Assembly (NCBI GenBank): GCA_002423545.1 | Contig: DIWP01000046.1 | Location: 32,437 to 96,436, forward strand | From: Thermoleophilia bacterium UBA6103 | Lineage (GTDB): Bacteria > Actinomycetota > Thermoleophilia > UBA2241 | Length of the DNA stretch: 64,000 nucleotides | Direction of reading: 5' to 3' | In this document: piece by piece, positions 1 to 64,000 of the stretch | Numbering within the stretch: the stretch's first letter is position 1 | Layout of the letters: each line of letters starts with the position of its first letter | Made by a program: the position numbers and the translations under genes | The notes under the pieces: generated by a model | Databases searched by the model: none | What the model saw: the letters and a program-made list of their open reading frames with translations, nothing else | What the model was told of the DNA's origin: nothing

Positions 1-1121
1 GCATCCTTCACGAGACGGCCGACAAGGGCGCCGCCGGCGCGATCGTCATCAGCGCCGGCGGCCGCGAGTCGGGCAGGCCGGAGTTCGACGGGGAGATCAC
101 GCGGATCGCCCGGGAGCGCGGCCTGCGCTTCTTCGGACCGAACATCCAGGGCGTCGCCTACGGTCCCAACCGCCTCTCGGCTGTCTTCTGGCCGGTCATC
201 ACCGAGCACGGCCCCCTCGCCGTCGTGGGGCAGAGCGGCACGGTGGTGGCGGCGATGAGCGACTGGGCACAGGACGACGGCCTCGGCGTGAGCGCCTCGG
301 TGAGCCTCGGCAATCAGGCCGACATCTGCGAGTCGGACATGATCCGGCTGCTCGCCGAGGACGAGCAGACGCGGTCGATCGCGCTCTACCTCGAGGGTCT
401 CGACGACGGTCCGCGCTTCGTGTCCGCGGTCAAGGACGTCGCCATGCGCACGCCGCTCGTCGTGCTCAAGTGCGGCCGCTCGCAGCGGGGTCGTGAGGCG
501 GTGGCCTCGCATACAGGCTCGCTGGCCGGCTCCGACAAGGTGTTCAGCGGCGTATGCCGCCAGTATGGGGTGGTCCGGGCCGAGGATTCGGAGAGCCTCT
601 ACGACGCCGCCAAGATCCTCGCCTGCATGCCGCCGCCGCGTGGCCGCCGCGTGCTGGTCATCTCCTCCTCGGGCGGCAGCTGCGCCCTGGCCGCCGACGC
701 CGGCGACGACCAGAGGCTCATCCTGCCCGATCTTCCCGACGAGTACGTGGCCGCCCTGCGGGACCTCAACCTCGCCGAGTGGGGCTCGTTCGCCAATCCG
801 CTGGATCTGGCCTCGATGTCGGTCGAGCACTTCCGGACCGCCGCCCGCATGGCCGATCGAGCCGATCTGGCCGACGTCATCCTGCTGATGTACGGCGATC
901 CCATCGTGGGGTCTGCCGAGCTGGCCGCCGAGCTGGTCGCCGAGCTGCGTACGTGTGTCTGCGCCGCCTACTACGGCGGCGGCGCCGTCGAGCAGACGGA
1001 GCGCCGCCGGATGCAGCGCGCCGGCGTGCCCGTGTTCCCCTCGCCGGAGCGCGCCATGAAGGCGATCGCGGCGGCCTGCTGGTATGCGGAACAACGCCGT
1101 GCGTGGGAGGCGGACCGATGA
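1..1121 (+). CDS. NDP-forming acyl-CoA synthetase (ADP-forming acetate--CoA ligase type), alpha / CoA-binding subunit; 5' end lies outside the window
   Basis: The reading frame is open from nt 1. The translation has the CoA-binding and succinyl-CoA-synthetase-like flavodoxin domain signature (…GPNIQGVAYGPN…, SLAGSDKVFSGVCRQYGVVRAEDSESLYD). The stop overlaps the next start (ATGA). Confidence 0.75.
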   Translation, partial: ILHETADKGAAGAIVISAGGRESGRPEFDGEITRIARERGLRFFGPNIQGVAYGPNRLSAVFWPVITEHGPLAVVGQSGTVVAAMSDWAQDDGLGVSASVSLGNQADICESDMIRLLAEDEQTRSIALYLEGLDDGPRFVSAVKDVAMRTPLVVLKCGRSQRGREAVASHTGSLAGSDKVFSGVCRQYGVVRAEDSESLYDAAKILACMPPPRGRRVLVISSSGGSCALAADAGDDQRLILPDLPDEYVAALRDLNLAEWGSFANPLDLASMSVEHFRTAARMADRADLADVILLMYGDPIVGSAELAAELVAELRTCVCAAYYGGGAVEQTERRRMQRAGVPVFPSPERAMKAIAAACWYAEQRRAWEADR

Positions 1122-1801
1122 GCGTGGAGATGGGCCAGAGAACGCGGATGCTCCTCGAGCCGGATGCCGCCACGCTTCTGGCGTCGTACGCCATCCCTTA
1201 CGTCGAGCACGGGATGGCGGCCACCGTCGAGGATGCCGTCGAGACAGCGGCTCGTATCGGCTATCCCGTGGTGCTGAAGATCGTCTCGCCGGACATCGTC
1301 CACAAGACCGAGGTGGGCGGCGTCGTGGTCGGGCTAGACGCCGAGCCGGCGCTGCGCGCCGGCTTCGAGGAGCTGCTGCGCCGGGTGGCCGCCGGCTGCC
1401 CCGGCGCGCAGATCGACGGTGTGCTGGTGGCGCGCCAGATTTCCTTTCGCCGAGAACTGATCGTCGGCGGCATCCGTGACGCGACCTTCGGCGCCACTGT
1501 CATGGTCGGCCTCGGCGGCGTGTTCGCCGAGGCGCTGGAGGACGTGGCCTTCCGCGTCGCGCCGCTGCGGCTCCGGGTCGGCCTCGACATGCTGCGCGAG
1601 CTCCGCGCCGCGTCTGTCCTGGCGGAGTTCCGGGGTGAAGCGGCGGTCGATCTCGAGGCGCTGGCCGGCGTGCTTGTCCGGGTGGGGGACCTGATGCTGG
1701 CTCAGGCGGACATCCGCGAGATCGACCTCAATCCGGTCGTTGCGTCGGCGGACGGCTGCGTCGCGCTCGATGCGCGTATCATTGCCGAGAAAGAAGCCTG
1801 A
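1118..1801 (+). CDS. ADP-forming acyl-CoA synthetase beta subunit (ATP-grasp domain)
   Basis: ATG at 1118 overlaps the upstream stop (ATGA) and is in frame with track ORF 554..1801. ATP-grasp motifs are present (GYPVVLKIVSPDIVHKTEVGGVVVGL, REIDLNPV). Confidence 0.75.
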   Translation: MSVEMGQRTRMLLEPDAATLLASYAIPYVEHGMAATVEDAVETAARIGYPVVLKIVSPDIVHKTEVGGVVVGLDAEPALRAGFEELLRRVAAGCPGAQIDGVLVARQISFRRELIVGGIRDATFGATVMVGLGGVFAEALEDVAFRVAPLRLRVGLDMLRELRAASVLAEFRGEAAVDLEALAGVLVRVGDLMLAQADIREIDLNPVVASADGCVALDARIIAEKEA

Positions 1802-1836
1802 GACACCGTGACGTCGACGATGAGGACGGAGATCAG

Positions 1837-2505
1837 ATGAGTCCGGCAGAGGCGGCGCCACAGGCGGTCGTTCACCGTCGGCGGGCGAGCGATCGAGTGC
1901 TGGCGGAGTTGCGGCGGATGATCATCACTCTCGAGCTGCCGCCGGGCACGGTGGTCACCGAGGAATACCTGTGCACCGTTCTCGACTGCTCGCGCACACC
2001 GCTGCGCGAGTCGTTGCGGATCCTGGCACACGAACACCTGATCGTCGCGGTGCCCCATCGTGGGGTGTCCATCGCCGAGCTCAGCATCGTGCAGTTCTCT
2101 GCCCTCGTCGAGGCTATCGAGGGGGTGGAGTCGTTCCTCGCCCGCCTGGCGGCCGAGCGCATCTCGGACGAGCAGCTGGCGGAGATGGATGAGATGGTGC
2201 GGCAGTCGGAGGGGGCGGCGACCGACGAAGATCTGGCCCAGATCGCGGAGCTGGATTTCCGCTTCCATCACATCCTGGGCGAGGCGGCCGACAATCAGCT
2301 GATGGTCGAGACGCAGGACGTCCTGCACCGGCTCTCGCAGCGTTTCGTCTTCATGGGCTTTCGACGCGCCGGCACCGCCGCCGGTGCCGTCGCCGATCAC
2401 ACGCGCATAGTTGCCGCTCTCCGAGGCCGGGATCCGGATGCCGCCGAATCGGCCGTTCACGAGCATATGCACAATGCCCGCGAGCGCATGAGGGCGGCGT
2501 TGTGA
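1837..2505 (+). CDS. GntR/FadR-family transcriptional regulator (FCD domain)
   Basis: N-terminal winged-helix HTH (LAELRRMIITLELPPGTVVTEEYLCTVLDCSRTPLRESLRILAHEHLI) and a C-terminal FCD-like helical domain. Confidence 0.8.
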   Translation: MSPAEAAPQAVVHRRRASDRVLAELRRMIITLELPPGTVVTEEYLCTVLDCSRTPLRESLRILAHEHLIVAVPHRGVSIAELSIVQFSALVEAIEGVESFLARLAAERISDEQLAEMDEMVRQSEGAATDEDLAQIAELDFRFHHILGEAADNQLMVETQDVLHRLSQRFVFMGFRRAGTAAGAVADHTRIVAALRGRDPDAAESAVHEHMHNARERMRAAL

Positions 2506-2540
2506 ACTGACCGACCGGGCCGCCGGGCCGATCGTCTGCG

Positions 2541-3299
2541 CTACGCGTCGTCCGAGGAGCGGTCCAGTGCCTCCGCGAGGACCTCGCCGACCATCAGTCG
2601 CGTGCCGGCCAGGTGGCTGCGCATCGCCTCTTCCGCCCGCTCCGGCTCGCGATCCCGCACCGCCTCGTAGATCTGCGTGTGCGCGTCGCGCAACTCCTCC
2701 GCGCGATGCGTGCGCAGGAGCAGGCCTACCGGCAGGAACAGCTCGCGACGCACAGCCAGCATCGCGTCTGCGAGATGCCGGCTGTGCGCTGCGGCCGCCA
2801 GAGCGTCGTGGAGCACGGCGTTCCAACGCAGGAACGCCGTGTGACTGTCCGTGGCCGCCGCCGTCCACGCCGATTCGATCTCCCGCAGCTCGCTCTCGCT
2901 GCGCCGCCGCGCCGCCAGGGACGCGATATTCGTCTCGACGATCTCGCGGTACTCCCAGAGGTCGTCCACCTCGTCACCTATGGCCCGCATCCAGTCCGTC
3001 CAGCGGCGGGTGAGAGTCTGGACGTCCTCTACCCGCGACCCACCGTGCGCTCCTCGGCTGGTGACGATGAAGCCGGCACTCTCCAGCGACTTGAGAGCGA
3101 CCCTGAGGGTGAGCACTGAGATGCCCAGATGGTCCGCCAGTTGTCGCAGCGGCGGCAGCCAGTCCCCGGGAGTGAGCTCTCCCGAGTAGATCATCCCGCG
3201 GATCAAGTCGGCGGTGATGTCGCTCGGGTTCACAGCGCTCACGGGTGCCTGAGGGACCGAAGAAGACGAGAAGGCAGAGGCGTCTCTCACCGGCTTCAC
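2541..3299 (-). CDS. GntR/FadR-family transcriptional regulator (FCD domain)
   Basis: HTH motif (LPPLRQLADHLGISVLTLRVALKSLESAGFIVTSRGAHGG) followed by an FCD-type C-terminal domain. Convergent with the upstream GntR gene. Confidence 0.8.
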   Translation of the reverse strand: MKPVRDASAFSSSSVPQAPVSAVNPSDITADLIRGMIYSGELTPGDWLPPLRQLADHLGISVLTLRVALKSLESAGFIVTSRGAHGGSRVEDVQTLTRRWTDWMRAIGDEVDDLWEYREIVETNIASLAARRRSESELREIESAWTAAATDSHTAFLRWNAVLHDALAAAAHSRHLADAMLAVRRELFLPVGLLLRTHRAEELRDAHTQIYEAVRDREPERAEEAMRSHLAGTRLMVGEVLAEALDRSSDDA

Positions 3300-3401
3300 A
3301 ACGCATCGCCCGCTTTCATTGCGGAAGTCCTTGACGCAAATGAATCATACAGTTACTCTCTGACACAATAAGACCCTGCACCACCGATCGGAGGGGCCAC
3401 T

Positions 3402-4340
3402 GTGGCAGTATCGGCGTTCCGGGATGGCGAGTACGTGCCGCTGAACGAGGTCACGGTCAGCGTCCAGAGCCACGCCTTCCAGTACGGCACCAGCGTGTTC
3501 GAGGGTATCCGCGGGTACTGGGACACCGCAGCATCGGACCTCCTTCTCTTCCGCCCCGACCGGCACTACGCACGACTGCATCGCTCTGCCCGATTCTACG
3601 GCATGACCCTGCCGTACTCCGTCGACGACCTGTGCGACATCACCGCCGAGCTGCTCGTGCGGGACGGCGTTCGCGAGGACGCCTATGTGCGGCCGGTCCT
3701 CTTCAAGGACACGAATGCCATCGGGGTCTGGCGCCCCGACCTGACGGACAGCTTCGTCGTCTTCCACGTTCCCATGGGCAAGTACCTGGCCGATGAGGCG
3801 ATCCGATGCTGCGTCAGTACATGGCGGCGGCCGGAGGGCAACGCGGCCCCCGTCCGGGCCAAGGTCGGCGGCCTGTACGCGGCCATGGCCCTGGCACGCT
3901 ACGAGGCGATGCTGCAGGGCTTCGACGAGGCGATCACACTGACGGCGACGGGGCACGTGGCGGAAGGGACCGGCGAGAACGTCTTCCTCGTCCAGGACGG
4001 CCGGCTGGTGACCCCGGCCGCCGGAGAGGACCTGCTCGCCGGCATCACCCGCGAGTGCGTCATCGAGCTGGCGGAGGCAGAGCTCGGCCTCGAGGTGGTC
4101 GAGCGCTCGGTAAACCGCAGCGAGCTGTACGTGTCGGACGAGATCTTCCTGGTCGGTACGGCGGCCGAGGTCACGCCCGTGGCGGAGGTCGACCGCCGTC
4201 TCGTCGGCGACGGACAGACCGGACCGATCACGGCCGACCTGAAGGACCTCTTTTCGCGCGTGGTCCGTGGCAGGGTCGCGAAGTATGGGCACTGGTGCTT
4301 TCCGGTCCGCACCCAGGTTCCGCAGGCGGTCCGGCCGTGA
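3402..4340 (+). CDS. ilvE: Branched-chain amino acid aminotransferase (class IV PLP aminotransferase)
   Basis: Class IV aminotransferase motifs (FQYGTSVFEGIRGYW, ENVFLVQDGRLVTPA, LAGITRECVIELA). GTG start. Confidence 0.8.
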   Translation: MAVSAFRDGEYVPLNEVTVSVQSHAFQYGTSVFEGIRGYWDTAASDLLLFRPDRHYARLHRSARFYGMTLPYSVDDLCDITAELLVRDGVREDAYVRPVLFKDTNAIGVWRPDLTDSFVVFHVPMGKYLADEAIRCCVSTWRRPEGNAAPVRAKVGGLYAAMALARYEAMLQGFDEAITLTATGHVAEGTGENVFLVQDGRLVTPAAGEDLLAGITRECVIELAEAELGLEVVERSVNRSELYVSDEIFLVGTAAEVTPVAEVDRRLVGDGQTGPITADLKDLFSRVVRGRVAKYGHWCFPVRTQVPQAVRP

Positions 4341-6571
4341 TCGAAATAGTGGTCCACGGGCGCGGTGGGCGCGGGGGCGTCACGCTGGCGAAGCTGATCG
4401 CCGGCATGTACTTCCGGCGAGGAAGCTACGTGCAGGCGTTCGGCGTCTACGGCGCCGAGCGCTCCGGCGCGCCGGTCCAGGCGTACGTCCGGGTGGATAC
4501 GGAGGAGATCACCGCGCACCTGCCGATCACCGAGCCCGACCACATCGTCGTCATCGATCCGTCGCTCATCACGGCAGCTGTCGCGTCGGGCCTGAGGGCG
4601 GGCGGGTGGCTGGTGTTGAACTCACCGCTGGAGCCCGCCGCGTTCGCTCAAACGTTCCCAGGGTGCTGTGTTGCAACGCTCGACGCGAACGCGATCGCGT
4701 CGGCCAATGGACTCGGGAGCCCGGCCCTGCCCATCGTCAACACGACCATGCTCGGTGCGGCCGCCAGGTTGTTCGGCCTGCACGTGGCCGACGTCGAGGG
4801 TGCGCTCGACGATGTCGGCCTGAAGGGCGGCAACCCGGCCGCCGCGCGGGCGGCCTATGACTCCGTGCTGACGGCGGCGATGCCCGGTAAGGTCGTCCGC
4901 GTCGCGCCGCAGTTGCCGCCGCGGTCGCTCGGCTTCCTGGACGATGGCGTCGGTGGCCTTCCCACCATCCACACCGGGCAGTGGGCGTCGCGCCGCCCGC
5001 ACAGCCGCGAGCTCGCCGCGGTGTGCAGCGAGGCGTGTCCCGCCGGCAATGACGTACGCGGCTTCCTGCAGGCGGCGGCGCGGGGCGACTACGACGCCGC
5101 GCTGTCCCTGATCCTCGAGACATCGCCGTTCCCCGGTATCTGCGGTCGCGTCTGTCCGGCGCCCTGCATGGCCGGCTGCAACCGCGCCCAACTGGACGAA
5201 GCGGTGAACGTGCGCGAGGTGGAGCGCGCCGTTGCAGGGCGCGGCCGGCTACCGGAGCCCGGGAAGCCCCGGCGCGCCGAGCGTGTCGCGGTGGTCGGGT
5301 CTGGCCCGGCCGGCCTGAGCGCCGCCTATCACCTGGGGCGCTTGGGCTACGGCGTCACGGTGTTCGAGGCCGACCCCGAGAGCGGTGGGCTGCTGCGCCG
5401 CGGCATACCGGCGTACCGCCTGCCGCGCGACATACTAGATCGCGAAGTGGATTTCGTGCTGCGGCACGGCGTCGACATCGAAACGGGTCACCCCGTCGAC
5501 CGCGCGGAGCTGGCGCGACTGCGCAGGCGATACGCCGCCGTGTTCGTGGCGACCGGTTTGCAGGGCACGCCGTCGCTCGAGCTCGGCGGCGCCTGCAACG
5601 GCGCGGTGCTCCAGGGGCTCGACTTCCTCGAGAGGGCCTGTCGAGGCGAGGCCTCGGTCGCCGGCGACAGCCTGGTCGTGGTGGGCGGTGGCAACACGGC
5701 GATGGATGCCGCGCGGACGGCGCTCCGTCTGGGCGCCCGGGACGTGCGCGTCGTCTACCGGCGCACCCGTGACGAGATGCCGGCGATCGCCGAGGAGGTC
5801 GACGAAGCTCTCGAAGAGGGGGTCGAGCTCCGCGAGCTGGAAGCGCCTGTGCGGATCTGCGAGGCAGCGACGGGCCCGACGCTCGTCTGCCGACGCATGC
5901 GGCTGGGCAAACCGGACGGATCCGGCCGGCGTCGCCCCGTGCCCGTGGAAGGCGACGAGGCTCTCGTCGAACTGCCGTGCGACCGTCTGCTGCTCGCCCT
6001 GGGCCAATCGCCGGATGTCTCCGTGCTGCCGAAAGGCGCGGAGATCAGGGGGTGCCGGATCGCCGGCGAAAAAGAGGACGCGCCGCTCTTCGTCGGTGGC
6101 GACCTGGCGACGGGAGAGGGGACGGTGGCGGCGGCCGTGGGCAGCGGCCGGCTGGCCGCCGCACGCATCCATGCCCTGCTCGACGGCAGCGAGACGGAAG
6201 AACCGCAACCGCACGAGCTCGCCGGCCCCGACGTCATCGCGCTCGACCGGTTCCCGAAAACGGCCCAGCACAAGAGCGCCATGCTGGCCGTGGACGAGCG
6301 ACGGCGTACTTTCCTGGAGGTCCGCCGCGGCTTCGTCGACGAGGAGGGCGAGGACGCGACCGCCGCCGAGGCGGCGCGCTGCCTCAGCTGCGGCGCCTGC
6401 AACGAGTGCGAGACCTGTGTCGCCTACTGTCCCGAGGGGGTCGTCTGCCCCGCCGGCGGCCACCGGTACCTCTTCGACTACGAGTACTGCAAGGGCTGCG
6501 GGCTCTGCGCGGCACAGTGCCCGCGCGGCGTGATCGTCATGGAGGACTGCGCGGAGGAGGTCTGCACGTGA
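4337..6571 (+). CDS. 2-oxoacid:ferredoxin oxidoreductase gamma subunit fused to a GltD-like NAD(P)H/FAD/[4Fe-4S] oxidoreductase domain and a C-terminal delta (2x[4Fe-4S] ferredoxin) subunit
   Basis: GTG at 4337 (GTGA overlap with the ilvE stop) is in frame with track ORF 3806..6571. Residues upstream of it are an alternative-frame artefact over ilvE. N-terminus is KOR gamma (VIEIVVHGRGGRGGVTLAKLIAGMYFRRGSYVQAFGVYGAERSGAP). The middle has GltD-type Cys clusters (CSEACPAGNDV, CGRVCPAPCMAGCN) plus FAD/NAD Rossmann folds (VAVVGSGPAGLSAAYHL, VVVGGGNTAMDAART). The C-terminus has CLSCGACNECETCVAYCP and CKGCGLCAAQCP. Confidence 0.75.
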   Translation: MIEIVVHGRGGRGGVTLAKLIAGMYFRRGSYVQAFGVYGAERSGAPVQAYVRVDTEEITAHLPITEPDHIVVIDPSLITAAVASGLRAGGWLVLNSPLEPAAFAQTFPGCCVATLDANAIASANGLGSPALPIVNTTMLGAAARLFGLHVADVEGALDDVGLKGGNPAAARAAYDSVLTAAMPGKVVRVAPQLPPRSLGFLDDGVGGLPTIHTGQWASRRPHSRELAAVCSEACPAGNDVRGFLQAAARGDYDAALSLILETSPFPGICGRVCPAPCMAGCNRAQLDEAVNVREVERAVAGRGRLPEPGKPRRAERVAVVGSGPAGLSAAYHLGRLGYGVTVFEADPESGGLLRRGIPAYRLPRDILDREVDFVLRHGVDIETGHPVDRAELARLRRRYAAVFVATGLQGTPSLELGGACNGAVLQGLDFLERACRGEASVAGDSLVVVGGGNTAMDAARTALRLGARDVRVVYRRTRDEMPAIAEEVDEALEEGVELRELEAPVRICEAATGPTLVCRRMRLGKPDGSGRRRPVPVEGDEALVELPCDRLLLALGQSPDVSVLPKGAEIRGCRIAGEKEDAPLFVGGDLATGEGTVAAAVGSGRLAAARIHALLDGSETEEPQPHELAGPDVIALDRFPKTAQHKSAMLAVDERRRTFLEVRRGFVDEEGEDATAAEAARCLSCGACNECETCVAYCPEGVVCPAGGHRYLFDYEYCKGCGLCAAQCPRGVIVMEDCAEEVCT

Positions 6572-7743
6572 GCCGCGCATACGTGACCGGGAATCACGCC
6601 GCCGGCCACGCGCTGGCTGCCGCCGGTGAGGCCAACCGCCGTGCGCGCGGCTGCTGCGGCGGCGCGTACCCCATCACGCCGCAGACCGAGATCATCGAGT
6701 ATCTCATGGCGCATGCCTTCGCCAGAGGGAGCGTGGTGCCGGTCGAGTCCGAGCACAGCGCGATGGGGGTGTGCATCGGCGCCGCGCTCGCCGGCGCCCG
6801 CGCCTTCACCGCCAGTTCGGCCAACGGCCTCCTCTACATGATGGAGAACGTGTTCGCCGCGGGCTACTACCGCCTGCCGGTGGTGATGGTCGTGTCGAAC
6901 CGGACGCTTGGACCGCCCTGGAACATCTGGGCGGACCAGGGCGACAGCCTCGCACTGCGCGACGCCCCTTGGCTGCAGTTCTACTGCGACTCGCACCAGG
7001 ATCTGGTCGATACGATCCTGGTAGCGTTCCGGATCGCCGAGGACCTACGGGTCCTCCTGCCGGCGATCGTCGCCCAGGACGGCTTCCTTCTCTCGCACAC
7101 GCAGATGGTGGTCGATCTTCCCGAGCAGGAACTGGTCGACGGCTATCTGCCGCCGCTCGACCTGCCGCATCATCTGGACTTCGGGCGCCCGCGGATGTAC
7201 GGCGGAATGACGTGGCCGCGCGACACGCAGCGGCAGCGCGCGGACATCCAGGCCGCCATGGACCGGGTGCCCGAGGTGCTCGACGAGGCGCTCGACGACT
7301 TCGAGCGGTCGTTCGGCCGCCGGCCGGTCTCGGCCTTCTCCGCGGAGCAGACCGGCGACGCCGACATCGTCGTGGTCGCCTGCAACACGCTCGCGGAGAC
7401 GGCCAGAGAGGTCGTCCGGGCCCGCCGGGCCGCGGGTGAGCGTGTGGGGCTGGTCCGGGTGAAGCTCTTCCGGCCGTTCCTCAGGCAAGCGCTCGTCGAC
7501 GCGGTGGGCCCGGCCAGTCGGGTCGCGGTCCTCGACCGCAACCACTCGCCGGGCTCGGGTGGCATCTTCTGGAACGAGATCGCGACAAGCCTGCGATCCC
7601 GTCCGGACGTGGTGCTGCAGGACTACATCGTCGGGCTCGGCGGCAGCGACGTGGCGCCGGCCGTCATCGACGGCATCATCCGGGACGTCGGCACCCGCGA
7701 CACCGCCGCCGATCCGATCTTCATCACGGAGGCGGTCGCATGA
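6568..7743 (+). CDS. 2-oxoacid:ferredoxin oxidoreductase alpha subunit
   Basis: GTG start with GTGA overlap, in frame with ORF 5977..7743. PorA/VorA-like sequence (GNHAAGHALAAAGEANRRARGCCGGAYPITPQTEIIEY…SEHSAMGVCIGAALAGARAFTASSANGL). Confidence 0.85.
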   Translation: MSRAYVTGNHAAGHALAAAGEANRRARGCCGGAYPITPQTEIIEYLMAHAFARGSVVPVESEHSAMGVCIGAALAGARAFTASSANGLLYMMENVFAAGYYRLPVVMVVSNRTLGPPWNIWADQGDSLALRDAPWLQFYCDSHQDLVDTILVAFRIAEDLRVLLPAIVAQDGFLLSHTQMVVDLPEQELVDGYLPPLDLPHHLDFGRPRMYGGMTWPRDTQRQRADIQAAMDRVPEVLDEALDDFERSFGRRPVSAFSAEQTGDADIVVVACNTLAETAREVVRARRAAGERVGLVRVKLFRPFLRQALVDAVGPASRVAVLDRNHSPGSGGIFWNEIATSLRSRPDVVLQDYIVGLGGSDVAPAVIDGIIRDVGTRDTAADPIFITEAVA

Positions 7744-8723
7744 ACGTGACCGGTGTTGAGGAGGAGGTCCACAGCCACACCGAGCACGCGCTGTGGCGTG
7801 CCGGCAACGGCGCCTGCGCCGGGTGTGGCATGTCACTCGGCCTGCAGTGGGTGGACCAGGCGCTCGACGGCGAGAAGCCGACCATGGTGGTGCCCGCCTG
7901 TTGCGCGGTCGTCACGCCGGGTTCCTACCCGACGACCGCCTTCGGCGTGCCGGCCGTGGCCACCACGTTCGCGAGTTCTCCGTCGGTGGCCACGGGTGTC
8001 AGCCGGGTGCGTCAGATGAACGGCGAGGACATCCCGACGATCTGTTGGGCCGGAGACGGCGGCACCTACGACATCGGCCTGGCCACGATCTCGGGGGCGG
8101 CCGAGCGCAACGAGGACATCATCTACATCTGCTACGACAACGAGATCTACGGCAACACCGGCGGGCAGCGCAGCAGCGCGACCTTGCCGGGTGCGAGGAC
8201 CAGCACCACGCCCGCCGGCAAGCACGAGCCCAAGAAGGACATCATGGCGGTGCTTGTCGCGCACCGCATCCCCTATGCGGCCACCCTCTCGCTGGCGCAC
8301 CGCGACGACTTCCTGCGCAAGATCCGGGTGGCCCGCCGACTGCGGGGGTTTCGCTTCATGGTGATGCTGTCGCCGTGCCCGGCAGGCTGGAAGTCGGACC
8401 CGGCCGAGGGCATCGACCTGGTGCGGGCGGCTGTGGGATGCGGCCTGTTCCCGCTCTACGAGGTCTTCGACGGCCGCCGCTACCGCATCAACGCCCGTCC
8501 GGACGGCACCGCTCTGGAGGACTACCTGTCGCGGCAGGGCCGCTTCAGGACGCCCTCCTTCGATCACGCCGCCACGCGCGCCGCCATCGCCGAGCAGTGG
8601 GCCTACCTGGATGCCATGGAGGCGGCCTTCCCGGCCGGGCCCCGTGAGGGGTCGGACGTCCCGGCCGCTCCGCCACCCCCTCCCATAGCCCCGGAGGCGA
8701 ACGGACCGGTGACGGGGCCGTGA
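7740..8723 (+). CDS. 2-oxoacid:ferredoxin oxidoreductase beta subunit (TPP-binding)
   Basis: ATGA overlap with the alpha subunit. TPP and Fe-S motifs (CAGCGMSLGL, GDGGTYDIGLATISGAAERNEDIIYICYDNEIYGNTGGQ). Confidence 0.85.
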   Translation: MNVTGVEEEVHSHTEHALWRAGNGACAGCGMSLGLQWVDQALDGEKPTMVVPACCAVVTPGSYPTTAFGVPAVATTFASSPSVATGVSRVRQMNGEDIPTICWAGDGGTYDIGLATISGAAERNEDIIYICYDNEIYGNTGGQRSSATLPGARTSTTPAGKHEPKKDIMAVLVAHRIPYAATLSLAHRDDFLRKIRVARRLRGFRFMVMLSPCPAGWKSDPAEGIDLVRAAVGCGLFPLYEVFDGRRYRINARPDGTALEDYLSRQGRFRTPSFDHAATRAAIAEQWAYLDAMEAAFPAGPREGSDVPAAPPPPPIAPEANGPVTGP

Positions 8724-9040
8724 AGCACACCCTCCGCATCATCGTGCTGGACCGGCCATCCGTCCTGGCCCGCGTGGCCGGACAGGTAGGGCGCCGCAGC
8801 GTCAACATCGATCACTTCACGGCGCGCAACATCGCCGACGGCAAGACGGTGATCACCATCGGCATCGACACCGACGAACACCTGGCCGAACGGCTCGCGA
8901 AGGGGATCGCCCGGCTCATCGACGTCCTCGATGTGGACTGGAAGCCCGACGTATCGCGTCCGGACGGGCCGGTGGCCATAGCCGAAGATCGACGGACGGA
9001 GCGCTCCGTAGAGGAGGACAGATGCCCGCGAACAAGATGA
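8720..9040 (+). CDS. Stand-alone ACT-domain protein (AHAS small-subunit-like regulatory fold)
   Basis: GTG with GTGA overlap to the KOR beta stop. HTLRIIVLDRPSVLARVAGQVGRRSVNIDHFTARNIADGKTVITIGIDTD is typical of IlvH-type ACT domains. The 3' end overlaps the next gene by 19 nt. Confidence 0.6.
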   Translation: MKHTLRIIVLDRPSVLARVAGQVGRRSVNIDHFTARNIADGKTVITIGIDTDEHLAERLAKGIARLIDVLDVDWKPDVSRPDGPVAIAEDRRTERSVEEDRCPRTR

Positions 9041-9705
9041 TCCCGCTCGATGAGGCGGTGGCGCGTGTCGAGTCCGGCATGACGCTCGCGATGGGCGGGT
9101 TCCTGGGTCAGGGCTCTCCGCTCACGTTGATCCGGTCCTTGCGCGACGGAGACGTCGAGGACCTGACGATCTACGCCAACGATGCCGGCTTCGGCGACGC
9201 CGGTATCGTCGAGCTCATCCGGGCAGGCAAGGTCAGGACGCTCTACTGCTGCCATGCCGGCTACACGCCGGCGGTGAACGAGGCGGTCGAGCGGGGACTG
9301 GTCGAGCTTGTGTGGACACCACAGGGCAACCTCATCGAGATGCTGCGCTGTGGCGGCGCCGGCCTCGGGGGGTTCCTCACGCCGACCGGTGTGGGCACCT
9401 CAGTCGCGGAGGGCAAGGAGCACGTCACGGTCGACGGCAAGGTCTACTTCTGGGAGCGCGCCGTGCGGGTCGACGTGGCACTCGTGCAGGCGCATGCCGG
9501 TGACACCCTGGGCAACCTTTGTCACCGCGGGACCGCCCGCAACTACAACCCGATCGTCGCGAGCTGCGCCGACTACGTGATCGCCGAGGTCGAGCACGTG
9601 TGCTGCCCGGGCGAGCTCGACCCGGAGAAGATCCAGACGTGCGGCGTCTTCGTGGACGCGGTGGTCCGTACGACCGGCGACAACGCGTCGCGGCACGCGG
9701 CGTAG
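9022..9705 (+). CDS. 3-oxoacid CoA-transferase subunit A (AtoD/ScoA family)
   Basis: Family I CoA-transferase alpha-subunit motifs (GMTLAMGGFLGQGSP, GNLIEMLRCGGAGLGGFLTPTGVGT). Confidence 0.85.
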   Translation: MPANKMIPLDEAVARVESGMTLAMGGFLGQGSPLTLIRSLRDGDVEDLTIYANDAGFGDAGIVELIRAGKVRTLYCCHAGYTPAVNEAVERGLVELVWTPQGNLIEMLRCGGAGLGGFLTPTGVGTSVAEGKEHVTVDGKVYFWERAVRVDVALVQAHAGDTLGNLCHRGTARNYNPIVASCADYVIAEVEHVCCPGELDPEKIQTCGVFVDAVVRTTGDNASRHAA

Positions 9706-9717
9706 GAGGAGGGTGCG

Positions 9718-10401
9718 ATGTCGGCCGGCTCGACCCGGGACACCAGGTGCACGATCGCCGCGCGGGCGGCTCGTGAGCTCAAGGACGGCGACGTCGTCAA
9801 CCTCGGCGCCGGCATCCCGATGCTGGTCGCCAACTACGTGCCGGACGGACGCGATGTCGTGATCCAGGCGGAGAACGGCATCGTGCGCTGTGGGCCGGTG
9901 TCGGCACCCGGCACGGAGGAGCCGGACCGGCGCAACGCCGGCAATCTGCCGGTCGAGCTTCTTCCGGGCGGCTGCTACGTCGACAGCGCCACCTCCTTCG
10001 GGATGATTCGCGGAGGGCACATCGACGCCACCATGATCGGCACGCTGCAGGTGGACGGCGACGGCGACATCGCCAACTGGCAGATGCCGGGGCGCAAGAT
10101 CGGCATGGGCGGCGCCATGGATCTGGTCGCCGGAGCCCGGCGCGTCTACGTGCTCACCGAACACTGCGCCAAAGACGGATCGCCGAAGCTCGTGGAGCGT
10201 TGCACCCTGCCGCTGACGGGTGCCGGCGAGTGCGATGTGCTCATCACGGAGCGCGCGCTGTTCCGCCGTTCACCCGAGCGGGGCTTTGTGCTGGAGGAGG
10301 TCGCGCGAGGCTATGCTCTCGACGACATCCGGAGCGCCACCGGCATGCGTTATGAGGTCGCCGAGGATGTGAGGCTGGAGGCCTACGGTCCGGCGAAGTG
10401 A
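9718..10401 (+). CDS. 3-oxoacid CoA-transferase subunit B (AtoA/ScoB family)
   Basis: Beta-subunit motifs (VNLGAGIPMLVANYVP, ENGIVRCGP, GGAMDLVAGARRVYVLTEH). Confidence 0.85.
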   Translation: MSAGSTRDTRCTIAARAARELKDGDVVNLGAGIPMLVANYVPDGRDVVIQAENGIVRCGPVSAPGTEEPDRRNAGNLPVELLPGGCYVDSATSFGMIRGGHIDATMIGTLQVDGDGDIANWQMPGRKIGMGGAMDLVAGARRVYVLTEHCAKDGSPKLVERCTLPLTGAGECDVLITERALFRRSPERGFVLEEVARGYALDDIRSATGMRYEVAEDVRLEAYGPAK

Positions 10402-10414
10402 CCCGTCTCCCCGT

Positions 10415-10426
10415 CCGCAGCTGCGG
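10415..10426 (+). terminator. 12-nt perfect palindrome CCGCAGCTGCGG 14 nt after the operon stop; possible terminator-like hairpin
   Basis: Seen directly after the ctfB stop (10399-10401). There is no U-tract, which is common in high-GC genomes. Confidence 0.2.
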
Positions 10427-10619
10427 GCAACCATCCCGGACCGCCCAGATGAATGCGGCATGTCCGACTGTCCCGCTCCCTGCCGGCCGCGCCGCCTGCC
10501 CGAGGCGGAAGCATCCACGCTCACCTCGATCCGGACCCGATGAGCGAGTTGCGGTGGCCGCGGGGTCTGCCGCTGTTGCGACGCGCGTTCGTCTCAGGAA
10601 GACTCGAAGAGACCTGCTG

Positions 10620-11090
10620 AAGGCCGGCGGCCGTCGTGGGCTGCGGAGTCCAGGCGCGGACCAGCCTCATGGCTCTCGTCGAGGAGATGCCATCGCTGGC
10701 GGAGGTGCGGTGCTACGACTTGTATCCGGAGGCGGCGCGCAGATTCGTAGCCGACATGGGAGCGACGTTCCCCGCACTGCGCTTCATCGTCTGCATGTCT
10801 GCCGCAGAGGCTGCGCGTCCGGCGGACGTGGTGGTCACCGCCGTCCCGATCGTCGTGGACCCCGCACCGACTCTGGATGGCGGGCAGCTCAAGGAAGGCG
10901 CTCTTGCATACCTGCGGTCATCACGGGCGATCTCGGCGAGCTGGCCGCCGGTCTGGCAGCCGGGCGCGAGAGCGACGCCGAGCGCATCTTCTGCATGAAC
11001 ATGGGCATCGCCGTCGACGATCTGGTGACGGCACGGATCCTCCACCAGCGCGCGTGCCAGCGAGGCGTCGGGGTCCGTCTGCCACTCTGA
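10620..11090 (+). pseudogene. Ornithine cyclodeaminase / mu-crystallin family gene remnant (5'-truncated, frameshifted, with an internal deletion)
   Basis: Frame 1 (10636..10998) encodes the Rossmann part (GCGVQARTSLMALVEEMPSLAEVRCYDLYPEAARRFVADM…AEAARPADVVVTAVP) but is preceded by an in-frame TGA at about 10617. The OCD C-terminus (ITGDLGELAAGLAAGRESDAERIFCMNMGIAVDDLVTARIL) is in a different frame (ORF 10398..11090). About 40 aa expected between the two parts are missing. Confidence 0.55.
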
Positions 11091-11232
11091 GCCGCCTGCT
11101 TCTTCGGTGCGCTCTTCCAGGTTGTAGACCGCCGCGTCTATCCTCTCTGCTCGGCTGTGGGTCCGGGTTCGCGCTCGGGGCCGCCAAGCTCCATGTGGGC
11201 GGCGGTCATCGACTCTGCTCCAGCGTGGGCGC

Positions 11233-12213
11233 TCACAGTCCCTTGTGCTTCGCAGAGTCGTCGCAGTGCGCCGCGGGGCCGGCGCCGTTGCGGCGGATCA
11301 GCTTGCGCATCACGGCATGTCCCACGAGGCCGGCCATGGCCGGGTTCTCGCGCATGCGTCGCTGGGAGTAGGCGGCCGCGTCGCTGCCGTAGGGCACGTA
11401 GATGCGCACTCTGTGCTCGCGTGCCAGTGTCCTTGCCAGGTCGCCTCTGACGCCGAGCAGCATCTGGAACTCGTAGGCATCGGGGGAGAGGCCGAGCTCC
11501 GAGACGGCTCGCAGCGCCTCCACGATCAGGTACTCGTCGTGCGTCGCGATGCCCACGTAGGAGCCTCGGCTGAGCAGGCGTCTGAGCATCTCGCAGAAGC
11601 TGGCGCGTATGGCGTCGTAGTCCTGCAGGCCCACGTCGGGCTTCTCGAGATAGATGCCCTTGCAGAGCCTGACGTTGGGCGTCAGGTCGGCGAGGGCCTG
11701 TACGTCCCCCAGGCTGCGCCAGAGCCTCGACTGAAGGACGACGCCGGTGCCGGTCAAGCCCGTGCTCCGCAGACGACGGTACAGAGCCAGCGTGGCGTCG
11801 GTGGTGGTGGCGTCTTCCATGTCGATGCGGACGAAGACCCCGAGCTCCGCTGCGTGCGTCAGCATCGCTGTGATGGCGGCCTCAGAGGCGTCCCAGTTCG
11901 TCGTACTGCCGAAGGCGCTCGGCTTGAGGCTGACGTTGGCATCGAGACGATCAGCCGTGATCGCCTCGAGCAGAGCCTTGTAGTCTGAGACGGTCATGTC
12001 GTTGCGCGACTCGTCCTCGACGCTCTCGCCGAGGATGTCGACCGTTGCGCACAGGCCGGCGCGGTTGAGGCCCTTCACGGTGCGCACTGCATCTTCGAGC
12101 CTGCTGCCGGCGATATACGGACTGGCAAGAGCCTTCACCACCGGTCCGGGGACGAGCGGAGCGGCCACCGAGACCATGCGGCCGAAAGCACCACCAGAGG
12201 CCGATCGCGTCAT
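11233..12213 (-). CDS. Proline dehydrogenase (monofunctional PutA-like)
   Basis: ProDH TIM-barrel motifs (VDILGESV, VSLKPSAFG, VRIDMEDA, RLCKGIY, GIATHDE, YEFQMLLGVR, RIYVPYG). Confidence 0.85.
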   Translation of the reverse strand: MTRSASGGAFGRMVSVAAPLVPGPVVKALASPYIAGSRLEDAVRTVKGLNRAGLCATVDILGESVEDESRNDMTVSDYKALLEAITADRLDANVSLKPSAFGSTTNWDASEAAITAMLTHAAELGVFVRIDMEDATTTDATLALYRRLRSTGLTGTGVVLQSRLWRSLGDVQALADLTPNVRLCKGIYLEKPDVGLQDYDAIRASFCEMLRRLLSRGSYVGIATHDEYLIVEALRAVSELGLSPDAYEFQMLLGVRGDLARTLAREHRVRIYVPYGSDAAAYSQRRMRENPAMAGLVGHAVMRKLIRRNGAGPAAHCDDSAKHKGL

Positions 12214-12601
12214 TGCTCGTCTCCCTCTTGCCCTTCGCCGCTTCAGTCAGGCGACATGAGACCCCGCGCCGACGGGAGCGCCGGCCCACCTCCGAACCGT
12301 CGGGGTCCTCACGTCAGACCGGGTGTCGGCGCCGCTCGCGTCCCCTGCGGCGTGCCGGAGGCGATGGGCCGTCCCGTCGCGTCACGCAGGTCCGGGGGGG
12401 CTGCTCGAGCGGCATCGCCGTCCTCGACCCTTGAGCAGCGTAGTGCCGGCCGTACGTCCCGACAACACAGGTTAGGCACTGGTACAAGCTGGGCTCTGGC
12501 GCAATCGCAGGCGTGGATCGGCACTTGCCGCCTGCCCAGGCACTCAGGAGATGCGAGGCGCCGGGCGCCACCGTTCGGCGGGGCCAGTATGATGACGACC
12601 G

Positions 12602-13786
12602 ATGGACCTCTTCGAGTGGCACGGCAAGCGTCTGTTCGCGGCGGCCGGCATCCCGGTGCCGCGTGGCAGCGTGGCGCGCACCGTCGACGAGGCGTGTGCA
12701 GCGGCGGCGACGCTGGGGTTCCCGGTCGTCGTCAAGGCGCAGGTACTCACCGGCGGTCGCGGCAAGGCCGGCGGCGTGCGCACCGCCGGCAGCACCGGCG
12801 AGCTCGCCGCGGTCGCCCGGCACATCCTCGATCTGACCATCCGCGGCTTCGCGGTAGACGCGCTGCTCATCGAGGCGGCGCTGGCCATCCGTCACGAGCT
12901 CTACCTGGCTGTGACCCTCGACAGGCGCCGGCGCCGGCCGCTGCTGCTCATCTCGGCCGAGGGCGGCATGGACATCGAGCAGGTCGCGCGCGAGCATCCG
13001 GGCTCGCTGTTCAAGGCGCCGCTCGATCCGCTTCTGGAGCCGTCGCAGGCGGTGCACGATGGTGCGTGGGAGGCTCTCTCCGGAGCTGCCGCCGCGGCGC
13101 GGCTCGACGGCCGCCTGCGCGACGATCTGGTGGACCTTGCGACGGCCGTCTACCGCCTCTACCGCGACCACGACGCGACGCTCATCGAGCTGAATCCTCT
13201 GGCGGTAGTCGAAGGCGACGGCGACGGCGACGGCCACGGCGTTCGTCTCATGGCGCTCGACGCCAAGGTGACCGTCGACGACAACGCTCTGTTCCGGCAG
13301 CCGGACCTGGCGGCCTGGCGCACCGGCGAGGACGAGCGCGAGCGGCGGGCACGTGAGGCCGGCGTCACCTACGTGACGCTCGACGGCGACGTGGGCGTCA
13401 TCGGCAACGGCGCCGGCCTCGTCATGAGTACCCTCGACCTGATCGCCGCGGCCGGCGGTCGGGCGGCCAATTTCTGCGACATCGGCGGCGGCGCGCGGGC
13501 CGATCAGATCGCCGCCGCCCTGCAGATAGTCACCGCCGACGAGCGCGTGCGCGGCCTGCTGGTCAACGTGTTCGGCGGCATCACCCGCGGCGACGAGGTC
13601 GCGCGCGGTCTGCTCGCGGGTCTTCGGCAGCTCTCCGATCGGTCGCTGCCGATGGTCGTCCGTCTCGATGGCAACAACGCGGCCGCCGGGCGCGCGCTGC
13701 TGGCGGCCGAGCGCCCCGGTCTGGCTGTCATGGAGACCCCGTGGGACGCCGTGCAGCGGGTCGTCTCCCTGGTGGCGGAGGGCTGA
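12602..13786 (+). CDS. sucC: Succinyl-CoA synthetase (or related NDP-forming acyl-CoA ligase) beta subunit
   Basis: [20 protein letters not shown]…[21 protein letters not shown]…[15 protein letters not shown]…CDIGGGA. Contains an unusual [10 protein letters not shown] low-complexity insertion. Confidence 0.8.
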
Positions 13787-13787
13787 C

Positions 13788-14738
13788 GTGGCGATCCTGG
13801 TCGACGAAGGCAGCCGCGTCCTGGTGCAGGGCATCACCGGGCGGGAGGGCACGTTCCATACGGAGCGCATGCTGGCCGCCGACACCCGCATCGTGGCCGG
13901 CGTTACGCCGGGCAAGGGTGGCAGCACGGTGCACGAGGTGCCGGTTTTTGGGACCGTCCAGGAGGCGGTGGCCGCGACCGGCGCCGATGTCGCCGTCGCC
14001 TTTGTTCCGGCTCGCTTCGCCAAGGCGGCCGCCCTGGAGTCGGCCGACGCCGGCATACGGCTCGCGGTGCTCATCACCGAAGGCATCCCGGTGCGCGACA
14101 TGGTCGAGCTGACCGCCGAGCTGGAGGGCTTCGGCCTCGACGAGATCCAGCGCCGGGCGCTGGGCCGACGCGACCCCGACGCAGCGGATGAGCCGGTCGC
14201 GTCACGCGGCGGCATGACGCTCGTGGGTCCCAACTGCCCGGGAGTGGTCTCGCCGGGCGCCTGCAACGTCGGCATCATGGCCGCCGACATCTTCCTGCCC
14301 GGTGGCGTCGGCGTGGTTTCGCGCAGCGGCACGTTGACCTACGAGATCGTTGGTGGCCTCACGCGGCTCGGTATCGGCCAGTCGACCTGCGTCGGCATGG
14401 GCGGCGACCCGGTCCACGGCGTGGGCTTCCTGGAATGCCTCGAGTTGTTCGAAGCCGACCCGCAGACCGAGGCGGTGGTGCTGGTCGGCGAGATCGGCGG
14501 CGACGACGAGGAGCGCGCCGCTGCGTACGCTGCCGAGCACCTCACGAAGCCGGTGGTCGCCTACCTCGCCGGCTTCACCGCGCCGCCCGGCAAGCGCATG
14601 GGGCATGCGGGGGCCATCGTCTCCGGCGCCGGCGGCACGGCGGCCGCCAAGGCCGAGGCGCTCGAGGCGGCCGGCATCCCGGTGGCGCGGCGTCCCGATG
14701 AGGTACCGGGTCTGGTGGCCGCGGCACTCGGCCGCTGA
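13788..14738 (+). CDS. sucD: Succinyl-CoA synthetase alpha subunit
   Basis: GTG at 13788, in frame with ORF 13668..14738, 1 nt after the sucC stop. Motifs: [53 protein letters not shown]. There is a roughly 25-30 aa insertion ([31 protein letters not shown]) before the GPNCPG loop. Confidence 0.85.
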
Positions 14739-14879
14739 CCGTAGCGCGTCCGGGAGCCCCCGAAGGGTCTGCGACCCGCGGGCACGCATCGACCGCTTCA
14801 CGGCGGGCCCCGGGGTCCTCGATGGCTCTGCAGCCCGAGGCCACCCACCGACCGCCTCGCGCTCGCAGGACCGAGGCGC

Positions 14880-15554
14880 GTGCTTGTGCTAGCCTTCATG
14901 CTTCGAGCAGCGTCCATCCAGGACGTGCGGGATCGGGGGACAGATGATCGAGCGCGGCGACCGATGAGCAGTCGCACAGGGGGCCAGGCGGCGAAGCGGC
15001 GTACCGCCGGACGTGGCTCTGCGGCGCGGGCGTCGTCGCCGAAGGCACCGGTGAAGATCACCGGCACGCTCTCCAACCTGCTCCTGATCGGACTCGGCCT
15101 GCACGGTGTCGGGATCGTCGGGACCTGTCTCGCCATCGGCATCGCCCTGCGTTCGGCCGGCGACAAGCTGCCGGTGGGTGAGAAGATCTCGTTCCCGCTG
15201 CTGCTTCTCATCGTGGTGCTCGGCACCTACATCTGCTTCGCAAGCGTGCACGGGGCGGCGCTCTACCTGATCCGCCGTGGCGGGAACGAGCAGGGACTCA
15301 CCATGATGGCGTTCGGCGGCGGGGTGCTCGCCATCGCCACGATAGCGGGCGGCTTCTACGCTTTCGGCGAGCGGTTCTTCATGCTCGGTGCGGCGGCGGC
15401 GTATGCGGTGCCCTATTCGCTGGCGCCGCTGATCGTGGGGCTGCCGACCACCGCCGCTGCCGCCGTGCTGGCGTTCCGCCAGAGACGCGGCGGCTCGGGC
15501 AGCCGCTCGGGCAGCCGGTCGCAGCGCGCCCAGCAGCCGCGCCTGCTGCGCTGA
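14880..15554 (+). CDS. Hypothetical membrane protein (about 4 predicted TM helices); start uncertain, possibly Met at 14964
   Basis: Hydrophobic segments (LLLIGLGLHGVGIVGTCLAIGIAL, FPLLLLIVVLGTYICFASV, GGVLAIATIAGGFYAF, AAAAYAVPYSLAPLIVGL). No family recognised. Confidence 0.4.
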   Translation: MLVLAFMLRAASIQDVRDRGTDDRARRPMSSRTGGQAAKRRTAGRGSAARASSPKAPVKITGTLSNLLLIGLGLHGVGIVGTCLAIGIALRSAGDKLPVGEKISFPLLLLIVVLGTYICFASVHGAALYLIRRGGNEQGLTMMAFGGGVLAIATIAGGFYAFGERFFMLGAAAAYAVPYSLAPLIVGLPTTAAAAVLAFRQRRGGSGSRSGSRSQRAQQPRLLR

Positions 15555-15783
15555 AGGCCGGCCCTTGCGCCGACCGGCCGACCTGCGCTGATTGGCCAAT
15601 CGCCCCCGCCGCGTCTGCCGGTGTGGTGCATCGCCCGCCCTTTCGTCCTCGAGCGAGCGTGTGCTAGCGTTCAAAGGCTTCAGGGTAGGAGCCGCGAAGC
15701 GCCACAGCACCGGCAAGCTTGCATGCGGACGGCCGTGGCCGCCGCTCCGCGGACTATCGGCGTCGAACAGGGAGGAGACCCCC

Positions 15784-17673
15784 ATGCCCCAGCCAGAGCA
15801 CCAGCCCACCGTCGAGGAGCTCAAGGCCAAGGCCTACCAGCCCATGGAAGACGCCACGGTCCTGCATCCGTTCTACAAGGGCAAGATCGAGACCACGCTC
15901 AAGTGCTGCGTGCGCGACTTCCAGGACTTCGGCATCTGGTACACGCCCGGCGTCTCGGCTCCCTGTCTGGAGATCAAGGACGACCCCGAGAAGATCTACG
16001 AGCACACCAACAAGTGGAACACGGTGGCGGTCATCAGCGACGGCACCCGCGTTCTCGGCATGGGAGACATCGGCCCCAAGGCCGGCATGCCGGTCATGGA
16101 GGGCAAGAGCCTGCTCTACAAGTACCTGGGCGGCGTCGACGGCTTTCCGCTGATGGTGGACACGAAGGATCCCGACCGCTTCATCGAGTTCGTCAAGCTC
16201 GTCCAGCCGGGCCTCGGCGGCGTCAACCTGGAAGACATCGCCCAGCCCAAGTGCTTCCGCATCCTCGACACGCTGCGCGAGGAGTGCGAGATCCCGGTCT
16301 GGCACGACGACCAGCAGGGCACCGCCTGCGTCACCTTGGCCGGCCTCATCAACGCTCTCAAGGTCACCGGCAAGAAGATCGACGAGATCAGGATCGCCTT
16401 CATCGGCTCGGGGGCGGCCAACGTGGCCATCAGCCGCCTCATCTTCCACTACGGCGCCCGCCCCGAGCTGGCCCGCGTCTGCGACTCCAAGGGCATCCTG
16501 CACAAGGGCCGCAGCGACATCGAGGCCGTCAAGGACGAGTGGGTCGACAAGTGGAAGTACTGCCAGATCACCAATGAGGAGCAGCGGACCGGCAGCATCG
16601 CCGAAGCCCTGGCCGGCGCCGACGTCTGCATCGCCCTCTCCAAGCAGGGTCCGGACACCATCGTGCCGGAGTGGATCAAGGGCATGAGCCCCGACCCGAT
16701 CGTCTTCCTGTGTTCCAACCCGATTCCCGAGATGTGGCCCTGGGATGCGCTGGAGGCGGGCGCCGCGGTGGTCGCCACCGGCCGCTCCGACTTCCCCAAC
16801 CAGGTCAACAACAGCCTCGGGTTCCCCGGCATCTTCCGCGGCACCCTCGATGTGCGCGCCAAGACGATCACCGACGAGATGTGCATCGCCGCCGCCGAGG
16901 AACTCGCCAGGCTGGCCGAGGAACAGGGCCTGCGGCCCGACTACATCATGCCGACCATGGACGACTGGGAGGTCTTCCCGCGCGAGGCCGCCGCGGTGGC
17001 CATGAAGGCGGTCGAGCAGGGCGTGGCGCTGCGCACCGACATCACCTACGAGCAGGAGAAGGCCGAGGCCACAGAGATCATCGCCCGGGCCCGCGGCCTG
17101 GTGCAGGACGCCGAGGCGCTCGGCTACATCAAGATGCCGAAGGGCAGCAAGCCGCCGGCGCCGACGAAGCAGGCTGTGCGGGCGGTCGGGCGCGGCGTGG
17201 CGGCCGATGCCCGGGCCAAGGGCACCGCCGCCGCCGACGAGGCGCGCGAACGCGGCAAGCAGCTGCTGGCCGACGCGCGCGAGCAGGCCAAGCGGATCGT
17301 CGCCGAGGCCCGCTCGGAGGCCCGCCGTGCCGGCGGCGACGCACGCACCCAGGCGCGGGCCGACGCCCGGCAGGTCGTCGCCGACGCCAGGCACGAGGCC
17401 ACGGAGATCGTCGACGAAGCGGTCCACCACGCCAGCGAGACCATGGACGAGGCTCACGTGAAGGCGCGCGAGCTGGTGCAGGAGGCGGTGGCCGAGGCCA
17501 GGCGGATCACCCAGGAGGCGCAGAAGACGCTCGGCAAGTCGGCCGAGGCGGCCGCCGAGAAGGGCAAGCAGGTCGCCAAGGAGGCCAAGGCCGCCGCCAA
17601 GGAGGCCGCCAAGCAGGCGAAGAAGGCGCGCGCCAAGGCCAAGGACAAGAAGAAGGGCAAGAAGGGCAAGTAA
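15784..17673 (+). CDS. NAD(P)-dependent malic enzyme with about 190-aa C-terminal Ala/Glu/Lys/Arg-rich extension
   Basis: ATG at 15784 is preceded by GGAGGAG. Malic-enzyme motifs (VLHPFYKGKIETTLKC, GIWYTPGVSAPC, VISDGTRVLGMGDIGPKAGMPVMEGKSLLYK, FIGSGAANVAI). From about nt 17170 there is a low-complexity helical tail ending in KKARAKAKDKKKGKKGK. Confidence 0.85.
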   Translation: MPQPEHQPTVEELKAKAYQPMEDATVLHPFYKGKIETTLKCCVRDFQDFGIWYTPGVSAPCLEIKDDPEKIYEHTNKWNTVAVISDGTRVLGMGDIGPKAGMPVMEGKSLLYKYLGGVDGFPLMVDTKDPDRFIEFVKLVQPGLGGVNLEDIAQPKCFRILDTLREECEIPVWHDDQQGTACVTLAGLINALKVTGKKIDEIRIAFIGSGAANVAISRLIFHYGARPELARVCDSKGILHKGRSDIEAVKDEWVDKWKYCQITNEEQRTGSIAEALAGADVCIALSKQGPDTIVPEWIKGMSPDPIVFLCSNPIPEMWPWDALEAGAAVVATGRSDFPNQVNNSLGFPGIFRGTLDVRAKTITDEMCIAAAEELARLAEEQGLRPDYIMPTMDDWEVFPREAAAVAMKAVEQGVALRTDITYEQEKAEATEIIARARGLVQDAEALGYIKMPKGSKPPAPTKQAVRAVGRGVAADARAKGTAAADEARERGKQLLADAREQAKRIVAEARSEARRAGGDARTQARADARQVVADARHEATEIVDEAVHHASETMDEAHVKARELVQEAVAEARRITQEAQKTLGKSAEAAAEKGKQVAKEAKAAAKEAAKQAKKARAKAKDKKKGKKGK

Positions 17674-17739
17674 GGCCCGCGCGCCACCCCGTACGACCAG
17701 ATGGCCGACGCCGACCGTCGGCCGCAGGAGGTGATCGCG

Positions 17740-18591
17740 ATGCCCGTCAGAGAGGTCGACGTCGCCGACGTGACGGCGGCCATCGAGCGCCTCTGCAAGG
17801 AGGCCAACTACGACCTGCCCAAGGACGTCTACGCGGCGCTCGAGGCGGCCAAGAAGACGGAGGAGTCGCCGGTAGGCCGGGCCGTGCTCGACCAGCTCAC
17901 CGAGAACGCGGACATCGCCGCTCGCGACCGCGTGCCCATCTGTCAGGACACCGGCTACGCGGTGCTGTTCATCGACGTCGGGCAAGACGTGCACTTCACC
18001 GGCGGCGGCTTCGAGGACGCGGTGCACGAAGGCGTACGCCGCGGCTACACCGAGGGCTACCTGCGCAAGAGCGTGGTCGAACAGCCGGCGCACGCCCGGG
18101 CCAACACGAAAGACAACACGCCGGCCGTGATCCACACGCGGATAGTGCCCGGCGGCGGAGTCCGCATCCTCTTCATGCCGAAGGGCGGCGGCGCCGAGAA
18201 CATGAGCAGCCTGAACATGCTCAAGCCGGCGCAGGGCGTGCAGGGGGTCATCGACGCGGTCGTCGAGACGGTCTCGAAGGCCGGCTCCAACCCCTGTCCG
18301 CCGGTGGTCATCGGCGTCGGCATCGGCGGTAGCATCGACATGGTCACGGTGCTGGCCAAGAAGGCGCTGGCCCGCGAGATCGGCTCACGGCATCCCGACC
18401 CGCGGCTGGCCGAGCTGGAGGACGAGCTGCTGCGCCGCATCAACGCGCTGGGCATCGGTCCGCAGGGTCTGGGCGGCACCACCACCGCCCTGGCCGTGTT
18501 CATCGAGGAGATGCCGAGCCACATCGCCAGCATGCCGATGGCGGTCAACGTGCAGTGCCACGCGCAGCGCCACGTGGTGGCGGAGCTCTGA
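17740..18591 (+). CDS. Class I fumarate hydratase (or L(+)-tartrate dehydratase), alpha / N-terminal-domain subunit
   Basis: FumA-N / TtdA motifs (PICQDTGYAVLFIDVG, ILFMPKGGGAENMS, VVIGVGIGGS). Start taken as the internal Met (MPVREVD); 17701 is also possible. Confidence 0.8.
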   Translation: MPVREVDVADVTAAIERLCKEANYDLPKDVYAALEAAKKTEESPVGRAVLDQLTENADIAARDRVPICQDTGYAVLFIDVGQDVHFTGGGFEDAVHEGVRRGYTEGYLRKSVVEQPAHARANTKDNTPAVIHTRIVPGGGVRILFMPKGGGAENMSSLNMLKPAQGVQGVIDAVVETVSKAGSNPCPPVVIGVGIGGSIDMVTVLAKKALAREIGSRHPDPRLAELEDELLRRINALGIGPQGLGGTTTALAVFIEEMPSHIASMPMAVNVQCHAQRHVVAEL

Positions 18592-18611
18592 AGCGACGCG
18601 GGAGGAGTGAG

Positions 18612-19166
18612 ATGGTCAAGAGGATCACGACCCCGCTGACCGACGAGGTCGTCAGAGACCTGCGCATCGGCGACGAGGTCCTCATCAGTGGTGTGGTCTA
18701 CCAGGCGCGCGACGCGGCCCACAAGCGCATGGTCGCGCTCATCGAGCAAGGGGAACCGCTGCCGTTCGAGATCCAGGGCGCGGTGATCTACTACATGGGG
18801 CCGTCGCCGGCCAGGCCCGGCAACGTGATCGGCTCGGCCGGTCCCACCACCAGCGGCCGCATGGACGCGTACGCGCCGCTGCTCATGGAGAAGGGCCTCA
18901 AGGGCATGATCGGCAAGGGTCTGCGCACCGACGCGGTCAAGCAGGCGATGGTCGACACCACGGCGGTGTACTTCGCCGCCACCGGCGGCGCCGGCGCCCT
19001 GCTGGCCCAGCGCATCACCGGCAACGAGGTGATCGCCTGGCCGGAACTGGGCGCCGAGGCGCTGGCCCGGCTGCAGGTCGAGGACTTCCCGGCGATCGTG
19101 GTCGGCGACTGCCACGGCGGCGACCTCTATGAGGTGGGCCGCAGGGAGTACGCGCGCCAAGTGTGA
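18612..19166 (+). CDS. Class I fumarate hydratase beta / C-terminal-domain subunit
   Basis: ATG at 18612 is preceded by GGAGGAG. FumA-C / TtdB motifs (RITTPLTDEVVRDLRIGDEVLISGVVYQARDAAHKRM, YYMGPSPARPGNVIGSAGPTTSGRMD). Confidence 0.8.
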   Translation: MVKRITTPLTDEVVRDLRIGDEVLISGVVYQARDAAHKRMVALIEQGEPLPFEIQGAVIYYMGPSPARPGNVIGSAGPTTSGRMDAYAPLLMEKGLKGMIGKGLRTDAVKQAMVDTTAVYFAATGGAGALLAQRITGNEVIAWPELGAEALARLQVEDFPAIVVGDCHGGDLYEVGRREYARQV

Positions 19167-19203
19167 GACGGCGGCTGAAGAAGCACGGTCGAGGTGCGTG
19201 GCG

Positions 19204-20178
19204 ATGAGCGATGTCGGCATCATCGATCGCGCCGTCGCGGCGGCCATACCGCTGGTGCCGACGCGCCTGGTGCGTACCTTCGCGGCGCCGTACATCGGCG
19301 GCGAGACGCTCGAACAGGCGCTCTCCGTGGTGCGCCGCCTCAATGCGGCCGGACTGGCCGCCAGCCTCGATGTCCTCGGCGAGGACGTCCACGACGAGGC
19401 CGGCGTGCGGGCCATGGTGGCGGCCTATCGGCAGGCGCTGGCGGCGCTGGCCGCCGGGAGCGCCGACGCCGGTGTGAGCGTCAAGCCCAGCGCCCTCGGG
19501 GCCGCCATCGACTGGGATCGCTGTCACGACGCCATCGTCGAGGTACTCGACGGGGCGGCCGCGTCGTCCGCAGGCGGCGGCCGCTTCGTCCGGCTGGACA
19601 TGGAGGAGTCGGCCACAGTCGACGGTACGCTGGCGCTGTACCGCCGTCTGCGCGAGGAGGGACGGGAGCGCGTCGGCATCGTCCTGCAGGCGCGGCTCTG
19701 GTGCACGTCGGCGGACGTCAAGGCACTGGCCGACCTGGCTCCGGACGTGCGCCTCTGCAAGGGCATCTACCTCGAGCCGCCGAGCGTCGGCATGCAGGAC
19801 CGTGAGGCGATCCGGCACAGCTTCTCGGCGCTGCTGCGGCAGCTGCTGCGCGCCGGCTCCCGGGTCGCGATCGCCACCCACGACGAGGTGCTGGTGACCG
19901 ACGCGCTGGCGGCCATCGACGAGTATTCTGTGCCGGCCGCCGGCTACGAGTTCCAGATGCTGTTGGGCGTGCGCGGTGACCTGGCGCGGACGCTCCGTCG
20001 CGCCGGCCACCGCGTGCGCATCTACGTACCCTTCGGCAAGGACGTCTTCGGCTACTCCGTGCGGCGGCTGCGCGAGAACCCGGCGGTCGCTGGCCACGTG
20101 GCCCGGGCTTTGCTCGCCGACCTCGTCCGCGGCGTCCGCCACGGCCGTCGGCGACCCGATGGGCAGGGCGTGCGATGA
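19204..20178 (+). CDS. Proline dehydrogenase (second paralog)
   Basis: The same ProDH motif set as 11233..12213 (LDVLGEDV, VSVKPSALG, VRLDMEES, RLCKGIY, AIATHDE, YEFQMLLGVR, RIYVPFG). Paralogous to it by eye. Confidence 0.8.
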   Translation: MSDVGIIDRAVAAAIPLVPTRLVRTFAAPYIGGETLEQALSVVRRLNAAGLAASLDVLGEDVHDEAGVRAMVAAYRQALAALAAGSADAGVSVKPSALGAAIDWDRCHDAIVEVLDGAAASSAGGGRFVRLDMEESATVDGTLALYRRLREEGRERVGIVLQARLWCTSADVKALADLAPDVRLCKGIYLEPPSVGMQDREAIRHSFSALLRQLLRAGSRVAIATHDEVLVTDALAAIDEYSVPAAGYEFQMLLGVRGDLARTLRRAGHRVRIYVPFGKDVFGYSVRRLRENPAVAGHVARALLADLVRGVRHGRRRPDGQGVR

Positions 20179-20287
20179 GCCGACCGTTGCGGCGGGCAGG
20201 TGAGATGAGCCGACGGCTCCGGCCGGCAGAGTGGAAGATGAGCCGGCCGTCTTGGCGGGTGCGGGCGGACGACCGTACGGCCACTGA

Positions 20288-21073
20288 GGAGAGGCAGGTC
20301 CAGGTGAGCATGGACGATTACCGGCCCCGCGATCCCAAGCCGCGCTCTTCGACCGTCTGCGCTGCGTGGACTACGGCGACGTCTTCTTCCACGCCGGCAA
20401 CATGTTCGACTTCCTCGACCAGGCCGAGCGGACCGTGAGCGGGATCCTGGCCGGCGGCGCTCAGGTGCTGGCGTTCGGCGGCGACCACATGATCCCGCTG
20501 CCGATCGTGCGCGCGTACGCGAAGCACCTGAAGCGCCCGCTCTCGCTGGTCCACTTCGACGGGCATCTCGACGACTGGGACACCTTCCCCTAATAGTGGG
20601 GCGGTAGCTGGGTGACCGAGCTGGCCGACGAGGGGTGCCTGGATCTGTCGCGCTCGGTGCAGCTCGGCATCCGCGTGCTGGGCGACGAGGCGCCGGAGGG
20701 AGAGCTCTACCCGGCGACCTCGGATGCTGTCGTCATCGGCGCCGACGAGTGTCTCGACGAGGGTCCTCTGGCCGCCGCGGCGCGGGTCCGTGAAGTGGTC
20801 GGCGACGCGCCGGTCTACCTGACCTTCGACGCCGACTTCCTCGACGCGTCGGTGGCGCCGGCCTGCCACACGCCCTGCGTCTGCGGGCCGGACACGTACT
20901 GGACCAAGCGGTTCTTCCGCGCCGTGCGCGGCCTCAACGTGGTGGGGGCAGACGTCAACGAGCTCTGCCCCCAGTACGAGCCGCCGCTGGGCCCCACCCA
21001 GCTCGCCCTGGGCCACGTGGCGTTCTGGACCTTGCGGCTCATGGAACAGGTCCCGGGCTGCGTCTCGGGCTGA
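20288..21073 (+). pseudogene. Agmatinase/arginase (ureohydrolase) family gene, N-terminally truncated and interrupted by in-frame tandem stops TAA-TAG at 20591-20596
   Basis: ORFs 20366..20593 and 20612..21073 are in the same frame and together span ureohydrolase motifs (VDYGDV…AFGGDHMI…LVHFDGHLD, then SVQLGIRV…VYLTFDADFLD…GADVNELCPQYEPP). An upstream in-frame TGA at 20285 leaves no room for the usual 60-80 aa N-terminus. Confidence 0.6.
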
Positions 21074-21363
21074 CGGCGGCCGGTGCGCATTGTCGATCGA
21101 CCGCGATCGATCGACAGGTCGGGAGATCGGCCGGCATCGAGCGGCCGGGATCGAGCGGCCAAGGCCGCGCACCCTGTCGTCGACGCCGGCCGCCCGCGCA
21201 ACGTCACCCTGCCACAGATGGCATCGTCTCCCTTGCTCGCAGATCGTCGACCTTGGCCGGTCCGACGCGAGCGAGTATCTTCGAGTGGTCATGTAGCTGT
21301 TGCAGTCTGCAAGCAAAGTGCTAATCTGGGAGGTGTGTCGGAGTGACCGGGACTGGAGTGGCC

Positions 21364-21630
21364 ATGCCCACGCTGTACCTGCGCGACGTGCCCGAGCACG
21401 TCATCGAGGAGCTTCGCCGGCGCGCTTCCGCCTCCCGGCGGTCTCTGAATGCAGAAGCGATCGTCTGTCTTGAACAGGCACTTGAGCGCAGTGGGGCCGC
21501 GGAGCGTCTCGACGTGGAGGGCATCGTCAGTCGTCTCGATGAGTTCGCCGAGCGGACGCGAGACAAGTGGGGAAGCGAAGACTCGGCCGACATCATCAGG
21601 GAGGGTCGGGAAGAGCGGGGCGACTGGTGA
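21364..21630 (+). CDS. Ribbon-helix-helix antitoxin (VapB/FitA-like)
   Basis: MPTLYLRDVPEHVIEELRRRASASRRSLNAEAIVCLEQAL is an Arc/MetJ-type RHH. The stop overlaps the PIN-gene GTG (GTGA). Confidence 0.6.
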   Translation: MPTLYLRDVPEHVIEELRRRASASRRSLNAEAIVCLEQALERSGAAERLDVEGIVSRLDEFAERTRDKWGSEDSADIIREGREERGDW

Positions 21631-22070
21631 CGGACTGCGGGGCGTGCGTCGTGGATGCCAGTGTGGGTGTGAAGCGACTGCGGCAGAAGGAGGCGCACTG
21701 GAGGCAGGCGCGGGCGCTTGTCGACAGTGCAGGTGTGAATGCGAGCATACGGTTCGTGCCGGACCTCTTCGACCTGGAATGCACGCATGCCGTCGTGAAG
21801 CTCCACCGCCGTGCGGAGCTCAGTCGCAGCGAGTCGCTCGAGGCGGTCCGGCTTCTCCACCGCCTTCCCTTGGCGCGAGTGCCTTCGCGGCCCCTCTTGC
21901 GTGACGCTGCCCGACTGGCTGTTGGAAGTGGGATCAGCGCCTACGACGCTGTCTACGTGACCCTTGCCGTCGCGCTCGATGTCCCGCTGGTCACCGCCGA
22001 TGAGCGGCTGGCGCGGTCGATGGAGGGCATGTCGGTCGAGGTGGTACGGCTGGCAGACATCGACGCCTGA
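21627..22070 (+). CDS. vapC: PIN-domain toxin VapC
   Basis: GTG at 21627 is in frame with ORF 21567..22070. PIN acidic residues lie in VVDASVGVKRL…FVPDLFDLE…SAYDAVYVTLAVALDVPLVTADERL. Confidence 0.7.
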   Translation: MTDCGACVVDASVGVKRLRQKEAHWRQARALVDSAGVNASIRFVPDLFDLECTHAVVKLHRRAELSRSESLEAVRLLHRLPLARVPSRPLLRDAARLAVGSGISAYDAVYVTLAVALDVPLVTADERLARSMEGMSVEVVRLADIDA

Positions 22071-22247
22071 CCGCCCGTGACTGCGGCGGGCGGCCCAGCC
22101 ACGAGTCTGCTTTCGCCGATTCGGCAAGACTGCTAGGCTACCGGCCTGACGGCCGCGGCCGTATGCCGCGCCGCCGTTTCGTATTCGCGGCCGGAGACGT
22201 CGGAGTCTCCGGCCCGCGCGGACCGCAGTACTGGGAGAGTCCGTCAG

Positions 22248-23921
22248 TTGATTGCTCACGAGGTGCTGATCATCGGCGCCGGCCTGGCCGGCATGCGGGC
22301 GGCGATCGCCGCTCACGATGCCGGCGCCGACGTCGCTCTGGTCAGCAAGGTCCACCCCGTCCGCAGTCACACATGCTGCGCGCAGGGCGGCATCAACGCC
22401 GCCCTCGGCGACGACGACTCGTGGGAAGCCCACCTGTTCGACACCGTCAAGGGATCGGACTACCTGGGCGACCAGGACGCCATCGAGGTCATGTGCAAGG
22501 CGGCACCCGGCGACATCCGTGCCCTGGAGCACATGGGTTGCCCGTTCAGCCGCTTCGAGAACGGGCGCATCGCGCAGCGGCCGTTCGGCGGCGCCGGCTT
22601 TCCGCGCACGGCCTACGCCGCCGACATCAGCGGCTTCGTGCTCCTGCATACCATGTACGAGCAGGTCCTGCGCCGCGGCATCCGCCTCTATCAAGAGTGG
22701 TACGTCACCCGTCTCGTGCTCGACGACGGCGTCGCGCGCGGCGTGGTCGCCATCGACCTTCTCACCGGGAAGCTGCATGCCATGGCCGCCAAGGCGGTGG
22801 TGATCGCCACCGGGCCGGCCAGCCGCATCTACCAGAGCTCGTCCAATTCGGTCGACTGTACCGGCGACGGCATGGGCATGGCCTATCGTGCCGGCCTGCC
22901 GCTCATGGACATGGAGTTCGTGCAGTTCCACCCCACCGGGCTGCGCAACGGGGTGCTGATCACCGAGGGCTGTCGCGGAGAGGGCGGCATCCTGCTCAAC
23001 AGTGACGGCGAGCGGTTCATGAAGCGCTACGCGCCCACCAAGGGCGAGCTCGCCAGCCGCGACGTGGTCTCGCGCGCCGAGGCGACCGAGATCGCCGAGG
23101 GACGCGGCATCGATGGGTTCATCATGCTCGACCTGCGCCCCATCGGGCCGGAACGTATCCGCACCAACCTGCTGCAGGTACGCGAGCTGTCCATGGACAT
23201 CGCCGGCGTGGATCCCTGCGAGGCGCCGATCCCCATCCGACCCACGCCGCACTACTTCATGGGCGGCGTACGGGCCGGCGTCGACGGCAGGTCGCCGGTT
23301 GCCGAGGGGGCCTACTTCGCCGGCGAGGTGAGCTGCATCAGCGTGCACGGCGCCAACCGGCTGGGTGGCAACTCGCTGCTCGACGCGGTGGTGTTCGGCC
23401 GTCGCTCGGGAGAGGCGGCGGCCGCCCATGCCGCCGCACACGAGCAGCTGCCGCTGCCGGAGAGCGCCGTGCGCGACCAGGAGGCGGAGATCGCCGAGCT
23501 GGCCGGCCGCGACGGCGACGGCGAACGGCAGGCCACCATCCGCGAAGAGCTGCAGAAGCTGATGTTCGCCAAGGTCGGCATCTGGCGCGAGAAGGGCGCC
23601 CTTGCCGAGGCCGTGGACGAGGTGCGCGCGCTCAAGGAACGGTACGCGCGCGTCCGGCTGGGCCACGCCGGGGCCGTGTTCAACACCGAGCTGCCGCAGG
23701 TACTCGAGACGGGCAACCTGCTCGACCTGGCCGAGTGTGTGGCCATGGGCGCGCTCGATCGCGAGGAGAGCCGCGGCAGCCACGCGCGCACCGACTTCCC
23801 GGAGCGCGACGACGAGGTCTGGATGAAGCACAGCCTGTTCACGCGTGGCGACGACGGCCCCGTCTGCGACACTGCGCCGGTCACGATCACCCGCTACGAG
23901 CCGGAAGTGAGGACCTACTGA
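22248..23921 (+). CDS. sdhA: Succinate dehydrogenase / fumarate reductase flavoprotein subunit
   Basis: FAD-binding flavoprotein motifs (VLIIGAGLAGMRAAIAA, HTCCAQGGINAA, RSHTVAAEGG-like, HYFMGGV, ISVHGANRLGGNSLLD). Confidence 0.85.
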   Translation: MIAHEVLIIGAGLAGMRAAIAAHDAGADVALVSKVHPVRSHTCCAQGGINAALGDDDSWEAHLFDTVKGSDYLGDQDAIEVMCKAAPGDIRALEHMGCPFSRFENGRIAQRPFGGAGFPRTAYAADISGFVLLHTMYEQVLRRGIRLYQEWYVTRLVLDDGVARGVVAIDLLTGKLHAMAAKAVVIATGPASRIYQSSSNSVDCTGDGMGMAYRAGLPLMDMEFVQFHPTGLRNGVLITEGCRGEGGILLNSDGERFMKRYAPTKGELASRDVVSRAEATEIAEGRGIDGFIMLDLRPIGPERIRTNLLQVRELSMDIAGVDPCEAPIPIRPTPHYFMGGVRAGVDGRSPVAEGAYFAGEVSCISVHGANRLGGNSLLDAVVFGRRSGEAAAAHAAAHEQLPLPESAVRDQEAEIAELAGRDGDGERQATIREELQKLMFAKVGIWREKGALAEAVDEVRALKERYARVRLGHAGAVFNTELPQVLETGNLLDLAECVAMGALDREESRGSHARTDFPERDDEVWMKHSLFTRGDDGPVCDTAPVTITRYEPEVRTY

Positions 23922-24982
23922 TGCCGGCCGCCGACGACCCTGGTGTCCCGCCTGTGACTGCGGCTCTGGCCATCCGCCGCTACGATCCGGAGCTCGGCGA
24001 TGAGGCTCGCTGGCAGCGCTACGAGATCGAGATGCCGGCCGGCTCCACGGTGCTCGAGGCGCTCATGTACGTGCAGGAGCACGTCGACGGATCGCTCGCC
24101 TTCCGCCGCAGCTGCCGGCACGCCATCTGCGGCTCGTGCGGCATGCGCATCAACGGGTGTGCCCGCCTGGCCTGCAACACGCAGCTCACCGCGGTCGTCG
24201 CCGAGGCCGAGCGGCGCGCGGCACGCCGGAGCGCCGCGGCGACGAGCGGCGACGACGACGCGGCGCTCGCCGGCGCCGCCGTGCGCATCGAGCCGCTCGG
24301 CAACATGCCGGTCATCAGGGACCTGGTCACAGACATGACCGTCTTCTGGGAGAAGCTGCGCAGCGTGCAGCCGTGGCTGCAGTCGCTCGACGATCGCGCC
24401 GACGCCGATGGCGAGCGGCTGATGACACCGCACCAGTATGCCGTCATCGCTCAGGGTCTGCTGTGCGTGGAGTGCGGCGCCTGCTACTCGGACTGCATCG
24501 CCGTGGAGGCGGCGCCCGAGTTCGTCGGCCCCACGTCGCTGGTGAAGGCCTACCGGTACGCCTACGACGTGCGGGACGATCAGGCGCATCGACGTCTACA
24601 CGATCTCGCCGGCGAGCACGGCATGTGGGAGTGCACGCACTGCTACGTCTGCACCCAGCGCTGTCCCAAGCATCTGCGGGTCCGCGAGCTCATCGGGCGC
24701 CTGTCCGAGCTGGCGCAGGTCGAGGGGTTGTGCAGCGACGCCGCCGTGAAGCGGTCTCAGGCTTTCGTGGCCGGCATCGAGCAGAGCGGCCGGGTCGACG
24801 AGCGGACGCTCGCCGAGAAAGCGGGCGCGGTGCGCGGTGGCGTGTCGGCGGCGCTTCCGGCGCCGGTCTCCGAGATGTTGCGGGGCGGCGCCCGCGAGCC
24901 GATCTCTGATGTGGACCTGGTGCGGCGCGTCGCCGGTCGGCTGCGTGGACCGGGGAGCACCGGCGCCGAGGGTGCGCCATGA
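23921..24982 (+). CDS. sdhB: Succinate dehydrogenase / fumarate reductase iron-sulfur subunit, type-E-like (extra cysteine in the third cluster motif)
   Basis: [2Fe-2S] motif CRHAICGSCGMRINGCARLAC. Two C-x2-C-x2-C-x3-C(P) motifs (CVECGACYSDC and CTHCYVCTQRCP); the second, with four Cys, is the hallmark of type-E SdhB. It also carries an Ala/Arg-rich insertion and a C-terminal extension. Confidence 0.8.
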   Translation: MPAADDPGVPPVTAALAIRRYDPELGDEARWQRYEIEMPAGSTVLEALMYVQEHVDGSLAFRRSCRHAICGSCGMRINGCARLACNTQLTAVVAEAERRAARRSAAATSGDDDAALAGAAVRIEPLGNMPVIRDLVTDMTVFWEKLRSVQPWLQSLDDRADADGERLMTPHQYAVIAQGLLCVECGACYSDCIAVEAAPEFVGPTSLVKAYRYAYDVRDDQAHRRLHDLAGEHGMWECTHCYVCTQRCPKHLRVRELIGRLSELAQVEGLCSDAAVKRSQAFVAGIEQSGRVDERTLAEKAGAVRGGVSAALPAPVSEMLRGGAREPISDVDLVRRVAGRLRGPGSTGAEGAP

Positions 24983-26052
24983 GGTACGCCTACTATCCCG
25001 GCTGCTATGCCAAAGGCACCGCGCCCGAGCTCGACAGCAGCACGAGGGCCGTCTGCGAGAGGCTTGGCATCGAGCTGGAAGAGCTCACCGCCGCGCCGTG
25101 CTGCGGCGCCGGCGACGTGCAGCAGGTCGACGGTCCCCTGGCACAGGGCCTCAACGAGCTCACGCTCGCGCAGGCCCAGCACCTCGGTCTGGACATCCTC
25201 ACGATCTGCAACGTCTGCACGCTGAGCCTGCGGCAGGCGAACGTCGCGGTCGAGGAGGGTCGGCACCTCGACAGGGGGTCGGCGTGCCTGGCGGTGGCCG
25301 ACCCCGGCTGCCCGGCGTCTGCCGATGGCGCGAGCGACTCGGCACCGACGGTGCTACCGGGCGGTGCGACAGAGGATCCGCCGCCGGCCGGCGCGGCCGC
25401 GACGGGCGGCCCCGTGCCGCCGGGCTTCGGGCAGCGCTGGCCGCTCTCCGGCGCCGAGGCGGCTGCCGCCACGACCGCCGCGCTGGCACCGGAAGGCCTG
25501 GCCTATGCCGGCGGCGTCGCTGTCACCCACCTGCTCTGGGTGCTGTGGAAGGATGTCGGCGTCGAGCGGCTGGCGGAACAGGTGCAGCAGCGTCTCGGCA
25601 GTCTCACGCTGGCGCCCTTCTACGGCTGTCAGATCCTGCGGCCGGCTGCTGTCAACGACGACGACGTGGCCGACGATCCCACCGCCCTCGAAGATCTTGT
25701 CGCCGCCTGCGGTGCCGCCGCCGTCGACTACGACGGCCGTCTCAAGTGCTGCGGCTGGCCGGTCATGTACGTCCGTCAGTCGGCGGCCACCACCATGGCG
25801 GCGCGGGTCGTCCGCAACGCGGCGGCGGCCGGCGCCGACGCCATCGTCACGCCGTGCCCTCTCTGTCATGCGGCTCTGGAAGGCTGCCAGTCGGCGTCCG
25901 CCACCGGCTCCGAGCGGCTGCGTCTGCCGGTGCTGCATCTGCCGCAGATGATCGGCCTCGCGCTCGGATGCTCGCCGCGTCGTCTCGGCCTCGTCGACCA
26001 CGCCATCGACACCAGGCCGCTGCTCGCACGCCTCGGCCTTACGCTCGCCTGA
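24979..26052 (+). CDS. HdrB-like CCG-domain subunit (SdhE / TfrB C-terminal-domain-like) of a type-E succinate dehydrogenase or fumarate reductase
   Basis: Two CCG cysteine-rich domains (YPGCYAKG…PCCGAG…CNVCTLS and FYGCQILRP…KCCGWP…CPLCHAALEG), separated by a roughly 90-aa Ala/Pro/Gly-rich low-complexity insert. ATGA overlap with sdhB. Confidence 0.75.
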   Translation: MRYAYYPGCYAKGTAPELDSSTRAVCERLGIELEELTAAPCCGAGDVQQVDGPLAQGLNELTLAQAQHLGLDILTICNVCTLSLRQANVAVEEGRHLDRGSACLAVADPGCPASADGASDSAPTVLPGGATEDPPPAGAAATGGPVPPGFGQRWPLSGAEAAAATTAALAPEGLAYAGGVAVTHLLWVLWKDVGVERLAEQVQQRLGSLTLAPFYGCQILRPAAVNDDDVADDPTALEDLVAACGAAAVDYDGRLKCCGWPVMYVRQSAATTMAARVVRNAAAAGADAIVTPCPLCHAALEGCQSASATGSERLRLPVLHLPQMIGLALGCSPRRLGLVDHAIDTRPLLARLGLTLA

Positions 26053-26235
26053 GCCACGGTCGCGCTCGGCCTTCCGGCGCCGATTTGGGCGCGGGTGATG
26101 AACCGCGGCTCAGGGGGCATATCCTTAGCTCATGAAGAAAGTCGTCGCGATGGCCTCCCCTCTTCTGACGAGACCGGTGTTCGGCCGGGTCTCACGCGCG
26201 TCGCGCTTCCGTGATCAGTCACAGGCGGACGGCTC

Positions 26236-26820
26236 ATGATCGGCTGGCTGTTCGCGGTCGGGCGCATGGTCGGCTTCGGCAGCGCCGCCGGCGTGCGGCC
26301 GGCGCTCACCCTGGCTGTGATCGGCGCCATGTCGCTCGTCGGCATCGGCCCCGACGTCCAGCCGCCGTTCCTCTTCCTCGAGCGCTGGTGGGTCATCCTC
26401 ATCTTCGCTGTGCTGGCGATCCTGGAGGGCAAGTTCGACAACGTCCCCAAGCTCGACCGCATCCAGGATCGCATCCTCGTCCCGTGGCGGATCGCGATCG
26501 GCGGTGTGGCGGCGGCGGCGACGGTGCCCCACGGCGTCACCGGGCTGGTCGTGGGTCTCACCGTGGGCGCCGCGTTCGGCTGGCTGAGCCAGTCGGTCAA
26601 GCATGGCAGCCGGCCGATCCAGCCGCCGAGCGGTCTGGCGGTGGCGTTGATCAGCCTCTCGGAGGACCTCTACGCGCTCGGAGGCGTGGTGGCGACGGCG
26701 ATCTTCTCGCCTCTGGGATACGCCTTCGCCGCGGTCAACATCTGGTTGTTCGTGCGGCTGCGCCGGCGGCGTCGCCTGCGGTACCGCGCCAAGCGCGGGA
26801 TCGCGGATGGATCGCCGTAA
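26236..26820 (+). CDS. Integral membrane protein (DUF4126-like)
   Basis: Four to five hydrophobic helices (LTLAVIGAMSLVGIGP, WWVILIFAVLAILEG, GLVVGLTVGAAFGWL, GGVVATAIFSPLGYAFAAVNIWLFV). The family assignment is from memory and is tentative. Confidence 0.5.
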   Translation: MIGWLFAVGRMVGFGSAAGVRPALTLAVIGAMSLVGIGPDVQPPFLFLERWWVILIFAVLAILEGKFDNVPKLDRIQDRILVPWRIAIGGVAAAATVPHGVTGLVVGLTVGAAFGWLSQSVKHGSRPIQPPSGLAVALISLSEDLYALGGVVATAIFSPLGYAFAAVNIWLFVRLRRRRRLRYRAKRGIADGSP

Positions 26821-27151
26821 GGTGTGGTCGGCGATGAGCCCGGGAGGCAGAGACGAGGCGGACGGCGCCGGCGAGCGCGTCACGGCGGTCCGGGCGCGCA
26901 TCGAAGGGCGTGTCCAAGGGGTGTTCTTCCGCGTCTCGACGCGGCAGGTGGCCCGGTCGCTCGGGGTCACGGGGTGGGTCCGCAACCTGCCGGGCGGCGC
27001 TGTGGAAGCGTTCCTCCAGGGGGCGCCCGACGCCGTCGAAAGGGCGCTGGACTGGTGCCGCGAGGGGCCGCCCGGCGCGCGGGTCGATCGCGTGCAGGTG
27101 CGATCGGCCGATGCCGACGAACGCTGGACCGACTTCAGCGTCAGGGGATGA
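26807..27151 (+). CDS. acyP: Acylphosphatase
   Basis: VRARIEGRVQGVFFRVSTRQVARSLGVTGWVRNLPGGAVEAFLQG matches the acylphosphatase signatures. The start may be the Met at 26834. Confidence 0.7.
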   Translation: MDRRKVWSAMSPGGRDEADGAGERVTAVRARIEGRVQGVFFRVSTRQVARSLGVTGWVRNLPGGAVEAFLQGAPDAVERALDWCREGPPGARVDRVQVRSADADERWTDFSVRG

Positions 27152-27200
27152 GGGCGGCCCGACGGCCGGCGCCACGACACGACACGATGAGCGAGGCAGC

Positions 27201-27875
27201 ATGAACGAGAGCCAGCGCGTGACTCTGGACACCATACGCGAGGACTACGAGACGCAGATGTACATCGCGCGCGCCGATGACAATCTGGCCGTGCTCGGCT
27301 TCACCGAGCACGGCGACCGGCACTGCAGCGCCGTGGCCATGACCGCGCAGACCATCCTTCTGGAGCTCGGATGGCCGCAGCGCCGGGCCGAGCTGGCGGC
27401 GATCGCCGGGTACATGCACGACATGGGCAACATGATCACCCGCGAGCAGCACGGCATCGCCGCGGCGCTGCTCGCCCGTCACATCCTGGACCGCCTGGGG
27501 ACGCCGCTGGCGGAGACGATCGACGTCATGTGCGCCATCGGCAATCACGAGGAGGAGTACGGCGAGCCGGTCAGTGAGGTGGCGGCCGCCGTGATCCTCG
27601 GCGACAAGAGCGACGTGCGGTCCGACCGCGTGCGCGAGACCGGCGACGTGGTCGGCGACATCCACGACCGCGTCAACGCCGCCGCCGAACGGGCCTCGGT
27701 CTCGGTCGACCCGGACAGCAGGACGATCACCCTGGCCCTGCAGATCGACACCGATGTCTCGCCGGTGATGGAGTACTTCGAGATCTTCCTCAGCCGCATG
27801 GTGCTCTGCCGGCGGGCGGCGGAGTTCCTGGGATGCGATTTCCATCTGGTCATCAACGACGTGCGACTGCACTGA
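27201..27875 (+). CDS. HD-domain metal-dependent phosphohydrolase
   Basis: HD motif (FTEHGDRHCSAVA…GYMHDMGN…NHEE). Start ATG at 27201, in frame with ORF 26910..27875. Confidence 0.65.
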   Translation: MNESQRVTLDTIREDYETQMYIARADDNLAVLGFTEHGDRHCSAVAMTAQTILLELGWPQRRAELAAIAGYMHDMGNMITREQHGIAAALLARHILDRLGTPLAETIDVMCAIGNHEEEYGEPVSEVAAAVILGDKSDVRSDRVRETGDVVGDIHDRVNAAAERASVSVDPDSRTITLALQIDTDVSPVMEYFEIFLSRMVLCRRAAEFLGCDFHLVINDVRLH

Positions 27876-27927
27876 TCCAGGCGGTGGCCTTGGTAGGATG
27901 CGACGATCACGGGATGGGAGGTCTCAC

Positions 27928-28200
27928 GTGGCGGAGAACGGACGCAGAGGGGTGTTCCTGGTCGGCCTGGCGGCCGGTGCGGCGGCGACGTGGCTGCTGG
28001 CGACCGGCAAGGGCCGCGCGCTCTGCAGCCGGCTGACGGCCGGCAGGCGCGGCCCGGAGCCGGACCAGCTCGTCGACGTCGAATCGTCCGCCTGGCAGGA
28101 TGCGGCGGACGCCGACGAACGCTCCGAGGCGCTGCGTCGCAAGATCGACGAGACGCGACGCCGGCTGCGCGAGCAGGTCGGCCTGCCGCCGGAGGCATGA
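27928..28200 (+). CDS. Small protein with an N-terminal TM helix and a charged C-terminal helix (YtxH/DUF948-like)
   Basis: GTG at 27928 is preceded by GGGAGG. VFLVGLAAGAAATWLLATGKG is followed by a coiled-coil-like C-terminus. The stop overlaps the next start (ATGA). Confidence 0.4.
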   Translation: MAENGRRGVFLVGLAAGAAATWLLATGKGRALCSRLTAGRRGPEPDQLVDVESSAWQDAADADERSEALRRKIDETRRRLREQVGLPPEA

Positions 28201-29042
28201 CTCACGGGACGCGGAGGGCGGCGGTCGTGCTGGGCACGACCGCCGCCCTCGGTCTCTCGTATCTCCTCTTCGAGGCGCAGTGGGTGCGCCGCATCGACCG
28301 CACCGTCGCGGTCCCGGACCTGCCGGCCGACCTCGACGGCCTCACGATCGCTCACCTCTCGGACATGCACGCCGGCTTCCGTCTGAGCCTCAACTTGCGG
28401 GCCACCCGTCGCGCCTTCGCGCTGGCGCTCGCGGCACGCCCCGACCTCATCGCCATCACGGGCGACTTCGCCGGTGGTCCGGCCAATCTGGAGGCGCTCG
28501 AGCGCGAGCTGGAGACGCTGCGGGCGCCGCTCGGTGTCTTCGGCGTCCTCGGCAACCACGATCACGGTGAGAGCAAGGTGCCGTTCACCGTCCCCGTCGA
28601 TCTGAGCTGCCTGAGCGAGCACGGGGTCCGCCTGCTCGACGGCGAGTGCATGACGATCGAGCGAGGCGCCGCTCGTATCCAGGTGTGCGGCATCGACGAC
28701 TGGCGGCACGGCTACGGCGACCTGGAGCCGGTGCGGCAGGCTCTCGACCGGCGGCCGGCCACGATGCGGTTGCTGCTCAGCCACTACGCCGGCGCGGCGC
28801 TCGAGCTGGCGCCGGACGACGTGCACCTCACGCTCAGCGGCGACACGCACGGCGGCCAGCTCTGCCTGCCGTGGCCGGGCGGTCCGGTGATGCTCAGCGA
28901 CCCGTCGGCCGAGTTCAAGGACGGGCTCTATGATCGCGACGGCCGGCTGATCCACGTCACTCGCGGCATCGGGACCAGCCTGCTGCCGTTCCGCTTCTTG
29001 TGTCGCCCGGAGGTAGCGATCCTGACGCTGCGGCGTGCGTGA
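28197..29042 (+). CDS. Calcineurin-like metallophosphoesterase (YkuE type)
   Basis: Signal/TM N-terminus followed by phosphoesterase motifs (IAHLSDMHAG, AITGDF, LGNHDH, GDTHGGQ). Confidence 0.75.
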   Translation: MTHGTRRAAVVLGTTAALGLSYLLFEAQWVRRIDRTVAVPDLPADLDGLTIAHLSDMHAGFRLSLNLRATRRAFALALAARPDLIAITGDFAGGPANLEALERELETLRAPLGVFGVLGNHDHGESKVPFTVPVDLSCLSEHGVRLLDGECMTIERGAARIQVCGIDDWRHGYGDLEPVRQALDRRPATMRLLLSHYAGAALELAPDDVHLTLSGDTHGGQLCLPWPGGPVMLSDPSAEFKDGLYDRDGRLIHVTRGIGTSLLPFRFLCRPEVAILTLRRA

Positions 29043-29150
29043 CTGCGGGCCGCCCGGACGGCCGGCTCACGGCGGGCATCGCCCTCTCGGCCGCCCCACG
29101 GCGCACCGGCTCACGGCGCGCCGCCCTTGCGGTGGCCGTCGGTCCGCGCG

Positions 29151-30299
29151 TCAGCTCTCAGCAGGCTGCCGCTGGAAGCGTTCCGCGAGCCGCACCAGCG
29201 GCGGGTTGACGGCGTCGATGGCTCCGGTGGGGCACACTTCGACGCAGGCGTAGCAGCGGACGCAGCGGTCGTCGTCGTAGACCGGCACGCGAGCGAGCGT
29301 GCAGGCGCCGTTGCCGCAGATGCCGGCGCACTCCCCGCAGCGGATGCACAGCGAGGGGGCCACCACCCGTGGCCGGGCGGTCAGCAGACGGCGGCCGACG
29401 GCCCGCAGGCGGCGCGGTATGCGGGCATCGAGATCACGGCCGGCGTGGACGAACCCGGGTTCGTCCACGATCTGGTCGCCGGTGGCCTGGTACGGTGTCT
29501 GGAGGTCGATGATGCCGCGTCGTTCGGCGGCGGCCAGCGTGTACACCTCGGCCCGGTCATGACCGGTGCGGTCGGCCAGGGCCGCGTCCAGAGCCACGGC
29601 ATCGTGTGCGGCGAAGAGCGAGCCGAGGGCACAGGGCGTGCCGCCGCCGGGACCCTGACCCTGCATGGCGACGATGCCGTCGATGATCGTGAACCGGGGC
29701 GCCAGTCCCAGGTGGAGGTCGAGCAGCATGTCGGCGAAGTCGGCCCGCTCCGGCAGGTTGATGTGCAGGCGCGCCTTGGTGAGCCCGGGGATGCAGCCGA
29801 AGGTGAGCTTGACGCCCCCGGTGAGGCGCATGAGCTGATGTGTCTTGAGCGGCCCGAGCTGTACGATGCCGTGCGCCTCCACGAACGATCGTGCCACGGT
29901 GAAGGAGCGAAAGCGCAGGCCGTCGGGACAGGGGAACGGCAGGCCCTCGTTCTCGACGTCGCGCAGCTCCACGTGCTCCTGCATACAGACGTCGGCGATG
30001 CCGCTGAGCTTCCAGATGCGGGCGATCTTCTGCGGCGGATTGCGCCCGCCGGGACTGTCGGCGACGAACGGCTCGGCGCCGGCCGCCTTGATCGCCCGCA
30101 GCACCGCGCGCAGCGTCTCCGGGTGGGTGCAGACGGCGCGCTCGGGCTCGGCGCCGCGCAGCAGGTTGATCTTGACGGCGATGCGCTCGCCGGGCCGCAC
30201 GATGCGGGTCCAACCGCCGAACGGGGCCACCAGCCGCTCCAGGTGCCCGGGCAGACCGGGACCGTGCTCGGCGCGGACGTGACTGACAAGCGCCGGCAC
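29151..30299 (-). CDS. DUF362-domain protein with C-terminal 2x[4Fe-4S] ferredoxin domain
   Basis: DUF362 core (IAVKINLL, IADVCMQEH, GIVQLGPLKTHQLMRLTGGVKLTFGCIPG) plus CIRCGECAGICGNGAC and CVRCYACVEVCP. Confidence 0.65.
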   Translation of the reverse strand: MPALVSHVRAEHGPGLPGHLERLVAPFGGWTRIVRPGERIAVKINLLRGAEPERAVCTHPETLRAVLRAIKAAGAEPFVADSPGGRNPPQKIARIWKLSGIADVCMQEHVELRDVENEGLPFPCPDGLRFRSFTVARSFVEAHGIVQLGPLKTHQLMRLTGGVKLTFGCIPGLTKARLHINLPERADFADMLLDLHLGLAPRFTIIDGIVAMQGQGPGGGTPCALGSLFAAHDAVALDAALADRTGHDRAEVYTLAAAERRGIIDLQTPYQATGDQIVDEPGFVHAGRDLDARIPRRLRAVGRRLLTARPRVVAPSLCIRCGECAGICGNGACTLARVPVYDDDRCVRCYACVEVCPTGAIDAVNPPLVRLAERFQRQPAES

Positions 30300-30307
30300 G
30301 GCGTCGC

Positions 30308-30907
30308 TCAGGTGTCGGCCGGATTCTCGGCCACCACTGCGATGTGGTGCTGGAGAAGCTCGCCGGGCTCGTACACGGCGATCTCGCGGACGCCCAGGCC
30401 GCGGATGAGCTCTCGCAGGCGGTCGTGCGGCAGCACGTGATCCCGGGGCGGACCGATGGGGCGGTCGATGTCGCCGAAGTCGATGACCACCAGGCGCCCG
30501 CCGGGCCGCAGCAGCCTCGCCATGGTGTCGAGGGCCTGCTGTTCGTCGTGGACGTGGTGAGCGACGTTGATGGTGAGCAGGCGGTCGGCGACGCCGTCGT
30601 CGAGCGGCACGTGACCATCTTCGGTCAGGACCGGCTCGATGCGTGCGGCCAGCAGCGGGTCGATGGTGGCGAGCTTGTCGCGCAGCCGTTCGAGCAGCTC
30701 CGGCGACTCGTCGACGGCCAGGACCAGCCCGCAGGCGAGATGCTCGGCGAGGGGGATGGTGAACGCTCCGGTGCCGGCGCCGAAGTCGACGACCGTCTCG
30801 TGGCCGTGGACATCGAGCAGCTCGGCGATGACGGCCGGCGGCAGCTCCACGAGGCGCTGCGGGTCTTCGAGCCGTTCCCAGTGCGCGGGGTCGAACTTCT
30901 CAGCCAT
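30308..30907 (-). CDS. Class I SAM-dependent methyltransferase
   Basis: Start Met (MAEKFD) found by aa index in ORF 30308..31243; upstream residues overlap the next gene. SAM motif I VVDFGAGTGAF and motif II RLLRPGGRLVV. Confidence 0.65.
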   Translation of the reverse strand: MAEKFDPAHWERLEDPQRLVELPPAVIAELLDVHGHETVVDFGAGTGAFTIPLAEHLACGLVLAVDESPELLERLRDKLATIDPLLAARIEPVLTEDGHVPLDDGVADRLLTINVAHHVHDEQQALDTMARLLRPGGRLVVIDFGDIDRPIGPPRDHVLPHDRLRELIRGLGVREIAVYEPGELLQHHIAVVAENPADT

Positions 30908-30918
30908 TGTGCGCGACC

Positions 30919-31206
30919 TCAGCGGGCGCTCTGCGCATACTTCAGGAAGGCCTCGAGCGCCGCTTCGACGGCCTCTTCGGTGCCCAGCTCGGCGCCCTGC
31001 TCGGCGAGGCACTCCCGCATCTTGTGCGAGATGAGGAGGATGCCGACCCTGTCGAGCGCCGCCTTGACGGCGGCGAGCTGCGTGAAGACCTCCTCGCAGC
31101 TGCGCTCTTCCTCGATCATGCGCTGCAGGCCGCGGGTCTGGCCCTCGACCCGGCGCAGGCGGTTGAGGATGCGGGCGGTCTCGTCGGCTGTCGGCGTCTC
31201 GGTCAC
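30919..31206 (-). CDS. CsoR/RcnR-family metal-sensing transcriptional repressor
   Basis: GTG start by aa index. RLRRVEGQTRGLQRMIEEERSCEEVFTQLAAVKAALDRVGILLISHKMREC fits the CsoR fold with Cys/His ligands. Confidence 0.7.
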   Translation of the reverse strand: MTETPTADETARILNRLRRVEGQTRGLQRMIEEERSCEEVFTQLAAVKAALDRVGILLISHKMRECLAEQGAELGTEEAVEAALEAFLKYAQSAR

Positions 31207-31372
31207 GCAGGCAGTATACCTCCCCGGGTACTCGATGAACCACCCGGCCGATGGTCGAATCGTCTGGGGCGATGTCGCCGAGCGCGGCGGCCGAGAAGGG
31301 GGTGCCGAGCCGGCAAGACGGCCGCGTCGCCGGAGCGCAGACGGCCGGCGCGGGGCTTCGGGCGGCGAGTCG

Positions 31373-32233
31373 TCAATCCGACGTGGGAGCCAGGGGGCGG
31401 CAGCGGGCGCGCAGCGCGTCGAGGACGCTGTCGGGTACCGGCTGCCCCGCGGCGCCGACACCGAGCTTGACGGTGGGCTTCATCTCGCCGTGGAAGTCCG
31501 ACCCGCCGGTGGCGACCAGTTCGTACTCGGCGGCCAGTGCGAGGCACTGTGTCACCGTGGCTTCGTCGTGTCGAGGGTAAAAGCACTCGATGCCGACCAC
31601 GCCGTGCCGCTTCGCCTCGCGCACCAGCCGCCGCAGGCCGGCCGCGTCGGTGCGGATGATGCCGGGGTGGGCGATTACCGCCAGACCCTGTTCGGCGCCG
31701 ATGAGAGCGACCGCTTCGGCGAGGCCGAGCCGGCGGCGATCGACAAAGGCCGGGGCGCCGCGACGCAAGAAGCGCTCAAAGGCTTCGCTGATGGAATCGA
31801 CGTAGCCGCGCTGGCGCAGTGCCTCGCCGATGTGCGGCCGCCCGACGGTCTCGCCGTTGGCGACCGCCGCCAGCTCCGCGGCGTCGAGCGGATAGCCGAG
31901 AGCGGCCAGCCTCTCCAGGATCTGCGAGTTGCGCTCGTCGCGCTCGCGGCGCAGCCGCGTGAGCCGCGCCCGGAAGCCGTCTCCCGGCGGTCCGCAGAGG
32001 AAATAGCCGAGCATGTCGAGCGTGAAGCGCTCGAACTCGAGTGGGATCTCGACGCCGGGCACGACCTCGACGCCCAGGGCCTTGCCGGCCGCCAGCGCCT
32101 CGTCGACGCCTTCGACGCTGTCGTGATCGGTGATGGCGACCGCCGAGAGACCGATGCGGTGGGCCAGCGCGACCAGCTCGCTCGGGGTGAGCGAGCCGTC
32201 GGACATGGTGGTGTGCGTGTGCAGGTCGATCAT
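31373..32233 (-). CDS. PHP-domain metal-dependent phosphoesterase (TrpH/YciV-like)
   Basis: MIDLHTHTTMSDGSLTP…AVAITDHDSVEG…GGSDFHG. Confidence 0.75.
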   Translation of the reverse strand: MIDLHTHTTMSDGSLTPSELVALAHRIGLSAVAITDHDSVEGVDEALAAGKALGVEVVPGVEIPLEFERFTLDMLGYFLCGPPGDGFRARLTRLRRERDERNSQILERLAALGYPLDAAELAAVANGETVGRPHIGEALRQRGYVDSISEAFERFLRRGAPAFVDRRRLGLAEAVALIGAEQGLAVIAHPGIIRTDAAGLRRLVREAKRHGVVGIECFYPRHDEATVTQCLALAAEYELVATGGSDFHGEMKPTVKLGVGAAGQPVPDSVLDALRARCRPLAPTSD

Positions 32234-32345
32234 CGTTGCCCTCGGAGTGTGCCGGTCGGCCTACCCTAGCATGAGGCGGCGAAGGGTCAGTGCGCACCCC
32301 GGCCGGTGCGGTCACGCCGTGCGCTCGGGGTCCCGCCAGACGCGC

Positions 32346-34094
32346 TCAGGCCGTGCGCGCCCCGGATCGCCTCGCTGCTGCGCTCGTCCAGGAACGCTGC
32401 TCGATCAGGGTCAGGAACGCTTCCACCACGACCGGGTCGAACTGCGTGCCCGACCCGCCGAGCAACTCCCCGCGTGCCTCTTCGTGGGGCATCGCCGCCC
32501 GATAGCGTCTGTCGGACGTCATGGCGTCGTAGGCGTCGCACACGAACAGGATGCGAGAGAGCAGCGGGATCTCCTCGCCGGCCAGCCCGTCCGGATAGCC
32601 GCTGCCGTCCCAGCGCTCGTGTGCCGCTCGCACGATGCGCGCCACCGGCTTGAGGTAGTCGACGCGCGAGACGATGCGCTCGCCGATGGTGGTGTGCTGG
32701 GTCATCCGCGTGTATTCCAGCGCCGTGAGGCGGTCGGGCTTGTTCAGAATGTGTCCGGGCACGCCTATCTTGCCGACGTCGTGCAGCACCGCCGCGTACT
32801 CGAGCTCGCGAAGCTGTCCATCGTCGAGACCCATGTGGTGACCGACCGCGACCGCCATGGTGGCGATGTTCTCCGCATGGGTGGCCGTGTACTGGTCCTT
32901 GGCCTCCATCGCGGTCGCCAGAGCCTGCACCATCTCGAGGTTGGTGGTCTCCAGCCGGCGCACGATGTCGGCGCTGCGCAGGGCGATGACGAGCTGTCCG
33001 GCGATGGTCGTGAGCAGGGCGGCGTTCTCTTCGTCAAAGCCTCCACCGGGGACACCGCCGACCGCCAGGAAGCCGAGGGTGTTCCCCTCTATCTCCATCG
33101 GCGCAGCCATACGGACGTGGACTGCCGCCGGGCAGGTGGCGACGCACAGGTCGCCGGCCGCCTGCCGCGCCGGCGGCGCAGCGCCCGGCGAGTCCCCGGC
33201 CATGTGGACGGCAGCCGCTGCGTGCGAGGGCGCAGCACGATCGGCGGGTTCGCCGTCGAGCACCTGGACACTGTGCTCGCGCAGCGCTGCGGTACCCAGC
33301 CGGCGTAGCGCGACGGCGAGCCGGCGGCTGCCGCTGAATGCCTCGCGGCCGGCGCTTGCGGATCCGAGGGCGGTACCGGCCAGGACCGGGGCCGCGGCCG
33401 GCACGCCGTGGGCGCGTCCCGCCCCGCCTCCCGCGTCGGACGTGGGCGCCAGGGAGAGCATCGCCGCGTCGGCGTCAAACGCCTCTCGCACCAGCTCAGC
33501 CACGTCCTGCAAGGCGTCGGTGACGTCGCGGCTCTGCGCCAGCGTGTCGCCGAGCACATTGAGACTGGCGATGGCCAGCGACAGCGTGCCGAGGCGGTCG
33601 GTCAGCAGCTCGACCCGTGCGGCCACGCTGGCAGACATCGCGTTGAAGGCGTGGCCGAGCTTGTCTATCTCGTCCTGGCTTGCCACATCGAGCTGTTGGC
33701 GCAGGTCGCCCTCGGCCATCGCCGTCGACGCTGCCTCGAGCCGGCCCAGCCGGCGGCTCACCCGCCGCGAGAGCGGCATGCCGACGGCCAGACCCAGGAG
33801 CAGGACCACCGCGGTCCCGGCAAGCAGTGAGGTCCGGGTGCCGCTGTCGATGGCCTGTTGGAGATCACTGCGCGAGGTCGAAGGGACGCCGCCACTCCCG
33901 TCGCCGGCGTCCGCCGCTGCGGCCGGGACGGCTCTCACGCTCTGGGGGGTGGGGTCGGTCGAGCGGACGTGCAGCGTCATGATCAGGTAGTCCAGCGCCA
34001 TGGCGCAGACCACGGCCAGCAGACCGGCCACCATCACGGCGACCAGCAGCTGCGTCGAGATGCCCCAGAAGGATCTGTTCGAGCGACCGGACAA
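32346..34094 (-). CDS. Membrane-anchored HAMP-GAF-HD-GYP signalling protein (putative c-di-GMP phosphodiesterase)
   Basis: N-terminal TM, then HAMP (LGHAFNAMSASVAARVELL), GAF, and an HD-GYP domain (HAENIATMAVAVGHHMGL…AAVLHDVGKIGVPGHILNKP…HHERWDGSGYP). Confidence 0.8.
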   Translation of the reverse strand: MSGRSNRSFWGISTQLLVAVMVAGLLAVVCAMALDYLIMTLHVRSTDPTPQSVRAVPAAAADAGDGSGGVPSTSRSDLQQAIDSGTRTSLLAGTAVVLLLGLAVGMPLSRRVSRRLGRLEAASTAMAEGDLRQQLDVASQDEIDKLGHAFNAMSASVAARVELLTDRLGTLSLAIASLNVLGDTLAQSRDVTDALQDVAELVREAFDADAAMLSLAPTSDAGGGAGRAHGVPAAAPVLAGTALGSASAGREAFSGSRRLAVALRRLGTAALREHSVQVLDGEPADRAAPSHAAAAVHMAGDSPGAAPPARQAAGDLCVATCPAAVHVRMAAPMEIEGNTLGFLAVGGVPGGGFDEENAALLTTIAGQLVIALRSADIVRRLETTNLEMVQALATAMEAKDQYTATHAENIATMAVAVGHHMGLDDGQLRELEYAAVLHDVGKIGVPGHILNKPDRLTALEYTRMTQHTTIGERIVSRVDYLKPVARIVRAAHERWDGSGYPDGLAGEEIPLLSRILFVCDAYDAMTSDRRYRAAMPHEEARGELLGGSGTQFDPVVVEAFLTLIEQRSWTSAAARRSGARTA

Positions 34095-34400
34095 CGCGAC
34101 TCCTTATGAAATACGGATATCAGCGTATCCCAAAGACGGTATCGGCAGAGACGGCGAAGACATGAGCGTCCCGTACATGTCGGCGACGGTGCCTTCACTG
34201 GCGGCCGGAGCGGCCGTCTACTACTTTCTGGCCAAGTTCTGGGTGCAGAGGGTCGGCAAGGGCGGCTACACGTCCTGAGGCCGAAGCTGCCGCTGTTCCC
34301 CGCCCGGCGCGGCGTCTGCCGGCGGGGAGGTCCGCCCCGCCGCTCGCGCTTCCCGCGGCGCGAAGGCTGCCCTTGAGCGGGGGCGGGTCGCAGCGTAGGG

Positions 34401-35948
34401 TTGGTCATCATGGGACTCCCCTACGACGACGTGCATCTGATCTCCGACCCGCTCTACGGCTACCTGCGCATCACCACGCCGCGGGACGACGGCGAGACGG
34501 CCGAGTCGGACCTGCTCGACGACCCCTGGGTCCAGCGGCTCAAGCGCATCCACCAGCTGCAGAGCTCCTGGTGGGTCTTCCCGACCGCCGAGCACAGCCG
34601 CTTCGCTCACAGCCTTGGCGTCATGCACCTGGCAGGCACGCTCGCCACGCACGTCTACCCGACGTTGCGCGCCGTGTTGCTGGGCGAGAGCGCGGATGCC
34701 TCTGCCGCTCGGACCCGCCCGGCGGTGGCGCCGTCGTTTGGCGCCGGAGGCGCCGATGCGGCGTCGCCGGCAGATCCGGGTGCCGTCCCGGCGACAGCGG
34801 CCGATAACCCGGTACCGTCCTGTGCCCTGGTCGAAGAGACGCTGCGCATCGCCGGCCTGCTGCACGACGTGGGTCACGGTCCGTTCAGTCACTTCTGCGA
34901 TGAGGAGTACCTGCATCCGCGCTGGGGTCTCGATCACGAGCAGATCTCGCAGCGTCTGATCACGCACGAGCTGGCGCCGGCGATCGGTGCGCTGCGTCGC
35001 AGTCCCGCCGGCGAGCTTGCGGCCGGCGAGGCGGTCGACCCGGCACATGTGGCCTGGCTGGTGCGCGGTGAGCGGGGGGACGGCGACTCGGAGCCCGGCG
35101 CCGCGTCTCCGCCACGCTGGGTGAGACTGCTGGCGCGCGCCTTGAGCGGCGCCGCGACTGTCGACAACATGGACTACGTCCGCCGCGACTCGTACATGTG
35201 CGGCGTCTCGCTGGGGGCGGTCGACGTCGAGCGCCTCATCTACTACTCCTTCTGCACCGATGAGGGCCTCACGCTGCACAAACGCGCTCTGGGGGCGTTG
35301 CGCGCCTTCCTCAATGCGCGCCTGTACATGTACGAGAACGTCTACTTCCACCGCATCGGCGGCGCCATCGACATGCACCTGCGGGAGATCTTCGCCGACA
35401 CTCTGGCGCTCATCCTGCCGGAGAGCCCGCTCGACGACCTGGCGGCCTATCGGCGGGTCACCGAATGGTCGCTGTTCGAGGAGGTCGAGGGGTGGCTTGC
35501 GGAGCCGCCCGGCACACGCCGCCGGCGGCTCGGCGACGAGTGGCGGCGGATCATCCATCGCGACGTGAAGTATCACGCCGTGTTCGAGCAGCAGATCGAG
35601 CACGGGCAGCCGGCGCCGGGTACGCGCGAGCTGTCGCGGCACGAGTTCGAGGCGGCGATCCGCCGGGCGCTGCCGGCGGAGCTCGTCGAGCTCGAGTTCC
35701 GGGTCGATGTGGCGTCGCAGGACCCGCGGCCGGTGAACCCGTTGCGTGGTCCCAAGCGCATCCCTGTGTACGACCCGGTGACCGGAACGGTCGCCGACGA
35801 ACTGCTCGGCGCCATGCTCGCGTTCGTGCCGGCCAGGGCGCATCTGTACCGCGTGTACTCGGTGGACAGGGAGCACGAGCGCGCTCTGGCGGAGGCGGCG
35901 AGAGCGGCTCTCGGCGAAGTGGCGCCGGCGAGCCTGACGAATCTGTAG
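34401..35948 (+). CDS. HD-domain dNTP triphosphohydrolase-like protein (dGTPase / SAMHD1 superfamily)
   Basis: RLKRIHQLQSSWWVFPTAEHSRFAHSLGV…LLHDVGHGPFSH…DNMDYVRRDSYMCGV. The true start may be the Met at 34410. Confidence 0.75.
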   Translation: MVIMGLPYDDVHLISDPLYGYLRITTPRDDGETAESDLLDDPWVQRLKRIHQLQSSWWVFPTAEHSRFAHSLGVMHLAGTLATHVYPTLRAVLLGESADASAARTRPAVAPSFGAGGADAASPADPGAVPATAADNPVPSCALVEETLRIAGLLHDVGHGPFSHFCDEEYLHPRWGLDHEQISQRLITHELAPAIGALRRSPAGELAAGEAVDPAHVAWLVRGERGDGDSEPGAASPPRWVRLLARALSGAATVDNMDYVRRDSYMCGVSLGAVDVERLIYYSFCTDEGLTLHKRALGALRAFLNARLYMYENVYFHRIGGAIDMHLREIFADTLALILPESPLDDLAAYRRVTEWSLFEEVEGWLAEPPGTRRRRLGDEWRRIIHRDVKYHAVFEQQIEHGQPAPGTRELSRHEFEAAIRRALPAELVELEFRVDVASQDPRPVNPLRGPKRIPVYDPVTGTVADELLGAMLAFVPARAHLYRVYSVDREHERALAEAARAALGEVAPASLTNL

Positions 35949-35974
35949 CCGGCGGTCCGTCGATCGGGCCGAAG

Positions 35975-36769
35975 ATGGGAAGGGCCATCGTCGTGAGCCT
36001 GTGGCCTGAGACGCCCAAGGAGCTCATCGAGCGGCAACTGGAGCTTGCTGCCCGTGCCGCCGAGGTCGAGCCGTGGTCGCCGCCGTCCCGCCCGCTGCGC
36101 GTCGCGGCCGCGTTCTGTGCTTTCCCCACCGGCGTTCATGGCCCCGGTTCTGCCGGCGACCCCGTGTGGACGGCCGCCGTCGTGTGGACGGGGCGCACGG
36201 TGCCCGAGGCCGGCGACCGTCCGGCCTCCCGGGCCGGGACAGGGCGGGGCCGCGTCGCGGGGCCGGGTCGCGTGCTGGCCGAGGCCATTCAGTCGGGAGT
36301 CGCTGGAGCCCCGTACATCGCCGGCCTGCTGGGCCTGCGGGCGGGGGAGTCGCTGGAGGCTGCGCTGCGATCGGTCGGTGTCGCCGAGCCGGACGTGCTG
36401 CTGTTGGACGCCACCGGCCGTGACCATCCTCGTGGGGCCGGTCTGGCGCTCCACCTGGGGGCGGCTCTCGGGGTGCCGAGCGTCGGGGTGACGAACCGCG
36501 TGCTGGTCGCCGCCTTCGAGCAACCGGAAGACCGGACCGGCGCGGTGAGCGGACTACGCTTCGGCGGCCGACTCGTCGGCTACGCGCTGTGCGCGCGAGC
36601 CGGCGCCAATCCGCTGCTGATCCATGCTGCGTGGCGCACCGACCCGGCGACGGCACTGGCCGTGGTGCAGCCGCTCATCGGTCGCTGGCGGACGCCGGAG
36701 CCGTTGCGAGTGGCACGTCATGCGGCGCGGGTGGCGCGGGCGCGTGCGGAGGGTCGCTACCCCCGCTGA
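35975..36769 (+). CDS. nfi: Endonuclease V (deoxyinosine 3' endonuclease)
   Basis: ATG at 35975 by aa index in ORF 35465..36769. Endo V motifs (VAAAFCAF…LLLDATGRDHPRGAGLALHLGAALGVPSVGVTN). Confidence 0.75.
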   Translation: MGRAIVVSLWPETPKELIERQLELAARAAEVEPWSPPSRPLRVAAAFCAFPTGVHGPGSAGDPVWTAAVVWTGRTVPEAGDRPASRAGTGRGRVAGPGRVLAEAIQSGVAGAPYIAGLLGLRAGESLEAALRSVGVAEPDVLLLDATGRDHPRGAGLALHLGAALGVPSVGVTNRVLVAAFEQPEDRTGAVSGLRFGGRLVGYALCARAGANPLLIHAAWRTDPATALAVVQPLIGRWRTPEPLRVARHAARVARARAEGRYPR

Positions 36770-36808
36770 GGTGCCGGATCCCTCGATGGCGCGACCGATC
36801 GGCGGCCG

Positions 36809-38185
36809 TCAGCCCGGGACGGCGGCTCCGCCGGCCGCTCGTCGTTGCACCAGCGCCAGCCCGGTGAATAGCAGCGAGCCGGCGACTCCCACGGCGGCCA
36901 CGACAAGGTAGGCGCCCTGTGGACCGAGCGTGTCGAGGGCCCGGCCTCCCAGCAGCGGCCCCAGGCCGTAGCCGGCCACATAGACGATGGTCCAGACGCC
37001 CATGTAACGCCCGCGCAGGTGGACCGGCGCCATGTGCGAGACCACGGTGGGCACCAGCGCCATGAAGAGCACCACACCGAGAGCGGTGACCACCATGAGA
37101 GCGACCGTCGGCCAGCCCCAGCCGGCGAACGCGATGCCGCCCAGGGCCGAACCGATCAGCAGGCTGCCGATGCCGATCAGCCCGGTGGGATCGCGGCGCC
37201 GCAGGGCCCGCACGACGGGGAACTGGATGACGGCCGAGGTCAGTGAGTAGACGGACAGCAGGAGCGCCCAGCTCGCTGGTCGGACGCCGTAGAGGTCGTT
37301 GAGCAGCACCGGAAGCGTGACCCAGATCTGTGCGAAGCAGTAGGAGGGCGCCAGAGTGGCCAGCATGAGAAGCAGGAAGCGGCGGTCGCGCAGCACCTGG
37401 CGGTAGCCGCCGCGTCTCGCCGGGCGGTCGTCCGGCAGTGTCGGACATTCGAGCGGCGGGGCCGGCTGCGGCGGGGCCGACAAGCCGGGCTCCTCGCATT
37501 CACTGAAGAATCGCTCGTGCGGATCCGCCGGGGCGAGCGGTCCGCCGTCCGCGGCCGCGGGAGTCTCATCGTCTGCGGCCGCCGCCCCGCTTCGAGAGCC
37601 CAGGTCCGGCTTCGTCTCCTTGAATAGCACGATGACCATGAGCGCGAAGAGGCCGCAGACACCGGTCCCGATGACGAACGAGAGCCGGAACGATCCGCTC
37701 GACGCCAGGATCCACGCAGCAAACAGGGGACCGATGGTGGCGCCGGCGCTCACCGCCGTGCGTGTGAGGCTGTAGGCTTCGGCGCGCCGCTCGAAGGGCA
37801 CCAGGTCGGCGACCATCGCGTTGCTGGCCGTGAGGAACATCGACCAGCCGAAGGCCGCCTCGATGCCGAACACGAGGATGATGACCCAGAGGGCCGGCGC
37901 GAACGCCACGCCGAGGTAGAGCAGCATGGTGCCCAGGATGCCGACGACGATCATCGGGCGCCGTCCGATGCGGTCGGTCAGGGCACCGCCCGGGATCTGG
38001 AACGGCAGCCCGATGAACGACATGCTCCCGATGATCAGGCCGATGGTGCTCATCGAGATGCCGAGGCGCTTGTTCAGGTAGAGCGTCTCGAACGGGAAGC
38101 ACATGTCGATCCCGATGAGGAAGATGAAGATGCCGGCGGTGAGCAGCCAGAACTGCCGCGGCAGGCTGCGGAGGCCGGCGCGCAT
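36809..38185 (-). CDS. MFS transporter
   Basis: 12-TM MFS topology with the motif LTDRIGRRPMIVVG and a long Pro/Ala-rich central loop. Start by aa index (MRAGLRSLPRQFW). Confidence 0.7.
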   Translation of the reverse strand: MRAGLRSLPRQFWLLTAGIFIFLIGIDMCFPFETLYLNKRLGISMSTIGLIIGSMSFIGLPFQIPGGALTDRIGRRPMIVVGILGTMLLYLGVAFAPALWVIILVFGIEAAFGWSMFLTASNAMVADLVPFERRAEAYSLTRTAVSAGATIGPLFAAWILASSGSFRLSFVIGTGVCGLFALMVIVLFKETKPDLGSRSGAAAADDETPAAADGGPLAPADPHERFFSECEEPGLSAPPQPAPPLECPTLPDDRPARRGGYRQVLRDRRFLLLMLATLAPSYCFAQIWVTLPVLLNDLYGVRPASWALLLSVYSLTSAVIQFPVVRALRRRDPTGLIGIGSLLIGSALGGIAFAGWGWPTVALMVVTALGVVLFMALVPTVVSHMAPVHLRGRYMGVWTIVYVAGYGLGPLLGGRALDTLGPQGAYLVVAAVGVAGSLLFTGLALVQRRAAGGAAVPG

Positions 38186-38210
38186 CCGGGTGACGGACAA
38201 AGGCGCCACG

Positions 38211-39614
38211 TCAGACCGGCATGGGATCGGACAACCGCTCGGCACGGCCTCGCAGCATCGGTCGCAGCAGCAGGAGGAGCGCGGCTGCGGCGACGCCGGT
38301 GGCGGCGACGATGAGATAGGCCGGCTGTGGGCCGAGCGCCGTGACCACGAGGCCGCCCAGCAACGGACCGAGGCTGTACCCGGCGAGGAAGACGAAGGTC
38401 CACACCCCGAGGTAGCGGCCGCGGATGCGCAGCGGTGCCAGGCTCGAGACGACACCGGTCCCGATCGGCAGCAGGAGCACGTACCCGACGCTGGCGGTGA
38501 TCATGAACAGGAACGTCGTCTCGCCACCGGGTACAAAGACCATCGCGCAGACGCTGCTGCTGACGACCAGCGTAGCGACCGCCTCCACCAGGACCGGGTC
38601 GGTCGAGCGCAAGGCTCGGACCAGCGGATACTGCAGGACGGCGGCCGTGACGGCGAAGACGGTGAGCAGGACACCCCAGTCGCTCGCCGTGAGACCCTGA
38701 GTCGATCCCAGGACCACCGGCAGCGTCACCCAGATCTGCCCCAGGCCGTACAGGGCGAGGATCATGACGGCGCAGAAGGCGAGGAAGTACGTGTCCCTCA
38801 GCACGACGCCGTAGCCGACAGTCTCCTCCTGGCTGCGTGCGGGTCGCGTGTCCGGCTCGAGCGGTCCGGAGGCCGGATGGGCGACGACGACGTCCGTCGC
38901 CGGCTCGAGACCGGCTGCCACGGGATCGATGCGGGCCGCGGCCGGCTCTGTTCCAGCGGCGACCGGTCCCGTCGCCAGGCCGGCTGCGGTCGGCGCCATC
39001 CGGCGCCGGTCCGGGCGTGTCTCCTTGATCGAGGTGACCGTCATGACGAGGAACACGGAGCAGATCCCGGCGCCGATGAGGAACGACAGACGGTAGCGAC
39101 CGCCGGTCAGCAGCGCGGCTGCCAGCAGCGGCCCGATGGCGGCGCCGATGTTGATGACCGTGCGGATGATGCTCAGCGCCTCGGCGCGGCGCTCCACCGG
39201 CACCAGGTCGGCGATCATCGTGTGGGTGCTCGTGAGGAACATCGGCCAGCCGAAGGCGGCGTCGACGAAGAGCACCAGGGCGACCTGCCACGGGCTGTGT
39301 GCGAACGAGAAGCCGACGCAGAAGGTGATGGACCCCAGCACGCCGAGGACCAGCACCGGACGCCGGCCCAGGCGGTCGACCGCCGTCCCGCCGGGGAACT
39401 GCAGCGGCAGGCCCACCAGAGTCATGAGGCCTATCAGTATCCCGGTGGTGGCGACCGAGATGCCCAGGGGGCCGGTCATGTAGAGCGCCTGGAAGGGGAC
39501 CGCCATGTGCACGCCGACGACGTAGAAGAGCGTCCCGGCGATGAGGACCCAGAACTGGCGCGGCAGATCGCGCAGCTCGTGGACGACGGCGGAGTGCAGG
39601 CGAGCCAGATCCAT
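38211..39614 (-). CDS. MFS transporter (tandem paralog of 36809..38185)
   Basis: Same architecture (AVDRLGRRPVLVLG), with a paralogous N-terminus (RDLPRQFWVLIAG against RSLPRQFWLLTAG). Confidence 0.7.
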   Translation of the reverse strand: MDLARLHSAVVHELRDLPRQFWVLIAGTLFYVVGVHMAVPFQALYMTGPLGISVATTGILIGLMTLVGLPLQFPGGTAVDRLGRRPVLVLGVLGSITFCVGFSFAHSPWQVALVLFVDAAFGWPMFLTSTHTMIADLVPVERRAEALSIIRTVINIGAAIGPLLAAALLTGGRYRLSFLIGAGICSVFLVMTVTSIKETRPDRRRMAPTAAGLATGPVAAGTEPAAARIDPVAAGLEPATDVVVAHPASGPLEPDTRPARSQEETVGYGVVLRDTYFLAFCAVMILALYGLGQIWVTLPVVLGSTQGLTASDWGVLLTVFAVTAAVLQYPLVRALRSTDPVLVEAVATLVVSSSVCAMVFVPGGETTFLFMITASVGYVLLLPIGTGVVSSLAPLRIRGRYLGVWTFVFLAGYSLGPLLGGLVVTALGPQPAYLIVAATGVAAAALLLLLRPMLRGRAERLSDPMPV

Positions 39615-39846
39615 AGCGGTCTCCTGATGCTATCCAAGAGGGTGGTCGCCGCGCACATCGGCCCGGCGTGAGGCTGCTCGCGTCCGCGACCGTGGGTGCG
39701 CTCGCGACCGTGGTGCCCCCGGCGCTGCGGCGCGCGGCTCCTGCGCCGCGGCACGCCGTCCCTTGTGCTCTGCGGTGGGGGTTGCCGGCGGCGCGGCGGG
39801 GAAAGAACGGGTCTCAGACCGTCGCCCGGCCGCAAGGAGATACCGC

Positions 39847-40728
39847 ATGAGCACACCCGTCCCGGAATGGCCCACCCTGGCCTATGCGGATTGGGCTCCC
39901 ACGCGCCGCACGCTGCATCTGGTGACGCAGATCGCCGCCAAGCTGCGCGCCAGGCTGGTACCGCCGGCCCCACGGCACCTCGAGCTGGCGCTGGCGCTCA
40001 CCTCGAGAGGCATCACGACCGGCCCCCTGCCGCTGGGCGACCGCTCGCTCGAGATGCGTCTCGATCTGATCGATCACCTGGTGGTGCTGGAACGCAGCGA
40101 CGGCCCTCGCGTCGCGGTGGAGCTGCCGGCGTCCCCCTGTGTGGCCGACATCTGGGTGCAGACCGTGGCGGGCCTTGCGGCGCTGGACGTCCCGGCCCCG
40201 ATCCGGACCCTCTCACCGCAGCCGTTCGAGGGCGTCTCGGATATCCCCATGGATCGCGATCGGGCCGCGTGTGCGTACGATCCGCAGGCGGCGACGCGCT
40301 TCTTCAGCGTGCTCACGGCGGTCCACAACGCGTTCCTCGGCTACAGGGCTCCATGGATGACCACGACGACGCTGAGCTTCTGGTCGAGCTCCTTCGACCT
40401 GTCGCTCGAGCACTGGCGTGAGGCGCCGCCGGAGCCGGTCTGGGACGCCGACGTGGGGTCTGCCGACGATATCGACCTGGAGTATGTGATCGCCGGCTTC
40501 TGGCCGGGCGACGAGCGCTTCCCGGAGCCCGCGTTCTACTCCTTCACCGAACCGGCGCCGGCGGGGTACGCGGCTGCCCAGGTGGAGCCTGAGGCCGCCG
40601 GCTGGAGCGAGGAGCTCGGCGAGTTCCTGCTGCGGTACGATGACGTGCGCGCGGCTCCGGACGCGCGCACGGCATTGCTGGATTTCCTGAGAAGCACCTG
40701 CGAAGCCGGCCGTTCGGAGGAGTGGTGA
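39847..40728 (+). CDS. Conserved hypothetical protein (no confident family)
   Basis: An ORF with good coding potential. Start Met (MSTPVPEWP) by aa index. Confidence 0.4.
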   Translation: MSTPVPEWPTLAYADWAPTRRTLHLVTQIAAKLRARLVPPAPRHLELALALTSRGITTGPLPLGDRSLEMRLDLIDHLVVLERSDGPRVAVELPASPCVADIWVQTVAGLAALDVPAPIRTLSPQPFEGVSDIPMDRDRAACAYDPQAATRFFSVLTAVHNAFLGYRAPWMTTTTLSFWSSSFDLSLEHWREAPPEPVWDADVGSADDIDLEYVIAGFWPGDERFPEPAFYSFTEPAPAGYAAAQVEPEAAGWSEELGEFLLRYDDVRAAPDARTALLDFLRSTCEAGRSEEW

Positions 40729-40761
40729 GGCCGGTCGCTGGAGCCCGGACGCTGGAGTCGG

Positions 40762-42150
40762 ATGATGACTGATGGGCGGTGCGACCGTGACCTGCGGCGG
40801 CGTACCGGTGTGGACCCGCGCCGTGTCGAGCAGCTGCGGCGGCGCGAGGACGAGCGCTTCCGTGAGCTGCATCCGCGCTGTGCGGCGTTGAGCGGCGCGG
40901 CCGAGCGCTCCATGCCGCGTGGCGTGCCGATGTCGTGGATGACCGACTCCTTCGATCACCCTCCTGTCTGGGTCGAGAGTGGCCACGGCGCTCACTTCAC
41001 CTGCGCCGACGGCGTGCGCTTCCTCGATACCAACATCGGCGACAAGAGTACGTTCTGCGGACTCGATCCGGAGCCGGTGGTCCGCGCCGTACAGCGGCGG
41101 CTGGCCGACGGCTGGCAGTTCATGCAGCCGCTCGAGGACGCCATCCCGGTCGCGGAAGAGCTGGCCCGTCGCTGGCGGCGGCCGTTCTGGCAGTTCACGC
41201 TGTCGGCGACGCAGGCCAACGTCGAGGCGGTGCGTCTGGCCCGCCTTGCCACCGGCCGTGACAAGGTCCTGCTGTTCTTCGGCAACTACGCCGGTCACGC
41301 CGACGAGCTGCTGGTGAGCTACAGCGGCGGCGAGCTGCGGCCCCACACCCTCGGTCTGGCGTCGCGGGCGTTCGGCGCCGCCGGCATCGTGCCCTTCAAC
41401 GATCTCGACGCGCTCACGGGGGCGCTCGCGACCGGTGAGTACGCCTGTGTGGTCACGGAGCCGGCGCTGACCAATGTCGGGGTGGTGCTGCCCGAGCCGG
41501 GCTTCCACGATGATCTGCGCCGGCAGACCCGCGAGGCCGGCACGCTCCTGGTGCTCGACGAGACCCACACCCTCATCTGCGGACCGGCCGGCCTGGTCGG
41601 CCGCTGGGGCTTGGAGCCGGACATCGTCACCATGGGCAAGGCCATCGGCGGCGGCGTGCCGCTGGGTGCCTACGGCATGACCGAGGAAGTGGCTGAGGTC
41701 CACCTGCGGGAGCGGGGTCCGGACGGCTCGCCGGGTGAGCTGGCGACCGGCGGCACGCTGTTCGCCAACGGCTTGAGCATGGCCGCCGCCCGGGCGGCGC
41801 TCACCGAGGTTCTCACCGAGGAGGCGTACGGCCGGACCGCCGGACTGGGGGCGCGGCTGGCCGACGGCTTGGAGAGCCTCTTCGGCGACGCGGGCCTCGA
41901 CTGGCCGGTGCATCGGCTGTACGCGCGCTCCGGCTGGTCACTGGGCGGCCGTCTGCCGAGGAACGCTGCCGAGGCCGATCACGACGCCTGGCCGGAGCTC
42001 TCGGCGCTGCAGCACACCTACCTGGCCGATCGAGGCGTCTGGGAGGCGATCAGCTCGGCCGGCCCGGCCGTCTCGGTTGCGGCCTCGGCCGCAGACGTCG
42101 ACGACTATCTGGCCGTGGTCGGCGATCTGGTGGCCGAGCTGACTGCCTGA
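40762..42150 (+). CDS. Class III (PLP fold type I) aminotransferase, glutamate-1-semialdehyde aminomutase-like
   Basis: PLP-lysine region (VLDETHTLICGPAGLVGRWGLEPDIVTMGKAIGGGVPLGAYGMTEE) and FDHPPVWVESGHGAHFTCADGVRFLD. Confidence 0.75.
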   Translation: MMTDGRCDRDLRRRTGVDPRRVEQLRRREDERFRELHPRCAALSGAAERSMPRGVPMSWMTDSFDHPPVWVESGHGAHFTCADGVRFLDTNIGDKSTFCGLDPEPVVRAVQRRLADGWQFMQPLEDAIPVAEELARRWRRPFWQFTLSATQANVEAVRLARLATGRDKVLLFFGNYAGHADELLVSYSGGELRPHTLGLASRAFGAAGIVPFNDLDALTGALATGEYACVVTEPALTNVGVVLPEPGFHDDLRRQTREAGTLLVLDETHTLICGPAGLVGRWGLEPDIVTMGKAIGGGVPLGAYGMTEEVAEVHLRERGPDGSPGELATGGTLFANGLSMAAARAALTEVLTEEAYGRTAGLGARLADGLESLFGDAGLDWPVHRLYARSGWSLGGRLPRNAAEADHDAWPELSALQHTYLADRGVWEAISSAGPAVSVAASAADVDDYLAVVGDLVAELTA

Positions 42151-42354
42151 GACCCGTTCCCGCTCGCCGGCCTGGGGCCGGCACGCCGACCACGGCCGTG
42201 TAGCGCGGATGAAGGCCGCGATCGGTCACCCTGCGCGCGTGGCGACGTTTCGTCCTGCCGCTCACGGGGCAGGTCTGCGTCGTCTTCGTACGAACGCCAC
42301 GCTGGATGCCGGTGAGACCGGCGTTCGTGGCGAACTGACGGTTGGAGGGTACAC

Positions 42355-43122
42355 ATGGAGCACTCGCTGCCGCGGCGCATGGCCGCAGAATTCCTCGGGA
42401 CGCTCTGGCTGGTCCTCGGGGGTACCGGCGCTGCCGTGCTGGCCGCCGGCTTCCCGGACCTGGGGATCGGCTTCCTGGGCGTCGCGCTCGCGTTCGGTCT
42501 CACAGTGCTTACCGGCGCCTATGCGCTGGCGCACGTCTCCGGGGCGCACTTCAATCCGGCCGTCTCGATAGGCCTCTGGGCCGGCGGTCGCTTTCCGGCC
42601 CGCGAACTGCCGGCCTACATCGTGGCCCAGCTCGCCGGCGGCATCGCCGGCTCGGCCATCCTGCTGGCCATCGCCAGCGGCAAGGCCGGCTTCAGCCTCA
42701 GCGACGGCTTCGCTGCCAACGGCTACGGCGACCACTCACCGGGCGGCTACACGCTGGCCGCCGTGATCGTGGCCGAGATCGTCATGACGGCCTTCTTCGT
42801 CTTCGTCATCCAGGGGGCCACCGACAAGCGGGCCCCGGCGGCCATCGGCCCGCTCGCCATCGGCTTCGCCCTCACCCTCATCCACCTGATCACCATTCCG
42901 GTGAGCAACACCTCCGTGAACCCGGCGCGCAGCTTGGCGCCGGCCGTCTTCGTCGGTGACTGGGCGCTGGCGCAGCTGTGGGTCTTCTTCGTGTTCCCGA
43001 TCATCGGCGGCACGATCGGCGGCCTCATCTACCGCTTCGTGATGGAGCGGCCGGGCGGCGCACCGGGCACCGAACGGCTGACCAAAGAAGCGCTGAAGCT
43101 GGAGGACGTGGAGCGCACGTAG
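42355..43122 (+). CDS. aqpZ: Aquaporin Z (MIP family water channel)
   Basis: Two NPA boxes ([10 protein letters not shown] and NTSVNPARS) and a six-TM layout. Confidence 0.85.
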
Positions 43123-43339
43123 CGGCCTGGCCAGACGACCGACATTGAGTGGCGTGACCGGCCGTCCCCGTGGCGGCCGGTCTGCGTTCGCGGCCGATAG
43201 CGGTCGCGTTCACGACCGGTGGCGACCGGTCGGTCGCTGAGGCCCGGTGGCGACCGGATGGCGCTCCCGGTACCCTCCGGGCAGGTTCCGAAAGGAGCGC
43301 GTGGACGTCACCCGCACACAACGCACCCGCGGCTACGCC

Positions 43340-44227
43340 ATGGTGGCCGTCTCGTACGTCATCATGGGGTCGATCGGCGCCCTCGTCACCTGGGTCGAGG
43401 CGCCGGAGAGCATGCTCGTGGTGCTGCGCATGGCCATCGCCGCCGCGGCCCTCGCCGTGTTCTTCGCGCGCCCCCGGCTGTGGCGCGAGATCCGGCGGCC
43501 CGGCATCTTCAAGCTGCTGGTGATCATGGCCCTGCTGGACTCGGCGACGCTCGTGCTGTTCTTCATGAGCATGCGGCTCACCGACGTCGCCATCGGTATG
43601 TTCCTGTTGTTCCTGTCGCCGCTGTGGGTCGCTCTGCTGGCGCCCACCGTGCTGCATCAGCGGACGGAATGGATCGTCTGGCCGTCGTTCGTCATCGCCA
43701 TGGGCGGCTTGGCCTTCATCATCGTGCCGCCGGTCCTGGGTCAGGACGTACGCTTCTCGGTGTGGGGCGTGGTGTGCGGGCTGCTCGCCGGGATGCTGCT
43801 GGCGGGCTTCATGATGAGCGTCAGCGCGCTGCGCGCCAAGGGCCTGCGCAGCGCCACCATCGTGATCGCCGAAGGAGTCCTGGATACGCTCTTCCTGCTG
43901 CCTCTGGCCGTGGTCCAGACATGGGTGTTCGGCAGCGGCCTCACCGGGCGCGACCTGCTCTCGGGGCTCATCCTCGGCACGGTCTGCACGGCGTTCACCT
44001 ACATGCTGTGGACGGAGGGCGTCGGCTTCATCCCGGTCCAGCACGTGCCGATCCTCGGGTATCTGGAACCGATGGCGGCGCCGCTGTACGCGCTCCTGCT
44101 GGTCGGCGAGGTACCGTCGGGATGGACGCTGCTCGGCGGCCTGCTGATCGTGGCCGCCGGCGCCCTGGTGGTGCTCAAGGGCGAGAAGGAGGTGGCGGCG
44201 GAGGCGGCCGCCGCCCCGGAGAGCTGA
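43340..44227 (+). CDS. DMT-superfamily (EamA-like) transporter
   Basis: 10-TM repeat architecture. Start uncertain (Met at 43340; GTG at 43301 is also possible). Confidence 0.65.
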   Translation: MVAVSYVIMGSIGALVTWVEAPESMLVVLRMAIAAAALAVFFARPRLWREIRRPGIFKLLVIMALLDSATLVLFFMSMRLTDVAIGMFLLFLSPLWVALLAPTVLHQRTEWIVWPSFVIAMGGLAFIIVPPVLGQDVRFSVWGVVCGLLAGMLLAGFMMSVSALRAKGLRSATIVIAEGVLDTLFLLPLAVVQTWVFGSGLTGRDLLSGLILGTVCTAFTYMLWTEGVGFIPVQHVPILGYLEPMAAPLYALLLVGEVPSGWTLLGGLLIVAAGALVVLKGEKEVAAEAAAAPES

Positions 44228-44312
44228 ATGCGGCGTCGCAGATCTGAGTGTGGCGGCGCGGACTGAGCAGGGTCCGCCGGCCCCGCCCGGCCGGCGTGCC
44301 TTCGACCTCCTC

Positions 44313-44876
44313 TCAGGGACTCACGCCCACGGTGCGGAAGAGCCACAAGGCACTCACCCACCACACGGCCAGTAGCAGGACGAAGACCAGACCGCCGGTG
44401 AGCGCGAAGGCCCAGTATGGCGAGCGCTTCACGTGGACCACGATGACCTTGGCGGCGAAAGCACCGTAGAGCGCGCAGCCGAGGATCGAATGCACCAGCG
44501 CGCGCGCGGGCGAGGTCGAGAAGCCGACCTCGAAGACGCAGAGGTAGGCGACCGGCAGGGTGAGGACGACGCTGAGCCAGCCGGCGATGCGATGAAAGCG
44601 CCCCAGCCACGGCGGCCGGCGCCACGGCAGCTTGCCGAAGAGCCACGGGCCGGTGAGCGGCTGCGAGGCGGCCACGACCAGCGCCGCGGTGGCCAGCCAG
44701 GCCTTGAGGTAGAACGGCGTGCTGAAGAAGAGCCGGAACTCGCCGCCGGAATAGGGGTCGGCGGCGGTCCGGCGGGCGATCAGCCAGACGACTATCGTGA
44801 TCACCACTCCGGCGGCCGCGGCTGTCAGCAGTCCGCGCGTGGTGTGCGGCGCCCGGTTATCAGTGGTCTCGGTCAC
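44313..44876 (-). CDS. Hypothetical membrane protein
   Basis: Four to five TM helices (GVVITIVVWLIA, AWLATAALVVAAS, IAGWLSVVLTLPVAYLCVF, AFALTGGLVFVLLLAVWWV). The start is estimated. Confidence 0.35.
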   Translation of the reverse strand: MTETTDNRAPHTTRGLLTAAAAGVVITIVVWLIARRTAADPYSGGEFRLFFSTPFYLKAWLATAALVVAASQPLTGPWLFGKLPWRRPPWLGRFHRIAGWLSVVLTLPVAYLCVFEVGFSTSPARALVHSILGCALYGAFAAKVIVVHVKRSPYWAFALTGGLVFVLLLAVWWVSALWLFRTVGVSP

Positions 44877-45163
44877 CGCCTGCTCCTCTCGATGGCGCCG
44901 TCCACTACGACGCTCGTCACGCTGCCAAGAAACATGGCCACCGTCAACGGGCGCACCGTTGCGGCATCGGATCGCGCAGCGTGAGTCTGCCGGCGTCATT
45001 CGGGGGCGGCACCCCCCCGTCTTTCGCGTCCGCGAACGGTCGCCGCGGAGAGGTGCCGTCAACCCCGCCGGGTTGACGCGTGGCTGTGGCCGATGACACG
45101 GTGCCTGGGCCGCAGGGCAGGCGGCACGGGACGTGAAAGGACCGCCGCAGCGCCGTCGGCACG

Positions 45164-46408
45164 GTGGCCGAGCGGCGGGATCGCCAGGGCGCCGTCGGGA
45201 TCATGGACGAGCACAGAGACACATCGATGAGCCACACGGTCGAGGCCGAGCCTCCCGGAGAGCGCCGCAGCGTCAGACGGGCGGCGCGCCGTGCGCGTCT
45301 GGGCCGGCAGCGTCTGCTCGTGCTCGGAGGTCTCGCCCTGGTGGCGCTCGTCGTGGTCGTGGTGATCATGCTGACCGCCGGCGGCAGTGGCGGTGGCGAT
45401 GGCCTGCAGCGCCCGGGGGAGCCACCGATCGGCTATCTGCGCGAGCCCATGGGCGGCAGGAAGTACCGCGTCACCGCCTGGACGCTGGGCGGCGCGGCGT
45501 CGGTGCGCGCCGCCCTGAAGGAGAAGGCGGTCGATGAGATCGACTTCGACTGGTACCACTCCCAGCCGGACGGCAGCGTGCTGGCCCAGAACGAGGATCT
45601 CGACCTGGTCGCCGAGGCGGCCGACGCCGAGGTCAACGTCTTCGCCACGGTCGTCAACTCCCCGAGGTTCGGGGCTGCCTTCAGCGCCGATACGGTCTCG
45701 GCGATCCTTCAGACCCAGAAGACGAGACGCCGCCATGTGCGGGCCCTCGTTCGGCTGGTGCTGGAGAAGGGCTACGACGGCATCGATCTCGACTGGGAGG
45801 AGATGCACGCCGATGATCGCGACCGTCTGTCGCTGTTCGTCGAGGAGCTGGCGGCGGCGCTGCACAAGCGTGGCCGCTTCCTTTCCATCGCCGTCTTTCC
45901 CAAGACATCAGAGCCGGGGAGCTGGTCCGCGCAGCAGGTGATGGATTACGCGCGTCTCGGCGCGGTGGTCGATCAGTTCAAGATCATGCTGTACGCATAC
46001 AGTGGACCCTGGAGCGATCCCGGTCCGCAGGCGCCGTTCGAGTGGGTCGACGAGGTGCTCCGCTTCGCCGGGAGAGAGGTGCCGCCGGAGAAGATCTACA
46101 TGGGCATCCCGTTCTTCGGCTACAGCTGGCGGGCGGGAACGGCGCGGGCCATGACGGCCAGGGAGGTGGCGGCGCTGCCGCAGGCGTTCCTGAGCAACGC
46201 CGCCCGCGATGAGGGCTCGGGCGAGCTGATCCTGAAGTTCACCGACGACTACGGCGTGGCCCATCACGCTTACGTGCAGGACCGCGCCGCAGTGCAGGCC
46301 AAGCTGAAGCACCTGCGTGAGAAGCATCCCGACATCGCCGGCATCTCGATCTGGGCCATGGGCCAGGAGGGTCCGCGCTTCTGGGAGGTCATCCGCACCG
46401 ACCTCTGA
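45164..46408 (+). CDS. Glycoside hydrolase family 18 (chitinase-like / YaaH-like) protein with N-terminal membrane anchor
   Basis: GH18 catalytic motif GYDGIDLDWEEM. TM anchor LLVLGGLALVALVVVVVIMLTAG. The start may be at 45203 or 45227. Confidence 0.7.
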   Translation: MAERRDRQGAVGIMDEHRDTSMSHTVEAEPPGERRSVRRAARRARLGRQRLLVLGGLALVALVVVVVIMLTAGGSGGGDGLQRPGEPPIGYLREPMGGRKYRVTAWTLGGAASVRAALKEKAVDEIDFDWYHSQPDGSVLAQNEDLDLVAEAADAEVNVFATVVNSPRFGAAFSADTVSAILQTQKTRRRHVRALVRLVLEKGYDGIDLDWEEMHADDRDRLSLFVEELAAALHKRGRFLSIAVFPKTSEPGSWSAQQVMDYARLGAVVDQFKIMLYAYSGPWSDPGPQAPFEWVDEVLRFAGREVPPEKIYMGIPFFGYSWRAGTARAMTAREVAALPQAFLSNAARDEGSGELILKFTDDYGVAHHAYVQDRAAVQAKLKHLREKHPDIAGISIWAMGQEGPRFWEVIRTDL

Positions 46409-46489
46409 GGACGGGCGCGCCGGATGCCTCGTCGCCTCGGCGAGCGATGGTGCATCGGTGGACGGGCCGGCCCTCCGCTTGCCTCCCGG

Positions 46490-46625
46490 CGCCGGCCTCG
46501 ATAGTCTCATGACGCTTCTCCGAGTGCCGGATGCCTACGGACTCCCGTCTACGGCGCCGGCGCCGGCAGGGCGCGACAGGGAAACCGTCGCGCCTCCCAG
46601 TGCGGAAAGGAGAGCGCGCTCTCTC
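46490..46625 (+). ncRNA. Candidate Moco/Tuco-class riboswitch-like leader of tupABC (tentative)
   Basis: A GC-rich structured leader with paired motifs (CUCCGAGUGCCGG … CCUCCCAGUGCGGAAAGGAG), about 200 nt upstream of a tungstate transporter. The resemblance is from memory and was not scored. Confidence 0.2.
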
Positions 46626-46824
46626 GTGTTCCCACGCACCGCGGTGTCGCTGACGACGCCGCCGGCCGCGTGACCGGACACTACCCGCGCTGCGCCGCCG
46701 GACGACCGGCGTCTGCGGTCGTGCCTGCGGTCGGCGGCGTCGGGGCGCCGCGCCTGGTGTCGCTGACGATGCCGCTGTCGGTCTCGTGTGAGAAGCGGGC
46801 AGGTCACCCGACTGGAGGTGGGTC

Positions 46825-47745
46825 ATGAGGCAGGCAGGGAGCACGACCGGACATTCGCGGTGGTCCGCCGCCGCGGCGGCGCTCATCGTCGTGGCGTTGA
46901 CGCTCGTCATGGTGCTGGCGGCAGGGTGTGGGTCGGAGGCCGACGAGGGCGGCGGCGAGGCCGCGTCCGGCGGCCAGGTCAAAGCCGACCAGCTCATCCT
47001 TGCCACGACGACCAGCGTCAAGGACTCCGGGCTCATGGACGATCTGGTGCTGCCGGCGTTCAACGAGGCGCAGCCGCAGATCGAGGTGAAGCTCATCGCG
47101 GTCGGCTCCGGTGAGGCGATGGCGATGGGCGAGCGCGGCGAGGCCGATGTCCTGGTCGTCCACTCCCCGGCGGCCGAAGAGGAGTTCATGGCCCAGGACT
47201 ACGGCACCCTGAGGCTCCCCGTGGCGCGCAACTACTTCGCCATCGTGGGGCCTGCTGACGATCCCGCCGGTGTCGGCGGCACCGATTCGGCGACCGCTGC
47301 CATGAAGGCGATCGCCGACTCCGAGTCGTTGTTCGTCTCCCGCGGCGACGACTCCGGGACCAACACAAAGGAGCTGGGCCTGTGGGAGGCGGCCGGTGTG
47401 GAGCCGTCCGGCGACTCGTACATCGAGACCGGCCAGGGCATGGGTGAGACGCTGCGCATCACCAACGAGAAGCAGGGTTACACGCTGACCGACCTCGGCA
47501 CGTATCTCTCCATGAAGGACGACCTCGACCTGGTGGTCCTCACGAAGGAGAGCGACGACCTGGCGAACTACTACAGCGTCATCATCGTCAACCAGAACCT
47601 GCACCCGACGGTCAACGCCGCCGGTGCGGAGCAGTTCGCCGATCTGCTCGTGAGCAGGCAGATCCAGGACGCGCTGGCCGACTACGGCAGGGCCGAGTTC
47701 GGCCAGCCGTTGTTCGCGCCGAACGCGAGCGCCCTGGGTCGATGA
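46825..47745 (+). CDS. tupA: Tungstate ABC transporter substrate-binding lipoprotein
   Basis: Lipobox LAAGC after a signal peptide. TupA/WtpA-like anion-binding motifs (ILATTTSVKDSGL, SRGDDSGTNTKE). Confidence 0.75.
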   Translation: MRQAGSTTGHSRWSAAAAALIVVALTLVMVLAAGCGSEADEGGGEAASGGQVKADQLILATTTSVKDSGLMDDLVLPAFNEAQPQIEVKLIAVGSGEAMAMGERGEADVLVVHSPAAEEEFMAQDYGTLRLPVARNYFAIVGPADDPAGVGGTDSATAAMKAIADSESLFVSRGDDSGTNTKELGLWEAAGVEPSGDSYIETGQGMGETLRITNEKQGYTLTDLGTYLSMKDDLDLVVLTKESDDLANYYSVIIVNQNLHPTVNAAGAEQFADLLVSRQIQDALADYGRAEFGQPLFAPNASALGR

Positions 47746-47905
47746 GCTGATCCGGCGAACGCGCGGGAGCCGCCGGTCACCCCCGATTGTCGGCGGCCTC
47801 GTGGCGGCCCGGGCTGTGCTGAGTCCGGGCCGCCCTCGCCGCGCAGAGCCTCTCCGGCATGGCGGTACGCCTGCCGGAGAGGCTCTGCGGTAGCATCAGC
47901 AGGCC

Positions 47906-48607
47906 ATGGAACTGATCCTCGAAGGCATCGTCGAAGCGTTCCGCCTCCTGTTCGGCGGCGATGCGGACGTCTACCAGATCATGCTGCGCTCGCTCTGGGT
48001 CTCGGGGCTGGCGCTGCTCGTCGCCAGCCTGATCGGCCTGCCGCTGGGCGTCACGCTGGGCCTCAGCGAGTTCCGCGGGCGACATCTCACGGTCGCCACG
48101 GTGAACGCCGGCATGGGGGTGCCGCCGGTGGTAGTAGGGCTCCTCGTCTCGCTGCTGCTGTCCCGCAACGGCATGTTCGGCTTTCTTCGCCTGCTCTACA
48201 CGAACTGGGCGATGGTGGTGGCGCAGGTACTCATCGCCCTGCCGCTGGTCACCGGGCTGTCGCTGGCCGCAGTGCAGCAGCTCGACCCTGGCTTCCGCCT
48301 GCAGATCGTCGCCCTGGGCGCCGGCCGCCTGCAGGCGTTCTGGCTGCTGCTCAAGGAGATCTGGGTCACGCTCCTGGCGGCCGTGATGGCGGCTTTCGGC
48401 GGCATCATCTCCGAGGTCGGCGCGGTGATGATGGTGGGTGGCAACATCCGCGGCCAGACGCAGGTGCTCACCACCGGCGTCGTGGAGGAGACGCGTGCCG
48501 GCCGCTTCCCCACCGCCATCGCGCTGAGCATCATCCTGCTGCTGCTGGTCTTCGCTGCCAGCCTGGCGATGACGATCGTCCAGCAGCGGGGGCGGCGCCA
48601 TGCCTGA
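47906..48607 (+). CDS. tupB: Tungstate/anion ABC transporter permease
   Basis: Five to six TM helices with an EAA-like loop. Confidence 0.75.
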   Translation: MELILEGIVEAFRLLFGGDADVYQIMLRSLWVSGLALLVASLIGLPLGVTLGLSEFRGRHLTVATVNAGMGVPPVVVGLLVSLLLSRNGMFGFLRLLYTNWAMVVAQVLIALPLVTGLSLAAVQQLDPGFRLQIVALGAGRLQAFWLLLKEIWVTLLAAVMAAFGGIISEVGAVMMVGGNIRGQTQVLTTGVVEETRAGRFPTAIALSIILLLLVFAASLAMTIVQQRGRRHA

Positions 48608-49703
48608 CGGGCCGATCATCTCGGCCCGCGACCTGAGCGTCACCCTCGGCGGTTGCACGCTCGTGCACGCCGAGGCGTTCGATGTGCTCCCCGGTCGGAC
48701 GCACGTGGTGATGGGACCCAACGGCGCCGGCAAGAGCACGCTGCTGCGTGCCGTCGGCGGCCTGATCAAGGCCACCGGCACGCTGGAGCTGGCCGGCAAG
48801 CCGGTGTGCTCGGGACGCGATCGCGCCGTGCTGCGGCGCGCCACCGCCTCCGTGTTCCAGAAGCCCTACCTGCTCTCGACGACGGTCCTGGGCAACGTCG
48901 AGATCGGCCTGCGACTGCACGGCATCGGCGCCCGGGAGCGCGGCCGGCGGGCGCGCGCCGCGCTCGAACTGCTCGGCATCGAGCACCTGGCCGACCGCCG
49001 CCGCGACGGGCTCTCCGGCGGTGAGGCGCAGCGCGTCAGCATCGCTCGAGCCCTGGCGGTGGAGCCGCAGGTGCTCTTCCTCGACGAGCCGATGGCTTCG
49101 CTTGACCCGCCGACGCGGCGCTCCCTGATGACAGACCTCTTCGACGTGTTCTCCCAGCGTTCGGTCTCGGCGGTGTGGGTGACGCACGATCGCGAAGAGG
49201 CGGCGGCGGTCGCCGACCACGTGACCTTCCTCACCGACGGCCGTGTGCGGCAGCAGGGCACGGCCTCAGAGGTGTTCGGCCGGCCGCAGAGCGAGGAGGT
49301 CGCCGGGTTCCTCGGCATGGAGACGTCGTTCGAGGGAGTCATCGAGGCGCAGGACGGCGCCGTGTGCCTGGTGCTGGTCGACGGCACGACGCTTGTCGTC
49401 GGTGAGGCCGAGCCTGGACCGGCTCTCGCCTTCGTCTTCCCGGAGGACGTCGTACTGTTGCGTCACCTGCCGGAGTCCGGCGAGACCAGCCTGCGCAACT
49501 GCCTTGAGGGCCGCGTGGCCGGCGTCCGGTCCAGCGGCCGCCTGCGGCTGGTCGACATCGTGCGCGGCGACCTGCGCATCGTGGCCATGGTGACGCAGGC
49601 GGCGCTCGACGATCTGCAGCTGGGAGTCGGGGATGCCGTCGTGGCAGGCTTCAAGGCGTCGGCCGTGCACGTGCTGCCGCGGCATCATGGACACGCGTCC
49701 TGA
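48600..49703 (+). CDS. tupC: ABC transporter ATP-binding protein with C-terminal TOBE domain
   Basis: Walker A GPNGAGKST, signature LSGGEAQR, Walker B LFLDEP, plus a C-terminal Mo/W-binding TOBE-like domain. Confidence 0.75.
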   Translation: MPDGPIISARDLSVTLGGCTLVHAEAFDVLPGRTHVVMGPNGAGKSTLLRAVGGLIKATGTLELAGKPVCSGRDRAVLRRATASVFQKPYLLSTTVLGNVEIGLRLHGIGARERGRRARAALELLGIEHLADRRRDGLSGGEAQRVSIARALAVEPQVLFLDEPMASLDPPTRRSLMTDLFDVFSQRSVSAVWVTHDREEAAAVADHVTFLTDGRVRQQGTASEVFGRPQSEEVAGFLGMETSFEGVIEAQDGAVCLVLVDGTTLVVGEAEPGPALAFVFPEDVVLLRHLPESGETSLRNCLEGRVAGVRSSGRLRLVDIVRGDLRIVAMVTQAALDDLQLGVGDAVVAGFKASAVHVLPRHHGHAS

Positions 49704-51840
49704 GGGCCGGTCGATCGTCCTCCGGGGAAGGAGCGCGGTCGGCCGCTGAGACCATCACCACGGCAACGTCGTCGCTGAACGGGCCGCAGATGGTCTCGAT
49801 GCCGCGCAGGATCTTGAGGAGACCGGCCTCCGACAGGTTGTCCAGCTCGTATCCGCCGAGGATCTCGCGCAGTCGCTCTTCGCCGAAGCGTTCCGGCCTG
49901 CCGGGCGCGATGCGGCCCTCGATGAGGCCGTCGGTGTAGAAGACCAGGCTCCAGTCGGCGGGCAGACGCAGGGCTTCGGGCGGATCGAGCGGCAGGTCGG
50001 CGGCGCCGAGGGGAGGCTGTGCGCGGCTGACGATCGAAGCCACGTTCCCCCCCGCGCTCAGAAGTGGCGGCGGATGCCCGAGGTTGAGGAACGCCATCTC
50101 GGCGCGATCCGGATCGATCCAGGCCATGAACGATGTGGCGAACACCTCGGGCGCCGCCCGCTCACGCCGCATCACATCGTCGAGCGCGTGCGCGATGGTG
50201 ACGGGGTCGGCGCCGGCGACCACAAGCGCTTCCCAGCCGGAGCGCAGCGTCGCCCCCAGGGCGGCGGCATCGGGGCCGTGTCCGGACACGTCGCCGACGA
50301 GCACTGCCACGCCGGCGTCGCCGCGGTCGAGCACGTCGATGAAGTCGCCACCCAGCTCGAGGCGTTGTTCGCTGGGCTGGTAGACGCAGCGCACGAGCAG
50401 CCCCGGATGGTCCACCGGCAGGTTCGGCAGCAGGCTGCCGGCGAAGCGGCGATGCACGGACTCGGCGCGCTGTTGTTCCGCCAGCCGGCGGGTCTCGACG
50501 AGCGCCACCCCGACTTGATCGCAGAAACGCTGTACGAGCGCGAGCGTCCGTTTGCTCGGCTCGCGGCGCTCGGTCGACCAGCCGAGCACGAGCAGGCTGT
50601 CGGCCCGGCCCCCGACGCTGATCGGCGCCCGCAGCACCGTCCGCAGACCGAGCATGGCGTGCATGTCGCAGCCCTCTGCATCCCCGTCGGCGCCGCAGGT
50701 CGCGCTCCCGCAGTCGATCCCGCAGCGCACAAAGGTCGGGATACGTCGCGCGAGCTGCTCGGCCAGGGCGCCGTCGCGCGGGATGGGCAGCCACTGCCGG
50801 TGCAGGACCGGCGGCGCCGGCTCGACCGCCACCAGCCGCAGCGCCTCGTCGTCGACGTGGAACAGCATCGCGGCGTCGCAGTCGAACAGTCGCCGTGCAC
50901 CTTCACAGGCGACCGTCCCCACGTCACGCGGGTCGCCTTCTTCGTACAGCGACGGCGTCAGCTCCAGTAGCTGATCGAGCGCCCGGCTCATCGCTTCCTC
51001 CTCACGCTGGGCGGAGCGGGCGGCCTTCTCGCTGAGCTGCAGGTTCTGCACGGCCAGCGCGTGTGGCCGGGTCAGGGAGTCCTGCACGACCGCCTGGTAG
51101 ATCAGCATCGCGGAGAGCAGGAGGAACACGTGGCCCAGCAGGTTGGGCCACGTCAACGGACCTACGTAGAACGTGAACCACAACTCGGCGACGATGCGCG
51201 CCACGAGAGCGGCCGTGAGGTAGCGGAACGCGCCCCGTGCCAGCAAGTCGCGCTTGCGCCACAGCACGATGACGGCGGCCGCCAGGATGCCGCAGATGAC
51301 GTACTCGGCGACGATCTTGAACGTGGTCAGCCCGCGGCCATCGACAAACGCCGACGGGAAGACCCGCCACCAGTAGACGGCGGCGATGACCAGCCCGTCG
51401 AGGACGAGGTACGCCACGACGATGGGTGCCATGCGCAGGCGATGCCCGAGCACGAACGGTGCGATGAGGAACGAGACGCTCCCAACGAATGTGGCCGCCA
51501 GCCAGAGCTGGGTCGGAGGGTCCGACGATGGCGAGATGAGATCGAGGCCGGCGTAGTCGACGAGGTGGACGACGTGCAGCAGCGCCGTCGCCATGAGGGC
51601 CGTACCGAGGAAGACGGGGAAGTCGTCGTCGAGGAACTCGCGCAGCGTCCAGGCGATGATGAAGACGCAGAAGGCGACCGTGGCGTAGGCCAGCTCGACG
51701 AGCGAATGGAAGAGGTTGAACGAGACCAGGCTGGTCAGGACGAGGAGCACGAAGGCGAGGACAGCCACGGCGGCCGCGACACCACCATCGTAGGCGAGCC
51801 GCCCGGGTCCCCGCCGTTGTGTACCGACGGCCGTCTGCAT
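49651..51840 (-). CDS. Membrane sensor (multi-TM) - GAF - PP2C (SpoIIE/RsbU-type) serine/threonine phosphatase
   Basis: Start by aa index (MQTAVG…). Seven to eight TM helices, a GAF-like domain containing a Cys cluster (CGIDCGSATCGADGDAEGCD), and a C-terminal PP2C (GGDFIDV…VLVGDVSGHG…FYTDGL). Confidence 0.75.
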   Translation of the reverse strand: MQTAVGTQRRGPGRLAYDGGVAAAVAVLAFVLLVLTSLVSFNLFHSLVELAYATVAFCVFIIAWTLREFLDDDFPVFLGTALMATALLHVVHLVDYAGLDLISPSSDPPTQLWLAATFVGSVSFLIAPFVLGHRLRMAPIVVAYLVLDGLVIAAVYWWRVFPSAFVDGRGLTTFKIVAEYVICGILAAAVIVLWRKRDLLARGAFRYLTAALVARIVAELWFTFYVGPLTWPNLLGHVFLLLSAMLIYQAVVQDSLTRPHALAVQNLQLSEKAARSAQREEEAMSRALDQLLELTPSLYEEGDPRDVGTVACEGARRLFDCDAAMLFHVDDEALRLVAVEPAPPVLHRQWLPIPRDGALAEQLARRIPTFVRCGIDCGSATCGADGDAEGCDMHAMLGLRTVLRAPISVGGRADSLLVLGWSTERREPSKRTLALVQRFCDQVGVALVETRRLAEQQRAESVHRRFAGSLLPNLPVDHPGLLVRCVYQPSEQRLELGGDFIDVLDRGDAGVAVLVGDVSGHGPDAAALGATLRSGWEALVVAGADPVTIAHALDDVMRRERAAPEVFATSFMAWIDPDRAEMAFLNLGHPPPLLSAGGNVASIVSRAQPPLGAADLPLDPPEALRLPADWSLVFYTDGLIEGRIAPGRPERFGEERLREILGGYELDNLSEAGLLKILRGIETICGPFSDDVAVVMVSAADRAPSPEDDRPALRTRVHDAAAARARPTP

Positions 51841-51889
51841 GCTTGCGATGCTAGCACGGAAGCGCCGTTCGGCTACTATCGTGTGAGCC

Positions 51890-52783
51890 ATGCAACGGCA
51901 CCGTACAGCCTTGAGATCGTCGGCGGCCTTCGCGCCGCTGCTCGTGATCGTCATCGCGCTCTCCATGCAGACCGGCTCGGCGCTGGCGGTGAGCGTCATC
52001 GGCGCGGTCGGCATCGTCGAGGCGCTGTGGCTGCGCACCGTCATCGCCGCCGTGATCCTGGTGGCCGTGCGGCCGCGCTCGCTGCGCCTGCCCGCCCGTG
52101 GCGAGCGACTGCCGGTGCTGCTGGTCACCTTCTCGCTGTTCGCGATGAATCTGAGCTTCTACGCGGCGCTTGCGTATGCGCCGCTCGGCGTGGTGGTCGC
52201 GATCGAGTTCCTGGGGCCGCTGGCGGTGGCGGTCGTCGGATCGCGGCGACCGCTCGACTTCCTCTGGATCGCCTTGGCGGCCGGCGGCGTGGTATTGCTC
52301 GCCGGACCCACCGGATCGGTCGGCACGCTGGGAGTGCTGCTGTCGCTGTCGGCGGCGCTGTGGTGGGCGCTGTACCTGGTGTTCGGCCGTCGCGCCGTGC
52401 GCTCGCTCGATCCGCTGCAGGTGACCACGCTCATGCTGGTGGGCTCGTCGGTCCTGCTGTCGCCAATACTGGCGGTGACGGGGTTCACGACGGCCGGTTT
52501 TCCGGAGGCCTTTCTGCTGGGGGCGGCGGTGGCCGTGCTCTCGTCGGCGTTCCCGTACTTCCTGGAGCTGCTGGCGCTGCGACTGGTGCGTGCGCACACG
52601 TACAGCGTGCTGCTGAGCCTGGAGCCGGCGATCGCGGCGCTCACCGGCTTCCTGGTGGTGGGCCAGCGGCTGTCGAGTGTCGAGCTGGCGGCTATCGGCG
52701 CCGTGGTAGTGGCGGCTGCCGGTGCGAGCTGGTTCGCGCGCGCTGACGCGACTGTGCCGGAGGAGATACCCGCGGCGCCCTGA
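51890..52783 (+). CDS. EamA/DMT-family transporter
   Basis: 10-TM duplicated EamA topology. Confidence 0.65.
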   Translation: MQRHRTALRSSAAFAPLLVIVIALSMQTGSALAVSVIGAVGIVEALWLRTVIAAVILVAVRPRSLRLPARGERLPVLLVTFSLFAMNLSFYAALAYAPLGVVVAIEFLGPLAVAVVGSRRPLDFLWIALAAGGVVLLAGPTGSVGTLGVLLSLSAALWWALYLVFGRRAVRSLDPLQVTTLMLVGSSVLLSPILAVTGFTTAGFPEAFLLGAAVAVLSSAFPYFLELLALRLVRAHTYSVLLSLEPAIAALTGFLVVGQRLSSVELAAIGAVVVAAAGASWFARADATVPEEIPAAP

Positions 52784-52810
52784 CGTGGTCCGCGCACGCG
52801 CCGGCGTCTC

Positions 52811-53233
52811 TCATGCGGCCGGCACGACGGTGAAGCCCTGCTGCTCGAAGTGCTCATCGAGGGCGAAGGCCGTGACGACGCCGAGCCTGCGCATGACGAC
52901 GAAGCTGACGCAATCGACCCAGGAGAGACGCCGCCGCCGCTCGGCAAGCAGGACCGCCAGGCCGGCGTCGTGATCGCCGTCGGAGACCCAGTGGATGGTG
53001 ATCGCCGGCAGCATGTCGGTCACGAAGCGTTGCAGCGTGGTGAGCCCGAACCGCCGCTGCACCACGGCGGCGGTCTCGAGGACGACGTAGTTGGTGCTCA
53101 GGAAGGCGCCGCTAGTCAGCAGTCCGTGGCGCCACACGGCCAGGGTCGCCGCATGACGATCGTCGTCGGCGTCGATCAGCGCGATGAGCGCGGACGTGTC
53201 GACGAACGCGGGACCGCCGAAAGTCGCGGTCAT
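52811..53233 (-). CDS. vapC: PIN-domain toxin VapC (second module)
   Basis: FVDTSALIALIDADD…NYVVLE…VDCVSFVVMRRLGVVTAFALDEHF. Confidence 0.7.
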   Translation of the reverse strand: MTATFGGPAFVDTSALIALIDADDDRHAATLAVWRHGLLTSGAFLSTNYVVLETAAVVQRRFGLTTLQRFVTDMLPAITIHWVSDGDHDAGLAVLLAERRRRLSWVDCVSFVVMRRLGVVTAFALDEHFEQQGFTVVPAA

Positions 53234-53523
53234 CGCTCGTCACCGTTCAGCGCTGCGTCGGCGAAGTAGTCGTCGTGGCGGCGAGAGACGTCGCCGCTGC
53301 CCGAGCGAGCGCAGCCGGCGGCCGCGATGGCGCGTGCAACGGTGTCTTCTCGGGACGGCCGGCCGCGCCGGGAAAGGTGCTCGTCGATGGCCTCGCGTAT
53401 CACGGCTGCCATCGAGACGCCCCGCTCGTCGGCCCATCGCTTCAGTTCGTCTGCCTGTCGCGCTGTCAGCTGGATCTGGGTGCGGATCACAGCGGGCCTC
53501 CAGTGTGTAATCACATCGATCAT
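53230..53523 (-). CDS. RHH/CopG-type antitoxin (VapB-like), 4-nt overlap with vapC
   Basis: IQLTARQADELKRWADERGVSMAAVIREAIDEHL. The start is uncertain. Confidence 0.55.
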   Translation of the reverse strand: MIDVITHWRPAVIRTQIQLTARQADELKRWADERGVSMAAVIREAIDEHLSRRGRPSREDTVARAIAAAGCARSGSGDVSRRHDDYFADAALNGDER

Positions 53524-53792
53524 AACGATAACAATCCCGAAGGGGTCGGTGGCGGTCGCTCCCGTTGCGCGTACCTGTGTGAGGGGCCTGAGAACACTCC
53601 GTGTGCCGCGTCCCTTGAGCGCAGGCGCGGCACCGGCAGTAGTCGAGAGTGACGATGGCTCGGCGAGGGTGACAATGGTTGCCTCCGGCGCAGGTGACGA
53701 GTCATCGTGCGACGCTCAAGTGTGCTCAGGTCGCACCCGATAGGTGATTCGAGACCACGCAGGGGCACTTTGACGCTGACGCACGAGGTGAC

Positions 53793-58658
<4,866 letters not shown>

Positions 58659-58732
58659 CGACAGAACCTGCGAGCCGCACGCCCGGCCCGCAGGTTGCCA
58701 ACCGAGCCGCCCGTTCTATTCAGGATTCGCCC

Positions 58733-60703
58733 ATGCATGATCGCCCTCCCTTCCAGCACGCCGAACTCGACTGGGACGAAAACGGCCTACCGCAATCGCG
58801 CCGCTACGGCGACGTGTACTTCTCCCGCGCCTCGGGCCTGGCGGAAACCGAGCACGTGTTCCTCGCCCAGAACGCGCTGGCGCAGCGCTTCGCCGCGCTG
58901 CAGCCGGGGCAACGGCTGGTGATCGGCGAAACCGGCTTCGGCACCGGCCTGAACTTCCTCTGCGCCTGGCAGCTGTTCGAGCGCGTTGCCGATGCGCGGG
59001 CGCAACTGCATTTCGTCAGCGTCGAGAAGCACCCCCTGACCCGCGAGGATCTCGCGCGGGCACTGGCGCTCTGGCCGGAACTGCAACCCCTGGCCGAACA
59101 GTTGCTGGAGCAGTACGTCGCGCTGCACCCGGGCTTTCAGCGCCTGCTTTTCGCCGACGGCCGGGTGGTGCTGACGCTGCTGGTCGGCGACGTGCTGGAC
59201 TCCCTGCCGAGCCTCGATGCGACCATCGATGCCTGGTTCCTCGACGGCTTCGCTCCGGCGAAGAACCCGGACATGTGGCAGCCGGCGCTGTTCGCCGAAC
59301 TGGCGCGGCTCTCGGCGCCGGGCGCAACCCTGGGCACCTTCACCAGCGCCGGCTTCGTGCGCCGCGGGCTGGCCGAGGCCGGCTTCGACATGCAGCGGGT
59401 AGCGGGCTTCGGCCACAAGCGGGAAATCCTCCGCGGCCGCTTCGTTGGCGAGCCCCGCAGCGAGGTCAAGCCCTGGTACGCCCGCCCGACCTTCGTGGCC
59501 CCGGCACGCCGCGCGCTGGTGATCGGCGCCGGCCTCGCCGGCTGTGCCACGGCGGCCTCCCTGGCCGCACGGGGCTGGCAGGTCACCCTGCTCGAACGCC
59601 AGGCCGAAGCGGCCCAGGAGGGTTCGGGCAACCCGCAGGGCGTGCTCTATCTCAAGCTCTCGGCCCACGGCACGGCGCTGTCGCGGCTGGTCGTCAGCGG
59701 TTTCGGCCATACCCGGCGCCTGCTCCAGCATCTGCAGCAGGGCCGCGACTGGCAGGCCTGCGGCGTGCTGCAGATCGCCTACGACGACAAGGAGCGGCAA
59801 CGCCAGGCCGAACTGGCCGATGCCTTCCCGGCCGCCCTGGTGCATCCACTGGCGCGGGAGCAGGCCGAAGCCCTGGCGGGCGTCGCCCTGCCCGAGGGCG
59901 GCCTGTTCTATCCCGAAGCCGGCTGGGCACATCCGCCGGCGCTCTGTCGCTGGCTGCTGCAACGGCCGGGCATCGAACTGCTGCAGCACCATGAAGCCCT
60001 CGAACTGCGCCGCGACGGCGACCACTGGCAGGCCATGGCCGGCGAGCGGCTGCTGGCCCAGGCGCCAGTGGTGGTCCTGGCGGGCGCCGCCGATGCGGCC
60101 CGCTTCGAGCACAGCGCCTGGCTGCCGCTCAAGCGCATCCGCGGGCAGATCTCCTGCCTGCCGGCGACCCCGGCCAGCGCCGCGCTGCGCACCGTGCTCT
60201 GCGCCAAGGGCTACGTCGCCCCGCCGCGCGATGGCAGCCATACCCTCGGCGCCAGCTTCAACTTCCAGCAGACCGACAGCGCCCCCAGCGTGGCCGAGCA
60301 CCAGGCCAACCTGGACATGCTCGAAGACATCTCCAGCGATCTCTATCGACGCCTGCAGGCCGACCCGCAACATACCGAGGCCCTGCAGGGGCGCGTGGCG
60401 TTCCGCTGCACCAGCCCGGACTACCTGCCGCTGATCGGCCCGCTGGCCGACCCGCAGCGCTTCGCCGAAACCTATGCGGCGCTGGGCAAGAATGCCCGAC
60501 AGACGCCACAGGCCGCCTGTCCCTGGCTGGACGGGCTCTACGTCAATACCGCGCACGGCTCGCGGGGCATGATCAGCGCACCGCTGTCCGGCGAATTGCT
60601 GGCCGGCTGGCTGGATGGCGAACCCTTGCCACTGCCGCGCGACGTCGCCGAAGCGTGCCACCCCAACCGTTTCCTGCTGCGCAAACTGATCCGCGGTAGC
60701 TGA
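58733..60703 (+). CDS. mnmC: Bifunctional tRNA 5-methylaminomethyl-2-thiouridine biosynthesis protein MnmC (methyltransferase + FAD oxidoreductase)
   Basis: N-terminal MnmC methyltransferase domain (DVYFSRASGLAETEHVFL…IGETGFGTGLNFL…DAWFLDGFAPAKNPDMW) and a C-terminal DAO-like FAD domain (ALVIGAGLAGCATAASLAARGWQVTLLE). Confidence 0.85.
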   Translation: MHDRPPFQHAELDWDENGLPQSRRYGDVYFSRASGLAETEHVFLAQNALAQRFAALQPGQRLVIGETGFGTGLNFLCAWQLFERVADARAQLHFVSVEKHPLTREDLARALALWPELQPLAEQLLEQYVALHPGFQRLLFADGRVVLTLLVGDVLDSLPSLDATIDAWFLDGFAPAKNPDMWQPALFAELARLSAPGATLGTFTSAGFVRRGLAEAGFDMQRVAGFGHKREILRGRFVGEPRSEVKPWYARPTFVAPARRALVIGAGLAGCATAASLAARGWQVTLLERQAEAAQEGSGNPQGVLYLKLSAHGTALSRLVVSGFGHTRRLLQHLQQGRDWQACGVLQIAYDDKERQRQAELADAFPAALVHPLAREQAEALAGVALPEGGLFYPEAGWAHPPALCRWLLQRPGIELLQHHEALELRRDGDHWQAMAGERLLAQAPVVVLAGAADAARFEHSAWLPLKRIRGQISCLPATPASAALRTVLCAKGYVAPPRDGSHTLGASFNFQQTDSAPSVAEHQANLDMLEDISSDLYRRLQADPQHTEALQGRVAFRCTSPDYLPLIGPLADPQRFAETYAALGKNARQTPQAACPWLDGLYVNTAHGSRGMISAPLSGELLAGWLDGEPLPLPRDVAEACHPNRFLLRKLIRGS

Positions 60704-60742
60704 GCGAACGCCCCGCCCGCGCCACGCCACGAGGCCAGCGGC

Positions 60743-60773
60743 TTGCATCGGGCTCCGCCAGAAGCGATATACT
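60743..60773 (+). promoter_or_regulatory. Candidate sigma-70 promoter (TTGCAT-N17-GATATA) upstream of the DUF3365 gene
   Basis: Hexamers and spacing were read from the sequence. The stretch is AT-richer than the rest of the window. Confidence 0.3.
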
Positions 60774-60806
60774 CCCCCCACTATATTTCCAGCCTGCGGA
60801 GACCCC

Positions 60807-61364
60807 ATGAAAGCCCTGTCCCTGATCGCCTTAGCCACGCTCGCATGCGGCGTGCACGCCGCACCGATGCCCGACACCGAACAACTGCGCAGCGAAGCCG
60901 CCAGCCTGATTCCCGCCTTCCAGCAGCAGTTGCTGGGCACGGTCAAGCAAGCGATGGCCGACGGCGGTCCGAGCAAGGCCGTGGAAGCCTGCCAGTTGCT
61001 GGCACCGGGCATCGCCGAGCAGCACAGCAAGGCGCCGTGGCAGGTCGGCCGCACCGCACTCAAGATCCGTAATCCGGACAACGCCCCCGACGCCTGGGAG
61101 CGCCAGGTCCTCGAGCAGTTCGCCAGGCGCGCTGCCGCCGGCGAGCCGCTCGAAACACTCGCCCACGGCGAAATCGTCGGCGGCGAATACCGCTACATGA
61201 AGGCGATCGGCACCGCCGAGGCCTGCCTGGGCTGCCATGGCGAAAACATCAAGCCCGAGCTGCTCGGCTTGCTCGACCAGCATTATCCGCAGGACCAGGC
61301 CCGCGGTTTCCGCGAAGGCGAGCTGCGCGGTGCATTCACCCTCAGCCGTACCCTGGCGCCCTGA
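60807..61364 (+). CDS. Secreted DUF3365 (Tll0287-like) protein
   Basis: Signal peptide MKALSLIALATLACGVHA. The body has YRYMKAIGTAEACLGCHG, typical of DUF3365. The family assignment is from memory. Confidence 0.6.
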   Translation: MKALSLIALATLACGVHAAPMPDTEQLRSEAASLIPAFQQQLLGTVKQAMADGGPSKAVEACQLLAPGIAEQHSKAPWQVGRTALKIRNPDNAPDAWERQVLEQFARRAAAGEPLETLAHGEIVGGEYRYMKAIGTAEACLGCHGENIKPELLGLLDQHYPQDQARGFREGELRGAFTLSRTLAP

Positions 61365-61443
61365 TCGCGTTTACACTCCGTGCGGCGGGCCCTGCCCGCC
61401 AATCGTTCGCCATCACGGGGCCACCTCCGTGATCCGGGTCTAA

Positions 61444-61657
61444 CAGGCTGTTGAAAAACGCAGGCGAGGCAGCCAGCGCAAGGCGCAACGACCAACGGGA
61501 GTAACAGCCGAAGGCTGGCCCGAAGGGTGAGCGTCAGCGAATCAAACAGGCGAAAAAGCGCAGTTTACGAGCGGTAAATGAGCATTTTGATCGGACTCGC
61601 GCACGAGCCTGTTTTTAACGCCGCGATGGCAACGCAGGTAGTTTTTCAACAGCCTGC
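61444..61657. repeat. Non-coding element bounded by a 15-bp perfect inverted repeat (CAGGCTGTTGAAAAA … TTTTTCAACAGCCTG) enclosing about 185 nt
   Basis: Seen directly in the 400-nt gap between the DUF3365 and TauE genes. No ORF with coding character lies inside. Confidence 0.35.
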
Positions 61658-61765
61658 TAACCCGCCTGGGAGGACGATCCAGCCCTCGACGGAGTACAGC
61701 ATGCGCCTCGCCTCTTCTTTGAGCCTCCCCGCCGGCAGCGACTACGGATCGCCAGGCAGGCGCTG

Positions 61766-62521
61766 ATGGACGTCCTGTTGCTCGAAGCACTGGGCATCGG
61801 CCTGGTCCTTGGCCTGTTGCTCGGACTCACCGGCGCCGGCGGCTCGTTGGTCGCCCTGCCGCTGCTGCTCAGCCTGCATTTGCCCTTGCGCGACGCCATC
61901 GGCGTGAGCCTCGGCGCGGTCGCCATGTCGGCGCTGATCGGGGCGATTCCGCGCGCGCGCATGGGCCAGGTGGCCTGGCGCCCGCTGCTGTTGCTGGTCA
62001 TCTTCGGCCTGCCGGGCAATGCCGCGGGGCAATGGCTGGGGCAGTTCATCCCCGAGCGCGGGCTGATCGTCGCCTTTTGCCTGCTGGTGCTCTGGTCGGC
62101 CTGGCGCATGTGGCGCGGTGCCGGCTTGCCAGCCAAGGAGAGCATCGAGGATCGTCACTTGGCGCTGCTCGGTATCGGCGTGGGCGTGGGGCTGCTGTCC
62201 GGGTTGATGGGGGTCGGCGGCGGCTTTCTCATCGTGCCGGCGCTGCTCTGGTTCACTTCGCTGTCGCTGCTCAGCGCCATGGCCACCTCGATGGCGGTGA
62301 TCGCCCTGGTCAGCGGCGGCGGCTTCCTGCTCTACCTCACCGACGCCGAACCACCGCTGCCGTTGCTCGGCGGCCTGGCAGCCGGCGGCGCCTTCGGCGT
62401 ACTCGCCGGCAACCGCCTGGCACAGTACCTCAACAGCAGCCTGCTGCAGCGGCTGTTCGCGCTGATGCTGGTGATCGTCAGCCTGTCCCTGGGCATCCAG
62501 AAGCTGCTGCTGGGACATTAA
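61766..62521 (+). CDS. TauE/SafE (DUF81) family sulfite/anion exporter
   Basis: Two repeated 4-TM halves carrying glycine-rich motifs (GLTGAGGS and GVGGGFLIVPALL). Confidence 0.75.
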   Translation: MDVLLLEALGIGLVLGLLLGLTGAGGSLVALPLLLSLHLPLRDAIGVSLGAVAMSALIGAIPRARMGQVAWRPLLLLVIFGLPGNAAGQWLGQFIPERGLIVAFCLLVLWSAWRMWRGAGLPAKESIEDRHLALLGIGVGVGLLSGLMGVGGGFLIVPALLWFTSLSLLSAMATSMAVIALVSGGGFLLYLTDAEPPLPLLGGLAAGGAFGVLAGNRLAQYLNSSLLQRLFALMLVIVSLSLGIQKLLLGH

Positions 62522-62558
62522 CTTGAATCAACCAACTAACCGCACAGGCCACTAGGCC

Positions 62559-62798
62559 TCAATGCGGCTCGGGGTCGTCCCAGAACGGCCTGCCGGCTTC
62601 GAACTCGACATCGGCACGACTGCGGCCGATGTCCTTGAGCATCGCGTCGCTGAGCCCGGCGAGCTGGCGGCGCTGACGCGACAGCTCGTTCCAGCGGCGC
62701 ACCCTGGACCAGGCCCGCGCCAACAGCCCCGGCGCCGGCGCTTGCGTCATCCGCGGCAGGTGGATCAACCCGTGCATGGCACTTTTCTGCGCGTTCAT
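62559..62798 (-). CDS. DUF1127 small protein
   Basis: The 79-aa C-terminal part of track ORF 62559..63428, starting at MNAQKS…, carries the DUF1127 signature RRQLAGLSDAMLKDIGRSRADVEFEAGRPFW. Residues upstream of that Met are a non-coding extension. Confidence 0.65.
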   Translation of the reverse strand: MNAQKSAMHGLIHLPRMTQAPAPGLLARAWSRVRRWNELSRQRRQLAGLSDAMLKDIGRSRADVEFEAGRPFWDDPEPH

Positions 62799-62894
62799 CT
62801 CGTTTCCTCCGAATGGGATTGGCGCCAGTCTTGCGCCGGGCTTAAGATCAATCCAACGAATGTTCCTGATGCCTGCCATCTCGGAGATTGATGA

Positions 62895-63749
62895 ATGGCC
62901 AACTATCCGAGTATCGATACCGAACTGCTGCGCAGCTTCGTCGCCATCGCCGACCATGGCGGCTTCACCCGCGCAGCCGACGTGGTGAACCGCACGCAGT
63001 CGGCGGTGAGCATGCAGATGAAGCGTCTGGAGGAGGATGTGCTGCAGCGCCCGCTGTTCGAACGCAGCGGCCGCCAGGTGAGGCTCACCGCGGAGGGCCA
63101 GATCCTGCTGGGTTACGCCCGACGCATTCTCAAGCTGCACGGCGAGGTGATGACCACCCTGCGCCAACCGCACATGGTCGGTGTCGTGCGCATCGGTACG
63201 CCGGATGACTATGTCATGCGCTTTCTGCCCGGCATCCTGGCGCGCTTCGCCCAGGCCTACCCGTTGGTGCAGGTCGAGGTGCACTGCGAGCCATCCAGCC
63301 AGCTGCTGCAGCGCCACGACCTGGATCTCAGCATCGTCACCCGCGAGCCGGGGACCGAGATCGGCCAGTTGCTGCGCCAGGAGCACGTCGTCTGGGCCGC
63401 GGCCCCGGGCTTCAGCCTGCACGAACAACGGCCGCTGCCGCTGGCGACCTTCAATACCGACTGCTTCTGCCGTGCCTGGGTATGCAACGCGCTGGACGCC
63501 GTGGAGATCGACTACCGGATCGCCTATACCAGCCCCAGCCTCTCGGCGATCATGGCCGTGGTCGGCGCCGGCCTGGCGATGACCGCCCAGTTGCAGAGCC
63601 TGATCACCCCGGAGCTGCAGATCCTCGGCGAGGCGGACGGCCTGCCCGGGCTGCCGCAGAGCAGCATCGTGCTACTGCGCAACCCGCAACAGCGATCGCC
63701 GATCAGTGAAACCCTCGCCGACTACATCGTCGACGGCTTCCGCCTGTAG
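62895..63749 (+). CDS. LysR-family transcriptional regulator
   Basis: N-terminal HTH (LLRSFVAIADHGGFTRAADVVNRTQSAVSMQMKRLEEDV) and a LysR substrate-binding domain. Divergent from the DUF1127 gene. Confidence 0.85.
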   Translation: MANYPSIDTELLRSFVAIADHGGFTRAADVVNRTQSAVSMQMKRLEEDVLQRPLFERSGRQVRLTAEGQILLGYARRILKLHGEVMTTLRQPHMVGVVRIGTPDDYVMRFLPGILARFAQAYPLVQVEVHCEPSSQLLQRHDLDLSIVTREPGTEIGQLLRQEHVVWAAAPGFSLHEQRPLPLATFNTDCFCRAWVCNALDAVEIDYRIAYTSPSLSAIMAVVGAGLAMTAQLQSLITPELQILGEADGLPGLPQSSIVLLRNPQQRSPISETLADYIVDGFRL

Positions 63750-63758
63750 CGGACGTCT

Positions 63759-64000
63759 TCACGCCAGTTCGTCGAAAATCTCAGGCACCAGCGCCGCTTC
63801 GCCCTTGTCGATCAGGCGCTGGCGCAGGCCATCGCCCTGGGGACCGTCGAGTATGTCCAGCAGGCGCACGCCGCGCTCGGTGAGAATGAAATTCTCACCG
63901 TTGCCACCCTGCTCTTCCGGCCGGCTGGCGATGAAGCCGCCTTCGAACAGCAGGCTTTCATAGTCCGCAGCCTCCGCACGCAGGCTATCCAGGTTCGGCA
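63759..64000 (-). CDS. Hypothetical protein, 3' end only (gene continues beyond the window)
   Basis: The reverse-strand frame is open to the window edge and ends …GEAALVPEIFDELA*. It uses Pseudomonas-like codons. No family recognised. Confidence 0.3.
   Translation of the reverse strand, partial: PNLDSLRAEAADYESLLFEGGFIASRPEEQGGNGENFILTERGVRLLDILDGPQGDGLRQRLIDKGEAALVPEIFDELA

Follow-up and report, generated by a model that had tools for sequence, protein, structure and literature searches.

In the 64,000-nucleotide stretch of DNA analysed here (the window), an open reading frame had been proposed in an earlier note to join the gamma and delta subunits of a 2-oxoacid:ferredoxin oxidoreductase (OFOR) through a GltD-like module, which could pass electrons to NAD(P)+ without free ferredoxin. 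This locus raises the questions of whether the fusion is a real gene, how its modules are arranged, and which reaction it serves.

The fusion gene and its homologs

The open reading frame at 4337..6571 (+) is a single open frame encoding 744 aa. Its GTG start codon shares bases with the stop codon (TGA) of the class-IV aminotransferase gene just before it (GTGA, 4337-4340), and in the same way its TGA stop runs into the GTG start codon of the OFOR alpha gene (6568-6571). The third-position GC content is 0.82-0.90 across all 300-nt blocks, and this uniformity indicates that there is no frame change. Pfam matches follow the order POR (gamma; residues 10-174, 98 bits), Fer4_20 (228-300, ~58 bits), Pyr_redox_2 (316-603, 76.6 bits) and Fer4 dicluster (687-733). 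These matches, together with that of the gamma part to NCBIfam PorC_KorC (TIGR02175; 131.7 bits, cutoff 81.1), agree with the proposed order of gamma, GltD-like FAD/NAD(P) module and delta in one polypeptide, and the coordinates and module sizes given for it were accurate. The gamma part also matches PDB 9bt4_E (E=8.6e-24), and its pLDDT in the AlphaFold model is mostly 85-97. The parts of the gene are listed below with the evidence for each.

4337..6571, + strand: whole fusion gene, 744 aa; gamma, delta arm, permuted NfnB/DsrL-like flavoprotein, delta dicluster
4337..4891, + strand: OFOR gamma subunit (domain III), residues 1-185; Pfam POR, TIGR02175, PDB 9bt4_E, pLDDT
4892..4948, + strand: linker, residues 186-204; little conserved (alignment A1), low model confidence
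4949..5023, + strand: delta N-terminal arm, residues 205-229 (GGLPTIHTGQWASRRP...); PorD_KorD construct test, invariant W216 and P221
5024..5236, + strand: flavoprotein Fe-S domain (Fer4_20) without its first segment, residues 230-300; Pfam, NfnB 4ylf_B alignment, ligand invariance
5264..6190, + strand: FAD and NAD(P)H Rossmann domains, residues 310-618; Pyr_redox_2, PRK12771, Foldseek
5756-5764, + strand: YRR motif (Y474-R475-R476); NADP(H) determinant according to PMC7596348
6191..6289, + strand: linker bringing the chain back to the Fe-S domain, residues 619-651; variable in alignments A1 and A3
6290..6397, + strand: displaced N-terminal Fer4_20 segment, residues 652-687 (DERRRTFLEVRRGF...EAARCLSCG), with C682 and C685; profile and NfnB alignments
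6398..6544, + strand: delta-type 2x[4Fe-4S] core, residues 688-736; NCBIfam delta families, PDB 9bt4_G, invariant Cys

A database search for the same architecture, as the earlier note had advised, yielded more than 120 homologous proteins of 738-757 aa from independent assemblies, which align over 97-100% of the query with identities of 54-89%. More remote full-length relatives extend down to 34% identity, and the homologs as a whole come from Planctomycetota, Actinomycetota and Ignavibacteriota. In all six genome loci examined, which represent three phyla, the alpha and beta genes follow the fusion, and the same order was found in metagenome contigs. Residue invariance within the family was judged on 80 homologs and 12 divergent homologs (to 34% identity). 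A frameshift or assembly chimera joining three genes, named beforehand as what would refute the fusion, is ruled out by the >120 full-length homologs from independent assemblies and their deeper relatives, the same architecture in six genomes and the uniform frame signal, and the probability left to such an artefact is negligible. The other refuting condition given in advance, a lack of domain support for the GltD-like FAD/NAD(P) module, is excluded by the profile matches. The fusion is one real gene.

Circular permutation of the flavoprotein and the split delta subunit

The simple three-module layout first envisaged required revision, although its modules and their order stood. In the native order, Fer4_20 matches at 57.8-59.8 bits and over profile positions 30-105 only, while a de-permuted construct rises to 77.2 bits over positions 5-105. 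The missing first segment lies near the C-terminus: residues 652-687 align with residues 13-43 of NfnB (4ylf_B), and they match positions 161-201 of the PRK13984 profile and 192-237 of AegA, just upstream of the matches of residues 228-616. Judged by these three independent profile tests, the flavoprotein is circularly permuted. As a result of the permutation, C682 and C685 of the displaced segment land three residues ahead of the first delta cysteine, C688.

Cluster ligands were assigned by alignment to NfnB 4ylf_B and from the NfnB ligand list in PMC7596348. The predicted ligands of the outer cluster are C230 and C281 of the Fe-S domain and C682 and C685 of the displaced segment, and those of the FAD-proximal cluster are C234, C273, C277 and E296. 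Across homologs as distant as 34% identity, every residue aligned with one of these eight NfnB ligands is invariant, while C269, the counterpart of a non-ligand cysteine of NfnB, is not. The GSGPAG and GGGNTAMD motifs of the Rossmann domains are also invariant, as is YRR in the 80 homologs and the 12 divergent ones. YRR is the NADP(H) determinant that forms the 2'-phosphate site of NfnB, and it is present in the NADPH-using DsrL-2 (PMC7596348).

Foldseek comparison of the flavoprotein with NfnABC, StnC and NfnB gave E=1e-41 to 6e-30, with target-normalised TM scores of 0.73-0.75 against 5jca_L and 4ylf_B; among solved structures, the modules of NfnABC and StnABC that bind NADP(H), together with NfnB, come closest in fold. 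The closest sequence model is PRK12771 (GltD-like with a C-terminal dicluster, 566 aa), which covers residues 211-736 at profile positions 31-563 with 492.1 bits against a cutoff of 516, a near miss that formally leaves the fusion outside the family; the Rossmann part alone (residues 310-618) scores 288.6 bits. The closest stand-alone relatives of the flavoprotein with its dicluster are 39-46% identical, and we identify them as DsrL because their genes adjoin dsrAB, dsrN or dsrMK. On this sequence comparison, the flavoprotein and its dicluster together form a module that existed beforehand and is common with DsrL, and not a fresh three-way fusion.

The dicluster core contains two cysteine motifs (C688, C691, C694, C698P and C718, C721, C724, C728P), all eight cysteines of which are invariant. 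Behind PRK12771, its top five NCBIfam matches are all OFOR delta families, and it matches PDB 9bt4_G (E=2.6e-7). The native C-terminus scores only 44.5-52.7 bits against PorD_KorD (cutoff 60.05). When residues 191-229 were joined to 688-744, the score rose to 67.2 bits over profile positions 10-75, whereas a control with a shuffled arm gave 56.8 bits, below the cutoff. The arm has the consensus TGxWRxxxP in distant homologs, with W216 and P221 invariant even in the 12 divergent ones; the pLDDT is about 50 over residues 190-225. By the profile scores, delta is split, with the arm preceding the flavoprotein and the dicluster core coming after it. Neither the operon nor the 64-kb window contains a separate delta gene or another OFOR or GltD copy, so the role of delta must fall to the C-terminal dicluster.

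Gene neighbourhood and candidate substrates

The fusion lies in a translationally coupled operon, whose genes and upstream neighbours are as follows.

1..1121, + strand: ADP-forming acyl-CoA synthetase alpha, 3' part (CoA_binding/Succ_CoA_lig); source-contig gene call and Pfam; the gene begins before the window (L001 5412-6785 = window -252..1121)
1118..1801, + strand: ADP-forming acyl-CoA synthetase beta (ATP-grasp_5); source-contig gene call and Pfam
1837..2505, + strand: GntR/FCD regulator; source-contig gene call and Pfam
2541..3242, - strand: GntR/FCD regulator, divergent from the operon; source-contig gene call and Pfam
3402..4340, + strand: branched-chain amino acid aminotransferase (BCAT, class IV), first gene of the operon; Pfam Aminotran_4 162 bits
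6568..7743, + strand: OFOR alpha (POR_N and PFOR_II); Pfam 198.1 and 79.9 bits
7740..8723, + strand: OFOR beta; Pfam TPP_enzyme_C 68 bits, TPP site GDG...N
8720..9040, + strand: ACT-domain protein resembling acetolactate synthase small subunit; Pfam ACT_AHAS_ss 35.8 bits
9022..9705, + strand: CoA-transferase subunit A; Pfam CoA_trans, TIGR02429 209 bits, above cutoff
9718..10401, + strand: CoA-transferase subunit B; TIGR02428 255.9 bits, above cutoff

With its order [gamma..delta]-alpha-beta, the locus follows gamma-delta-alpha-beta, the usual order of archaeal por/vor operons. The beta translation contains GDGGTYDIG...YDNEIYGNTGG and the cluster ligands C26, C29, C54/C55 and C213. Its best NCBIfam match is the 3-methyl-2-oxobutanoate dehydrogenase beta model PRK11864 (301 bits, cutoff 405), PorB scores 268 (cutoff 405), and the best matches of alpha are PorA_Arch (332.6, cutoff 550) and VOR alpha (288, cutoff 646). 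Alpha and beta stay below every equivalog cutoff, and it is the BCAT context that favours branched-chain 2-oxoacids as the probable substrates. The aminotransferase itself passes its cutoffs (PRK06606 341.5 bits, cutoff 279; ilvE_I 306.5 bits, cutoff 245.55).

In the actinobacterial clade the BCAT and ACT genes are conserved alongside the fusion; the ACT gene after beta is conserved in three further loci (L006, L084, L085), and its product is a candidate amino-acid-sensing regulator. Because the planctomycete loci are without the BCAT context, pyruvate or other 2-oxoacids may be substrates for the fusion family at large. Catabolic neighbours include proline dehydrogenase, a peptidase, the ADP-forming acyl-CoA synthetase and malic enzyme. 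The operon and the upstream acyl-CoA synthetase point to conversion of Val/Leu/Ile-derived 2-oxoacids to acyl-CoA, CO2 and NADPH, followed by recovery of ATP or CoA.

Proposed electron transfer

The flavoprotein interrupts delta after the N-terminal arm and ahead of the first cluster cysteine. In the mechanism that we propose, electrons would pass from TPP on beta to the beta [4Fe-4S] cluster and then through the delta clusters, C698/C718/C721/C724 first and C688/C691/C694/C728 second, which we take to be 'medial' and 'distal' by comparison with the Desulfovibrio africanus PFOR structure. From there they would enter the outer flavoprotein cluster (C682/C685/C230/C281), the FAD-proximal cluster (C234/C273/C277/E296) and FAD, and leave as a hydride to NADP+. 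The outer cluster is the site of free-ferredoxin docking in NfnB. In the fusion it would be covalently capped by the ferredoxin-facing cluster of delta, because C688 follows C685 at a distance of three residues, and with such capping soluble ferredoxin would not be needed.

The electron-wire reading is well founded at the sequence level because the cluster ligands, the Glu ligand and the NADP-type YRR are invariant. Oxidation of 2-oxoacids at about -500 mV favours reduction of NADP+ at -320 mV. The most likely function is that of a ferredoxin-independent branched-chain 2-oxoacid:NADP+ oxidoreductase. We consider it probable that the explanation holds as a whole, that is, that the three genes at 4337-8723 specify a four-subunit, POR/VOR-type 2-oxoacid oxidoreductase, whose gamma-delta polypeptide carries a permuted flavoprotein inserted in delta and conducts TPP electrons to NADP+ without ferredoxin. 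By handing low-potential electrons to NADP+, the enzyme would forgo about 35 kJ/mol, an unusual loss for an anaerobe short of energy.

An ordinary ferredoxin-dependent VOR or POR, in which the attached ferredoxin:NADP+ reductase would serve only as an overflow valve or in oxygen/redox protection, would fit the complete set of four-subunit OFOR parts. It would also fit the unfused GltD-like genes that adjoin OFOR genes in other genomes (L049, L054) and in Propionibacterium (PMC7650540). However, the three-residue spacing of C685 and C688 places the exit cluster of delta covalently against the entry cluster of the flavoprotein and leaves little space for ferredoxin docking at either site. This arrangement is invariant across phyla, and we regard ferredoxin dependence as unlikely.

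A reverse or bifurcating enzyme appears improbable as well. In the reverse direction, the NfnB-type FAD would accept a hydride from NADPH and, together with a second, high-potential partner, drive low-potential electrons into the OFOR for the reductive carboxylation of branched-chain acyl-CoA; oxidatively, electrons would be split between NADP+ and ferredoxin. The nearest folds are subunits of the bifurcating enzymes NfnB, NfnABC and StnABC, the NfnB-typical Glu ligand of the proximal cluster is kept (E296), and the CoA-transferase, ACD, OFOR and aminotransferase steps are all reversible in principle. An AHAS-like ACT protein, furthermore, normally belongs to biosynthetic regulation. Against this, an NfnA-like or HydB/NuoF-like partner and a second flavin or NAD site are absent in and beside the operon in all loci examined, and the neighbourhood is catabolic. 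NADPH alone (-320 mV) would be insufficient for 2-oxoacid synthesis (about -500 mV), and the characterised protein closest to the flavoprotein, DsrL, works simply as an NAD(P)H:acceptor oxidoreductase (PMC7596348). The same type of FAD is the electron-bifurcating site in NfnAB, and a more complex electron flow is conceivable in the fusion. An enzyme running in reverse would make amino acids from volatile fatty acids.

That the polypeptide is a DsrL, a partner of dissimilatory sulfite reductase, fused by chance to gamma is very improbable. The identity of 39-46% to proteins encoded beside dsrAB speaks for it, but in every locus translational coupling ties the fusion to the OFOR alpha and beta genes, a NIR_SIR gene was not found among the neighbours examined, and the TGxW arm motif that is lost in DsrL proteins is kept. 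DsrL is defined by dsrAB in the organism or locus and by the lack of POR/VOR linkage, whereas the fusion is flanked by BCAT and OFOR alpha and beta; DsrL-like genes adjoining POR/VOR genes had been noticed and then excluded from DsrL (PMC7596348, criteria 1 and 3).

Comparison with known systems

The gamma-flavoprotein-delta layout is not known to have been characterised, but the concept is less novel than the earlier note implied, as an NADP+-linked OFOR has precedent in the Azoarcus evansii KGOR (PMC10134865) and in the OFOR-linked DsrL-like genes (PMC7596348). As in PorABCD/VorABCD (e.g. Methanosarcina acetivorans PFOR, PDB 9bt4), all four subunits from alpha to delta are represented in the fusion system, along with the TPP motif and the beta cysteines. 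The fusion system differs in that gamma and delta are joined, delta is broken by a flavoprotein of ~460 residues, and the predicted acceptor is NADP+ instead of ferredoxin. In the eukaryotic pyruvate:NADP+ oxidoreductase (Euglena, Cryptosporidium), PFOR is likewise fused to an NADP+-reducing flavoprotein and no free ferredoxin is used; the added part is a cytochrome-P450-reductase-like FMN/FAD module at the C-terminus of a single-chain PFOR, and, unlike in the fusion, no Fe-S flavoprotein is inserted in delta.

The A. evansii 2-oxoglutarate:NADP+ oxidoreductase was reportedly purified by Ebenau-Jehle, Boll and Fuchs in 2003 (J Bacteriol 185:6119; cited in PMC10134865 and PMC8163825), and one of its subunits is of the GltD/NfnB family (PMC10134865). 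As a TPP/Fe-S 2-oxoacid oxidoreductase that reduces NADP+ and not ferredoxin, it is the functional precedent for the proposed mechanism. It differs in its substrate, 2-oxoglutarate, and is reported to follow the two-subunit KorAB plan, to which the flavoprotein is added as a third, separate subunit, while in the fusion the flavoprotein is joined to gamma of the POR/VOR type.

The best sequence and fold matches to the flavoprotein are NsoC, StnC and NfnA of NfnABC (PDB 8oh5_C, 9bov_A, 9n5u_A). In these proteins the GltD-like module is regarded (PMC7483475, citing Toth 2008) as integrated into a host Fe-S protein with split cysteine motifs flanking it. Their host is NuoG/formate-dehydrogenase-like and they belong to bifurcating transhydrogenases with NuoE/F-like partners, whereas the host in the fusion is an OFOR delta and such partners are absent.

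DsrL, an NAD(P)H:acceptor oxidoreductase whose C-terminal ferredoxin domain reaches its partner enzyme (PMC7596348), likewise runs from an Fe-S domain through FAD/NAD(P) domains and a linker to a C-terminal 2x[4Fe-4S] ferredoxin. The RCxSCG motif, placed two residues ahead of the ferredoxin cysteines, is common to both proteins, and so, especially in DsrL-2, is the YRR motif. The partner of DsrL is DsrAB and not an OFOR, a gamma domain is absent, and the TGxW arm motif is degenerated; in the fusion, as in DsrL, pyridine nucleotide would be wired to the partner enzyme via a built-in ferredoxin.

The fusion gene and its family

ORF 4337-6571 (+) encodes 744 residues, in which Pfam and NCBIfam searches identified a POR gamma domain (residues 10-174), a Fer4_20 domain (228-300), FAD/NAD(P) Rossmann domains (316-603), and a 2x[4Fe-4S] domain (687-733). 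The earlier note had described a gamma-GltD-delta fusion of three modules in one ORF; the domains occur in that order, and the Fer4_20 and Rossmann matches support a GltD-like FAD/NAD(P) module. The window (70% G+C) is part of the 140-kb source contig L001 (JGI metagenome 3300002498, TOLCLC_10006851). The reading frame is open upstream to 3806, with the stretch 3806-4337 overlapping the aminotransferase gene in another frame; in an alignment, the homologs all begin where GTG 4337 lies (MIEI...).

The database check for the same architecture, proposed in the earlier note, returned more than 120 proteins (738-757 aa) with 54-89% identity to the fusion over 97-100% of the query. A junction search of 1.84 billion cluster representatives with residues 120-300 gave 12 matches at E<=1e-30, and about two dozen among the best 150 matches to these representatives span the gamma-to-flavoprotein junction. 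A frameshift, which that note had considered, or a chimera is ruled out by the uniform third-position GC (0.82-0.90 in each 300-nt block across the ORF) and by the full-length homologs, leaving an artefact with practically no weight as an explanation. The fusion is real and constitutes a family.

Predicted permutation of the flavoprotein and division of the delta subunit

The Fer4_20 match (Pfam) is limited to profile positions 30-105, and the canonical C-x2-C-x4-C-x3-CP motif is reduced at this site to C-x3-CP (C230 and C234). Residues 652-686 (DERRRTFLEVRRGF...EAARCLSCG) align with residues 13-43 of Thermotoga NfnB and match positions 161-201 of PRK13984 and 192-237 of AegA (NCBIfam); residues 228-616 match the positions immediately downstream (196-607 and 233-652, respectively). 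When residues 641-687 were joined to 230-620 in a de-permuted construct, the Fer4_20 score rose from 59.8 to 77.2 bits and the profile span was extended to 5-105. The same layout was observed in alignments to solved StnC and NfnABC chains. Three tests indicate that the flavoprotein is circularly permuted, with the missing Fer4_20 segment placed after the flavin domains.

The best NCBIfam families of the C-terminal 124 residues were PRK12771 and then five delta families of 2-oxoacid:ferredoxin oxidoreductases (OFORs), whose profiles are matched in their second two-thirds only. With residues 191-229 attached to 688-744, the PorD_KorD score rose from 52.7 to 67.2 bits (curated cutoff 60.05) with a profile span of 10-75, and such joining of arm and core gained 10-14.5 bits in all six delta profiles. 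The shuffled-arm control reached 56.8 bits for PorD_KorD without profile extension. The arm consensus in distant homologs is TGxWRxxxP, which we take to be the N-terminal motif of PorD. These profile comparisons indicate that the delta subunit is split around the flavoprotein, with the arm before it and the cluster core after it.

Cluster ligands were mapped from the NfnB ligand list of PMC7596348 and an alignment to NfnB. By this mapping, C682, C685, C230, and C281 would ligate the outer (distal) cluster, and C234, C273, C277, and E296 would ligate the FAD-proximal cluster. No variation was seen in these eight residues, in the eight cysteines of delta, or in Y474-R475-R476 across 80 homologs, nor across 12 homologs at 34-54% identity, while C269, which corresponds to a non-ligand cysteine of NfnB and served as an internal control, varies. 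The AlphaFold model of the fusion had a mean pLDDT of 84.4, with low confidence at the gamma-to-arm linker, and its best PDB matches were NfnA of NfnABC, StnC, and NfnB.

Operon and genomic neighbourhood

The genes around the fusion are as follows.

3402-4340 (+), branched-chain aminotransferase (BCAT)
4337-6571 (+), fusion
6568-7743 (+), OFOR alpha
7740-8723 (+), OFOR beta
8720-9040 (+), ACT-domain protein
9022-9705 (+), CoA-transferase A
9718-10401 (+), CoA-transferase B

The fusion begins within the last bases of the gene before it (GTGA, start on stop), and its own stop likewise overlaps the start of the gene that follows. Overlaps of 4 nt also occur at alpha/beta and beta/ACT, and one of 19 nt at ACT/CoA-transferase A; with these overlaps, a single translationally coupled operon seems to extend from 3402 to 9705 or further. 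A promoter and terminator scan of the operon gave no signal above chance. The beta subunit contains the TPP motif and the four proximal-cluster cysteines. No second OFOR, GltD-like, or delta-like sequence was found in the 64-kb window.

In all six genomes compared (four Planctomycetota/Phycisphaerae; one Thermoleophilia, the closest, at 62% identity; one Melioribacter at 37% identity), the full-length fusion is directly followed by alpha and beta. The actinobacterial clade, including the window, has kept an ADP-forming acyl-CoA synthetase, two GntR regulators, and a branched-chain aminotransferase upstream and the small ACT protein downstream; the Phycisphaerales locus consists of the three oxidoreductase genes only. 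The ACT protein (106 aa), translationally coupled to OFOR beta, resembles the small subunit of acetolactate synthase (AHAS). Its gene follows beta in the actinobacterial relatives (loci L006, L084, and L085) and is missing from Phycisphaerales. One possible role of the protein is that of a regulatory subunit which senses Val/Leu/Ile and serves a TPP enzyme other than AHAS.

ORF 10398-11090 (+) matches ornithine cyclodeaminase/mu-crystallin in its last ~55 residues only (profile positions 265-311 of 314), and the source annotation places only a 109-aa gene within it; it is probably a gene remnant at the operon end. The operon sits in an amino-acid catabolism neighbourhood (window 1-3300 and L001 1-5400), with genes for a proline racemase, a BKACE enzyme, a class-III aminotransferase, an MTTB-family methyltransferase, an M20 peptidase, an ADP-forming acyl-CoA synthetase, and two GntR/FCD regulators upstream, and for proline dehydrogenase, succinyl-CoA ligase, and malic enzyme downstream. 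A 1621-aa hybrid histidine kinase (53793-58658, +; multiple PAS, HisKA, HATPase, receiver, and Hpt) and an 825-aa MASE3-SpoIIE phosphatase (49651-52128, -) are ordinary signalling genes unconnected with the fusion.

Proposed electron transfer and substrate

The most likely electron path leads from TPP through the Fe-S chain and FAD to NADP+. The 2-oxoacid and CoA would react at TPP, and electrons would pass to the beta cluster, the two delta clusters, the outer and then the proximal flavoprotein cluster, FAD, and finally NADP+. Electrons would run downhill on this path, starting at about -500 mV and ending at -320 mV. C685 and C688, predicted to ligate neighbouring clusters, are three residues apart. 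The cluster formed by the first delta motif is presumably, as in the PFOR structure of D. africanus, the usual donor to ferredoxin, and the ferredoxin site of NfnB is its outer cluster; given this spacing, the two docking sites would be covalently joined, which speaks against free ferredoxin taking part. We consider it likely that the enzyme is NADP+-linked and ferredoxin-independent. That the enzyme depends on ferredoxin and carries the flavoprotein as an overflow valve is unlikely, since the delta exit and the flavoprotein ferredoxin site would be joined in this way; a bifurcating or reductive role is about as unlikely.

The substrate in this organism is probably a branched-chain 2-oxoacid because of the BCAT coupling, the best match of the beta subunit to 2-oxoisovalerate (VOR) beta, and the acyl-CoA-consuming enzymes nearby. 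Neither alpha nor beta reached an equivalog cutoff (NCBIfam).

Relationship to DsrL

Stand-alone flavoprotein-plus-dicluster proteins (553-583 aa) show 39-46% identity and share the layout, including the RCxSCG motif. OFOR partner genes were sought beside them, and dsr genes were found instead: five of the seven loci adjoin dsrAB, dsrN, or dsrMK-type genes, and these relatives are therefore identified by their neighbours as DsrL. DsrL itself has been characterised as an NAD(P)H:acceptor oxidoreductase, and DsrL-2, which has YRR, uses NADPH (PMC7596348). That work also noted DsrL-like genes beside POR/VOR genes and left them aside; the OFOR-linked relatives had thus already been seen, without study. 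That the fusion enzyme is itself a DsrL is very improbable.

RCxSCG is invariant in DsrL (loci L009-L012 and L019; alignment A3), two residues ahead of the C-terminal ferredoxin cysteines, and corresponds to fusion residues 681-686. Because of this homology with the permuted segment, its cysteines probably supply ligands three and four of the "N-terminal" distal cluster, the positions that PMC7596348 gave to Ser/Thr and Cys/Arg.

A Calditrichaeota MAG (L008:5347-7059) encodes a stand-alone arm-flavoprotein-dicluster protein whose arm, KTGSWR, is still a perfect one of the PorD type. Rubrerythrin, a Memo/AMMECR1 fusion, and a spermine-synthase-like protein are encoded around it, with no OFOR or dsr genes and no obvious partner nearby. 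The GltD-like genes near OFOR alpha/beta in loci L049 and L054 are ordinary, unpermuted NfnB-type. In the former, an Acidobacterium MAG (L049:2693-7269), a 767-aa ORF with matches to both OFOR alpha and OFOR beta looks like a fusion of the two; after it come a 288-aa ORF (candidate NfnA-like) and a canonical 470-aa NfnB-like gene. This is an OFOR-Nfn association of another kind.

A joint reading, tentative and somewhat short of even, is that an OFOR delta subunit captured a permuted NfnB-like flavoprotein in the gap between arm and first cluster, giving a portable "NAD(P)H-to-partner" module. With gamma, it would form a ferredoxin-independent branched-chain 2-oxoacid:NADP+ oxidoreductase, here possibly under an AHAS-like amino-acid-sensing ACT subunit; freed from OFOR, it would have become DsrL, whose two "missing" N-terminal-cluster ligands would be the RCxSCG cysteines near the C-terminus.

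Significance and comparison with known enzymes

The family occurs in Phycisphaerae and other Planctomycetota, Thermoleophilia-like Actinomycetota, and Ignavibacteriota. If confirmed, it would give anaerobic bacteria a direct route to NADPH from 2-oxoacids, whether pyruvate or branched-chain, and would offer a compact ferredoxin-free oxidoreductase for engineered NADPH supply; metabolic reconstructions scoring every "POR/VOR" as a ferredoxin reducer would then misstate the redox balance, the hydrogen yield, and the energy conservation of these organisms. The split-delta, permuted layout ties together three enzyme families (OFOR, NfnB/GltD, and DsrL) and offers a testable account of the "missing" cluster ligands in DsrL.

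NAD(P)+-linked OFORs are already known. Eukaryotic pyruvate:NADP+ oxidoreductase is one, and phenylglyoxylate dehydrogenase is named NADH-dependent in NCBIfam, with PadF named as its delta subunit. Another is the A. evansii 2-oxoglutarate:NADP+ oxidoreductase, whose flavoprotein subunit PMC10134865 assigns to the GltD family. A literature search found no characterisation of a gamma-flavoprotein-delta fusion, which is weak evidence from an incomplete search with most subscription journals outside it. What appears to be new is a POR/VOR-type enzyme with gamma fused to a delta subunit interrupted by a permuted flavoprotein (the A. evansii enzyme being compared by description only), together with its distribution and its kinship with DsrL. 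For NsoC/StnC, it has been proposed that a NuoG-like protein took up a GltD-like module and that its cysteine motifs were split in the process (PMC7483475); the same logic would apply to the fusion, but with an OFOR delta subunit as the host.

Follow-up and report, generated by a model that had tools for sequence, protein, structure and literature searches.

In this study, we have analysed an operon at positions 3402 to 10401 of the window, a 64,000-nucleotide stretch of DNA from Thermoleophilia bacterium UBA6103. Its best explanation, to which we give a probability of roughly 0.55, is a branched-chain amino-acid catabolic operon with a predicted ferredoxin-independent 2-oxoacid:NADP+ oxidoreductase. 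That enzyme most likely consists of OFOR alpha and beta subunits and a 744-aa fusion protein, in which the gamma and delta parts are joined by an NfnB-like ferredoxin:NADP+ reductase module, so that NADP+ would be the expected acceptor. Our literature search found no study of such a built-in NADP+-linked flavoprotein, or of an ACT-like subunit, on an OFOR. The original prediction, which left the fusion gene out of its gene list, is partly confirmed in what it observed and partly supported in what it concluded.

The operon is real and comprises seven co-directional ORFs on the + strand of the window, from a GTG start at 3402 to the last stop at 10401:

3402 to 4340, + strand: IlvE-type class IV aminotransferase, branched-chain (Aminotran_4)
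4337 to 6571, + strand: 744-aa fusion of OFOR gamma, an NfnB/GltD-like [4Fe-4S]2/FAD/NADP(H) module and OFOR delta (Pfam, PDB)
6568 to 7743, + strand: OFOR alpha, domains I and II, with a YPITP motif (POR_N and PFOR_II, Pfam)
7740 to 8723, + strand: OFOR beta, with the TPP site and proximal [4Fe-4S] cysteines CAGC...C...CPAGW (TPP_enzyme_C, Pfam)
8720 to 9040, + strand: 106-aa ACT protein of the AHAS-small-subunit type (ACT_AHAS_ss)
9022 to 9705, + strand: class I CoA-transferase subunit A (CoA_trans, Pfam; TIGR02429)
9718 to 10401, + strand: class I CoA-transferase subunit B (TIGR02428; motif AENG)

Eight genes had been counted, but the six junctions described at the time, all of which are exact in the sequence, themselves imply seven: GTGA at 4337 (ilvE/fusion), GTGA at 6568 (fusion/alpha), ATGA at 7740 (alpha/beta), GTGA at 8720 (beta/ACT), a 19-nt overlap at 9022-9040 (ACT/CoA-transferase A) and a 12-nt gap at 9706-9717 (CoA-transferase A/B). 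The JGI annotation of the identical source contig (L001) has these boundaries too, and the N-termini of the operon proteins match homologue starts. In the window sequence, no functional gene follows the GTGA at 10398; a decayed ornithine-cyclodeaminase gene lies downstream of the operon. In high-GC operons, four-base overlaps are frequent and, taken alone, ordinary. The arrangement itself goes beyond chance, because the order GntR(-)/IlvE/fusion/alpha/beta/ACT recurs in approximately seven distinct lineages, with fusion identities of 58-74%. Approximately 50 loci carry the fusion-alpha-beta module, among them some in metagenome-assembled genomes of Planctomycetota and Actinomycetota; only in the clade of the window have the divergent GntR gene, the IlvE-type transaminase and the ACT protein been added to it.

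Full-length homologues of the fusion protein (approximately 740 aa) occur across phyla. Its Pfam domains are POR (aa 10-174), Fer4_20 (228-300), Pyr_redox_2 (316-603) and Fer4 (687-733), and its PDB matches are to NfnB (4ylf_B, 1e-70), PorC (9bt4_E) and PorD (9bt4_G). It is built from the following parts:

4337 to 4861, + strand: gamma (PorC-like) domain, aa 1-175 (TIGR02175 PorC_KorC, 131.7 bits, cut-off 81.1)
5000 to 6190, + strand: NfnB/GltD-like module, aa 222-618 (alignments to 4ylf_B, 5jca_L, 9bov_A and 8oh5_C)
6287 to 6394, + strand: segment RRxFxEV...EAxRCLSC, aa 651-686 (HMMER secondary alignments)
6395 to 6544, + strand: delta (PorD-like) domain, aa 687-736 (TIGR02179 PorD_KorD, PorD_Arch and 9bt4_G)

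On TIGR02179, the isolated C-terminal segment scores 51 bits, below the cut-off of 60.05; the delta domain carries the motifs C688xxC691xxC694xxxC698P and C718xxC721xxC724xxxC728P. The flavoprotein module is thus placed between the gamma and delta domains; in single-chain PFORs, the junction of domains III, IV and V is at the spot between the gamma and delta equivalents. Within the module, the cluster ligands are C230, C234, C273, C277, C281 and E296, the FAD site is GSGPAG and the NADP(H) site is GGGNTAMDAAR...YRRTR. The first two cluster cysteines, C682 and C685, lie in the segment at aa 651-686, which aligns to residues 13-43 of 4ylf_B and 15-45 of 5jca_L (HMMER secondary alignments). This segment is N-terminal in NfnB and follows the flavin domain in the fusion, a circular permutation whose order is shared by 9bov_A and 8oh5_C. 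In 13 fusion sequences of 55-89% identity, the two-cluster ligands (seven Cys and E296), the FAD and NADP(H) motifs and both CxxCxxCxxxCP motifs are invariant, as are R361 and R476, which correspond to Arg201 and Arg325 of PfNfnI-B. The roles of the cluster-, FAD- and NADP(H)-site residues in NfnB-type proteins have been described (PMC12221290). The AlphaFold model was of poor quality, and the geometry of the cluster chain is unreadable from it.

As had been proposed, the transaminase is of the IlvE type: it passes the NCBI branched-chain aminotransferase equivalog cut-offs (NF005146, 341.5 bits, cut-off 279; TIGR01122, 306.5 bits, cut-off 245.55). The closest solved structure to alpha is the PFOR alpha of Methanosarcina acetivorans (9bt4_B, 1e-66), and beta matches 9bt4_C (1.6e-46) with its proximal-cluster cysteines aligned. 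Both subunits fall in the POR/VOR clade and not in that of the 2-oxoglutarate enzymes. Within the POR/VOR clade, the two specificities are not distinguishable by sequence: no POR or VOR equivalog model reaches its cut-off and the subunits disagree, alpha scoring best against the archaeal PorA model and beta against the VOR beta model. A branched-chain substrate is suggested by the IlvE gene here and by the genes for IcmF, acyl-CoA dehydrogenase (ACAD) and ETF, or for a Liv-type ABC transporter, in relatives. The main competing interpretation, which we consider improbable although the strongest of the alternatives, is a general pyruvate or broad 2-oxoacid:NADP+ oxidoreductase of central metabolism to which IlvE and the remaining genes have a loose connection, in an operon not specifically devoted to branched-chain compounds. 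In Planctomycetota, the module occurs alone, without IlvE or ACT, in housekeeping-like contexts, and its alpha and beta active-site motifs are identical to those of the window; the whole family may therefore share one substrate range, which could be pyruvate or broad rather than specific for branched-chain compounds. The PorA score of alpha and the PFOR structure nearest to it point the same way, as do the genes for malic enzyme, fumarase, fumarate reductase and succinyl-CoA synthetase just downstream of the operon. However, IlvE is linked to the OFOR genes in six of the seven lineages and in two different gene orders, IcmF (L165/L002) and Liv (L167) genes accompany the relatives, and beta prefers the VOR model.

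The ACT protein named in the original prediction is present and is probably a regulatory subunit of the OFOR, because beta and the ACT domain form one fused protein in L167/L168, L009 and at least 20 protein clusters; ACT is present in six of the seven lineages. It scores 35.8 bits on ACT_AHAS_ss (cut-off 27), and its PDB matches are AHAS regulatory subunits. Like IlvN/IlvH of acetohydroxyacid synthase, it is of the ACT_AHAS_ss subtype and paired with a TPP-dependent catalytic partner; unlike them, it scores 41.7 bits on TIGR00119 against a cut-off of 56.9, is without the C-terminal domain of IlvH and has OFOR beta as its partner instead of the AHAS large subunit.

CoA-transferase subunits A (TIGR02429, 209 bits, cut-off 128.5) and B (TIGR02428, 255.9 bits, cut-off 243.55) exceed the cut-offs of their models, and B has the catalytic-glutamate motif AENG, with ENG at aa 52-54. 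The typical substrates of class I CoA-transferases are 3-oxoacids. This last operon position is variable, and relatives place other short-chain acyl-CoA or acid enzymes there; in L002 and L085, an AMP-forming PrpE/Acs-like ligase is encoded within the operon. Upstream lies the ADP-forming acyl-CoA synthetase (ACD), predicted as a single gene and present as two ORFs with an ATGA overlap:

1 to 1121, + strand: ACD alpha (Pfam Succ_CoA_lig, TIGR02717; motif SHTGSLAG)
1118 to 1801, + strand: ACD beta, ATP-grasp (NCBIfam NDP-forming acyl-CoA ligases, ATP-grasp_5)

SHTGSLAG is the phosphohistidine motif. The alpha gene loses its 5' end at the window edge; on the source contig (L001), the complete gene encodes 457 aa and includes the CoA_binding domains. 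The linkage of ACD to the operon is conserved, since both genes are also upstream of it in two related lineages, L003 and L166.

Based on these data, the proposed route from amino acid through 2-oxoacid and acyl-CoA to acid fits with IlvE, the POR/VOR-type alpha and beta, the conserved ACD, the acid-enzyme slot and the IcmF/ACAD/ETF/Liv context. IlvE would turn a branched-chain amino acid into the 2-oxoacid, which the three-polypeptide oxidoreductase (fusion, alpha and beta) would decarboxylate at TPP to an acyl-CoA. The two electrons would pass from the beta [4Fe-4S] cluster to the two delta clusters, the two NfnB-like clusters and FAD, which would reduce NADP+; the enzyme would in effect be a PFOR/VOR into which a ferredoxin:NADP+ reductase has been built. 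Through binding to beta, the ACT protein may let a small ligand, possibly an amino acid, tune the enzyme's activity. The CoA-transferase may move CoA from the acyl-CoA to acetate or succinate, or the upstream ADP-forming synthetase may conserve it as ATP.

The same genes could be read in reverse, with branched short-chain acids of an anaerobic community activated (by CoA-transferase, AMP-forming ligase or ACD), reductively carboxylated and transaminated to valine, leucine or isoleucine, and with ACT serving feedback inhibition as in acetohydroxyacid synthase; we regard this anabolic direction as doubtful, a little more so than a general pyruvate enzyme. Feedback in biosynthesis is the classical role of AHAS-type ACT domains, some anaerobes are known to carboxylate branched acids reductively, and IlvE is reversible. 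In every lineage, the last position of the operon is taken by an enzyme that activates acids, and the PrpE/Acs-like ligase of L002 and L085 is essentially irreversible. To judge by its name, the contig may stem from a toluene-degrading methanogenic culture, possibly the TolDC culture described in PMC6550366. Against this stands the thermodynamics: the acyl-CoA + CO2/2-oxoacid couple is at about -500 mV and NADP+ at -320 mV (textbook values), which favours the oxidative direction; NADPH is about 180 mV too positive for reductive carboxylation (about +35 kJ/mol standard), and bifurcation markers that might add driving force are lacking. The neighbouring genes are also catabolic, namely ACAD/ETF/IcmF on the operon's strand in L165, a membrane Fe-S oxidoreductase accompanying these genes in L165/L002, the Liv uptake system, proline dehydrogenases and the GntR/FCD regulator.

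The window enzyme has recognisable alpha, beta, gamma and delta parts like four-subunit POR/VOR (nearest structure, M. acetivorans PFOR, PDB 9bt4), but an NfnB-like flavoprotein of approximately 500 aa interrupts the single polypeptide that gamma and delta form, and an ACT subunit is added. The alpha motif is NRTxGPPWNIWxDQGD where 9bt4_B has NRAVSAPINIWNDHQD, and that of beta is YDNEIYGNT where 9bt4_C has DNEAYMNT. The module shares Fer4_20 and Pyr_redox_2, two [4Fe-4S] clusters, FAD and the NADP(H)-contact arginines with CA_C0764-type Fd:NADP+ reductases and NfnB (4ylf_B, 5jca_L). It is without the published marks of bifurcating NfnB: the Arg333 position is Ile484, and no NfnA-type domain was found in the scanned window ORFs or the called genes of L001, so that it resembles the monofunctional CA_C0764 class, for which NADPH preference has been demonstrated experimentally (PMC12221290). 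In contrast to that class, it is embedded in an OFOR and not free-standing on soluble ferredoxin. In the pyruvate:NADP+ oxidoreductase of Euglena and Cryptosporidium, fusion of a PFOR with an NADP+-reducing flavoprotein allows NADPH to be made independently of ferredoxin; there, a cytochrome-P450-reductase-type FMN/FAD module sits at the C-terminus of a single-chain PFOR, whereas in the window an NfnB-type Fe-S flavoprotein is inserted between gamma and delta. Azoarcus evansii PadEFGHI is a phenylglyoxylate:NAD+ oxidoreductase (Hirsch et al. 1998, cited in PMC5109826). Its OFOR core reportedly reduces a pyridine nucleotide directly via an extra FAD-containing subunit. That enzyme has five separate subunits and an aromatic substrate, unlike the window system, whose proteins are far below the Pad equivalog cut-offs; the PadH (epsilon) model was not among the fully listed matches to the flavoprotein sub-regions.

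The original prediction of an archaeal-type route would imply a classical ferredoxin-dependent VOR-type enzyme of peptide fermentation, with reduced ferredoxin passing to hydrogenase or other sinks and ATP made by ACD. The POR/VOR-type parts are all present, ACD is adjacent, and the Thermococcales route (transaminase, VOR/IOR/POR/KGOR and ACD) shares the order of chemistry and the ADP-forming synthetase type. We nevertheless consider it quite unlikely, since a complete, conserved NADP(H)/FAD/[4Fe-4S]2 module bridges gamma and delta at the approximately 50 loci, and variants in other lineages with unfused parts (gamma / alpha / beta / flavoprotein+delta) still join the flavoprotein to delta. 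The domain scan and the L001 gene calls found no ferredoxin or hydrogenase gene within the operon. Compared with Thermococcales, the predicted acceptor is NADP+, which would change the energetics of such a fermentation, and all the genes, those for the ACT subunit and the CoA-transferase included, belong to one regulated operon. We regard it as very improbable that the module bifurcates or confurcates electrons together with an unlinked partner: the best PDB matches of the module include bifurcating-complex subunits (8oh5_C, 4ylf_B, 5jca_L), but the Arg333 equivalent is Ile, no nfnA-like gene is nearby and the N-terminal segment is relocated.

Two GntR/FCD genes had been described as flanking the operon; both lie upstream of it, as does a putative promoter/operator:

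1837 to 2505, + strand: GntR/FCD regulator 1, co-directional with ACD (Pfam GntR and FCD)
2541 to 3299, - strand: GntR/FCD regulator 2, divergent from ilvE (Pfam GntR and FCD)
3331 to 3369, + strand: conserved promoter/operator-like region (sequence and layout in relatives)

A 72% identical copy of regulator 1 occupies the same place in L002/L003. Regulator 2 is the probable local regulator of the operon; a homologue is found directly upstream in every locus of the clade, and transcription would start from the conserved promoter beside it. The promoter-like elements are TTGACG (3331-3336), TACTCT (3354-3359) and CACAAT (3364-3369), and the palindrome ATGAATCAT (3340-3348) lies within the 17-nt spacer between the first two. 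The pattern TTGAC-N17-TACTCT with its embedded TGAATCA palindrome is conserved: L002, L165 and L166 have this layout ahead of their operons, and L167/L009 have a variant of it.

The second gene of the operon, which the original prediction overlooked, specifies one 744-aa polypeptide made up of three modules: the gamma domain of a 2-oxoacid oxidoreductase (OFOR), a flavoprotein resembling NfnB and GltD, and an OFOR delta domain. It is one of seven co-directional open reading frames (ORFs), rather than the eight genes first counted; the same seven are present in the JGI gene calls for the source contig, TOLCLC_10006851 (140 kb), and the N termini of the operon proteins coincide with the start positions of their homologues. 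The gene junctions had been described correctly, with overlapping stop and start codons at 4337 (GTGA), 6568 (GTGA), 7740 (ATGA), and 8720 (GTGA), a 19-nt overlap at 9022 to 9040, and a 12-nt gap at 9706 to 9717. Two GntR/FCD regulator genes, said to flank the operon, are both located upstream of it. The upstream ADP-forming acyl-CoA synthetase (ACD) is present, as two ORFs with an ATGA overlap rather than one; it has a CoA-binding/ligase alpha subunit with the phosphohistidine motif SHTGSLAG and an ATP-grasp beta subunit, and its score lies below the ACD equivalog cut-off, partly because alpha is truncated at the window edge.

Features of the operon and its upstream region (window positions)
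to 1121, ACD alpha
1118-1801, ACD beta
1837-2505 (+), GntR/FCD regulator
2541-3299 (-), GntR/FCD regulator, divergent from the operon
3331-3369, conserved promoter region
3402 onward (+), ilvE
4337-6571 (+), gamma-flavoprotein-delta fusion
6568-7743 (+), OFOR alpha
7740-8723 (+), OFOR beta
8720-9040 (+), ACT protein
9022-9705 (+), CoA-transferase subunit A
9718-10401 (+), CoA-transferase subunit B (ctfB)

Promoter and terminator consensus scans were uninformative in sequence of this composition (the GC content of the window is approximately 70%). The promoter region was instead identified by comparison between loci: TTGACN, a 17-nt spacer with TGAATCA, TACTCT, and CACAAT are kept across the source contig (L001) and the related loci L002, L165, and L166. 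Rfam searches found no RNA element within or near the operon, and the window contains no tRNA genes. Downstream of ctfB, the interval from 10402 to 11090 holds solely a decayed ornithine cyclodeaminase/mu-crystallin gene that has lost its N-terminal third and has a frame shift near 10996, between a piece at 10636 to 10998 (Pfam OCD_Mu_crystall, 1e-11) and a C-terminal piece ending at 11090; this may reflect genuine gene decay or a fault in the assembly.

Modules of the fusion protein
aa 1-175, OFOR gamma domain, TIGR02175 above cut-off
aa ~222-618, NfnB/GltD-like module, Fer4_20 and Pyr_redox_2
aa 687-736, OFOR delta domain with two CxxCxxCxxxCP motifs, PorD models match below their cut-offs

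The delta-domain cysteines are invariant in an alignment of 13 fusion homologues (55 to 89% identity). Among PDB entries, the middle module matched Thermotoga NfnB (4ylf_B, 1e-70) and the related modules of 9bov_A, 9n5u_A, and 8oh5_C (1e-84 to 1e-91). With residue roles taken from Pyrococcus NfnI-B as published (PMC12221290), the ligands of both NfnB-type [4Fe-4S] clusters are complete, comprising seven cysteines (C682, C685, C230, C234, C273, C277, and C281) and E296. The counterpart of Arg201 is R361, that of the NADP(H)-contacting Arg325 is R476 (in YRRTR), and the glycine motifs for FAD and NADP(H) are present; all of these features are invariant in the same 13 homologues. The segment RRxFxEV...EAxRCLSC, which carries the first two cysteines, is N-terminal in NfnB, whereas in the fusion it lies on the C-terminal side of the flavin domain (aa 651 to 686) and runs directly into the first delta-type cluster motif. 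Judged from the alignments, this relocation is a circular permutation common to 9bov_A and 8oh5_C. An AlphaFold2 model built on the 13-sequence alignment (mean pLDDT, 65.7; Fe-S regions, below 50) was too poor for fold searches or geometry. The operon proteins scored below the cut-offs of the equivalogs for phenylglyoxylate:NAD+ oxidoreductase, Pad (PadE, 90 against 300 bits; PadG, 225 against 700; PadI, 150 against 700), and no PadH (epsilon) model was among the matches listed for the flavoprotein subregions, a model that is possibly outside the profile library.

Three marks set bifurcating NfnB proteins apart from the CA_C0764-type ferredoxin:NADP+ reductases, which are monofunctional: nfnA lies upstream, Arg333 is conserved, and the N terminus is long (PMC12221290). 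In the fusion, the Arg333 position (PfNfnI-B numbering, near the FAD) is occupied by Ile484, in EMPAI, which is nearly invariant among the 13 homologues. The gene directly upstream is ilvE and not nfnA, and NfnA-type domains were absent from all scanned window ORFs and from the called genes of the source contig. By experiment, the CA_C0764-type enzymes pass electrons from ferredoxin to NADP+, with at least 10-fold-lower NADH activity. Since the marks of bifurcation are absent and the monofunctional enzymes have been shown to carry out this reaction, the inserted module most likely does the ferredoxin-to-NADP+ job, and the tethered delta domain would take the place of ferredoxin as the electron source. 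These features suggest that the module works in the same manner as the CA_C0764-type class, with which it shares an NfnB-like fold lacking both NfnA and Arg333, yet is no plain member of it: that class is without the long N-terminal extension, whereas the N-terminal segment of the fusion is relocated rather than absent and the module is embedded in an OFOR subunit. The electron acceptor predicted by this architecture is NADP+, rather than soluble ferredoxin or flavodoxin. In the original prediction, the operon together with ACD was said to resemble an archaeal-type amino acid fermentation route. This is supported in its chemical outline, but with the NfnB-like module in the fusion, an archaeal-type route based on ferredoxin is not expected. 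The domains of single-chain pyruvate:ferredoxin oxidoreductase (PFOR) are ordered I, II (alpha), III (gamma), IV, V (delta), and VI (beta), and we take the NfnB-like insertion to correspond to the III-V junction of this order, beside the distal delta cluster. The simplest mechanism would be an unbroken wire from TPP to the beta cluster, the two delta clusters, the two NfnB-type clusters, FAD, and finally NADP+.

By homology, alpha and beta are OFOR subunits of the four-part type found in pyruvate and 2-ketoisovalerate:ferredoxin oxidoreductases (POR and VOR, respectively). Alpha comprises domains I and II (POR_N, 198 bits; PFOR_II, 80 bits) and carries YPITPQTEI; beta has a TPP_enzyme_C domain with the TPP site GDGGTYDIG...YDNEIYGNT, and its proximal [4Fe-4S] cysteines (CAGC, C54, and CPAGW) align to 9bt4_C. 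The nearest solved structure is that of the four-subunit PFOR of Methanosarcina acetivorans (9bt4; 1e-66 for alpha and 1.6e-46 for beta). Matches to the 2-oxoglutarate (KGOR/Oor) type were far weaker, which argues against that assignment: KorA/OorA-type models gave only 54.6 bits (E = 8.2e-15), whereas the top-scoring model of the POR/VOR type reached 332.6 bits (E = 3e-99), and PDB KGOR chains matched alpha and beta at 1e-7 to 1e-10. VOR and POR are not separable by HMM scores or motif comparison. The best models disagree, with alpha pointing to archaeal PorA and beta to VorB, and every score is below its cut-off, for both the VOR equivalogs (alpha, PRK08366, 288 against 646 bits; beta, PRK11864, 301 against 405) and the POR equivalogs (PorA_Arch, 333 against 550; PorB, 268 against 405); the JGI labels are likewise ambiguous. 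A branched-chain substrate is suggested by context, namely, the IlvE equivalog, isobutyryl-CoA mutase (IcmF), and Liv genes.

The fusion is widespread. At least 120 protein clusters (90% identity; 728 to 799 aa) have the full architecture, and genome and metagenome scans located the fusion at full length in Planctomycetota, Phycisphaerae among them, in metagenome-assembled genomes (MAGs) of Actinomycetota, including Thermoleophilia, and in a MAG of Melioribacter. In approximately 50 loci, the fusion is followed directly by alpha and beta. At least six further loci (L114, L118, L120, L129, L134, and L162) are unfused, with gamma, alpha, and beta followed by a flavoprotein-delta protein of the PRK12771 type. 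That the same parts recur fused and unfused speaks for a functional unit and against an annotation artefact. In Planctomycetota, the three-gene set stands alone, in unrelated neighbourhoods. The active-site motifs YPITPQTEI, NRTxGPPWNIWxDQGD, and YDNEIYGNT are identical in these enzymes and in the IlvE-linked clade, whereas the alpha and beta subunits of the unfused loci retain different, classical POR-like motifs; therefore, specificity may be a family property. Two loci have a second OFOR gene set directly beside the fused set, in tandem (L099) or divergent (L163). A literature search found no paper on an OFOR-NfnB/GltD fusion, and a 2025 paper on Fnor does not mention one.

Accessory genes were confined to the clade whose fusions are at least 58% identical to that of the window, a clade of about seven distinct lineages (L001, L166, L165, L002 to L004, L009, L085, and L167/L168). 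All seven have the divergent GntR/FCD gene; IlvE is found in six, in two gene orders (alpha-beta-IlvE-fusion in L085), and ACT also in six. The ACD alpha and beta genes are also upstream of the operon in L003 and L166, and the L167 operon goes on into Liv-type ABC transporter genes. The last position of the operon is variable and is always occupied by a short-chain acyl-CoA enzyme.

Last operon position in the clade
L001, L009, L166, and L167, ScoAB-type CoA-transferase
L002, PrpE/Acs-like AMP-forming ligase
L085, butyryl-CoA:acetate-CoA-transferase-like enzyme and PrpE/Acs-like AMP-forming ligase
L165, directly ETF, IcmF, acyl-CoA dehydrogenase, and a membrane Fe-S oxidoreductase

The ilvE product is a class IV aminotransferase that scored above the cut-offs of NF005146 (341.5 against 279 bits) and TIGR01122 (306.5 against 245.55 bits) and far below those of D-amino-acid transaminase models. 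The window CoA-transferase, a class I enzyme whose subunit B has a catalytic Glu motif of the (S)ENG type (AENG), exceeded both subfamily cut-offs (TIGR02429, 209 against 128.5 bits; TIGR02428, 255.9 against 243.55 bits). Its CoA acceptor could be acetate or succinate, and succinyl-CoA synthetase genes lie at 12602 to 14738; alternatively, it could act on 3-oxoacids, as the family name suggests. Had the AMP-forming ligase in the operon of the relatives been an acetoacetate-CoA ligase, this would have pointed to a CoA-transferase acting on acetoacetate; the ligase is PrpE/Acs-like. In the two lineages with a ScoAB-type CoA-transferase whose flanks were viewed, a gene for a beta-keto-acid cleavage enzyme (BKACE) was found near the operon (L001, 1 to 5328, just upstream of the window; L166, 12268 to 13212). 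The BKACE product acetoacetate is a classical substrate of this CoA-transferase family. The L001 BKACE gene has as neighbours a proline racemase-like gene, a class III aminotransferase, an MttB-family methyltransferase, and an M20 peptidase.

The 106-aa protein has an ACT domain of the acetohydroxyacid synthase (AHAS) small-subunit type (ACT_AHAS_ss). It differs from the AHAS regulatory subunit in its TIGR00119 score, which is below the cut-off (41.7 against 56.9 bits), and in its neighbour, which is OFOR beta rather than the AHAS large subunit. The beta genes of L167/L168 and L009 continue without a stop into an ACT domain, and a database search with this beta-ACT protein found at least 20 distinct clusters (58 to 94% identity) with TPP_enzyme_C and ACT_AHAS_ss in one chain. 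Based on these fusions in relatives, we postulate that the free ACT protein, whose gene is translationally coupled to that of beta, associates with the oxidoreductase. The analogy with AHAS, also a TPP enzyme, makes small-ligand control its probable role. A literature search for ACT-regulated OFORs or ACT-OFOR pairings found none.

OFORs are usually regarded as ferredoxin-linked, reversible, low-potential enzymes. Here, the gap of approximately 180 mV between the 2-oxoacid couple and NADP+, the catabolic neighbours, and the GntR/FCD regulator favour the oxidative direction; for the same reasons, we regard a reverse, anabolic pathway as unlikely, despite the acid-activating enzymes in the operon and the biosynthesis-style ACT domain that would suit it. 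The locus is most likely a regulated operon for amino acid catabolism, with an OFOR at its centre that is independent of ferredoxin, reduces NADP+, and has ACT as a regulatory subunit. Among precedents, PFOR with Fnor in trans, the NAD+-linked phenylglyoxylate oxidoreductase, and the eukaryotic pyruvate:NADP+ oxidoreductase come closest.

We tentatively propose, with a probability of about 0.45 for the reading as a whole, that the fusion, alpha, and beta constitute a widespread enzyme class on which our literature search found no study. It would be a self-contained 2-oxoacid:NADP+ oxidoreductase in which an NfnB-type ferredoxin:NADP+ reductase placed between gamma and delta completes a TPP-to-NADP+ wire within one complex. 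The window clade would then have gained an AHAS-type ACT subunit, as far as we found the first reported small-molecule (probably amino acid) allosteric control of any OFOR, and in these bacteria the enzyme could replace the branched-chain 2-oxoacid dehydrogenase complex. Current annotation pipelines give these proteins vague or ferredoxin-enzyme labels. If the proposal is correct, a common OFOR architecture hard-wired to NADP+ would alter genome-based reconstruction of redox balance; for many uncultured Planctomycetota and Actinomycetota, it would bear on how NADPH supply, hydrogen production, and the reversibility of oxidizing 2-oxoacids are predicted, and ACT regulation would be a new case of allosteric control in the OFOR family. 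For metabolic engineering, the enzyme would also provide a compact way to convert 2-oxoacids to acyl-CoA and NADPH that needs no ferredoxin; in 2025 work, PFOR, ferredoxin, and a separate Fnor were coupled for the same net reaction.

Several other features of the window were observed. A run of C4-dicarboxylate genes (12602 to 26052) encodes succinyl-CoA synthetase beta and alpha, malic enzyme, a two-subunit Fe-S (class I) fumarase, and the flavoprotein, Fe-S, and CCG-domain subunits of a succinate dehydrogenase/fumarate reductase; their products could be a source or a sink of succinyl-CoA for the CoA-transferase. The window SdhA is 97% identical to a protein on a contig that we infer to be that of L002 (Ga0401392_0000302, 175,556 bp), whereas the L002 and window OFOR operons are only 52 to 75% identical and the former ends in the AMP ligase, not a CoA-transferase. 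Either the operon was exchanged between close relatives or each genome has paralogous copies. The closest named SdhA matches, at only about 59% identity, are from Chloroflexota and Deltaproteobacteria; the named relatives of the operon are Actinomycetota MAGs.

An arginase/agmatinase-family gene (20288 to 21073) is broken by two consecutive in-frame stops (TAA TAG, 20591 to 20596), with a match to the Pfam Arginase profile on either side of them (profile positions 68 to 126 and 141 to 273). Two proline dehydrogenase paralogues, at 11233 to 12213 (-) and 19129 to 20178 (+), lie near the decayed ornithine cyclodeaminase and arginase genes, and the group resembles what is left of a catabolic island for arginine, ornithine, and proline. 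An Rfam HIV-1_SD match inside an aminotransferase gene (41427 to 41445; 30.4 bits against a gathering score of 30; E = 0.021) is almost certainly spurious. A Moco (molybdenum/tungsten cofactor) riboswitch (RF01055; 46506 to 46628; 59.3 bits against a gathering score of 36) precedes a molybdate-type ABC transporter, with its binding protein at 46825 to 47745 and a TOBE-domain ATPase at 48600 to 49703. Finally, a 1621-aa hybrid sensor kinase with multiple PAS, HisKA, HATPase, receiver, and Hpt domains (53793 to 58658) is followed by an MnmC-like Methyltransf_30 and DAO protein (58733 to 60703), and neither would be expected in a typical actinomycete.

Follow-up and report, generated by a model that had tools for sequence, protein, structure and literature searches.

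Malic enzymes are textbook soluble enzymes; to our knowledge, the additions described so far comprise a PTA domain in MaeB and, in large eukaryotic forms, a short C-terminal arm. The malic enzyme gene considered here runs on past its catalytic core into a long, basic-ended tail of predicted helix, raising the question of whether such an appendage truly belongs to the enzyme and, if it does, what it might do there. The window, meaning the whole stretch of DNA analyzed, comprises 64,000 nucleotides of contig DIWP01000046.1 from Thermoleophilia bacterium UBA6103, an uncultured actinobacterium of soil or freshwater.

The gene, its core, and its neighbors

An open frame spans 15592..17673 on the forward strand, and the gene proper is shorter (15784..17673, +; 629 codons, then a TAA stop). 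ATG 15784 is the true start: a Shine-Dalgarno sequence (GGGAGGAG, 15770..15777, +), read directly, lies 6 nt before it, and homologues begin at the same Met. GC3 is 0.77 upstream of 15784 vs 0.955 within the gene. A protein identical to the window malic enzyme is already in public collections (P0132).

The original prediction of a complete catalytic core without the PTA-like domain of MaeB is borne out. Both the Pfam malic N-terminal domain (15880..16167, +; aa 33-128; E = 4.5e-27; 95.5 bits vs a cutoff of 23.1) and the NAD(P)-binding domain Malic_M (16315..16992, +; aa 178-403; E = 1.2e-25; 90.8 bits vs 23.5) exceed their gathering scores, while the Pfam scan places no PTA domain in the protein and the MaeB model NF009501 is matched over positions 20-410 of 764 only, with 299 bits against a cutoff of 1178. 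As far as its sequence goes, the window protein is a small-type, PTA-less malic enzyme. The nearest solved structure for the core is PDB 3NV9, aligned over aa 19-439 (E = 2.4e-140). Malic_M is followed by a C-terminal helix of about 45 residues (16993..17121, +; aa 404-446) that is common to the subfamily, occurs in tail-less orthologues too, and can be aligned to PDB 3NV9 until about aa 439.

Upstream lie the conserved neighbors sucC and sucD (succinyl-CoA ligase beta and alpha; 12602..14738, +), and class I fumarate hydratase alpha and beta (17740..19166, +) begin 66 nt after the malic enzyme stop, with no terminator-like site in between; a promoter and terminator scan gave nothing beyond shuffled expectation. 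Between sucD and the malic enzyme gene is encoded a hydrophobic protein, predicted to be multi-pass and matching no Pfam family (14964..15554, +). The same position is taken by an unannotated 140-aa ORF in two related loci (L082 and L083). Among the roughly 30 window proteins scanned, no compartment-shell, encapsulin, lipid-storage or storage-granule, or polyphosphate genes were seen. Known targeting peptides of encapsulins and microcompartments are about 10-20 aa long, and a repeat tail of 168 aa is unlike them.

Layout of the tail

The subfamily helix gives way to a Pro-rich junction or hinge, GYIKMPKGSKPPAPT (17122..17166, +; aa 447-461), in which G447, Y448, M451, P452, P458, and P460 are invariant across 25 aligned relatives; the junction motif (GYIxMPxGSxxPxPT) was found in all 120 of the best homologues. 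Beyond this conserved junction (G447...T461) the tail has 168 aa (aa 462-629), so that the long in-frame extension originally estimated at 170-190 aa stands at a slightly smaller length; the predicted start, 17170, is codon 463, and the tail sequence quoted with it was found exactly. Residues 463-629 include 47 Ala, 22 Lys, 18 Arg, 18 Glu, and no Pro, with a net charge of +13.

Tail helix 1 (17167..17331, +; aa 462-516; net +6) carries hendecad repeats and leads to a Gly-Gly hinge (17332..17337, +; aa 517-518), a hairpin turn in the AlphaFold2 prediction. The first half of tail helix 2 (17338..17502, +; aa 519-573), acidic with a net charge of -6 and 4 His, packs, by prediction, against helix 1. 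Hendecad (11-residue) repeats, about 13 in number, extend over 17203..17634 (+; aa 474-617), and the protein closes with a Lys/Ala-rich polycationic terminus (17566..17670, +; aa 595-629); net charge is +14 over aa 574-629. The DNA under this terminus is tandemly repetitive at 21, 12, and 9 bp (17551..17675, +); the repeats encode AKEA- and KKG-type units and are traces of slippage-type expansion.

The order of parts is core, subfamily helix, Pro-rich hinge, amphipathic hendecad helices (aa 462 to about 594), and Lys/Ala end. The tail is in frame, amphipathic, and by prediction helical, with a strongly basic end (+10 in the last 18 residues), much as first proposed. The further likening to histone H1 and HupB tails applies to aa ~595-629 only, and not to the rest of the tail, where there is no Pro and no PAKK-type repeat.

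Is the tail genuine and under selection?

Tail length alone is no proof of a real appendage, because stop-free stretches come cheaply at 75% GC. GC3 is 0.958 in the tail vs 0.955 in the core, and the tail's codon-position GC (0.78/0.50/0.96) repeats the coding signature of the core; on that signature the C-terminal tail is called translated. Compared with a 94%-identical relative (L081), dN/dS is 0.23 in the tail and 0.145 in the core. The tail value climbs to 0.58 against a more distant relative (P0004), which, together with lengths of about 8-168 aa among relatives, indicates loose constraint on sequence. Public assemblies hold five 629-aa variants without indels; of the 20 distinct substitutions in their tails, 16 exchange residues of one physico-chemical group and only three alter charge.

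A genuine stop near aa 470, or a separate downstream tail gene in relatives, would have made the tail an artifact. With five 629-aa variants and many tailed relatives at hand, no such stop was found, and across 78 related loci there was neither a separate tail gene nor, following the malic enzyme gene, any Ala/Lys/Glu-rich ORF that might have been the source of a fusion. Tailed relatives of 603-620 aa sit in the same sucCD-malic enzyme-fumAB context. A profile of 16 type-b tails, a class found in relatives and described below, did retrieve five apparently stand-alone proteins of 71-96 aa. At both loci checked by tblastn (L084 and L085) the malic enzyme gene proved to be frameshifted, running through frames 3, 1, 2, and 3, and other genes there were broken too; these ORFs were rejected as evidence for that reason. 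By these comparisons the tail is a genuine, in-frame, selectively maintained appendage and not a frameshift or a fused neighbor.

Periodicity, family likeness, and predicted structure

Repetition in the window tail is pronounced at the protein level. Residue identity at lag 11 is 0.33 vs 0.134 +/- 0.026 in shuffles (z = 7.6), and hydrophobic power at 11/3 residues reaches 164, whereas 5000 shuffles average 9 and never exceed 68; hydrophobic residues recur with a period of 3.67-3.70. Register columns 11, 3, 4, and 7 make up the a-d-e-h core, with Ala in column 7 of 11 of the 14 repeats, giving a narrow, alanine-cored stripe compatible with a right-handed coiled coil. Right-handed coiled-coil stalks are defined by a-d-e-h hendecads in which Ala, Leu, Glu, and Arg abound (PMC6131620). 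At the DNA level TRF detected no 33-bp period beneath the hendecads, so the 11-mers are old or maintained at the protein level and are not recent duplications.

On the window helices K/R center at +119 degrees and D/E at -140 degrees, on opposite flanks, which is not a class-A layout. Mean hydrophobicity of the tail is -0.02, presumably near that of E. coli subunit b (-0.03) and not that of alpha-synuclein (0.19). The helices are too hydrophilic for classical membrane insertion, so any affinity for membranes would rest mainly on the Lys-rich tip.

All family matches of the window tail stay below threshold. They comprise ATP-synt_B (22.3 vs a cutoff of 28), AhaH (30 vs 48.5), V-ATPase E/G, FliH/HrpE (FliH, 26.7 vs 200), and models of the actinobacterial coiled-coil cytoskeleton, a class that also includes FilP, with no cutoff reached (Scy, 22.5 vs 1040; Wag31, 24.7 vs 260; DivIVA, 9.6 vs 28). 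The Apolipoprotein model gave 15.3 vs a gathering score of 90, and profile scans matched the tail to no phasin, perilipin, LEA, or DNA-binding family.

The search for homologous tails on other enzymes of the lineage, proposed at the outset, came back empty. In some 220 kb of related DNA, with 164 likely ORFs, the malic enzyme alone carries a comparable tail, and phmmer against 1.84 billion representatives found no homologous tail module on other proteins. The six phmmer matches at E < 1e-3 (best 8.7e-9) are unrelated 11-mer-repeat proteins (response regulator, histidine kinase, FliH-like, DivIVA-like) and were rejected as tail homologues. A word-indexed homology search with the tail alone returned nothing, the near-identical P0001 included, and is not evidence of absence, probably because of low-complexity handling. 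A literature search on malic-enzyme C-terminal extensions and on lysine-rich tails of actinobacterial enzymes found nothing relevant.

Modeled alone by AlphaFold2, the tail forms a hairpin of helices 462-516 and 519-626 (mean pLDDT 81; 93-98 over aa 480-550), a confidence to be read in light of the tendency of single-sequence predictions of low-complexity helices toward over-confidence; the predicted arms are charge-complementary, +6 vs -6. The full-length model, built with 25 close homologues, is poor (pLDDT 58) and is for that reason left out of the argument. Foldseek with the tail model gave no match at E < 1e-3, only generic helical hairpins, and a PDB sequence search with the tail gave only designed helical bundles (E >= 0.009).

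Tails in relatives

A tail follows the same junction in 70 of 70 Thermoleophilia-type sequence clusters, whereas orthologues in MAGs that carry the label of another phylum (Chloroflexota for the most part, plus Bathyarchaeia) stop at about 450 aa with '..GFIPAPPEE'. The extension was originally put forward as a feature of this gene; it is present there, but that framing was too narrow for what is a trait of the whole Thermoleophilia-type group. Judged from these alignments, the window tail is one flavor of a group-wide trait. The clade shows three flavors: class-A 11/3 helices whose basic end is small, tails that are Lys/Ala/Pro polycations, and the long hybrid of the window. The sister group bears its Lys/Ala/Pro polycationic tails, with net charges of +12 to +19, at the same junction.

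In each helical tail examined the best hydrophobic period lies between 3.64 and 3.75 (z of 3 to 30), and by this measure periodicity, not sequence, is the conserved property of the helical tails. Of 120 relatives, 98 have a net charge of at least +2 over the last 10 residues, and 101 have a tail that is net positive as a whole. In 12 of the 120 the tail is net negative and closes with an acidic, Pro-rich extension, a misfit with a universal polyanion-binding role.

In 65 type-b tails D/E point away from the apolar face (mean direction, 170 degrees) while K/R occupy the interface (about 113 degrees); type-b tails have only 3-4 basic residues at the end. These type-b tails of relatives have the class-A layout that the window tail lacks, and the class-A pattern is what lets exchangeable apolipoproteins bind lipid (PMC8000854). 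The relatives' sub-threshold matches are to ApoLp-III (best 30.3 vs a threshold of 36.3 bits), Apolipoprotein, Phasin_2 (best 23.2 vs 24.9 bits), and Perilipin, with weak matches also to LEA_4 (best 13.7 vs 51.1 bits; none in the window tail), HSP9/12, and YtxH. These tails of relatives may point to a surface-binding theme.

What the tail may do

The tail probably anchors or clusters the enzyme rather than acting in catalysis. The reading that we prefer, tentatively and at somewhat short of an even chance, envisions the tail as a helical spacer that associates with itself and, through a polycationic tip, would tether or cluster the enzyme on an anionic surface, most simply the membrane. On this model the tail would stand outside catalysis, and its helices would associate into a rod, either through the predicted intramolecular hairpin, with its +6 arm against its -6 arm, or through pairing between subunits. 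The rod would hold out a flexible polycationic tip for electrostatic binding to an anionic cellular surface, where the enzyme could thereby be tethered or clustered. Of the targets that all three tail flavors could share, the simplest would be an acidic-phospholipid face, whether that of the cytoplasmic membrane or that of an inclusion coated with phospholipid; the nucleoid, RNA, and polyphosphate can be envisioned as alternative targets. We know of no physiological reason for a membrane location of malic enzyme.

Extended to the whole clade, the same reasoning becomes more speculative, and we consider it possible, though unlikely on balance, that the tails form a dedicated, fast-evolving localization device placing a central enzyme that yields NAD(P)H and pyruvate on a membrane or phospholipid-coated inclusion, with related lineages having swapped among three physical solutions: the class-A 11/3 amphipathic helix, the Lys/Ala/Pro polycation, and a long coiled-coil rod tipped with polylysine.

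The strongest rival, though itself unlikely, is that the tail is an oligomerization or assembly module only. Subunit tails would zip into a coiled coil, stabilizing dimers or tetramers or building filaments or higher-order assemblies, with no surface target, and the basic end would merely add solubility. The a-d-e-h hendecad core, flanked on one side by a basic and on the other by an acidic stripe, which could salt-bridge paired helices, fits this, as does the family likeness to stalk and coiled-coil proteins. In large eukaryotic malic enzymes the tetramer interface is formed in part by C-terminal extensions, and oligomerization of MaeB is driven by its PTA domain. Assembly leaves unexplained, however, both the Pro-containing Lys/Ala/Pro tails of the sister group, incapable of forming a coiled coil, and the strong conservation of basic termini (98/120 relatives); a three-fold variation in tail length would also be odd for a defined interface.

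Rather improbable is binding of nucleoid, RNA, or polyphosphate by the Lys-rich end, which would place the enzyme in a polyanion condensate or on the nucleoid. HupB, H1, PhaF, and actinobacterial TopA bind DNA through Lys/Ala/Pro tails, the sister group has classic tails of this kind (net +12 to +19), and the window tail concentrates +10 in its last 18 residues. Yet it does so without Pro, PAKK repeats, or a match to DNA-binding families; about 120 of the 168 residues form an amphipathic rod that this explanation leaves without a role, and type-b relatives have only their 3-4 basic end residues to offer.

A coat function on lipid droplets or PHA granules, like that of phasins, apolipoproteins, and perilipins, would dock an NAD(P)H-producing enzyme on inclusions, and we give it little chance. 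Amphipathic 11-mer repeats are a hallmark of perilipins, apolipoproteins, and alpha-synuclein, and the relatives' tails add the class-A pattern and near-threshold Phasin_2 and ApoLp-III scores. Oleaginous actinobacteria draw NADPH for lipid synthesis from malic enzyme. Weakly hydrophobic giant 11-mer helices are able to coat lipid droplets (PMC5889406, PMC8064757). Against this, the window tail is itself not class A and lacks a phasin, perilipin, or LEA match, and storage-polymer genes were not seen among the window genes scanned.

Similarly doubtful is a protective or solubility appendage acting in cis, an LEA- or hydrophilin-like "entropic bristle" that would shield the enzyme during desiccation, heat, or osmotic stress. 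Richness in Ala, Lys, Glu, and Asp with an 11-mer periodicity recalls group-3 LEA proteins, weak LEA_4, HSP9/12, and YtxH matches turn up in relatives' tails, and loose sequence with conserved physico-chemistry and variable length would suit a non-specific role covering all flavors. Such a role would not account for the restriction to one enzyme among 164 neighboring ORFs, nor for the upkeep of a conserved hinge and an exact 11/3 periodicity; moreover, the LEA_4 score is far under threshold (13.7 vs 51.1 bits) and is absent for the window tail.

Neutral low-complexity growth, in which a drifting stop codon and slippage during replication would leave a 70-75% GC genome with a tolerated, functionless tail, is very unlikely. 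The tandem repeats under the Lys/Ala end, the strong turnover of length and sequence among relatives, and the dN/dS of 0.58 against P0004 are what it would lead one to expect, but it is at odds with the short-range dN/dS of 0.23, the conservative nature of 16 of 20 substitutions, the 11/3 periodicity kept in every helical tail examined (z up to 30), and the presence of a tail in all 70 Thermoleophilia-type clusters. An artifact, whether a sequencing or assembly frameshift fusing a downstream gene or a read-through, is effectively refuted: the tail does appear as a separate small ORF in a few public assemblies (P0127-P0131, P0135), but contigs of that kind carry multiple frameshifts in the malic enzyme gene and broken neighbors, and set against them are five intact 629-aa copies, a junction in frame in 120/120 homologues, and a separate Ala/Lys/Glu-rich downstream ORF in 0/78 loci.

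Significance

Within a TCA-cycle gene cluster, a whole uncultured actinobacterial lineage has extended malic enzyme, and malic enzyme only, by 50-168 residues of structurally periodic tail that selection maintains. If the tail localizes or assembles the enzyme, it would show in a simple and testable form how bacteria may compartmentalize metabolism without any compartment, and the tail could double as a portable tethering tag. Should the clade-wide localization device prove real, spatial organization of TCA-linked metabolism would be encoded in a tail that lies outside all profile libraries. There is also a warning for annotation, as tail-bearing fragments can acquire names from their repeat type: a frameshift fragment with the tail (P0135) is annotated 'V-type ATPase subunit H' in a public pipeline, and the families that the tails match below threshold include apolipophorins and phasins.

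Comparison with known systems

Small-type malic enzymes from Entamoeba histolytica (3NV9), Pyrococcus horikoshii (1WW8), and Thermotoga maritima (1VL6) share the catalytic core and most of the C-terminal helix with the window enzyme. Solved and characterized members end at that helix, whereas the window enzyme adds a Pro-rich hinge and 168 residues. MaeB hybrids (PDB 6ZNG, 8JZO) have a homologous N-terminal module (E ~1e-94) and, like the window enzyme, a large C-terminal addition that is non-catalytic for malate decarboxylation; in MaeB the addition is a globular regulatory PTA-like domain, and in the window enzyme it is a predicted helix built of repeats.

Peripheral stalks of rotary ATPases (F-type b; A/V-type E, G, and H/AhaH; FliH/HrpE/YscL) resemble the tail in being long, Ala/Glu/Arg/Lys-rich rods with hendecad a-d-e-h repeats (PMC6131620). 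They differ in that the window tail scores below their cutoffs, has no membrane anchor and no ATPase operon context (its neighbors being sucCD and fumAB), and attaches its rod to an enzyme; in sequence terms the stalk likeness is one of repeat type, not of homology.

Apolipoproteins, apolipophorin-III, perilipins, and phasins share the 11/3 amphipathic periodicity with the window tail, and the class-A layout with the shorter tails of relatives. The window tail departs from them in its charges on opposite flanks, its narrow Ala stripe, and its low hydrophobicity, and it reaches no family threshold. Finally, the tails of mycobacterial HupB, PhaF, AlgP, and actinobacterial TopA have a Lys/Ala-rich cationic C terminus like window aa 595-629, but unlike these H1-like tails the window tail is without Pro, PAKK, or AAKP repeats, is predicted to be helical, and is cationic over only about 20% of its length.

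Gene start and catalytic core

The malic enzyme (ME) gene occupies 15784-17673 (+) and encodes 629 aa. The ORF is listed as 15592..17673 (+), 693 aa with a TTG start; the true start is the ATG at 15784, because a Shine-Dalgarno sequence (GGGAGGAG) precedes it by 6 nt, its Met is the first residue in all homologues, and GC3 drops from 0.955 within the ME gene to 0.77 on its 5' side. The enzyme itself is ordinary and the appendage is the new variant. Pfam malic (aa 33-128) and Malic_M (aa 178-403) are both present, the nearest solved structure is Entamoeba histolytica malic enzyme 3NV9 (aligned aa 19-439, E = 2.4e-140), and a MaeB model covers ME by its N-terminal half only, so a PTA domain is absent. 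Malic_M is followed by a subfamily-wide helix (aa 404-446, partly aligned to 3NV9) and a Pro-rich junction, G447-Y-I-x-M-P-x-G-S-x-x-P-x-P-T461, in which G, Y, M and three P are invariant among 25 aligned relatives. Directly after it comes the tail proper (aa 462-629).

Reality of the tail

The original prediction placed an in-frame extension on malic enzyme, and this is confirmed: 17170-17673 spans codons 463-629 and the stop codon, and it encodes the quoted peptide. ORF length proves nothing in a window of about 70% GC, since stop-free runs are frequent at this composition; a spurious antisense ORF of 793 aa overlaps the same region. Coding signature is more informative, with codon-position GC of 0.78/0.50/0.958 in the tail vs 0.62/0.42/0.955 in the core. 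Tail and core have dN/dS of 0.23 and 0.145 when compared with L081, a 94%-identical relative recovered from a different metagenome; with L082, which is more distant, the tail reaches 0.58. Public collections already include an identical protein, encoded on a contig of 186,924 bp; the 90% cluster to which it belongs contains five variants, all 629 aa and free of indels. The tail shows 20 distinct substitutions, of which 16 keep to the same physico-chemical group and just 3 alter charge. A sequencing-error fusion hiding a stop near aa 470, named in advance as one refutation, therefore fails on coding signature, dN/dS and the five intact variants.

The second suggested refutation, that relatives encode the tail as a separate downstream gene, fares no better. 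Comparable tails are found on relatives of 603-620 aa with gene order unchanged (sucC-sucD-small hydrophobic protein-ME-fumA-fumB), and none of 78 related loci has an Ala/Lys/Glu-rich ORF downstream of the ME gene. Profile search gave a few "stand-alone" tail proteins of 71-96 aa, which we reject as genes: in the two loci checked the ME gene itself is disrupted (frames 3, 1, 2, 3), as are further genes of the same contigs. The appendage is genuine and selectively maintained.

Such breakage is itself an annotation trap. At L084 3687-5228 and L085 3612-5291 (proteins P0135 / P0137), frameshifts split the ME gene in error-prone assemblies, and the tail-bearing C-terminal fragment is then called as its own protein; one pipeline gave P0135, such a tail-bearing fragment, the name "vacuolar-type H+-ATPase subunit H".

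Anatomy of the tail

The tail (aa 463-629) contains 47 A, 22 K, 18 R, 18 E and no Pro, and is strongly periodic. Lag-11 identity is 0.33 vs 0.134 +/- 0.026 in shuffles (z = 7.6), and the hydrophobic power spectrum has its maximum at 3.67-3.70 residues, that is, 11/3; power there is 164 (highest of 5000 shuffles, 68), with only 11 and 26 at 3.5 and 3.6 residues. Set in an 11-residue register, the apolar columns 11, 3, 4 and 7 form the a-d-e-h core of a hendecad, column 7 being Ala in 11 of 14 repeats. An Ala/Val/Ile/Leu stripe without a single charged residue in 33 positions is flanked by a basic side (13 K/R vs 1 D/E) and an acidic side (17 D/E vs 6 K/R). Charge is also zoned lengthwise: +6 over aa 462-516, -6 with four His over aa 519-573, and +14 over aa 574-629, the last 18 residues carrying +10. 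The tail has a conserved hinge, a hendecad amphipathic helix and a basic end.

AlphaFold2 on the tail alone (pLDDT 81 overall, 93-98 for aa 480-550) gives two helices, 462-516 and 519-626, that meet at G517-G518, and so predicts a hairpin with charge-complementary arms and a free Lys-rich end. The full-length model is poor (pLDDT 58), and single-sequence predictions of such tails need caution.

Comparison among relatives

By genome scan the gene groups with uncultured Thermoleophilia and "Actinomycetes" MAGs. In MAGs assigned by label to other phyla (chiefly Chloroflexota, e.g. Anaerolineae; also Bathyarchaeia), orthologues end "...GFIPAPPEE" at ~450 aa. The junction motif is present in 120/120 best homologues; the sequence that follows it comes in several flavors, besides a few near-tailless proteins of 469-470 aa.

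The first flavor (a) is a polycationic stretch of ~30-45 aa, rich in Lys/Ala/Pro, that has net charge +12 to +19 and lacks helical periodicity. It is carried after the same junction motif by a sister group (P0071-P0119; locus L013 4001-5410) whose core is 73-80% identical, the only labelled example being the Thermoflexales MAG of L013. At that position this histone-H1-like flavor represents a polycationic solution reached independently.

The second (b) is a helical mini-domain of ~45-100 aa, consensus KAAMKAAARGAGDYAGExADKAVDAxGPAAQKAADAAQ...AIKRATERKK, followed in some copies by an acidic, Pro-rich extension. In 65 such tails the acidic residues lie opposite the apolar face (mean 170 degrees, resultant 0.78), with K/R at ~113 degrees. 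The added segment (…KKDDGVTDAEVVDEEPPAWTPPAAEPEPP…) lengthens the mini-domain of P0023, P0032, P0035, P0036 and P0052 (L004, L006, L008, L010, L011) and turns the whole tail net negative; no polyanion-binding model accounts for it.

The third (c) is the long form of the window's own subclade (P0001-P0007), ~100-170 aa with a Lys/Ala-rich end. Unlike the class-A type-b tails, the window tail carries basic and acidic charges on opposite flanks. That three interchangeable tail chemistries follow a single conserved junction, and that 11/3 periodicity is exactly retained, is the most notable result, and one that is directly testable. The tail is both lineage- and enzyme-specific: a survey of ~220 kb of related DNA (164 likely ORFs, sucCD/fumAB neighbors included) found it on no protein other than malic enzyme.

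Gene neighborhood

Between sucD and ME lies a predicted multi-pass hydrophobic protein without a Pfam family (14964-15554, +); related loci have an unannotated 140-aa ORF at the same site, matched by position alone (L082 5388-5810, L083 506-928). It could be a membrane partner of the tailed enzyme, but is only a lead, and the scanned part of the window indicates no partner.

Proline dehydrogenase (PF01619) paralogues at 11233-12213 (-) and 19201-20175 (+) bracket the sucCD-ME-fumAB cluster. The arginase-family gene at 20288-21073 (+; PF00491) has consecutive in-frame stops, TAA TAG, at 20591-20596, with profile positions 46-126 ahead of them and 136-273 beyond; its L082 orthologue is intact (330 aa), and either pseudogenization or an error of assembly could account for the interrupted window copy. 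The TCA/respiratory theme continues with an sdhA-like flavoprotein (22137-23918) and a CCG-domain protein (24910-26049). Farther along, a 1636-aa ORF (53748-58658, +; coding-like GC3, 0.91) includes a short stretch of charged coiled coil (56622-56741).

Possible roles

The tail follows a flexible hinge and is not part of the conserved fold, so it is probably non-catalytic. Our leading, still tentative, reading is that a rod with a polycationic end tethers or clusters the enzyme on an anionic surface, plausibly acidic phospholipid. A rod is the likeliest form of the tail, made by hairpin formation or inter-subunit pairing; its end would bind the acidic-phospholipid surface of a membrane or of a phospholipid-coated inclusion. 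That surface is favored because it is the only target plausibly common to all three flavors: class-A helices, polybasic stretches and the window hybrid can plausibly each bind it. Against tethering, the window helices would not enter a bilayer themselves, being too hydrophilic and not class A, and in a minority of relatives the tail end is acidic. We know of no physiological reason for a membrane-tethered malic enzyme.

Oligomerization as the tail's only role, to which a hendecad core would lend itself, is unlikely; the last ten residues are net +2 or above in 98 of 120 tails. Binding to nucleoid, RNA or polyP seems less likely again. Of the 120 tails, 101 are net positive and 12 net negative. 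Phasin- or perilipin-like docking on storage inclusions is doubtful; in its favor, type-b tails score slightly below threshold against ApoLp-III, Phasin_2, Apolipoprotein and Perilipin. LEA-like protection in cis is just as doubtful for an appendage confined to malic enzyme.

Neutral low-complexity growth is improbable. Tandem repeats of 21, 12 and 9 bp under the Lys/Ala end point to slippage-type growth, and the tandem-repeat scan found no 33-bp DNA period under the hendecads. The best hydrophobic period is 3.64-3.75 in all helical tails (71 clusters; z 3 to 30), so selection preserves 11/3 amphipathicity while sequence turns over. That the tail is an artefact is scarcely credible beside its intact variants.

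Resemblance to known families

The literature yielded no description of malic-enzyme tails of this kind, and no profile library recognises them. A PDB sequence search with the tail returned designed bundles only, a fold search with the tail model gave no significant match, and exhaustively searching 1.84 billion representatives brought up six matches, all unrelated 11-mer-repeat proteins and no homologue. The original prediction was right in its observation and partly right in its "H1/HupB-like" label, which suits at most the last ~35 residues and not the remainder; even there the likeness is loose, because proline and PAKK-type repeats are lacking.

The class-A layout seen in type-b tails enables lipid binding by exchangeable apolipoproteins (PMC8000854). 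For the window tail, aa 474-594 (mean hydrophobicity -0.02, hydrophobic moment 0.28) resemble E. coli subunit b (-0.03, 0.23), and alpha-synuclein (0.19) is more hydrophobic. All family matches of the window tail are below threshold, and no others were found: ATP-synt_B scores 22.3 bits (cutoff 28), archaeal AhaH 30 bits (cutoff 48.5), and V-ATPase E and G, FliH/HrpE, Scy, DivIVA/Wag31 and Apolipoprotein likewise stay under their cutoffs. In rotary-ATPase peripheral stalks, the right-handed coiled coils are defined by a-d-e-h hendecads rich in Ala, Leu, Glu and Arg (PMC6131620). What the matched families have in common with the window tail is repeat type, not ancestry.

Follow-up and report, generated by a model that had tools for sequence, protein, structure and literature searches.

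The window, a 64-kb stretch of DNA from an uncultured high-GC member of the Actinomycetota, carries three adjacent genes on its forward strand, designated sdhA, sdhB, and sdhE. The sdhA gene (22248–23921, + strand) codes for a flavoprotein subunit of 557 aa, sdhB (23921–24982, + strand) for an iron-sulfur subunit of 353 aa, and sdhE (24979–26052, + strand) for an HdrB-fold subunit of 357 aa with two CCG domains. All type-E-like features of the locus were located at the coordinates given here and below, and the matches are far above chance. The start of sdhB overlaps the stop of sdhA by 1 nt (TGATG) and the start of sdhE overlaps the stop of sdhB by 4 nt (ATGA), which indicates a single translationally coupled unit. 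Metabolic neighbours of the unit are sucC, sucD, a malic enzyme gene, the alpha and beta genes of a class I fumarase, and a proline dehydrogenase gene; in the related locus L087, fumarase is located immediately upstream of sdhABE. No sigma-70 promoters or intrinsic terminators were predicted between positions 21000 and 27400 by simple scans, and an Rfam scan of positions 20000–28000 gave no match.

The start codon of sdhA is TTG, with GGGAGAG ahead of it. Its product matches TIGR01812 with 746 bits (cut-off 567) and FAD_binding_2 with E = 2e-103. In the translation, the His of the RSHT motif, which is the site of covalent FAD attachment, is kept, and the catalytic motifs HPTG, RGEGG, HYxMGG, and NRLGGNSL are retained. 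Neither a Tat nor another signal peptide was found in SdhA, since the first start codon of the ORF has no N-terminal extension behind it and leads straight into the GxGxxG FAD fold. Without a Tat signal, the enzyme must face the cytoplasm.

SdhB is best matched by the iron-sulfur models of the sdh/frd family and has a 2Fe-2S domain and two ferredoxin-type cluster motifs (Fer2_3 and Fer4 domains). Cluster motif III, coded at 24632–24667 (+ strand), reads C238-T-H-C241-Y-V-C244-T-Q-R-C248-P. Alignment to Escherichia coli FrdB confirmed the four cysteines of the C-x2-C-x2-C-x3-CP signature that had been read earlier from the sequence. The extra cysteine, Cys241, aligns with Val207 of FrdB and predicts a second [4Fe-4S] cluster in the position where a [3Fe-4S] cluster is usual. 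The protein ends with a C-terminal tail of about 104 residues, and its C-terminal half has a weak likeness (30 bits) to the HdrC model TIGR03290. The same motif, together with a tail of 100–115 residues, was present in 68 of 70 SdhB ORFs adjoining sdhE at other loci. Classical complex II of types A–D is ruled against by the four cysteines of motif III and by the lack of an SdhC/D or FrdC/D anchor in the 64-kb window, where none of the TM-rich coding ORFs matched the Sdh/Frd anchor families.

The gene after sdhB had been described as coding for two CCG domains, and this holds, with PF02754 matched at E = 5e-27 and all ten motif cysteines in place (C9, C41, C42, C77, and C80 in one domain, C217, C257, C258, C293, and C296 in the other). 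These cysteines are invariant or nearly so across 66 homologues. The best curated models for SdhE are those of MFR SdhE (193 bits) and HdrB (177 bits). Its AlphaFold model has a pLDDT of 87 and was aligned by Foldseek to HdrB (5odc_B) with a TM-score of 0.94 on the target, rmsd of 1.7 Å, and 28% identity. No TM segments were predicted in SdhA, SdhB, or SdhE. A simple analysis of hydropathy and hydrophobic moment singled out no clear amphipathic membrane-binding helix among the predicted helices of SdhE, so the attachment of this subunit to the membrane rests on analogy.

An Ala/Pro/Gly-rich loop, predicted to be disordered, lies between the two CCG domains of SdhE (residues 100–157, coded at 25276–25449, + strand). 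The inter-domain linker is 101 residues long, against a baseline of 37 residues in 48 of the 66 homologues, and the low-confidence stretch of the AlphaFold model is just residues 100–157. The Ala/Pro-rich insert of the earlier note is therefore real, but by these two measures it has about 58–64 residues and not about 90. Within the loop, AVADP and WP are semi-conserved. An extra metal site at Cys103 and Cys111 was considered and rejected, as these residues are not kept in every insert-bearing relative (P0009, P0010, and P0019 have the insert without them). At about 60 residues, the loop is a disordered embellishment particular to this lineage and not part of the enzyme proper.

A search for small ORFs around the operon and at related loci turned up neither an SdhF-like one nor any other that is conserved, in agreement with the earlier statement that a small amphipathic SdhF is missing. 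One ORF of 35 codons lies in the gap downstream of sdhE (26133–26240, with an ATGA overlap with the next gene), and it was discarded as SdhF, its protein sequence not being conserved in the related loci L085 to L087. Small ORFs recurring 3' of sdhE in other phyla code for a cupin (Nitrospirota) or an acidic coiled-coil protein (one clade); neither is hydrophobic and neither occurs here. More than 2,600 homologues of SdhE exist. A survey of 80 sdhE loci covered distant relatives from other lineages among the matches listed, and close relatives were found separately via their encoding contigs. The synteny is family-wide, with the order sdhA-sdhB-sdhE in about 60 of the 80 loci among the matches listed (Dehalococcoidia, Nitrospirota, Nitrospinota, Actinomycetes, and others), and an SdhF-like gene recurs in none of these 80. 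The published enzymes of Wolinella, Campylobacter, and Nitrospina have no SdhF either (PMC2680327, PMC3578206), and bacterial SdhABE without SdhF and TM helices are membrane- and quinone-linked (PMC2680327, PMC2754724, PMC3578206). As the characterised bacterial SdhABE also do without it, SdhF does not define type E in bacteria. Its absence, treated earlier as an anomaly, is none, given that the three-subunit form is published for bacteria and accounts for most of the 80 loci. The locus thus lacks the one type E character that belongs to archaeal enzymes only, and it has the other characters of type E that can be read at the sequence level. The module of SdhA, four-cysteine SdhB, and HdrB-like SdhE without SdhF stands on the evidence of domains, motif alignment, and ORF search.

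Among the known systems, the SdhABEF enzymes of Sulfolobus and Acidianus are alike in the flavoprotein SdhA, in the extra cysteine of SdhB motif III with a second [4Fe-4S] for the [3Fe-4S] cluster, in an SdhE with two CCG domains and no transmembrane helices, and in having no haem anchor. They differ in having an SdhF gene, which is missing here, and in lacking the disordered SdhE insert of about 60 residues. Their quinone is caldariellaquinone, whereas menaquinone is expected here because the host is a bacterium. The 8-methylmenaquinol:fumarate reductases (MFR; SdhABE/MfrABE) of Wolinella succinogenes and Campylobacter jejuni (PMC2680327) are coded by a three-gene sdhABE operon without SdhF and share the four-cysteine SdhB with a long C-terminal tail and an SdhE without TM helices; MFR SdhE is also the top-scoring curated model for SdhE of the window. 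Unlike SdhA of the window, their flavoprotein has a Tat signal, the enzyme is periplasmic, and all three proteins of the window fall well short of the MFR equivalog cut-offs (500 vs 1100, 153 vs 600, and 193 vs 500 bits). The three-subunit type E SQR-2 annotated in Nitrospina/Nitrospira, cyanobacteria (slr0201), and Dehalococcoidia has the same gene order, SdhB motif, and tail and is cytoplasmic. Its SdhE is 33–48% identical, and beyond the clade of the window nothing closer is among the matches listed. It differs in having no SdhE insert; a cupin gene follows sdhE in the loci of Nitrospirota, and the cyanobacterial genes are scattered. HdrB (PDB 5ODC) has the fold in common with SdhE, but the partners here are a complex II flavoprotein and iron-sulfur subunit and not HdrA/Mvh. 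SdhE is below both HdrB equivalog cut-offs (TIGR03288, 177 vs 345 bits; NF041780, 48 vs 450 bits), and its neighbours are sdhA and sdhB, not hdrA and hdrC. No solved structure of any type-E complex was found.

On the basis of motif, fold, synteny, and HMM scores, the locus is assigned with good confidence to the three-subunit, 'non-classical' type E succinate:quinone oxidoreductases, in a cytoplasm-facing form. The proteins score below the cut-off of every curated type-E-related NCBIfam equivalog model (MFR, PRK12576/12577), so SdhABE is related to the characterised enzymes at family level without being orthologous to any of them. It is an ordinary bacterial type-E form.

The polytopic membrane protein seen earlier downstream of sdhE is a DUF4126 protein of 194 aa (26236–26820, + strand; PF13548, 76 bits) with about five hydrophobic segments, and its gene begins after a gap of 183 nt (180 nt in the earlier note). 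It had been put forward as a novel membrane partner of the enzyme, that is, a polytopic anchor or quinone-binding subunit replacing SdhF or SdhCD. In the window the gene does lie 3' of sdhE in the same orientation, as it does in relatives whose SdhE is as little as 51% identical; contigs of matching length hint at this neighbour in a few further relatives, and no function of DUF4126 is reported in the literature searched. This adjacency is general synteny, since unrelated genes downstream of DUF4126 are equally syntenic. No DUF4126 gene was found within ±7 kb of sdhE at any of the 80 loci from other lineages among the matches listed, even with the family HMM at E ≤ 10. A backbone of malic enzyme, fumarase alpha and beta, DUF4126, PCMT/acylphosphatase, HD, metallophosphoesterase, and DUF362 genes is kept without sdhABE in three relatives at a greater distance (L088, L089, and L090), so DUF4126 belongs to this backbone. 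The DUF4126 gene runs 14 nt into the acylphosphatase gene, which starts at 26807, and this overlap places it at the head of the unit downstream. The gap separating it from sdhE has a hairpin directly 3' of the sdhE stop and a TAnnnT box, both kept in the closest relatives; as evidence these are weak, and the spacer folds with no extra stability over shuffled sequence (z = −0.5). The proposal of DUF4126 as an anchor is largely refuted and has next to no probability left. DUF4126 is a neighbour of the enzyme genes, not a subunit.

Two soluble enzymes were also weighed, both compatible with the lack of any detected membrane element in SdhABE. One, raised in the earlier note, is a thiol:fumarate reductase, in which SdhE would convert a thiol, either of low molecular weight or on a protein (for instance mycothiol-type or DsrC/LbpA-like), to the disulfide and pass the electrons to fumarate, as TfrAB of methanogens does with CoM-SH and CoB-SH. 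The full HdrB fold of SdhE with all ten cluster-binding cysteines, together with the lack of a TM segment or clear amphipathic helix, favours this enzyme, as do the proposed descent of type E from a soluble TFR (PMC2754724) and the apparent origin of the source metagenome, going by its record name, in an anaerobic enrichment. These cysteines do not discriminate between thiol and quinone, as they are equally conserved in the quinone-linked enzymes of Sulfolobus and Wolinella. Methanothermobacter TfrAB does resemble SdhABE in combining a fumarate reductase module with a module of two CCG domains, but TfrB is a single fused polypeptide of a soluble enzyme, whereas the genes of the window are separate and overlapping. 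The TfrA and TfrB equivalog cut-offs are missed by far (470 vs 718 bits for TfrA; for the TfrB model, 139 vs 385 bits with SdhB and only 23 with SdhE), and the thiol reading therefore has no specific support. No thiol-carrier or thiol-biosynthesis genes are linked to the operon, and the family is common in aerobes (cyanobacteria, Nitrospira, and SAR202 among the matches listed). A thiol:fumarate reductase is thus very unlikely. Just as improbable is its extended version, a soluble bacterial counterpart of methanogen TFR that would oxidise a bacterial thiol or protein-thiol carrier in this anaerobe-associated lineage, with the SdhE loop and its AVADP and WP residues as the docking site. Hydrogenobacter thermophilus has a five-subunit NADH-dependent fumarate reductase, and by analogy a soluble fumarate reductase fed from NAD(P)H or ferredoxin via unlinked subunits could have SdhABE as its catalytic core. 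Partner genes can sit unlinked, and the conserved backbone includes a DUF362/ferredoxin-domain gene at 29151–30299. This gene is read from the other strand and also occurs in the sdhABE-free backbones. Neither the window nor the 80 other loci among the matches listed show a gene for an NAD(P)H-binding protein or a ferredoxin oxidoreductase coupled to the operon, and the characterised SdhE-containing enzymes are quinone-linked. Such a core has little to recommend it and is given the same low probability as the thiol-linked enzyme.

The best reading of SdhABE is a peripherally membrane-bound succinate:menaquinone oxidoreductase in a C4-dicarboxylate gene cluster. In the mechanism proposed, the covalent FAD of SdhA would serve to interconvert succinate and fumarate, and electrons would pass in SdhB from the [2Fe-2S] to the [4Fe-4S] cluster and on to the second [4Fe-4S] cluster in the [3Fe-4S] position. 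From there they would reach the Fe-S (possibly Zn) sites in the two CCG domains of the HdrB-fold SdhE. SdhB probably holds on to SdhE with its long C-terminal tail, in the way that HdrC clasps HdrB. By analogy with characterised relatives, from which both monotopic membrane binding and the quinone partner are inferred, SdhE would give the complex a peripheral attachment to the membrane that needs no transmembrane helices, and would exchange electrons with the quinone pool, which in Actinomycetota would be menaquinone. On thermodynamic grounds, a non-electrogenic enzyme coupled to low-potential menaquinone would be expected to run towards fumarate reduction, a direction in keeping with the O2-labile class I fumarase and the malic enzyme coded nearby.

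Past correct annotation the locus has little significance, and for the question of how type-E enzymes bind membrane and quinone it gives no special handle compared with thousands of homologues. For annotation, DUF4126 next to sdhE is not to be labelled a complex II anchor. For the organism, the locus places a type-E SdhABE in an uncultured clade of Actinomycetota, within a C4-dicarboxylate cluster with SucCD, malic enzyme, and class I fumarase.

Genes were called in the window, which has a G+C content of about 70%, by GC3-based ORF picking together with Pfam and NCBIfam scans. Four successive genes lie on the + strand. SdhA (22248-23921, 557 aa) matches FAD_binding_2 (E = 2e-103) and Succ_DH_flav_C (E = 4e-39) and scores 746 bits with TIGR01812 (cut-off 567). 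SdhB (23921-24982, 353 aa) has Fer2_3 and Fer4 dicluster domains, with the sdh/frd Fe-S families PRK12577, PRK12576, and TIGR00384 as the top NCBIfam models (about 235 bits each). SdhE (24979-26052, 357 aa) carries two CCG domains (PF02754, E = 5e-27), and its top models are SdhE of 8-methylmenaquinol:fumarate reductase (MFR) and HdrB. The fourth gene (26236-26820) codes for a DUF4126 membrane protein (PF13548, 76 bits) with five predicted hydrophobic segments. The ORF calls and domain matches thus confirmed this gene set at the positions claimed in the earlier note. The sdhA stop and sdhB start overlap by 1 base (TGATG) and the sdhB stop and sdhE start by 4 bases (ATGA), followed by a gap of 183 nt to the DUF4126 gene, whose 3' end extends 14 nt into an acylphosphatase gene.

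Assignment of the sdhABE product to a type-E-like enzyme is supported. Motif III of SdhB reads C-T-H-C-Y-V-C-T-Q-R-C-P when aligned to E. coli FrdB, and the additional cysteine, which aligns exactly with FrdB Val207, bears out the four-cysteine motif proposed before. Judged from the alignment, it is a signature of a predicted second [4Fe-4S] cluster in place of [3Fe-4S], as described for type-E enzymes (PMC2680327; PMC3578206). All ten CCG-motif cysteines are present in SdhE and are invariant or nearly so among 66 homologues. The linker between the CCG domains has 101 residues, vs. 37 in 48 of these 66; an Ala/Pro-rich insert is therefore present, as the earlier note claimed, but is smaller than its 90 aa. 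The AlphaFold2 model of SdhE has a mean pLDDT of 87 and pTM of 0.84, and outside the insert it superposes on HdrB (PDB 5ODC) with a TM-score of 0.94 normalised to HdrB and rmsd of 1.7 Å. Residues 100-157, 57% of which are Ala, Pro, and Gly, are modelled with low confidence (pLDDT about 50) and without secondary structure. The insert is confined to close relatives (30-67 extra residues), and its two cysteines are absent from some relatives that bear it, so a disordered loop particular to this lineage is the best reading, and an extra cofactor site was rejected. Two motifs, (C)LAVADPG(C) (window 25285-25311, residues 103-111) and PPGFGxxWP (window approximately 25414-25443, residues approximately 146-155), are semi-conserved in relatives as distant as about 62% identity while the rest of the insert varies, which suggests that part of the loop may be under some constraint.

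More than 2600 SdhE homologues were found at E ≤ 1e-5, mostly 290-305 aa long and without the insert. In a survey with one genome per species, the 80 loci among the matches listed came from Dehalococcoidia/SAR202, Nitrospirota, Nitrospinota, cyanobacteria (where sdhE stands by itself), Actinomycetes (Gaiellaceae, Patulibacter, and Solirubrobacteraceae), Eremiobacterota, and others, and about 60 of the 80 had the order sdhA-sdhB-sdhE. Over all loci, 68 of 70 SdhB ORFs have motif III as C-x2-C-x2-C-x3-CP followed by a tail of 100-115 residues (104 in the window). Given this and the common gene order, four-cysteine SdhB, its long tail, and SdhE are a standard package, inherited together. A Solirubrobacteraceae MAG (locus L048, 5936-7942, + strand) has SdhB and SdhE within a single unbroken ORF of 668 codons, a fused layout like that of TfrB. 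Its junction, …AQAQGLQGGQADLPRCPRSRGALRAQPLRRGRGGRDR-MKVAYWPGC…, resembles read-through of a spacer, and the ORF could be a true fusion or an assembly frameshift or lost stop.

Two proposals of the earlier note for how the enzyme works without the anchor SdhF were weighed. The sdhABE product is very unlikely to be a thiol:fumarate reductase (TfrAB). A clear amphipathic helix was not found in SdhE by sequence analysis, which would suit such an enzyme, but SdhA scores only 470 bits with the TfrA model (cut-off 718), SdhB 139 with the TfrB model (cut-off 385), and SdhE only 23 with the latter, vs. 193 with MFR SdhE and 177 with HdrB. Furthermore, TfrB is a fused polypeptide, whereas SdhB and SdhE of the window are separate proteins. 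The cysteines are common to the quinone-linked Sulfolobus and the methylmenaquinol-linked Wolinella enzymes and do not discriminate between the two types. The proposal is unsupported.

The other proposal, DUF4126 as a novel membrane partner, is contradicted by its distribution. DUF4126 was not found within ±7 kb of sdhE in any of the 80 distant loci listed, neither by phmmer (E ≤ 1e-3) nor with an HMM derived from 46 members of its family (E ≤ 10). It does follow sdhE in the close relatives L085, L086, and L087 (90%, 62%, and 51% SdhE identity), but acylphosphatase, HD, metallophosphoesterase, DUF362, methyltransferase, CsoR-like, and PHP genes are equally syntenic there. Three more distant loci (L088, L089, and L090), found via DUF4126 at 46-50% identity, have the same backbone of malic enzyme, fumarase alpha and beta, DUF4126, PCMT/acylphosphatase, HD, metallophosphoesterase, and DUF362, with no sdhABE between fumarase and DUF4126; the overlap of DUF4126 with the gene after it is 4 nt in L088 and L090 and 8 nt in L089. 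DUF4126 is therefore a backbone gene that persists without the enzyme, the evidence argues against its being a subunit, and sdhABE was either inserted between fumarase and DUF4126 or lost from there. In the gap after sdhE, the sequence from the stop codon of that gene onwards can form a long hairpin (26047-26135, + strand; CCTGAGCC...GGCTCAGG, then GGGCATATCCTTAG). The hairpin and a TAnnnT box are kept in the nearest relatives (L085, partly L086), and the region folds no more stably than shuffled sequence. It is possibly a terminator with a -10 box for a DUF4126/acylphosphatase unit, and is compatible with, though only weakly indicative of, separate transcription of DUF4126.

The lack of a recognisable SdhF was borne out, as no small ORF adjoining sdhE recurs across lineages in the surveyed loci. 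A small ORF of 35 codons between sdhE and DUF4126 in the window shows no conservation at the protein level. Recurrent small ORFs were each limited to a single lineage, and neither is hydrophobic, so both were rejected as SdhF candidates. One is a cupin-like ORF of about 105 aa (GHVHGDQDKVYLVLEGQG...) directly 3' of sdhE in Nitrospirota (L003, L008, L010, L019, L035, L049, L050, L058, L061, and L069), at most 25 nt away in nine loci and 188 nt in L069; it is possibly an accessory of the type-E operon particular to that lineage. The other, which lies 26-76 nt after sdhE in one bacterial clade (L062, L066, L070, and L074), is conserved and acidic, is about 98 aa long, and is predicted to be helical/coiled-coil without a hydrophobic segment. 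Absence of SdhF is normal in bacteria and has been published before: an SdhF-like protein is missing from W. succinogenes and C. jejuni, which both encode sdhABE, their SdhE being predicted without a TM domain and membrane-bound via amphipathic helices (PMC2680327), and the Nitrospina type E is a three-subunit enzyme (PMC3578206).

The source of the window, an uncultured Actinomycetota bacterium, was assembled independently from several metagenomes. Upstream of sdhA and on its strand are genes for succinyl-CoA synthetase beta and alpha, an orphan 4-TM ORF, malic enzyme, class I fumarase alpha and beta, proline dehydrogenase, a disrupted arginase-family gene, and a vapBC-like pair. The orphan ORF (14745-15554, + strand, GC3 0.83), between sucD and malic enzyme, is coding-like, with a basic N-terminus and about four hydrophobic segments, and matches nothing in Pfam even with the threshold relaxed to E ≤ 1; in L088 and L089 a DUF3870 gene takes roughly its place. 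It was rejected as the sdhABE anchor, with about 7 kb and six genes in between. The backbone of sucC, sucD, malic enzyme, and fumarase alpha and beta (12596-19166, + strand) is conserved in L087-L090. Between fumarase and DUF4126, the presence of sdhABE, proline dehydrogenase, arginase, and vapBC varies, which gives this interval the look of a hotspot for insertion or deletion. The arginase-family gene (20288-21073, + strand) is probably a pseudogene, with two tandem in-frame stops (TAA TAG) at 20591-20596 that divide it into two ORFs (101 and 153 aa); L081 and L082, independent assemblies of this genome, show the same division, and the gene is intact in L085 and L086 (333 and 338 aa). An inverted repeat with perfectly matching 9-nt arms, GCCGGAGAC-N6-GTCTCCGGC (22190-22213, + strand), stands between the vapC-like gene and sdhA, about 35 nt before the latter begins, and could be an operator or transcript-end hairpin.

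With these C4-dicarboxylate neighbours, and fumarase directly 5' of sdhABE in L087, succinate and fumarate are well supported as the predicted substrate pair. SdhA has no signal peptide, which places the enzyme on the cytoplasmic side, in contrast to MFR in the periplasm, and no Sdh/Frd-type transmembrane anchor was found among the TM-rich ORFs of the 64-kb window. Actinomycetota use menaquinone, and an enzyme that lacks a TM anchor coupled to the proton-motive force should either favour the reduction of fumarate by menaquinol or work near equilibrium. As for the direction of catalysis, which we infer, malic enzyme and class I fumarase, an O2-labile enzyme, fit a reductive branch. Consistent with oxidation are SucCD, proline dehydrogenase, and the Gln of the 'HT..AQGG' motif of SdhA, which we take to be a signature from work on E. 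coli SdhA Q50 and FrdA E49. The sdhABE genes of this bacterium are a type-E-like module of a known kind, and its sole local peculiarity is the disordered Ala/Pro/Gly loop of SdhE.
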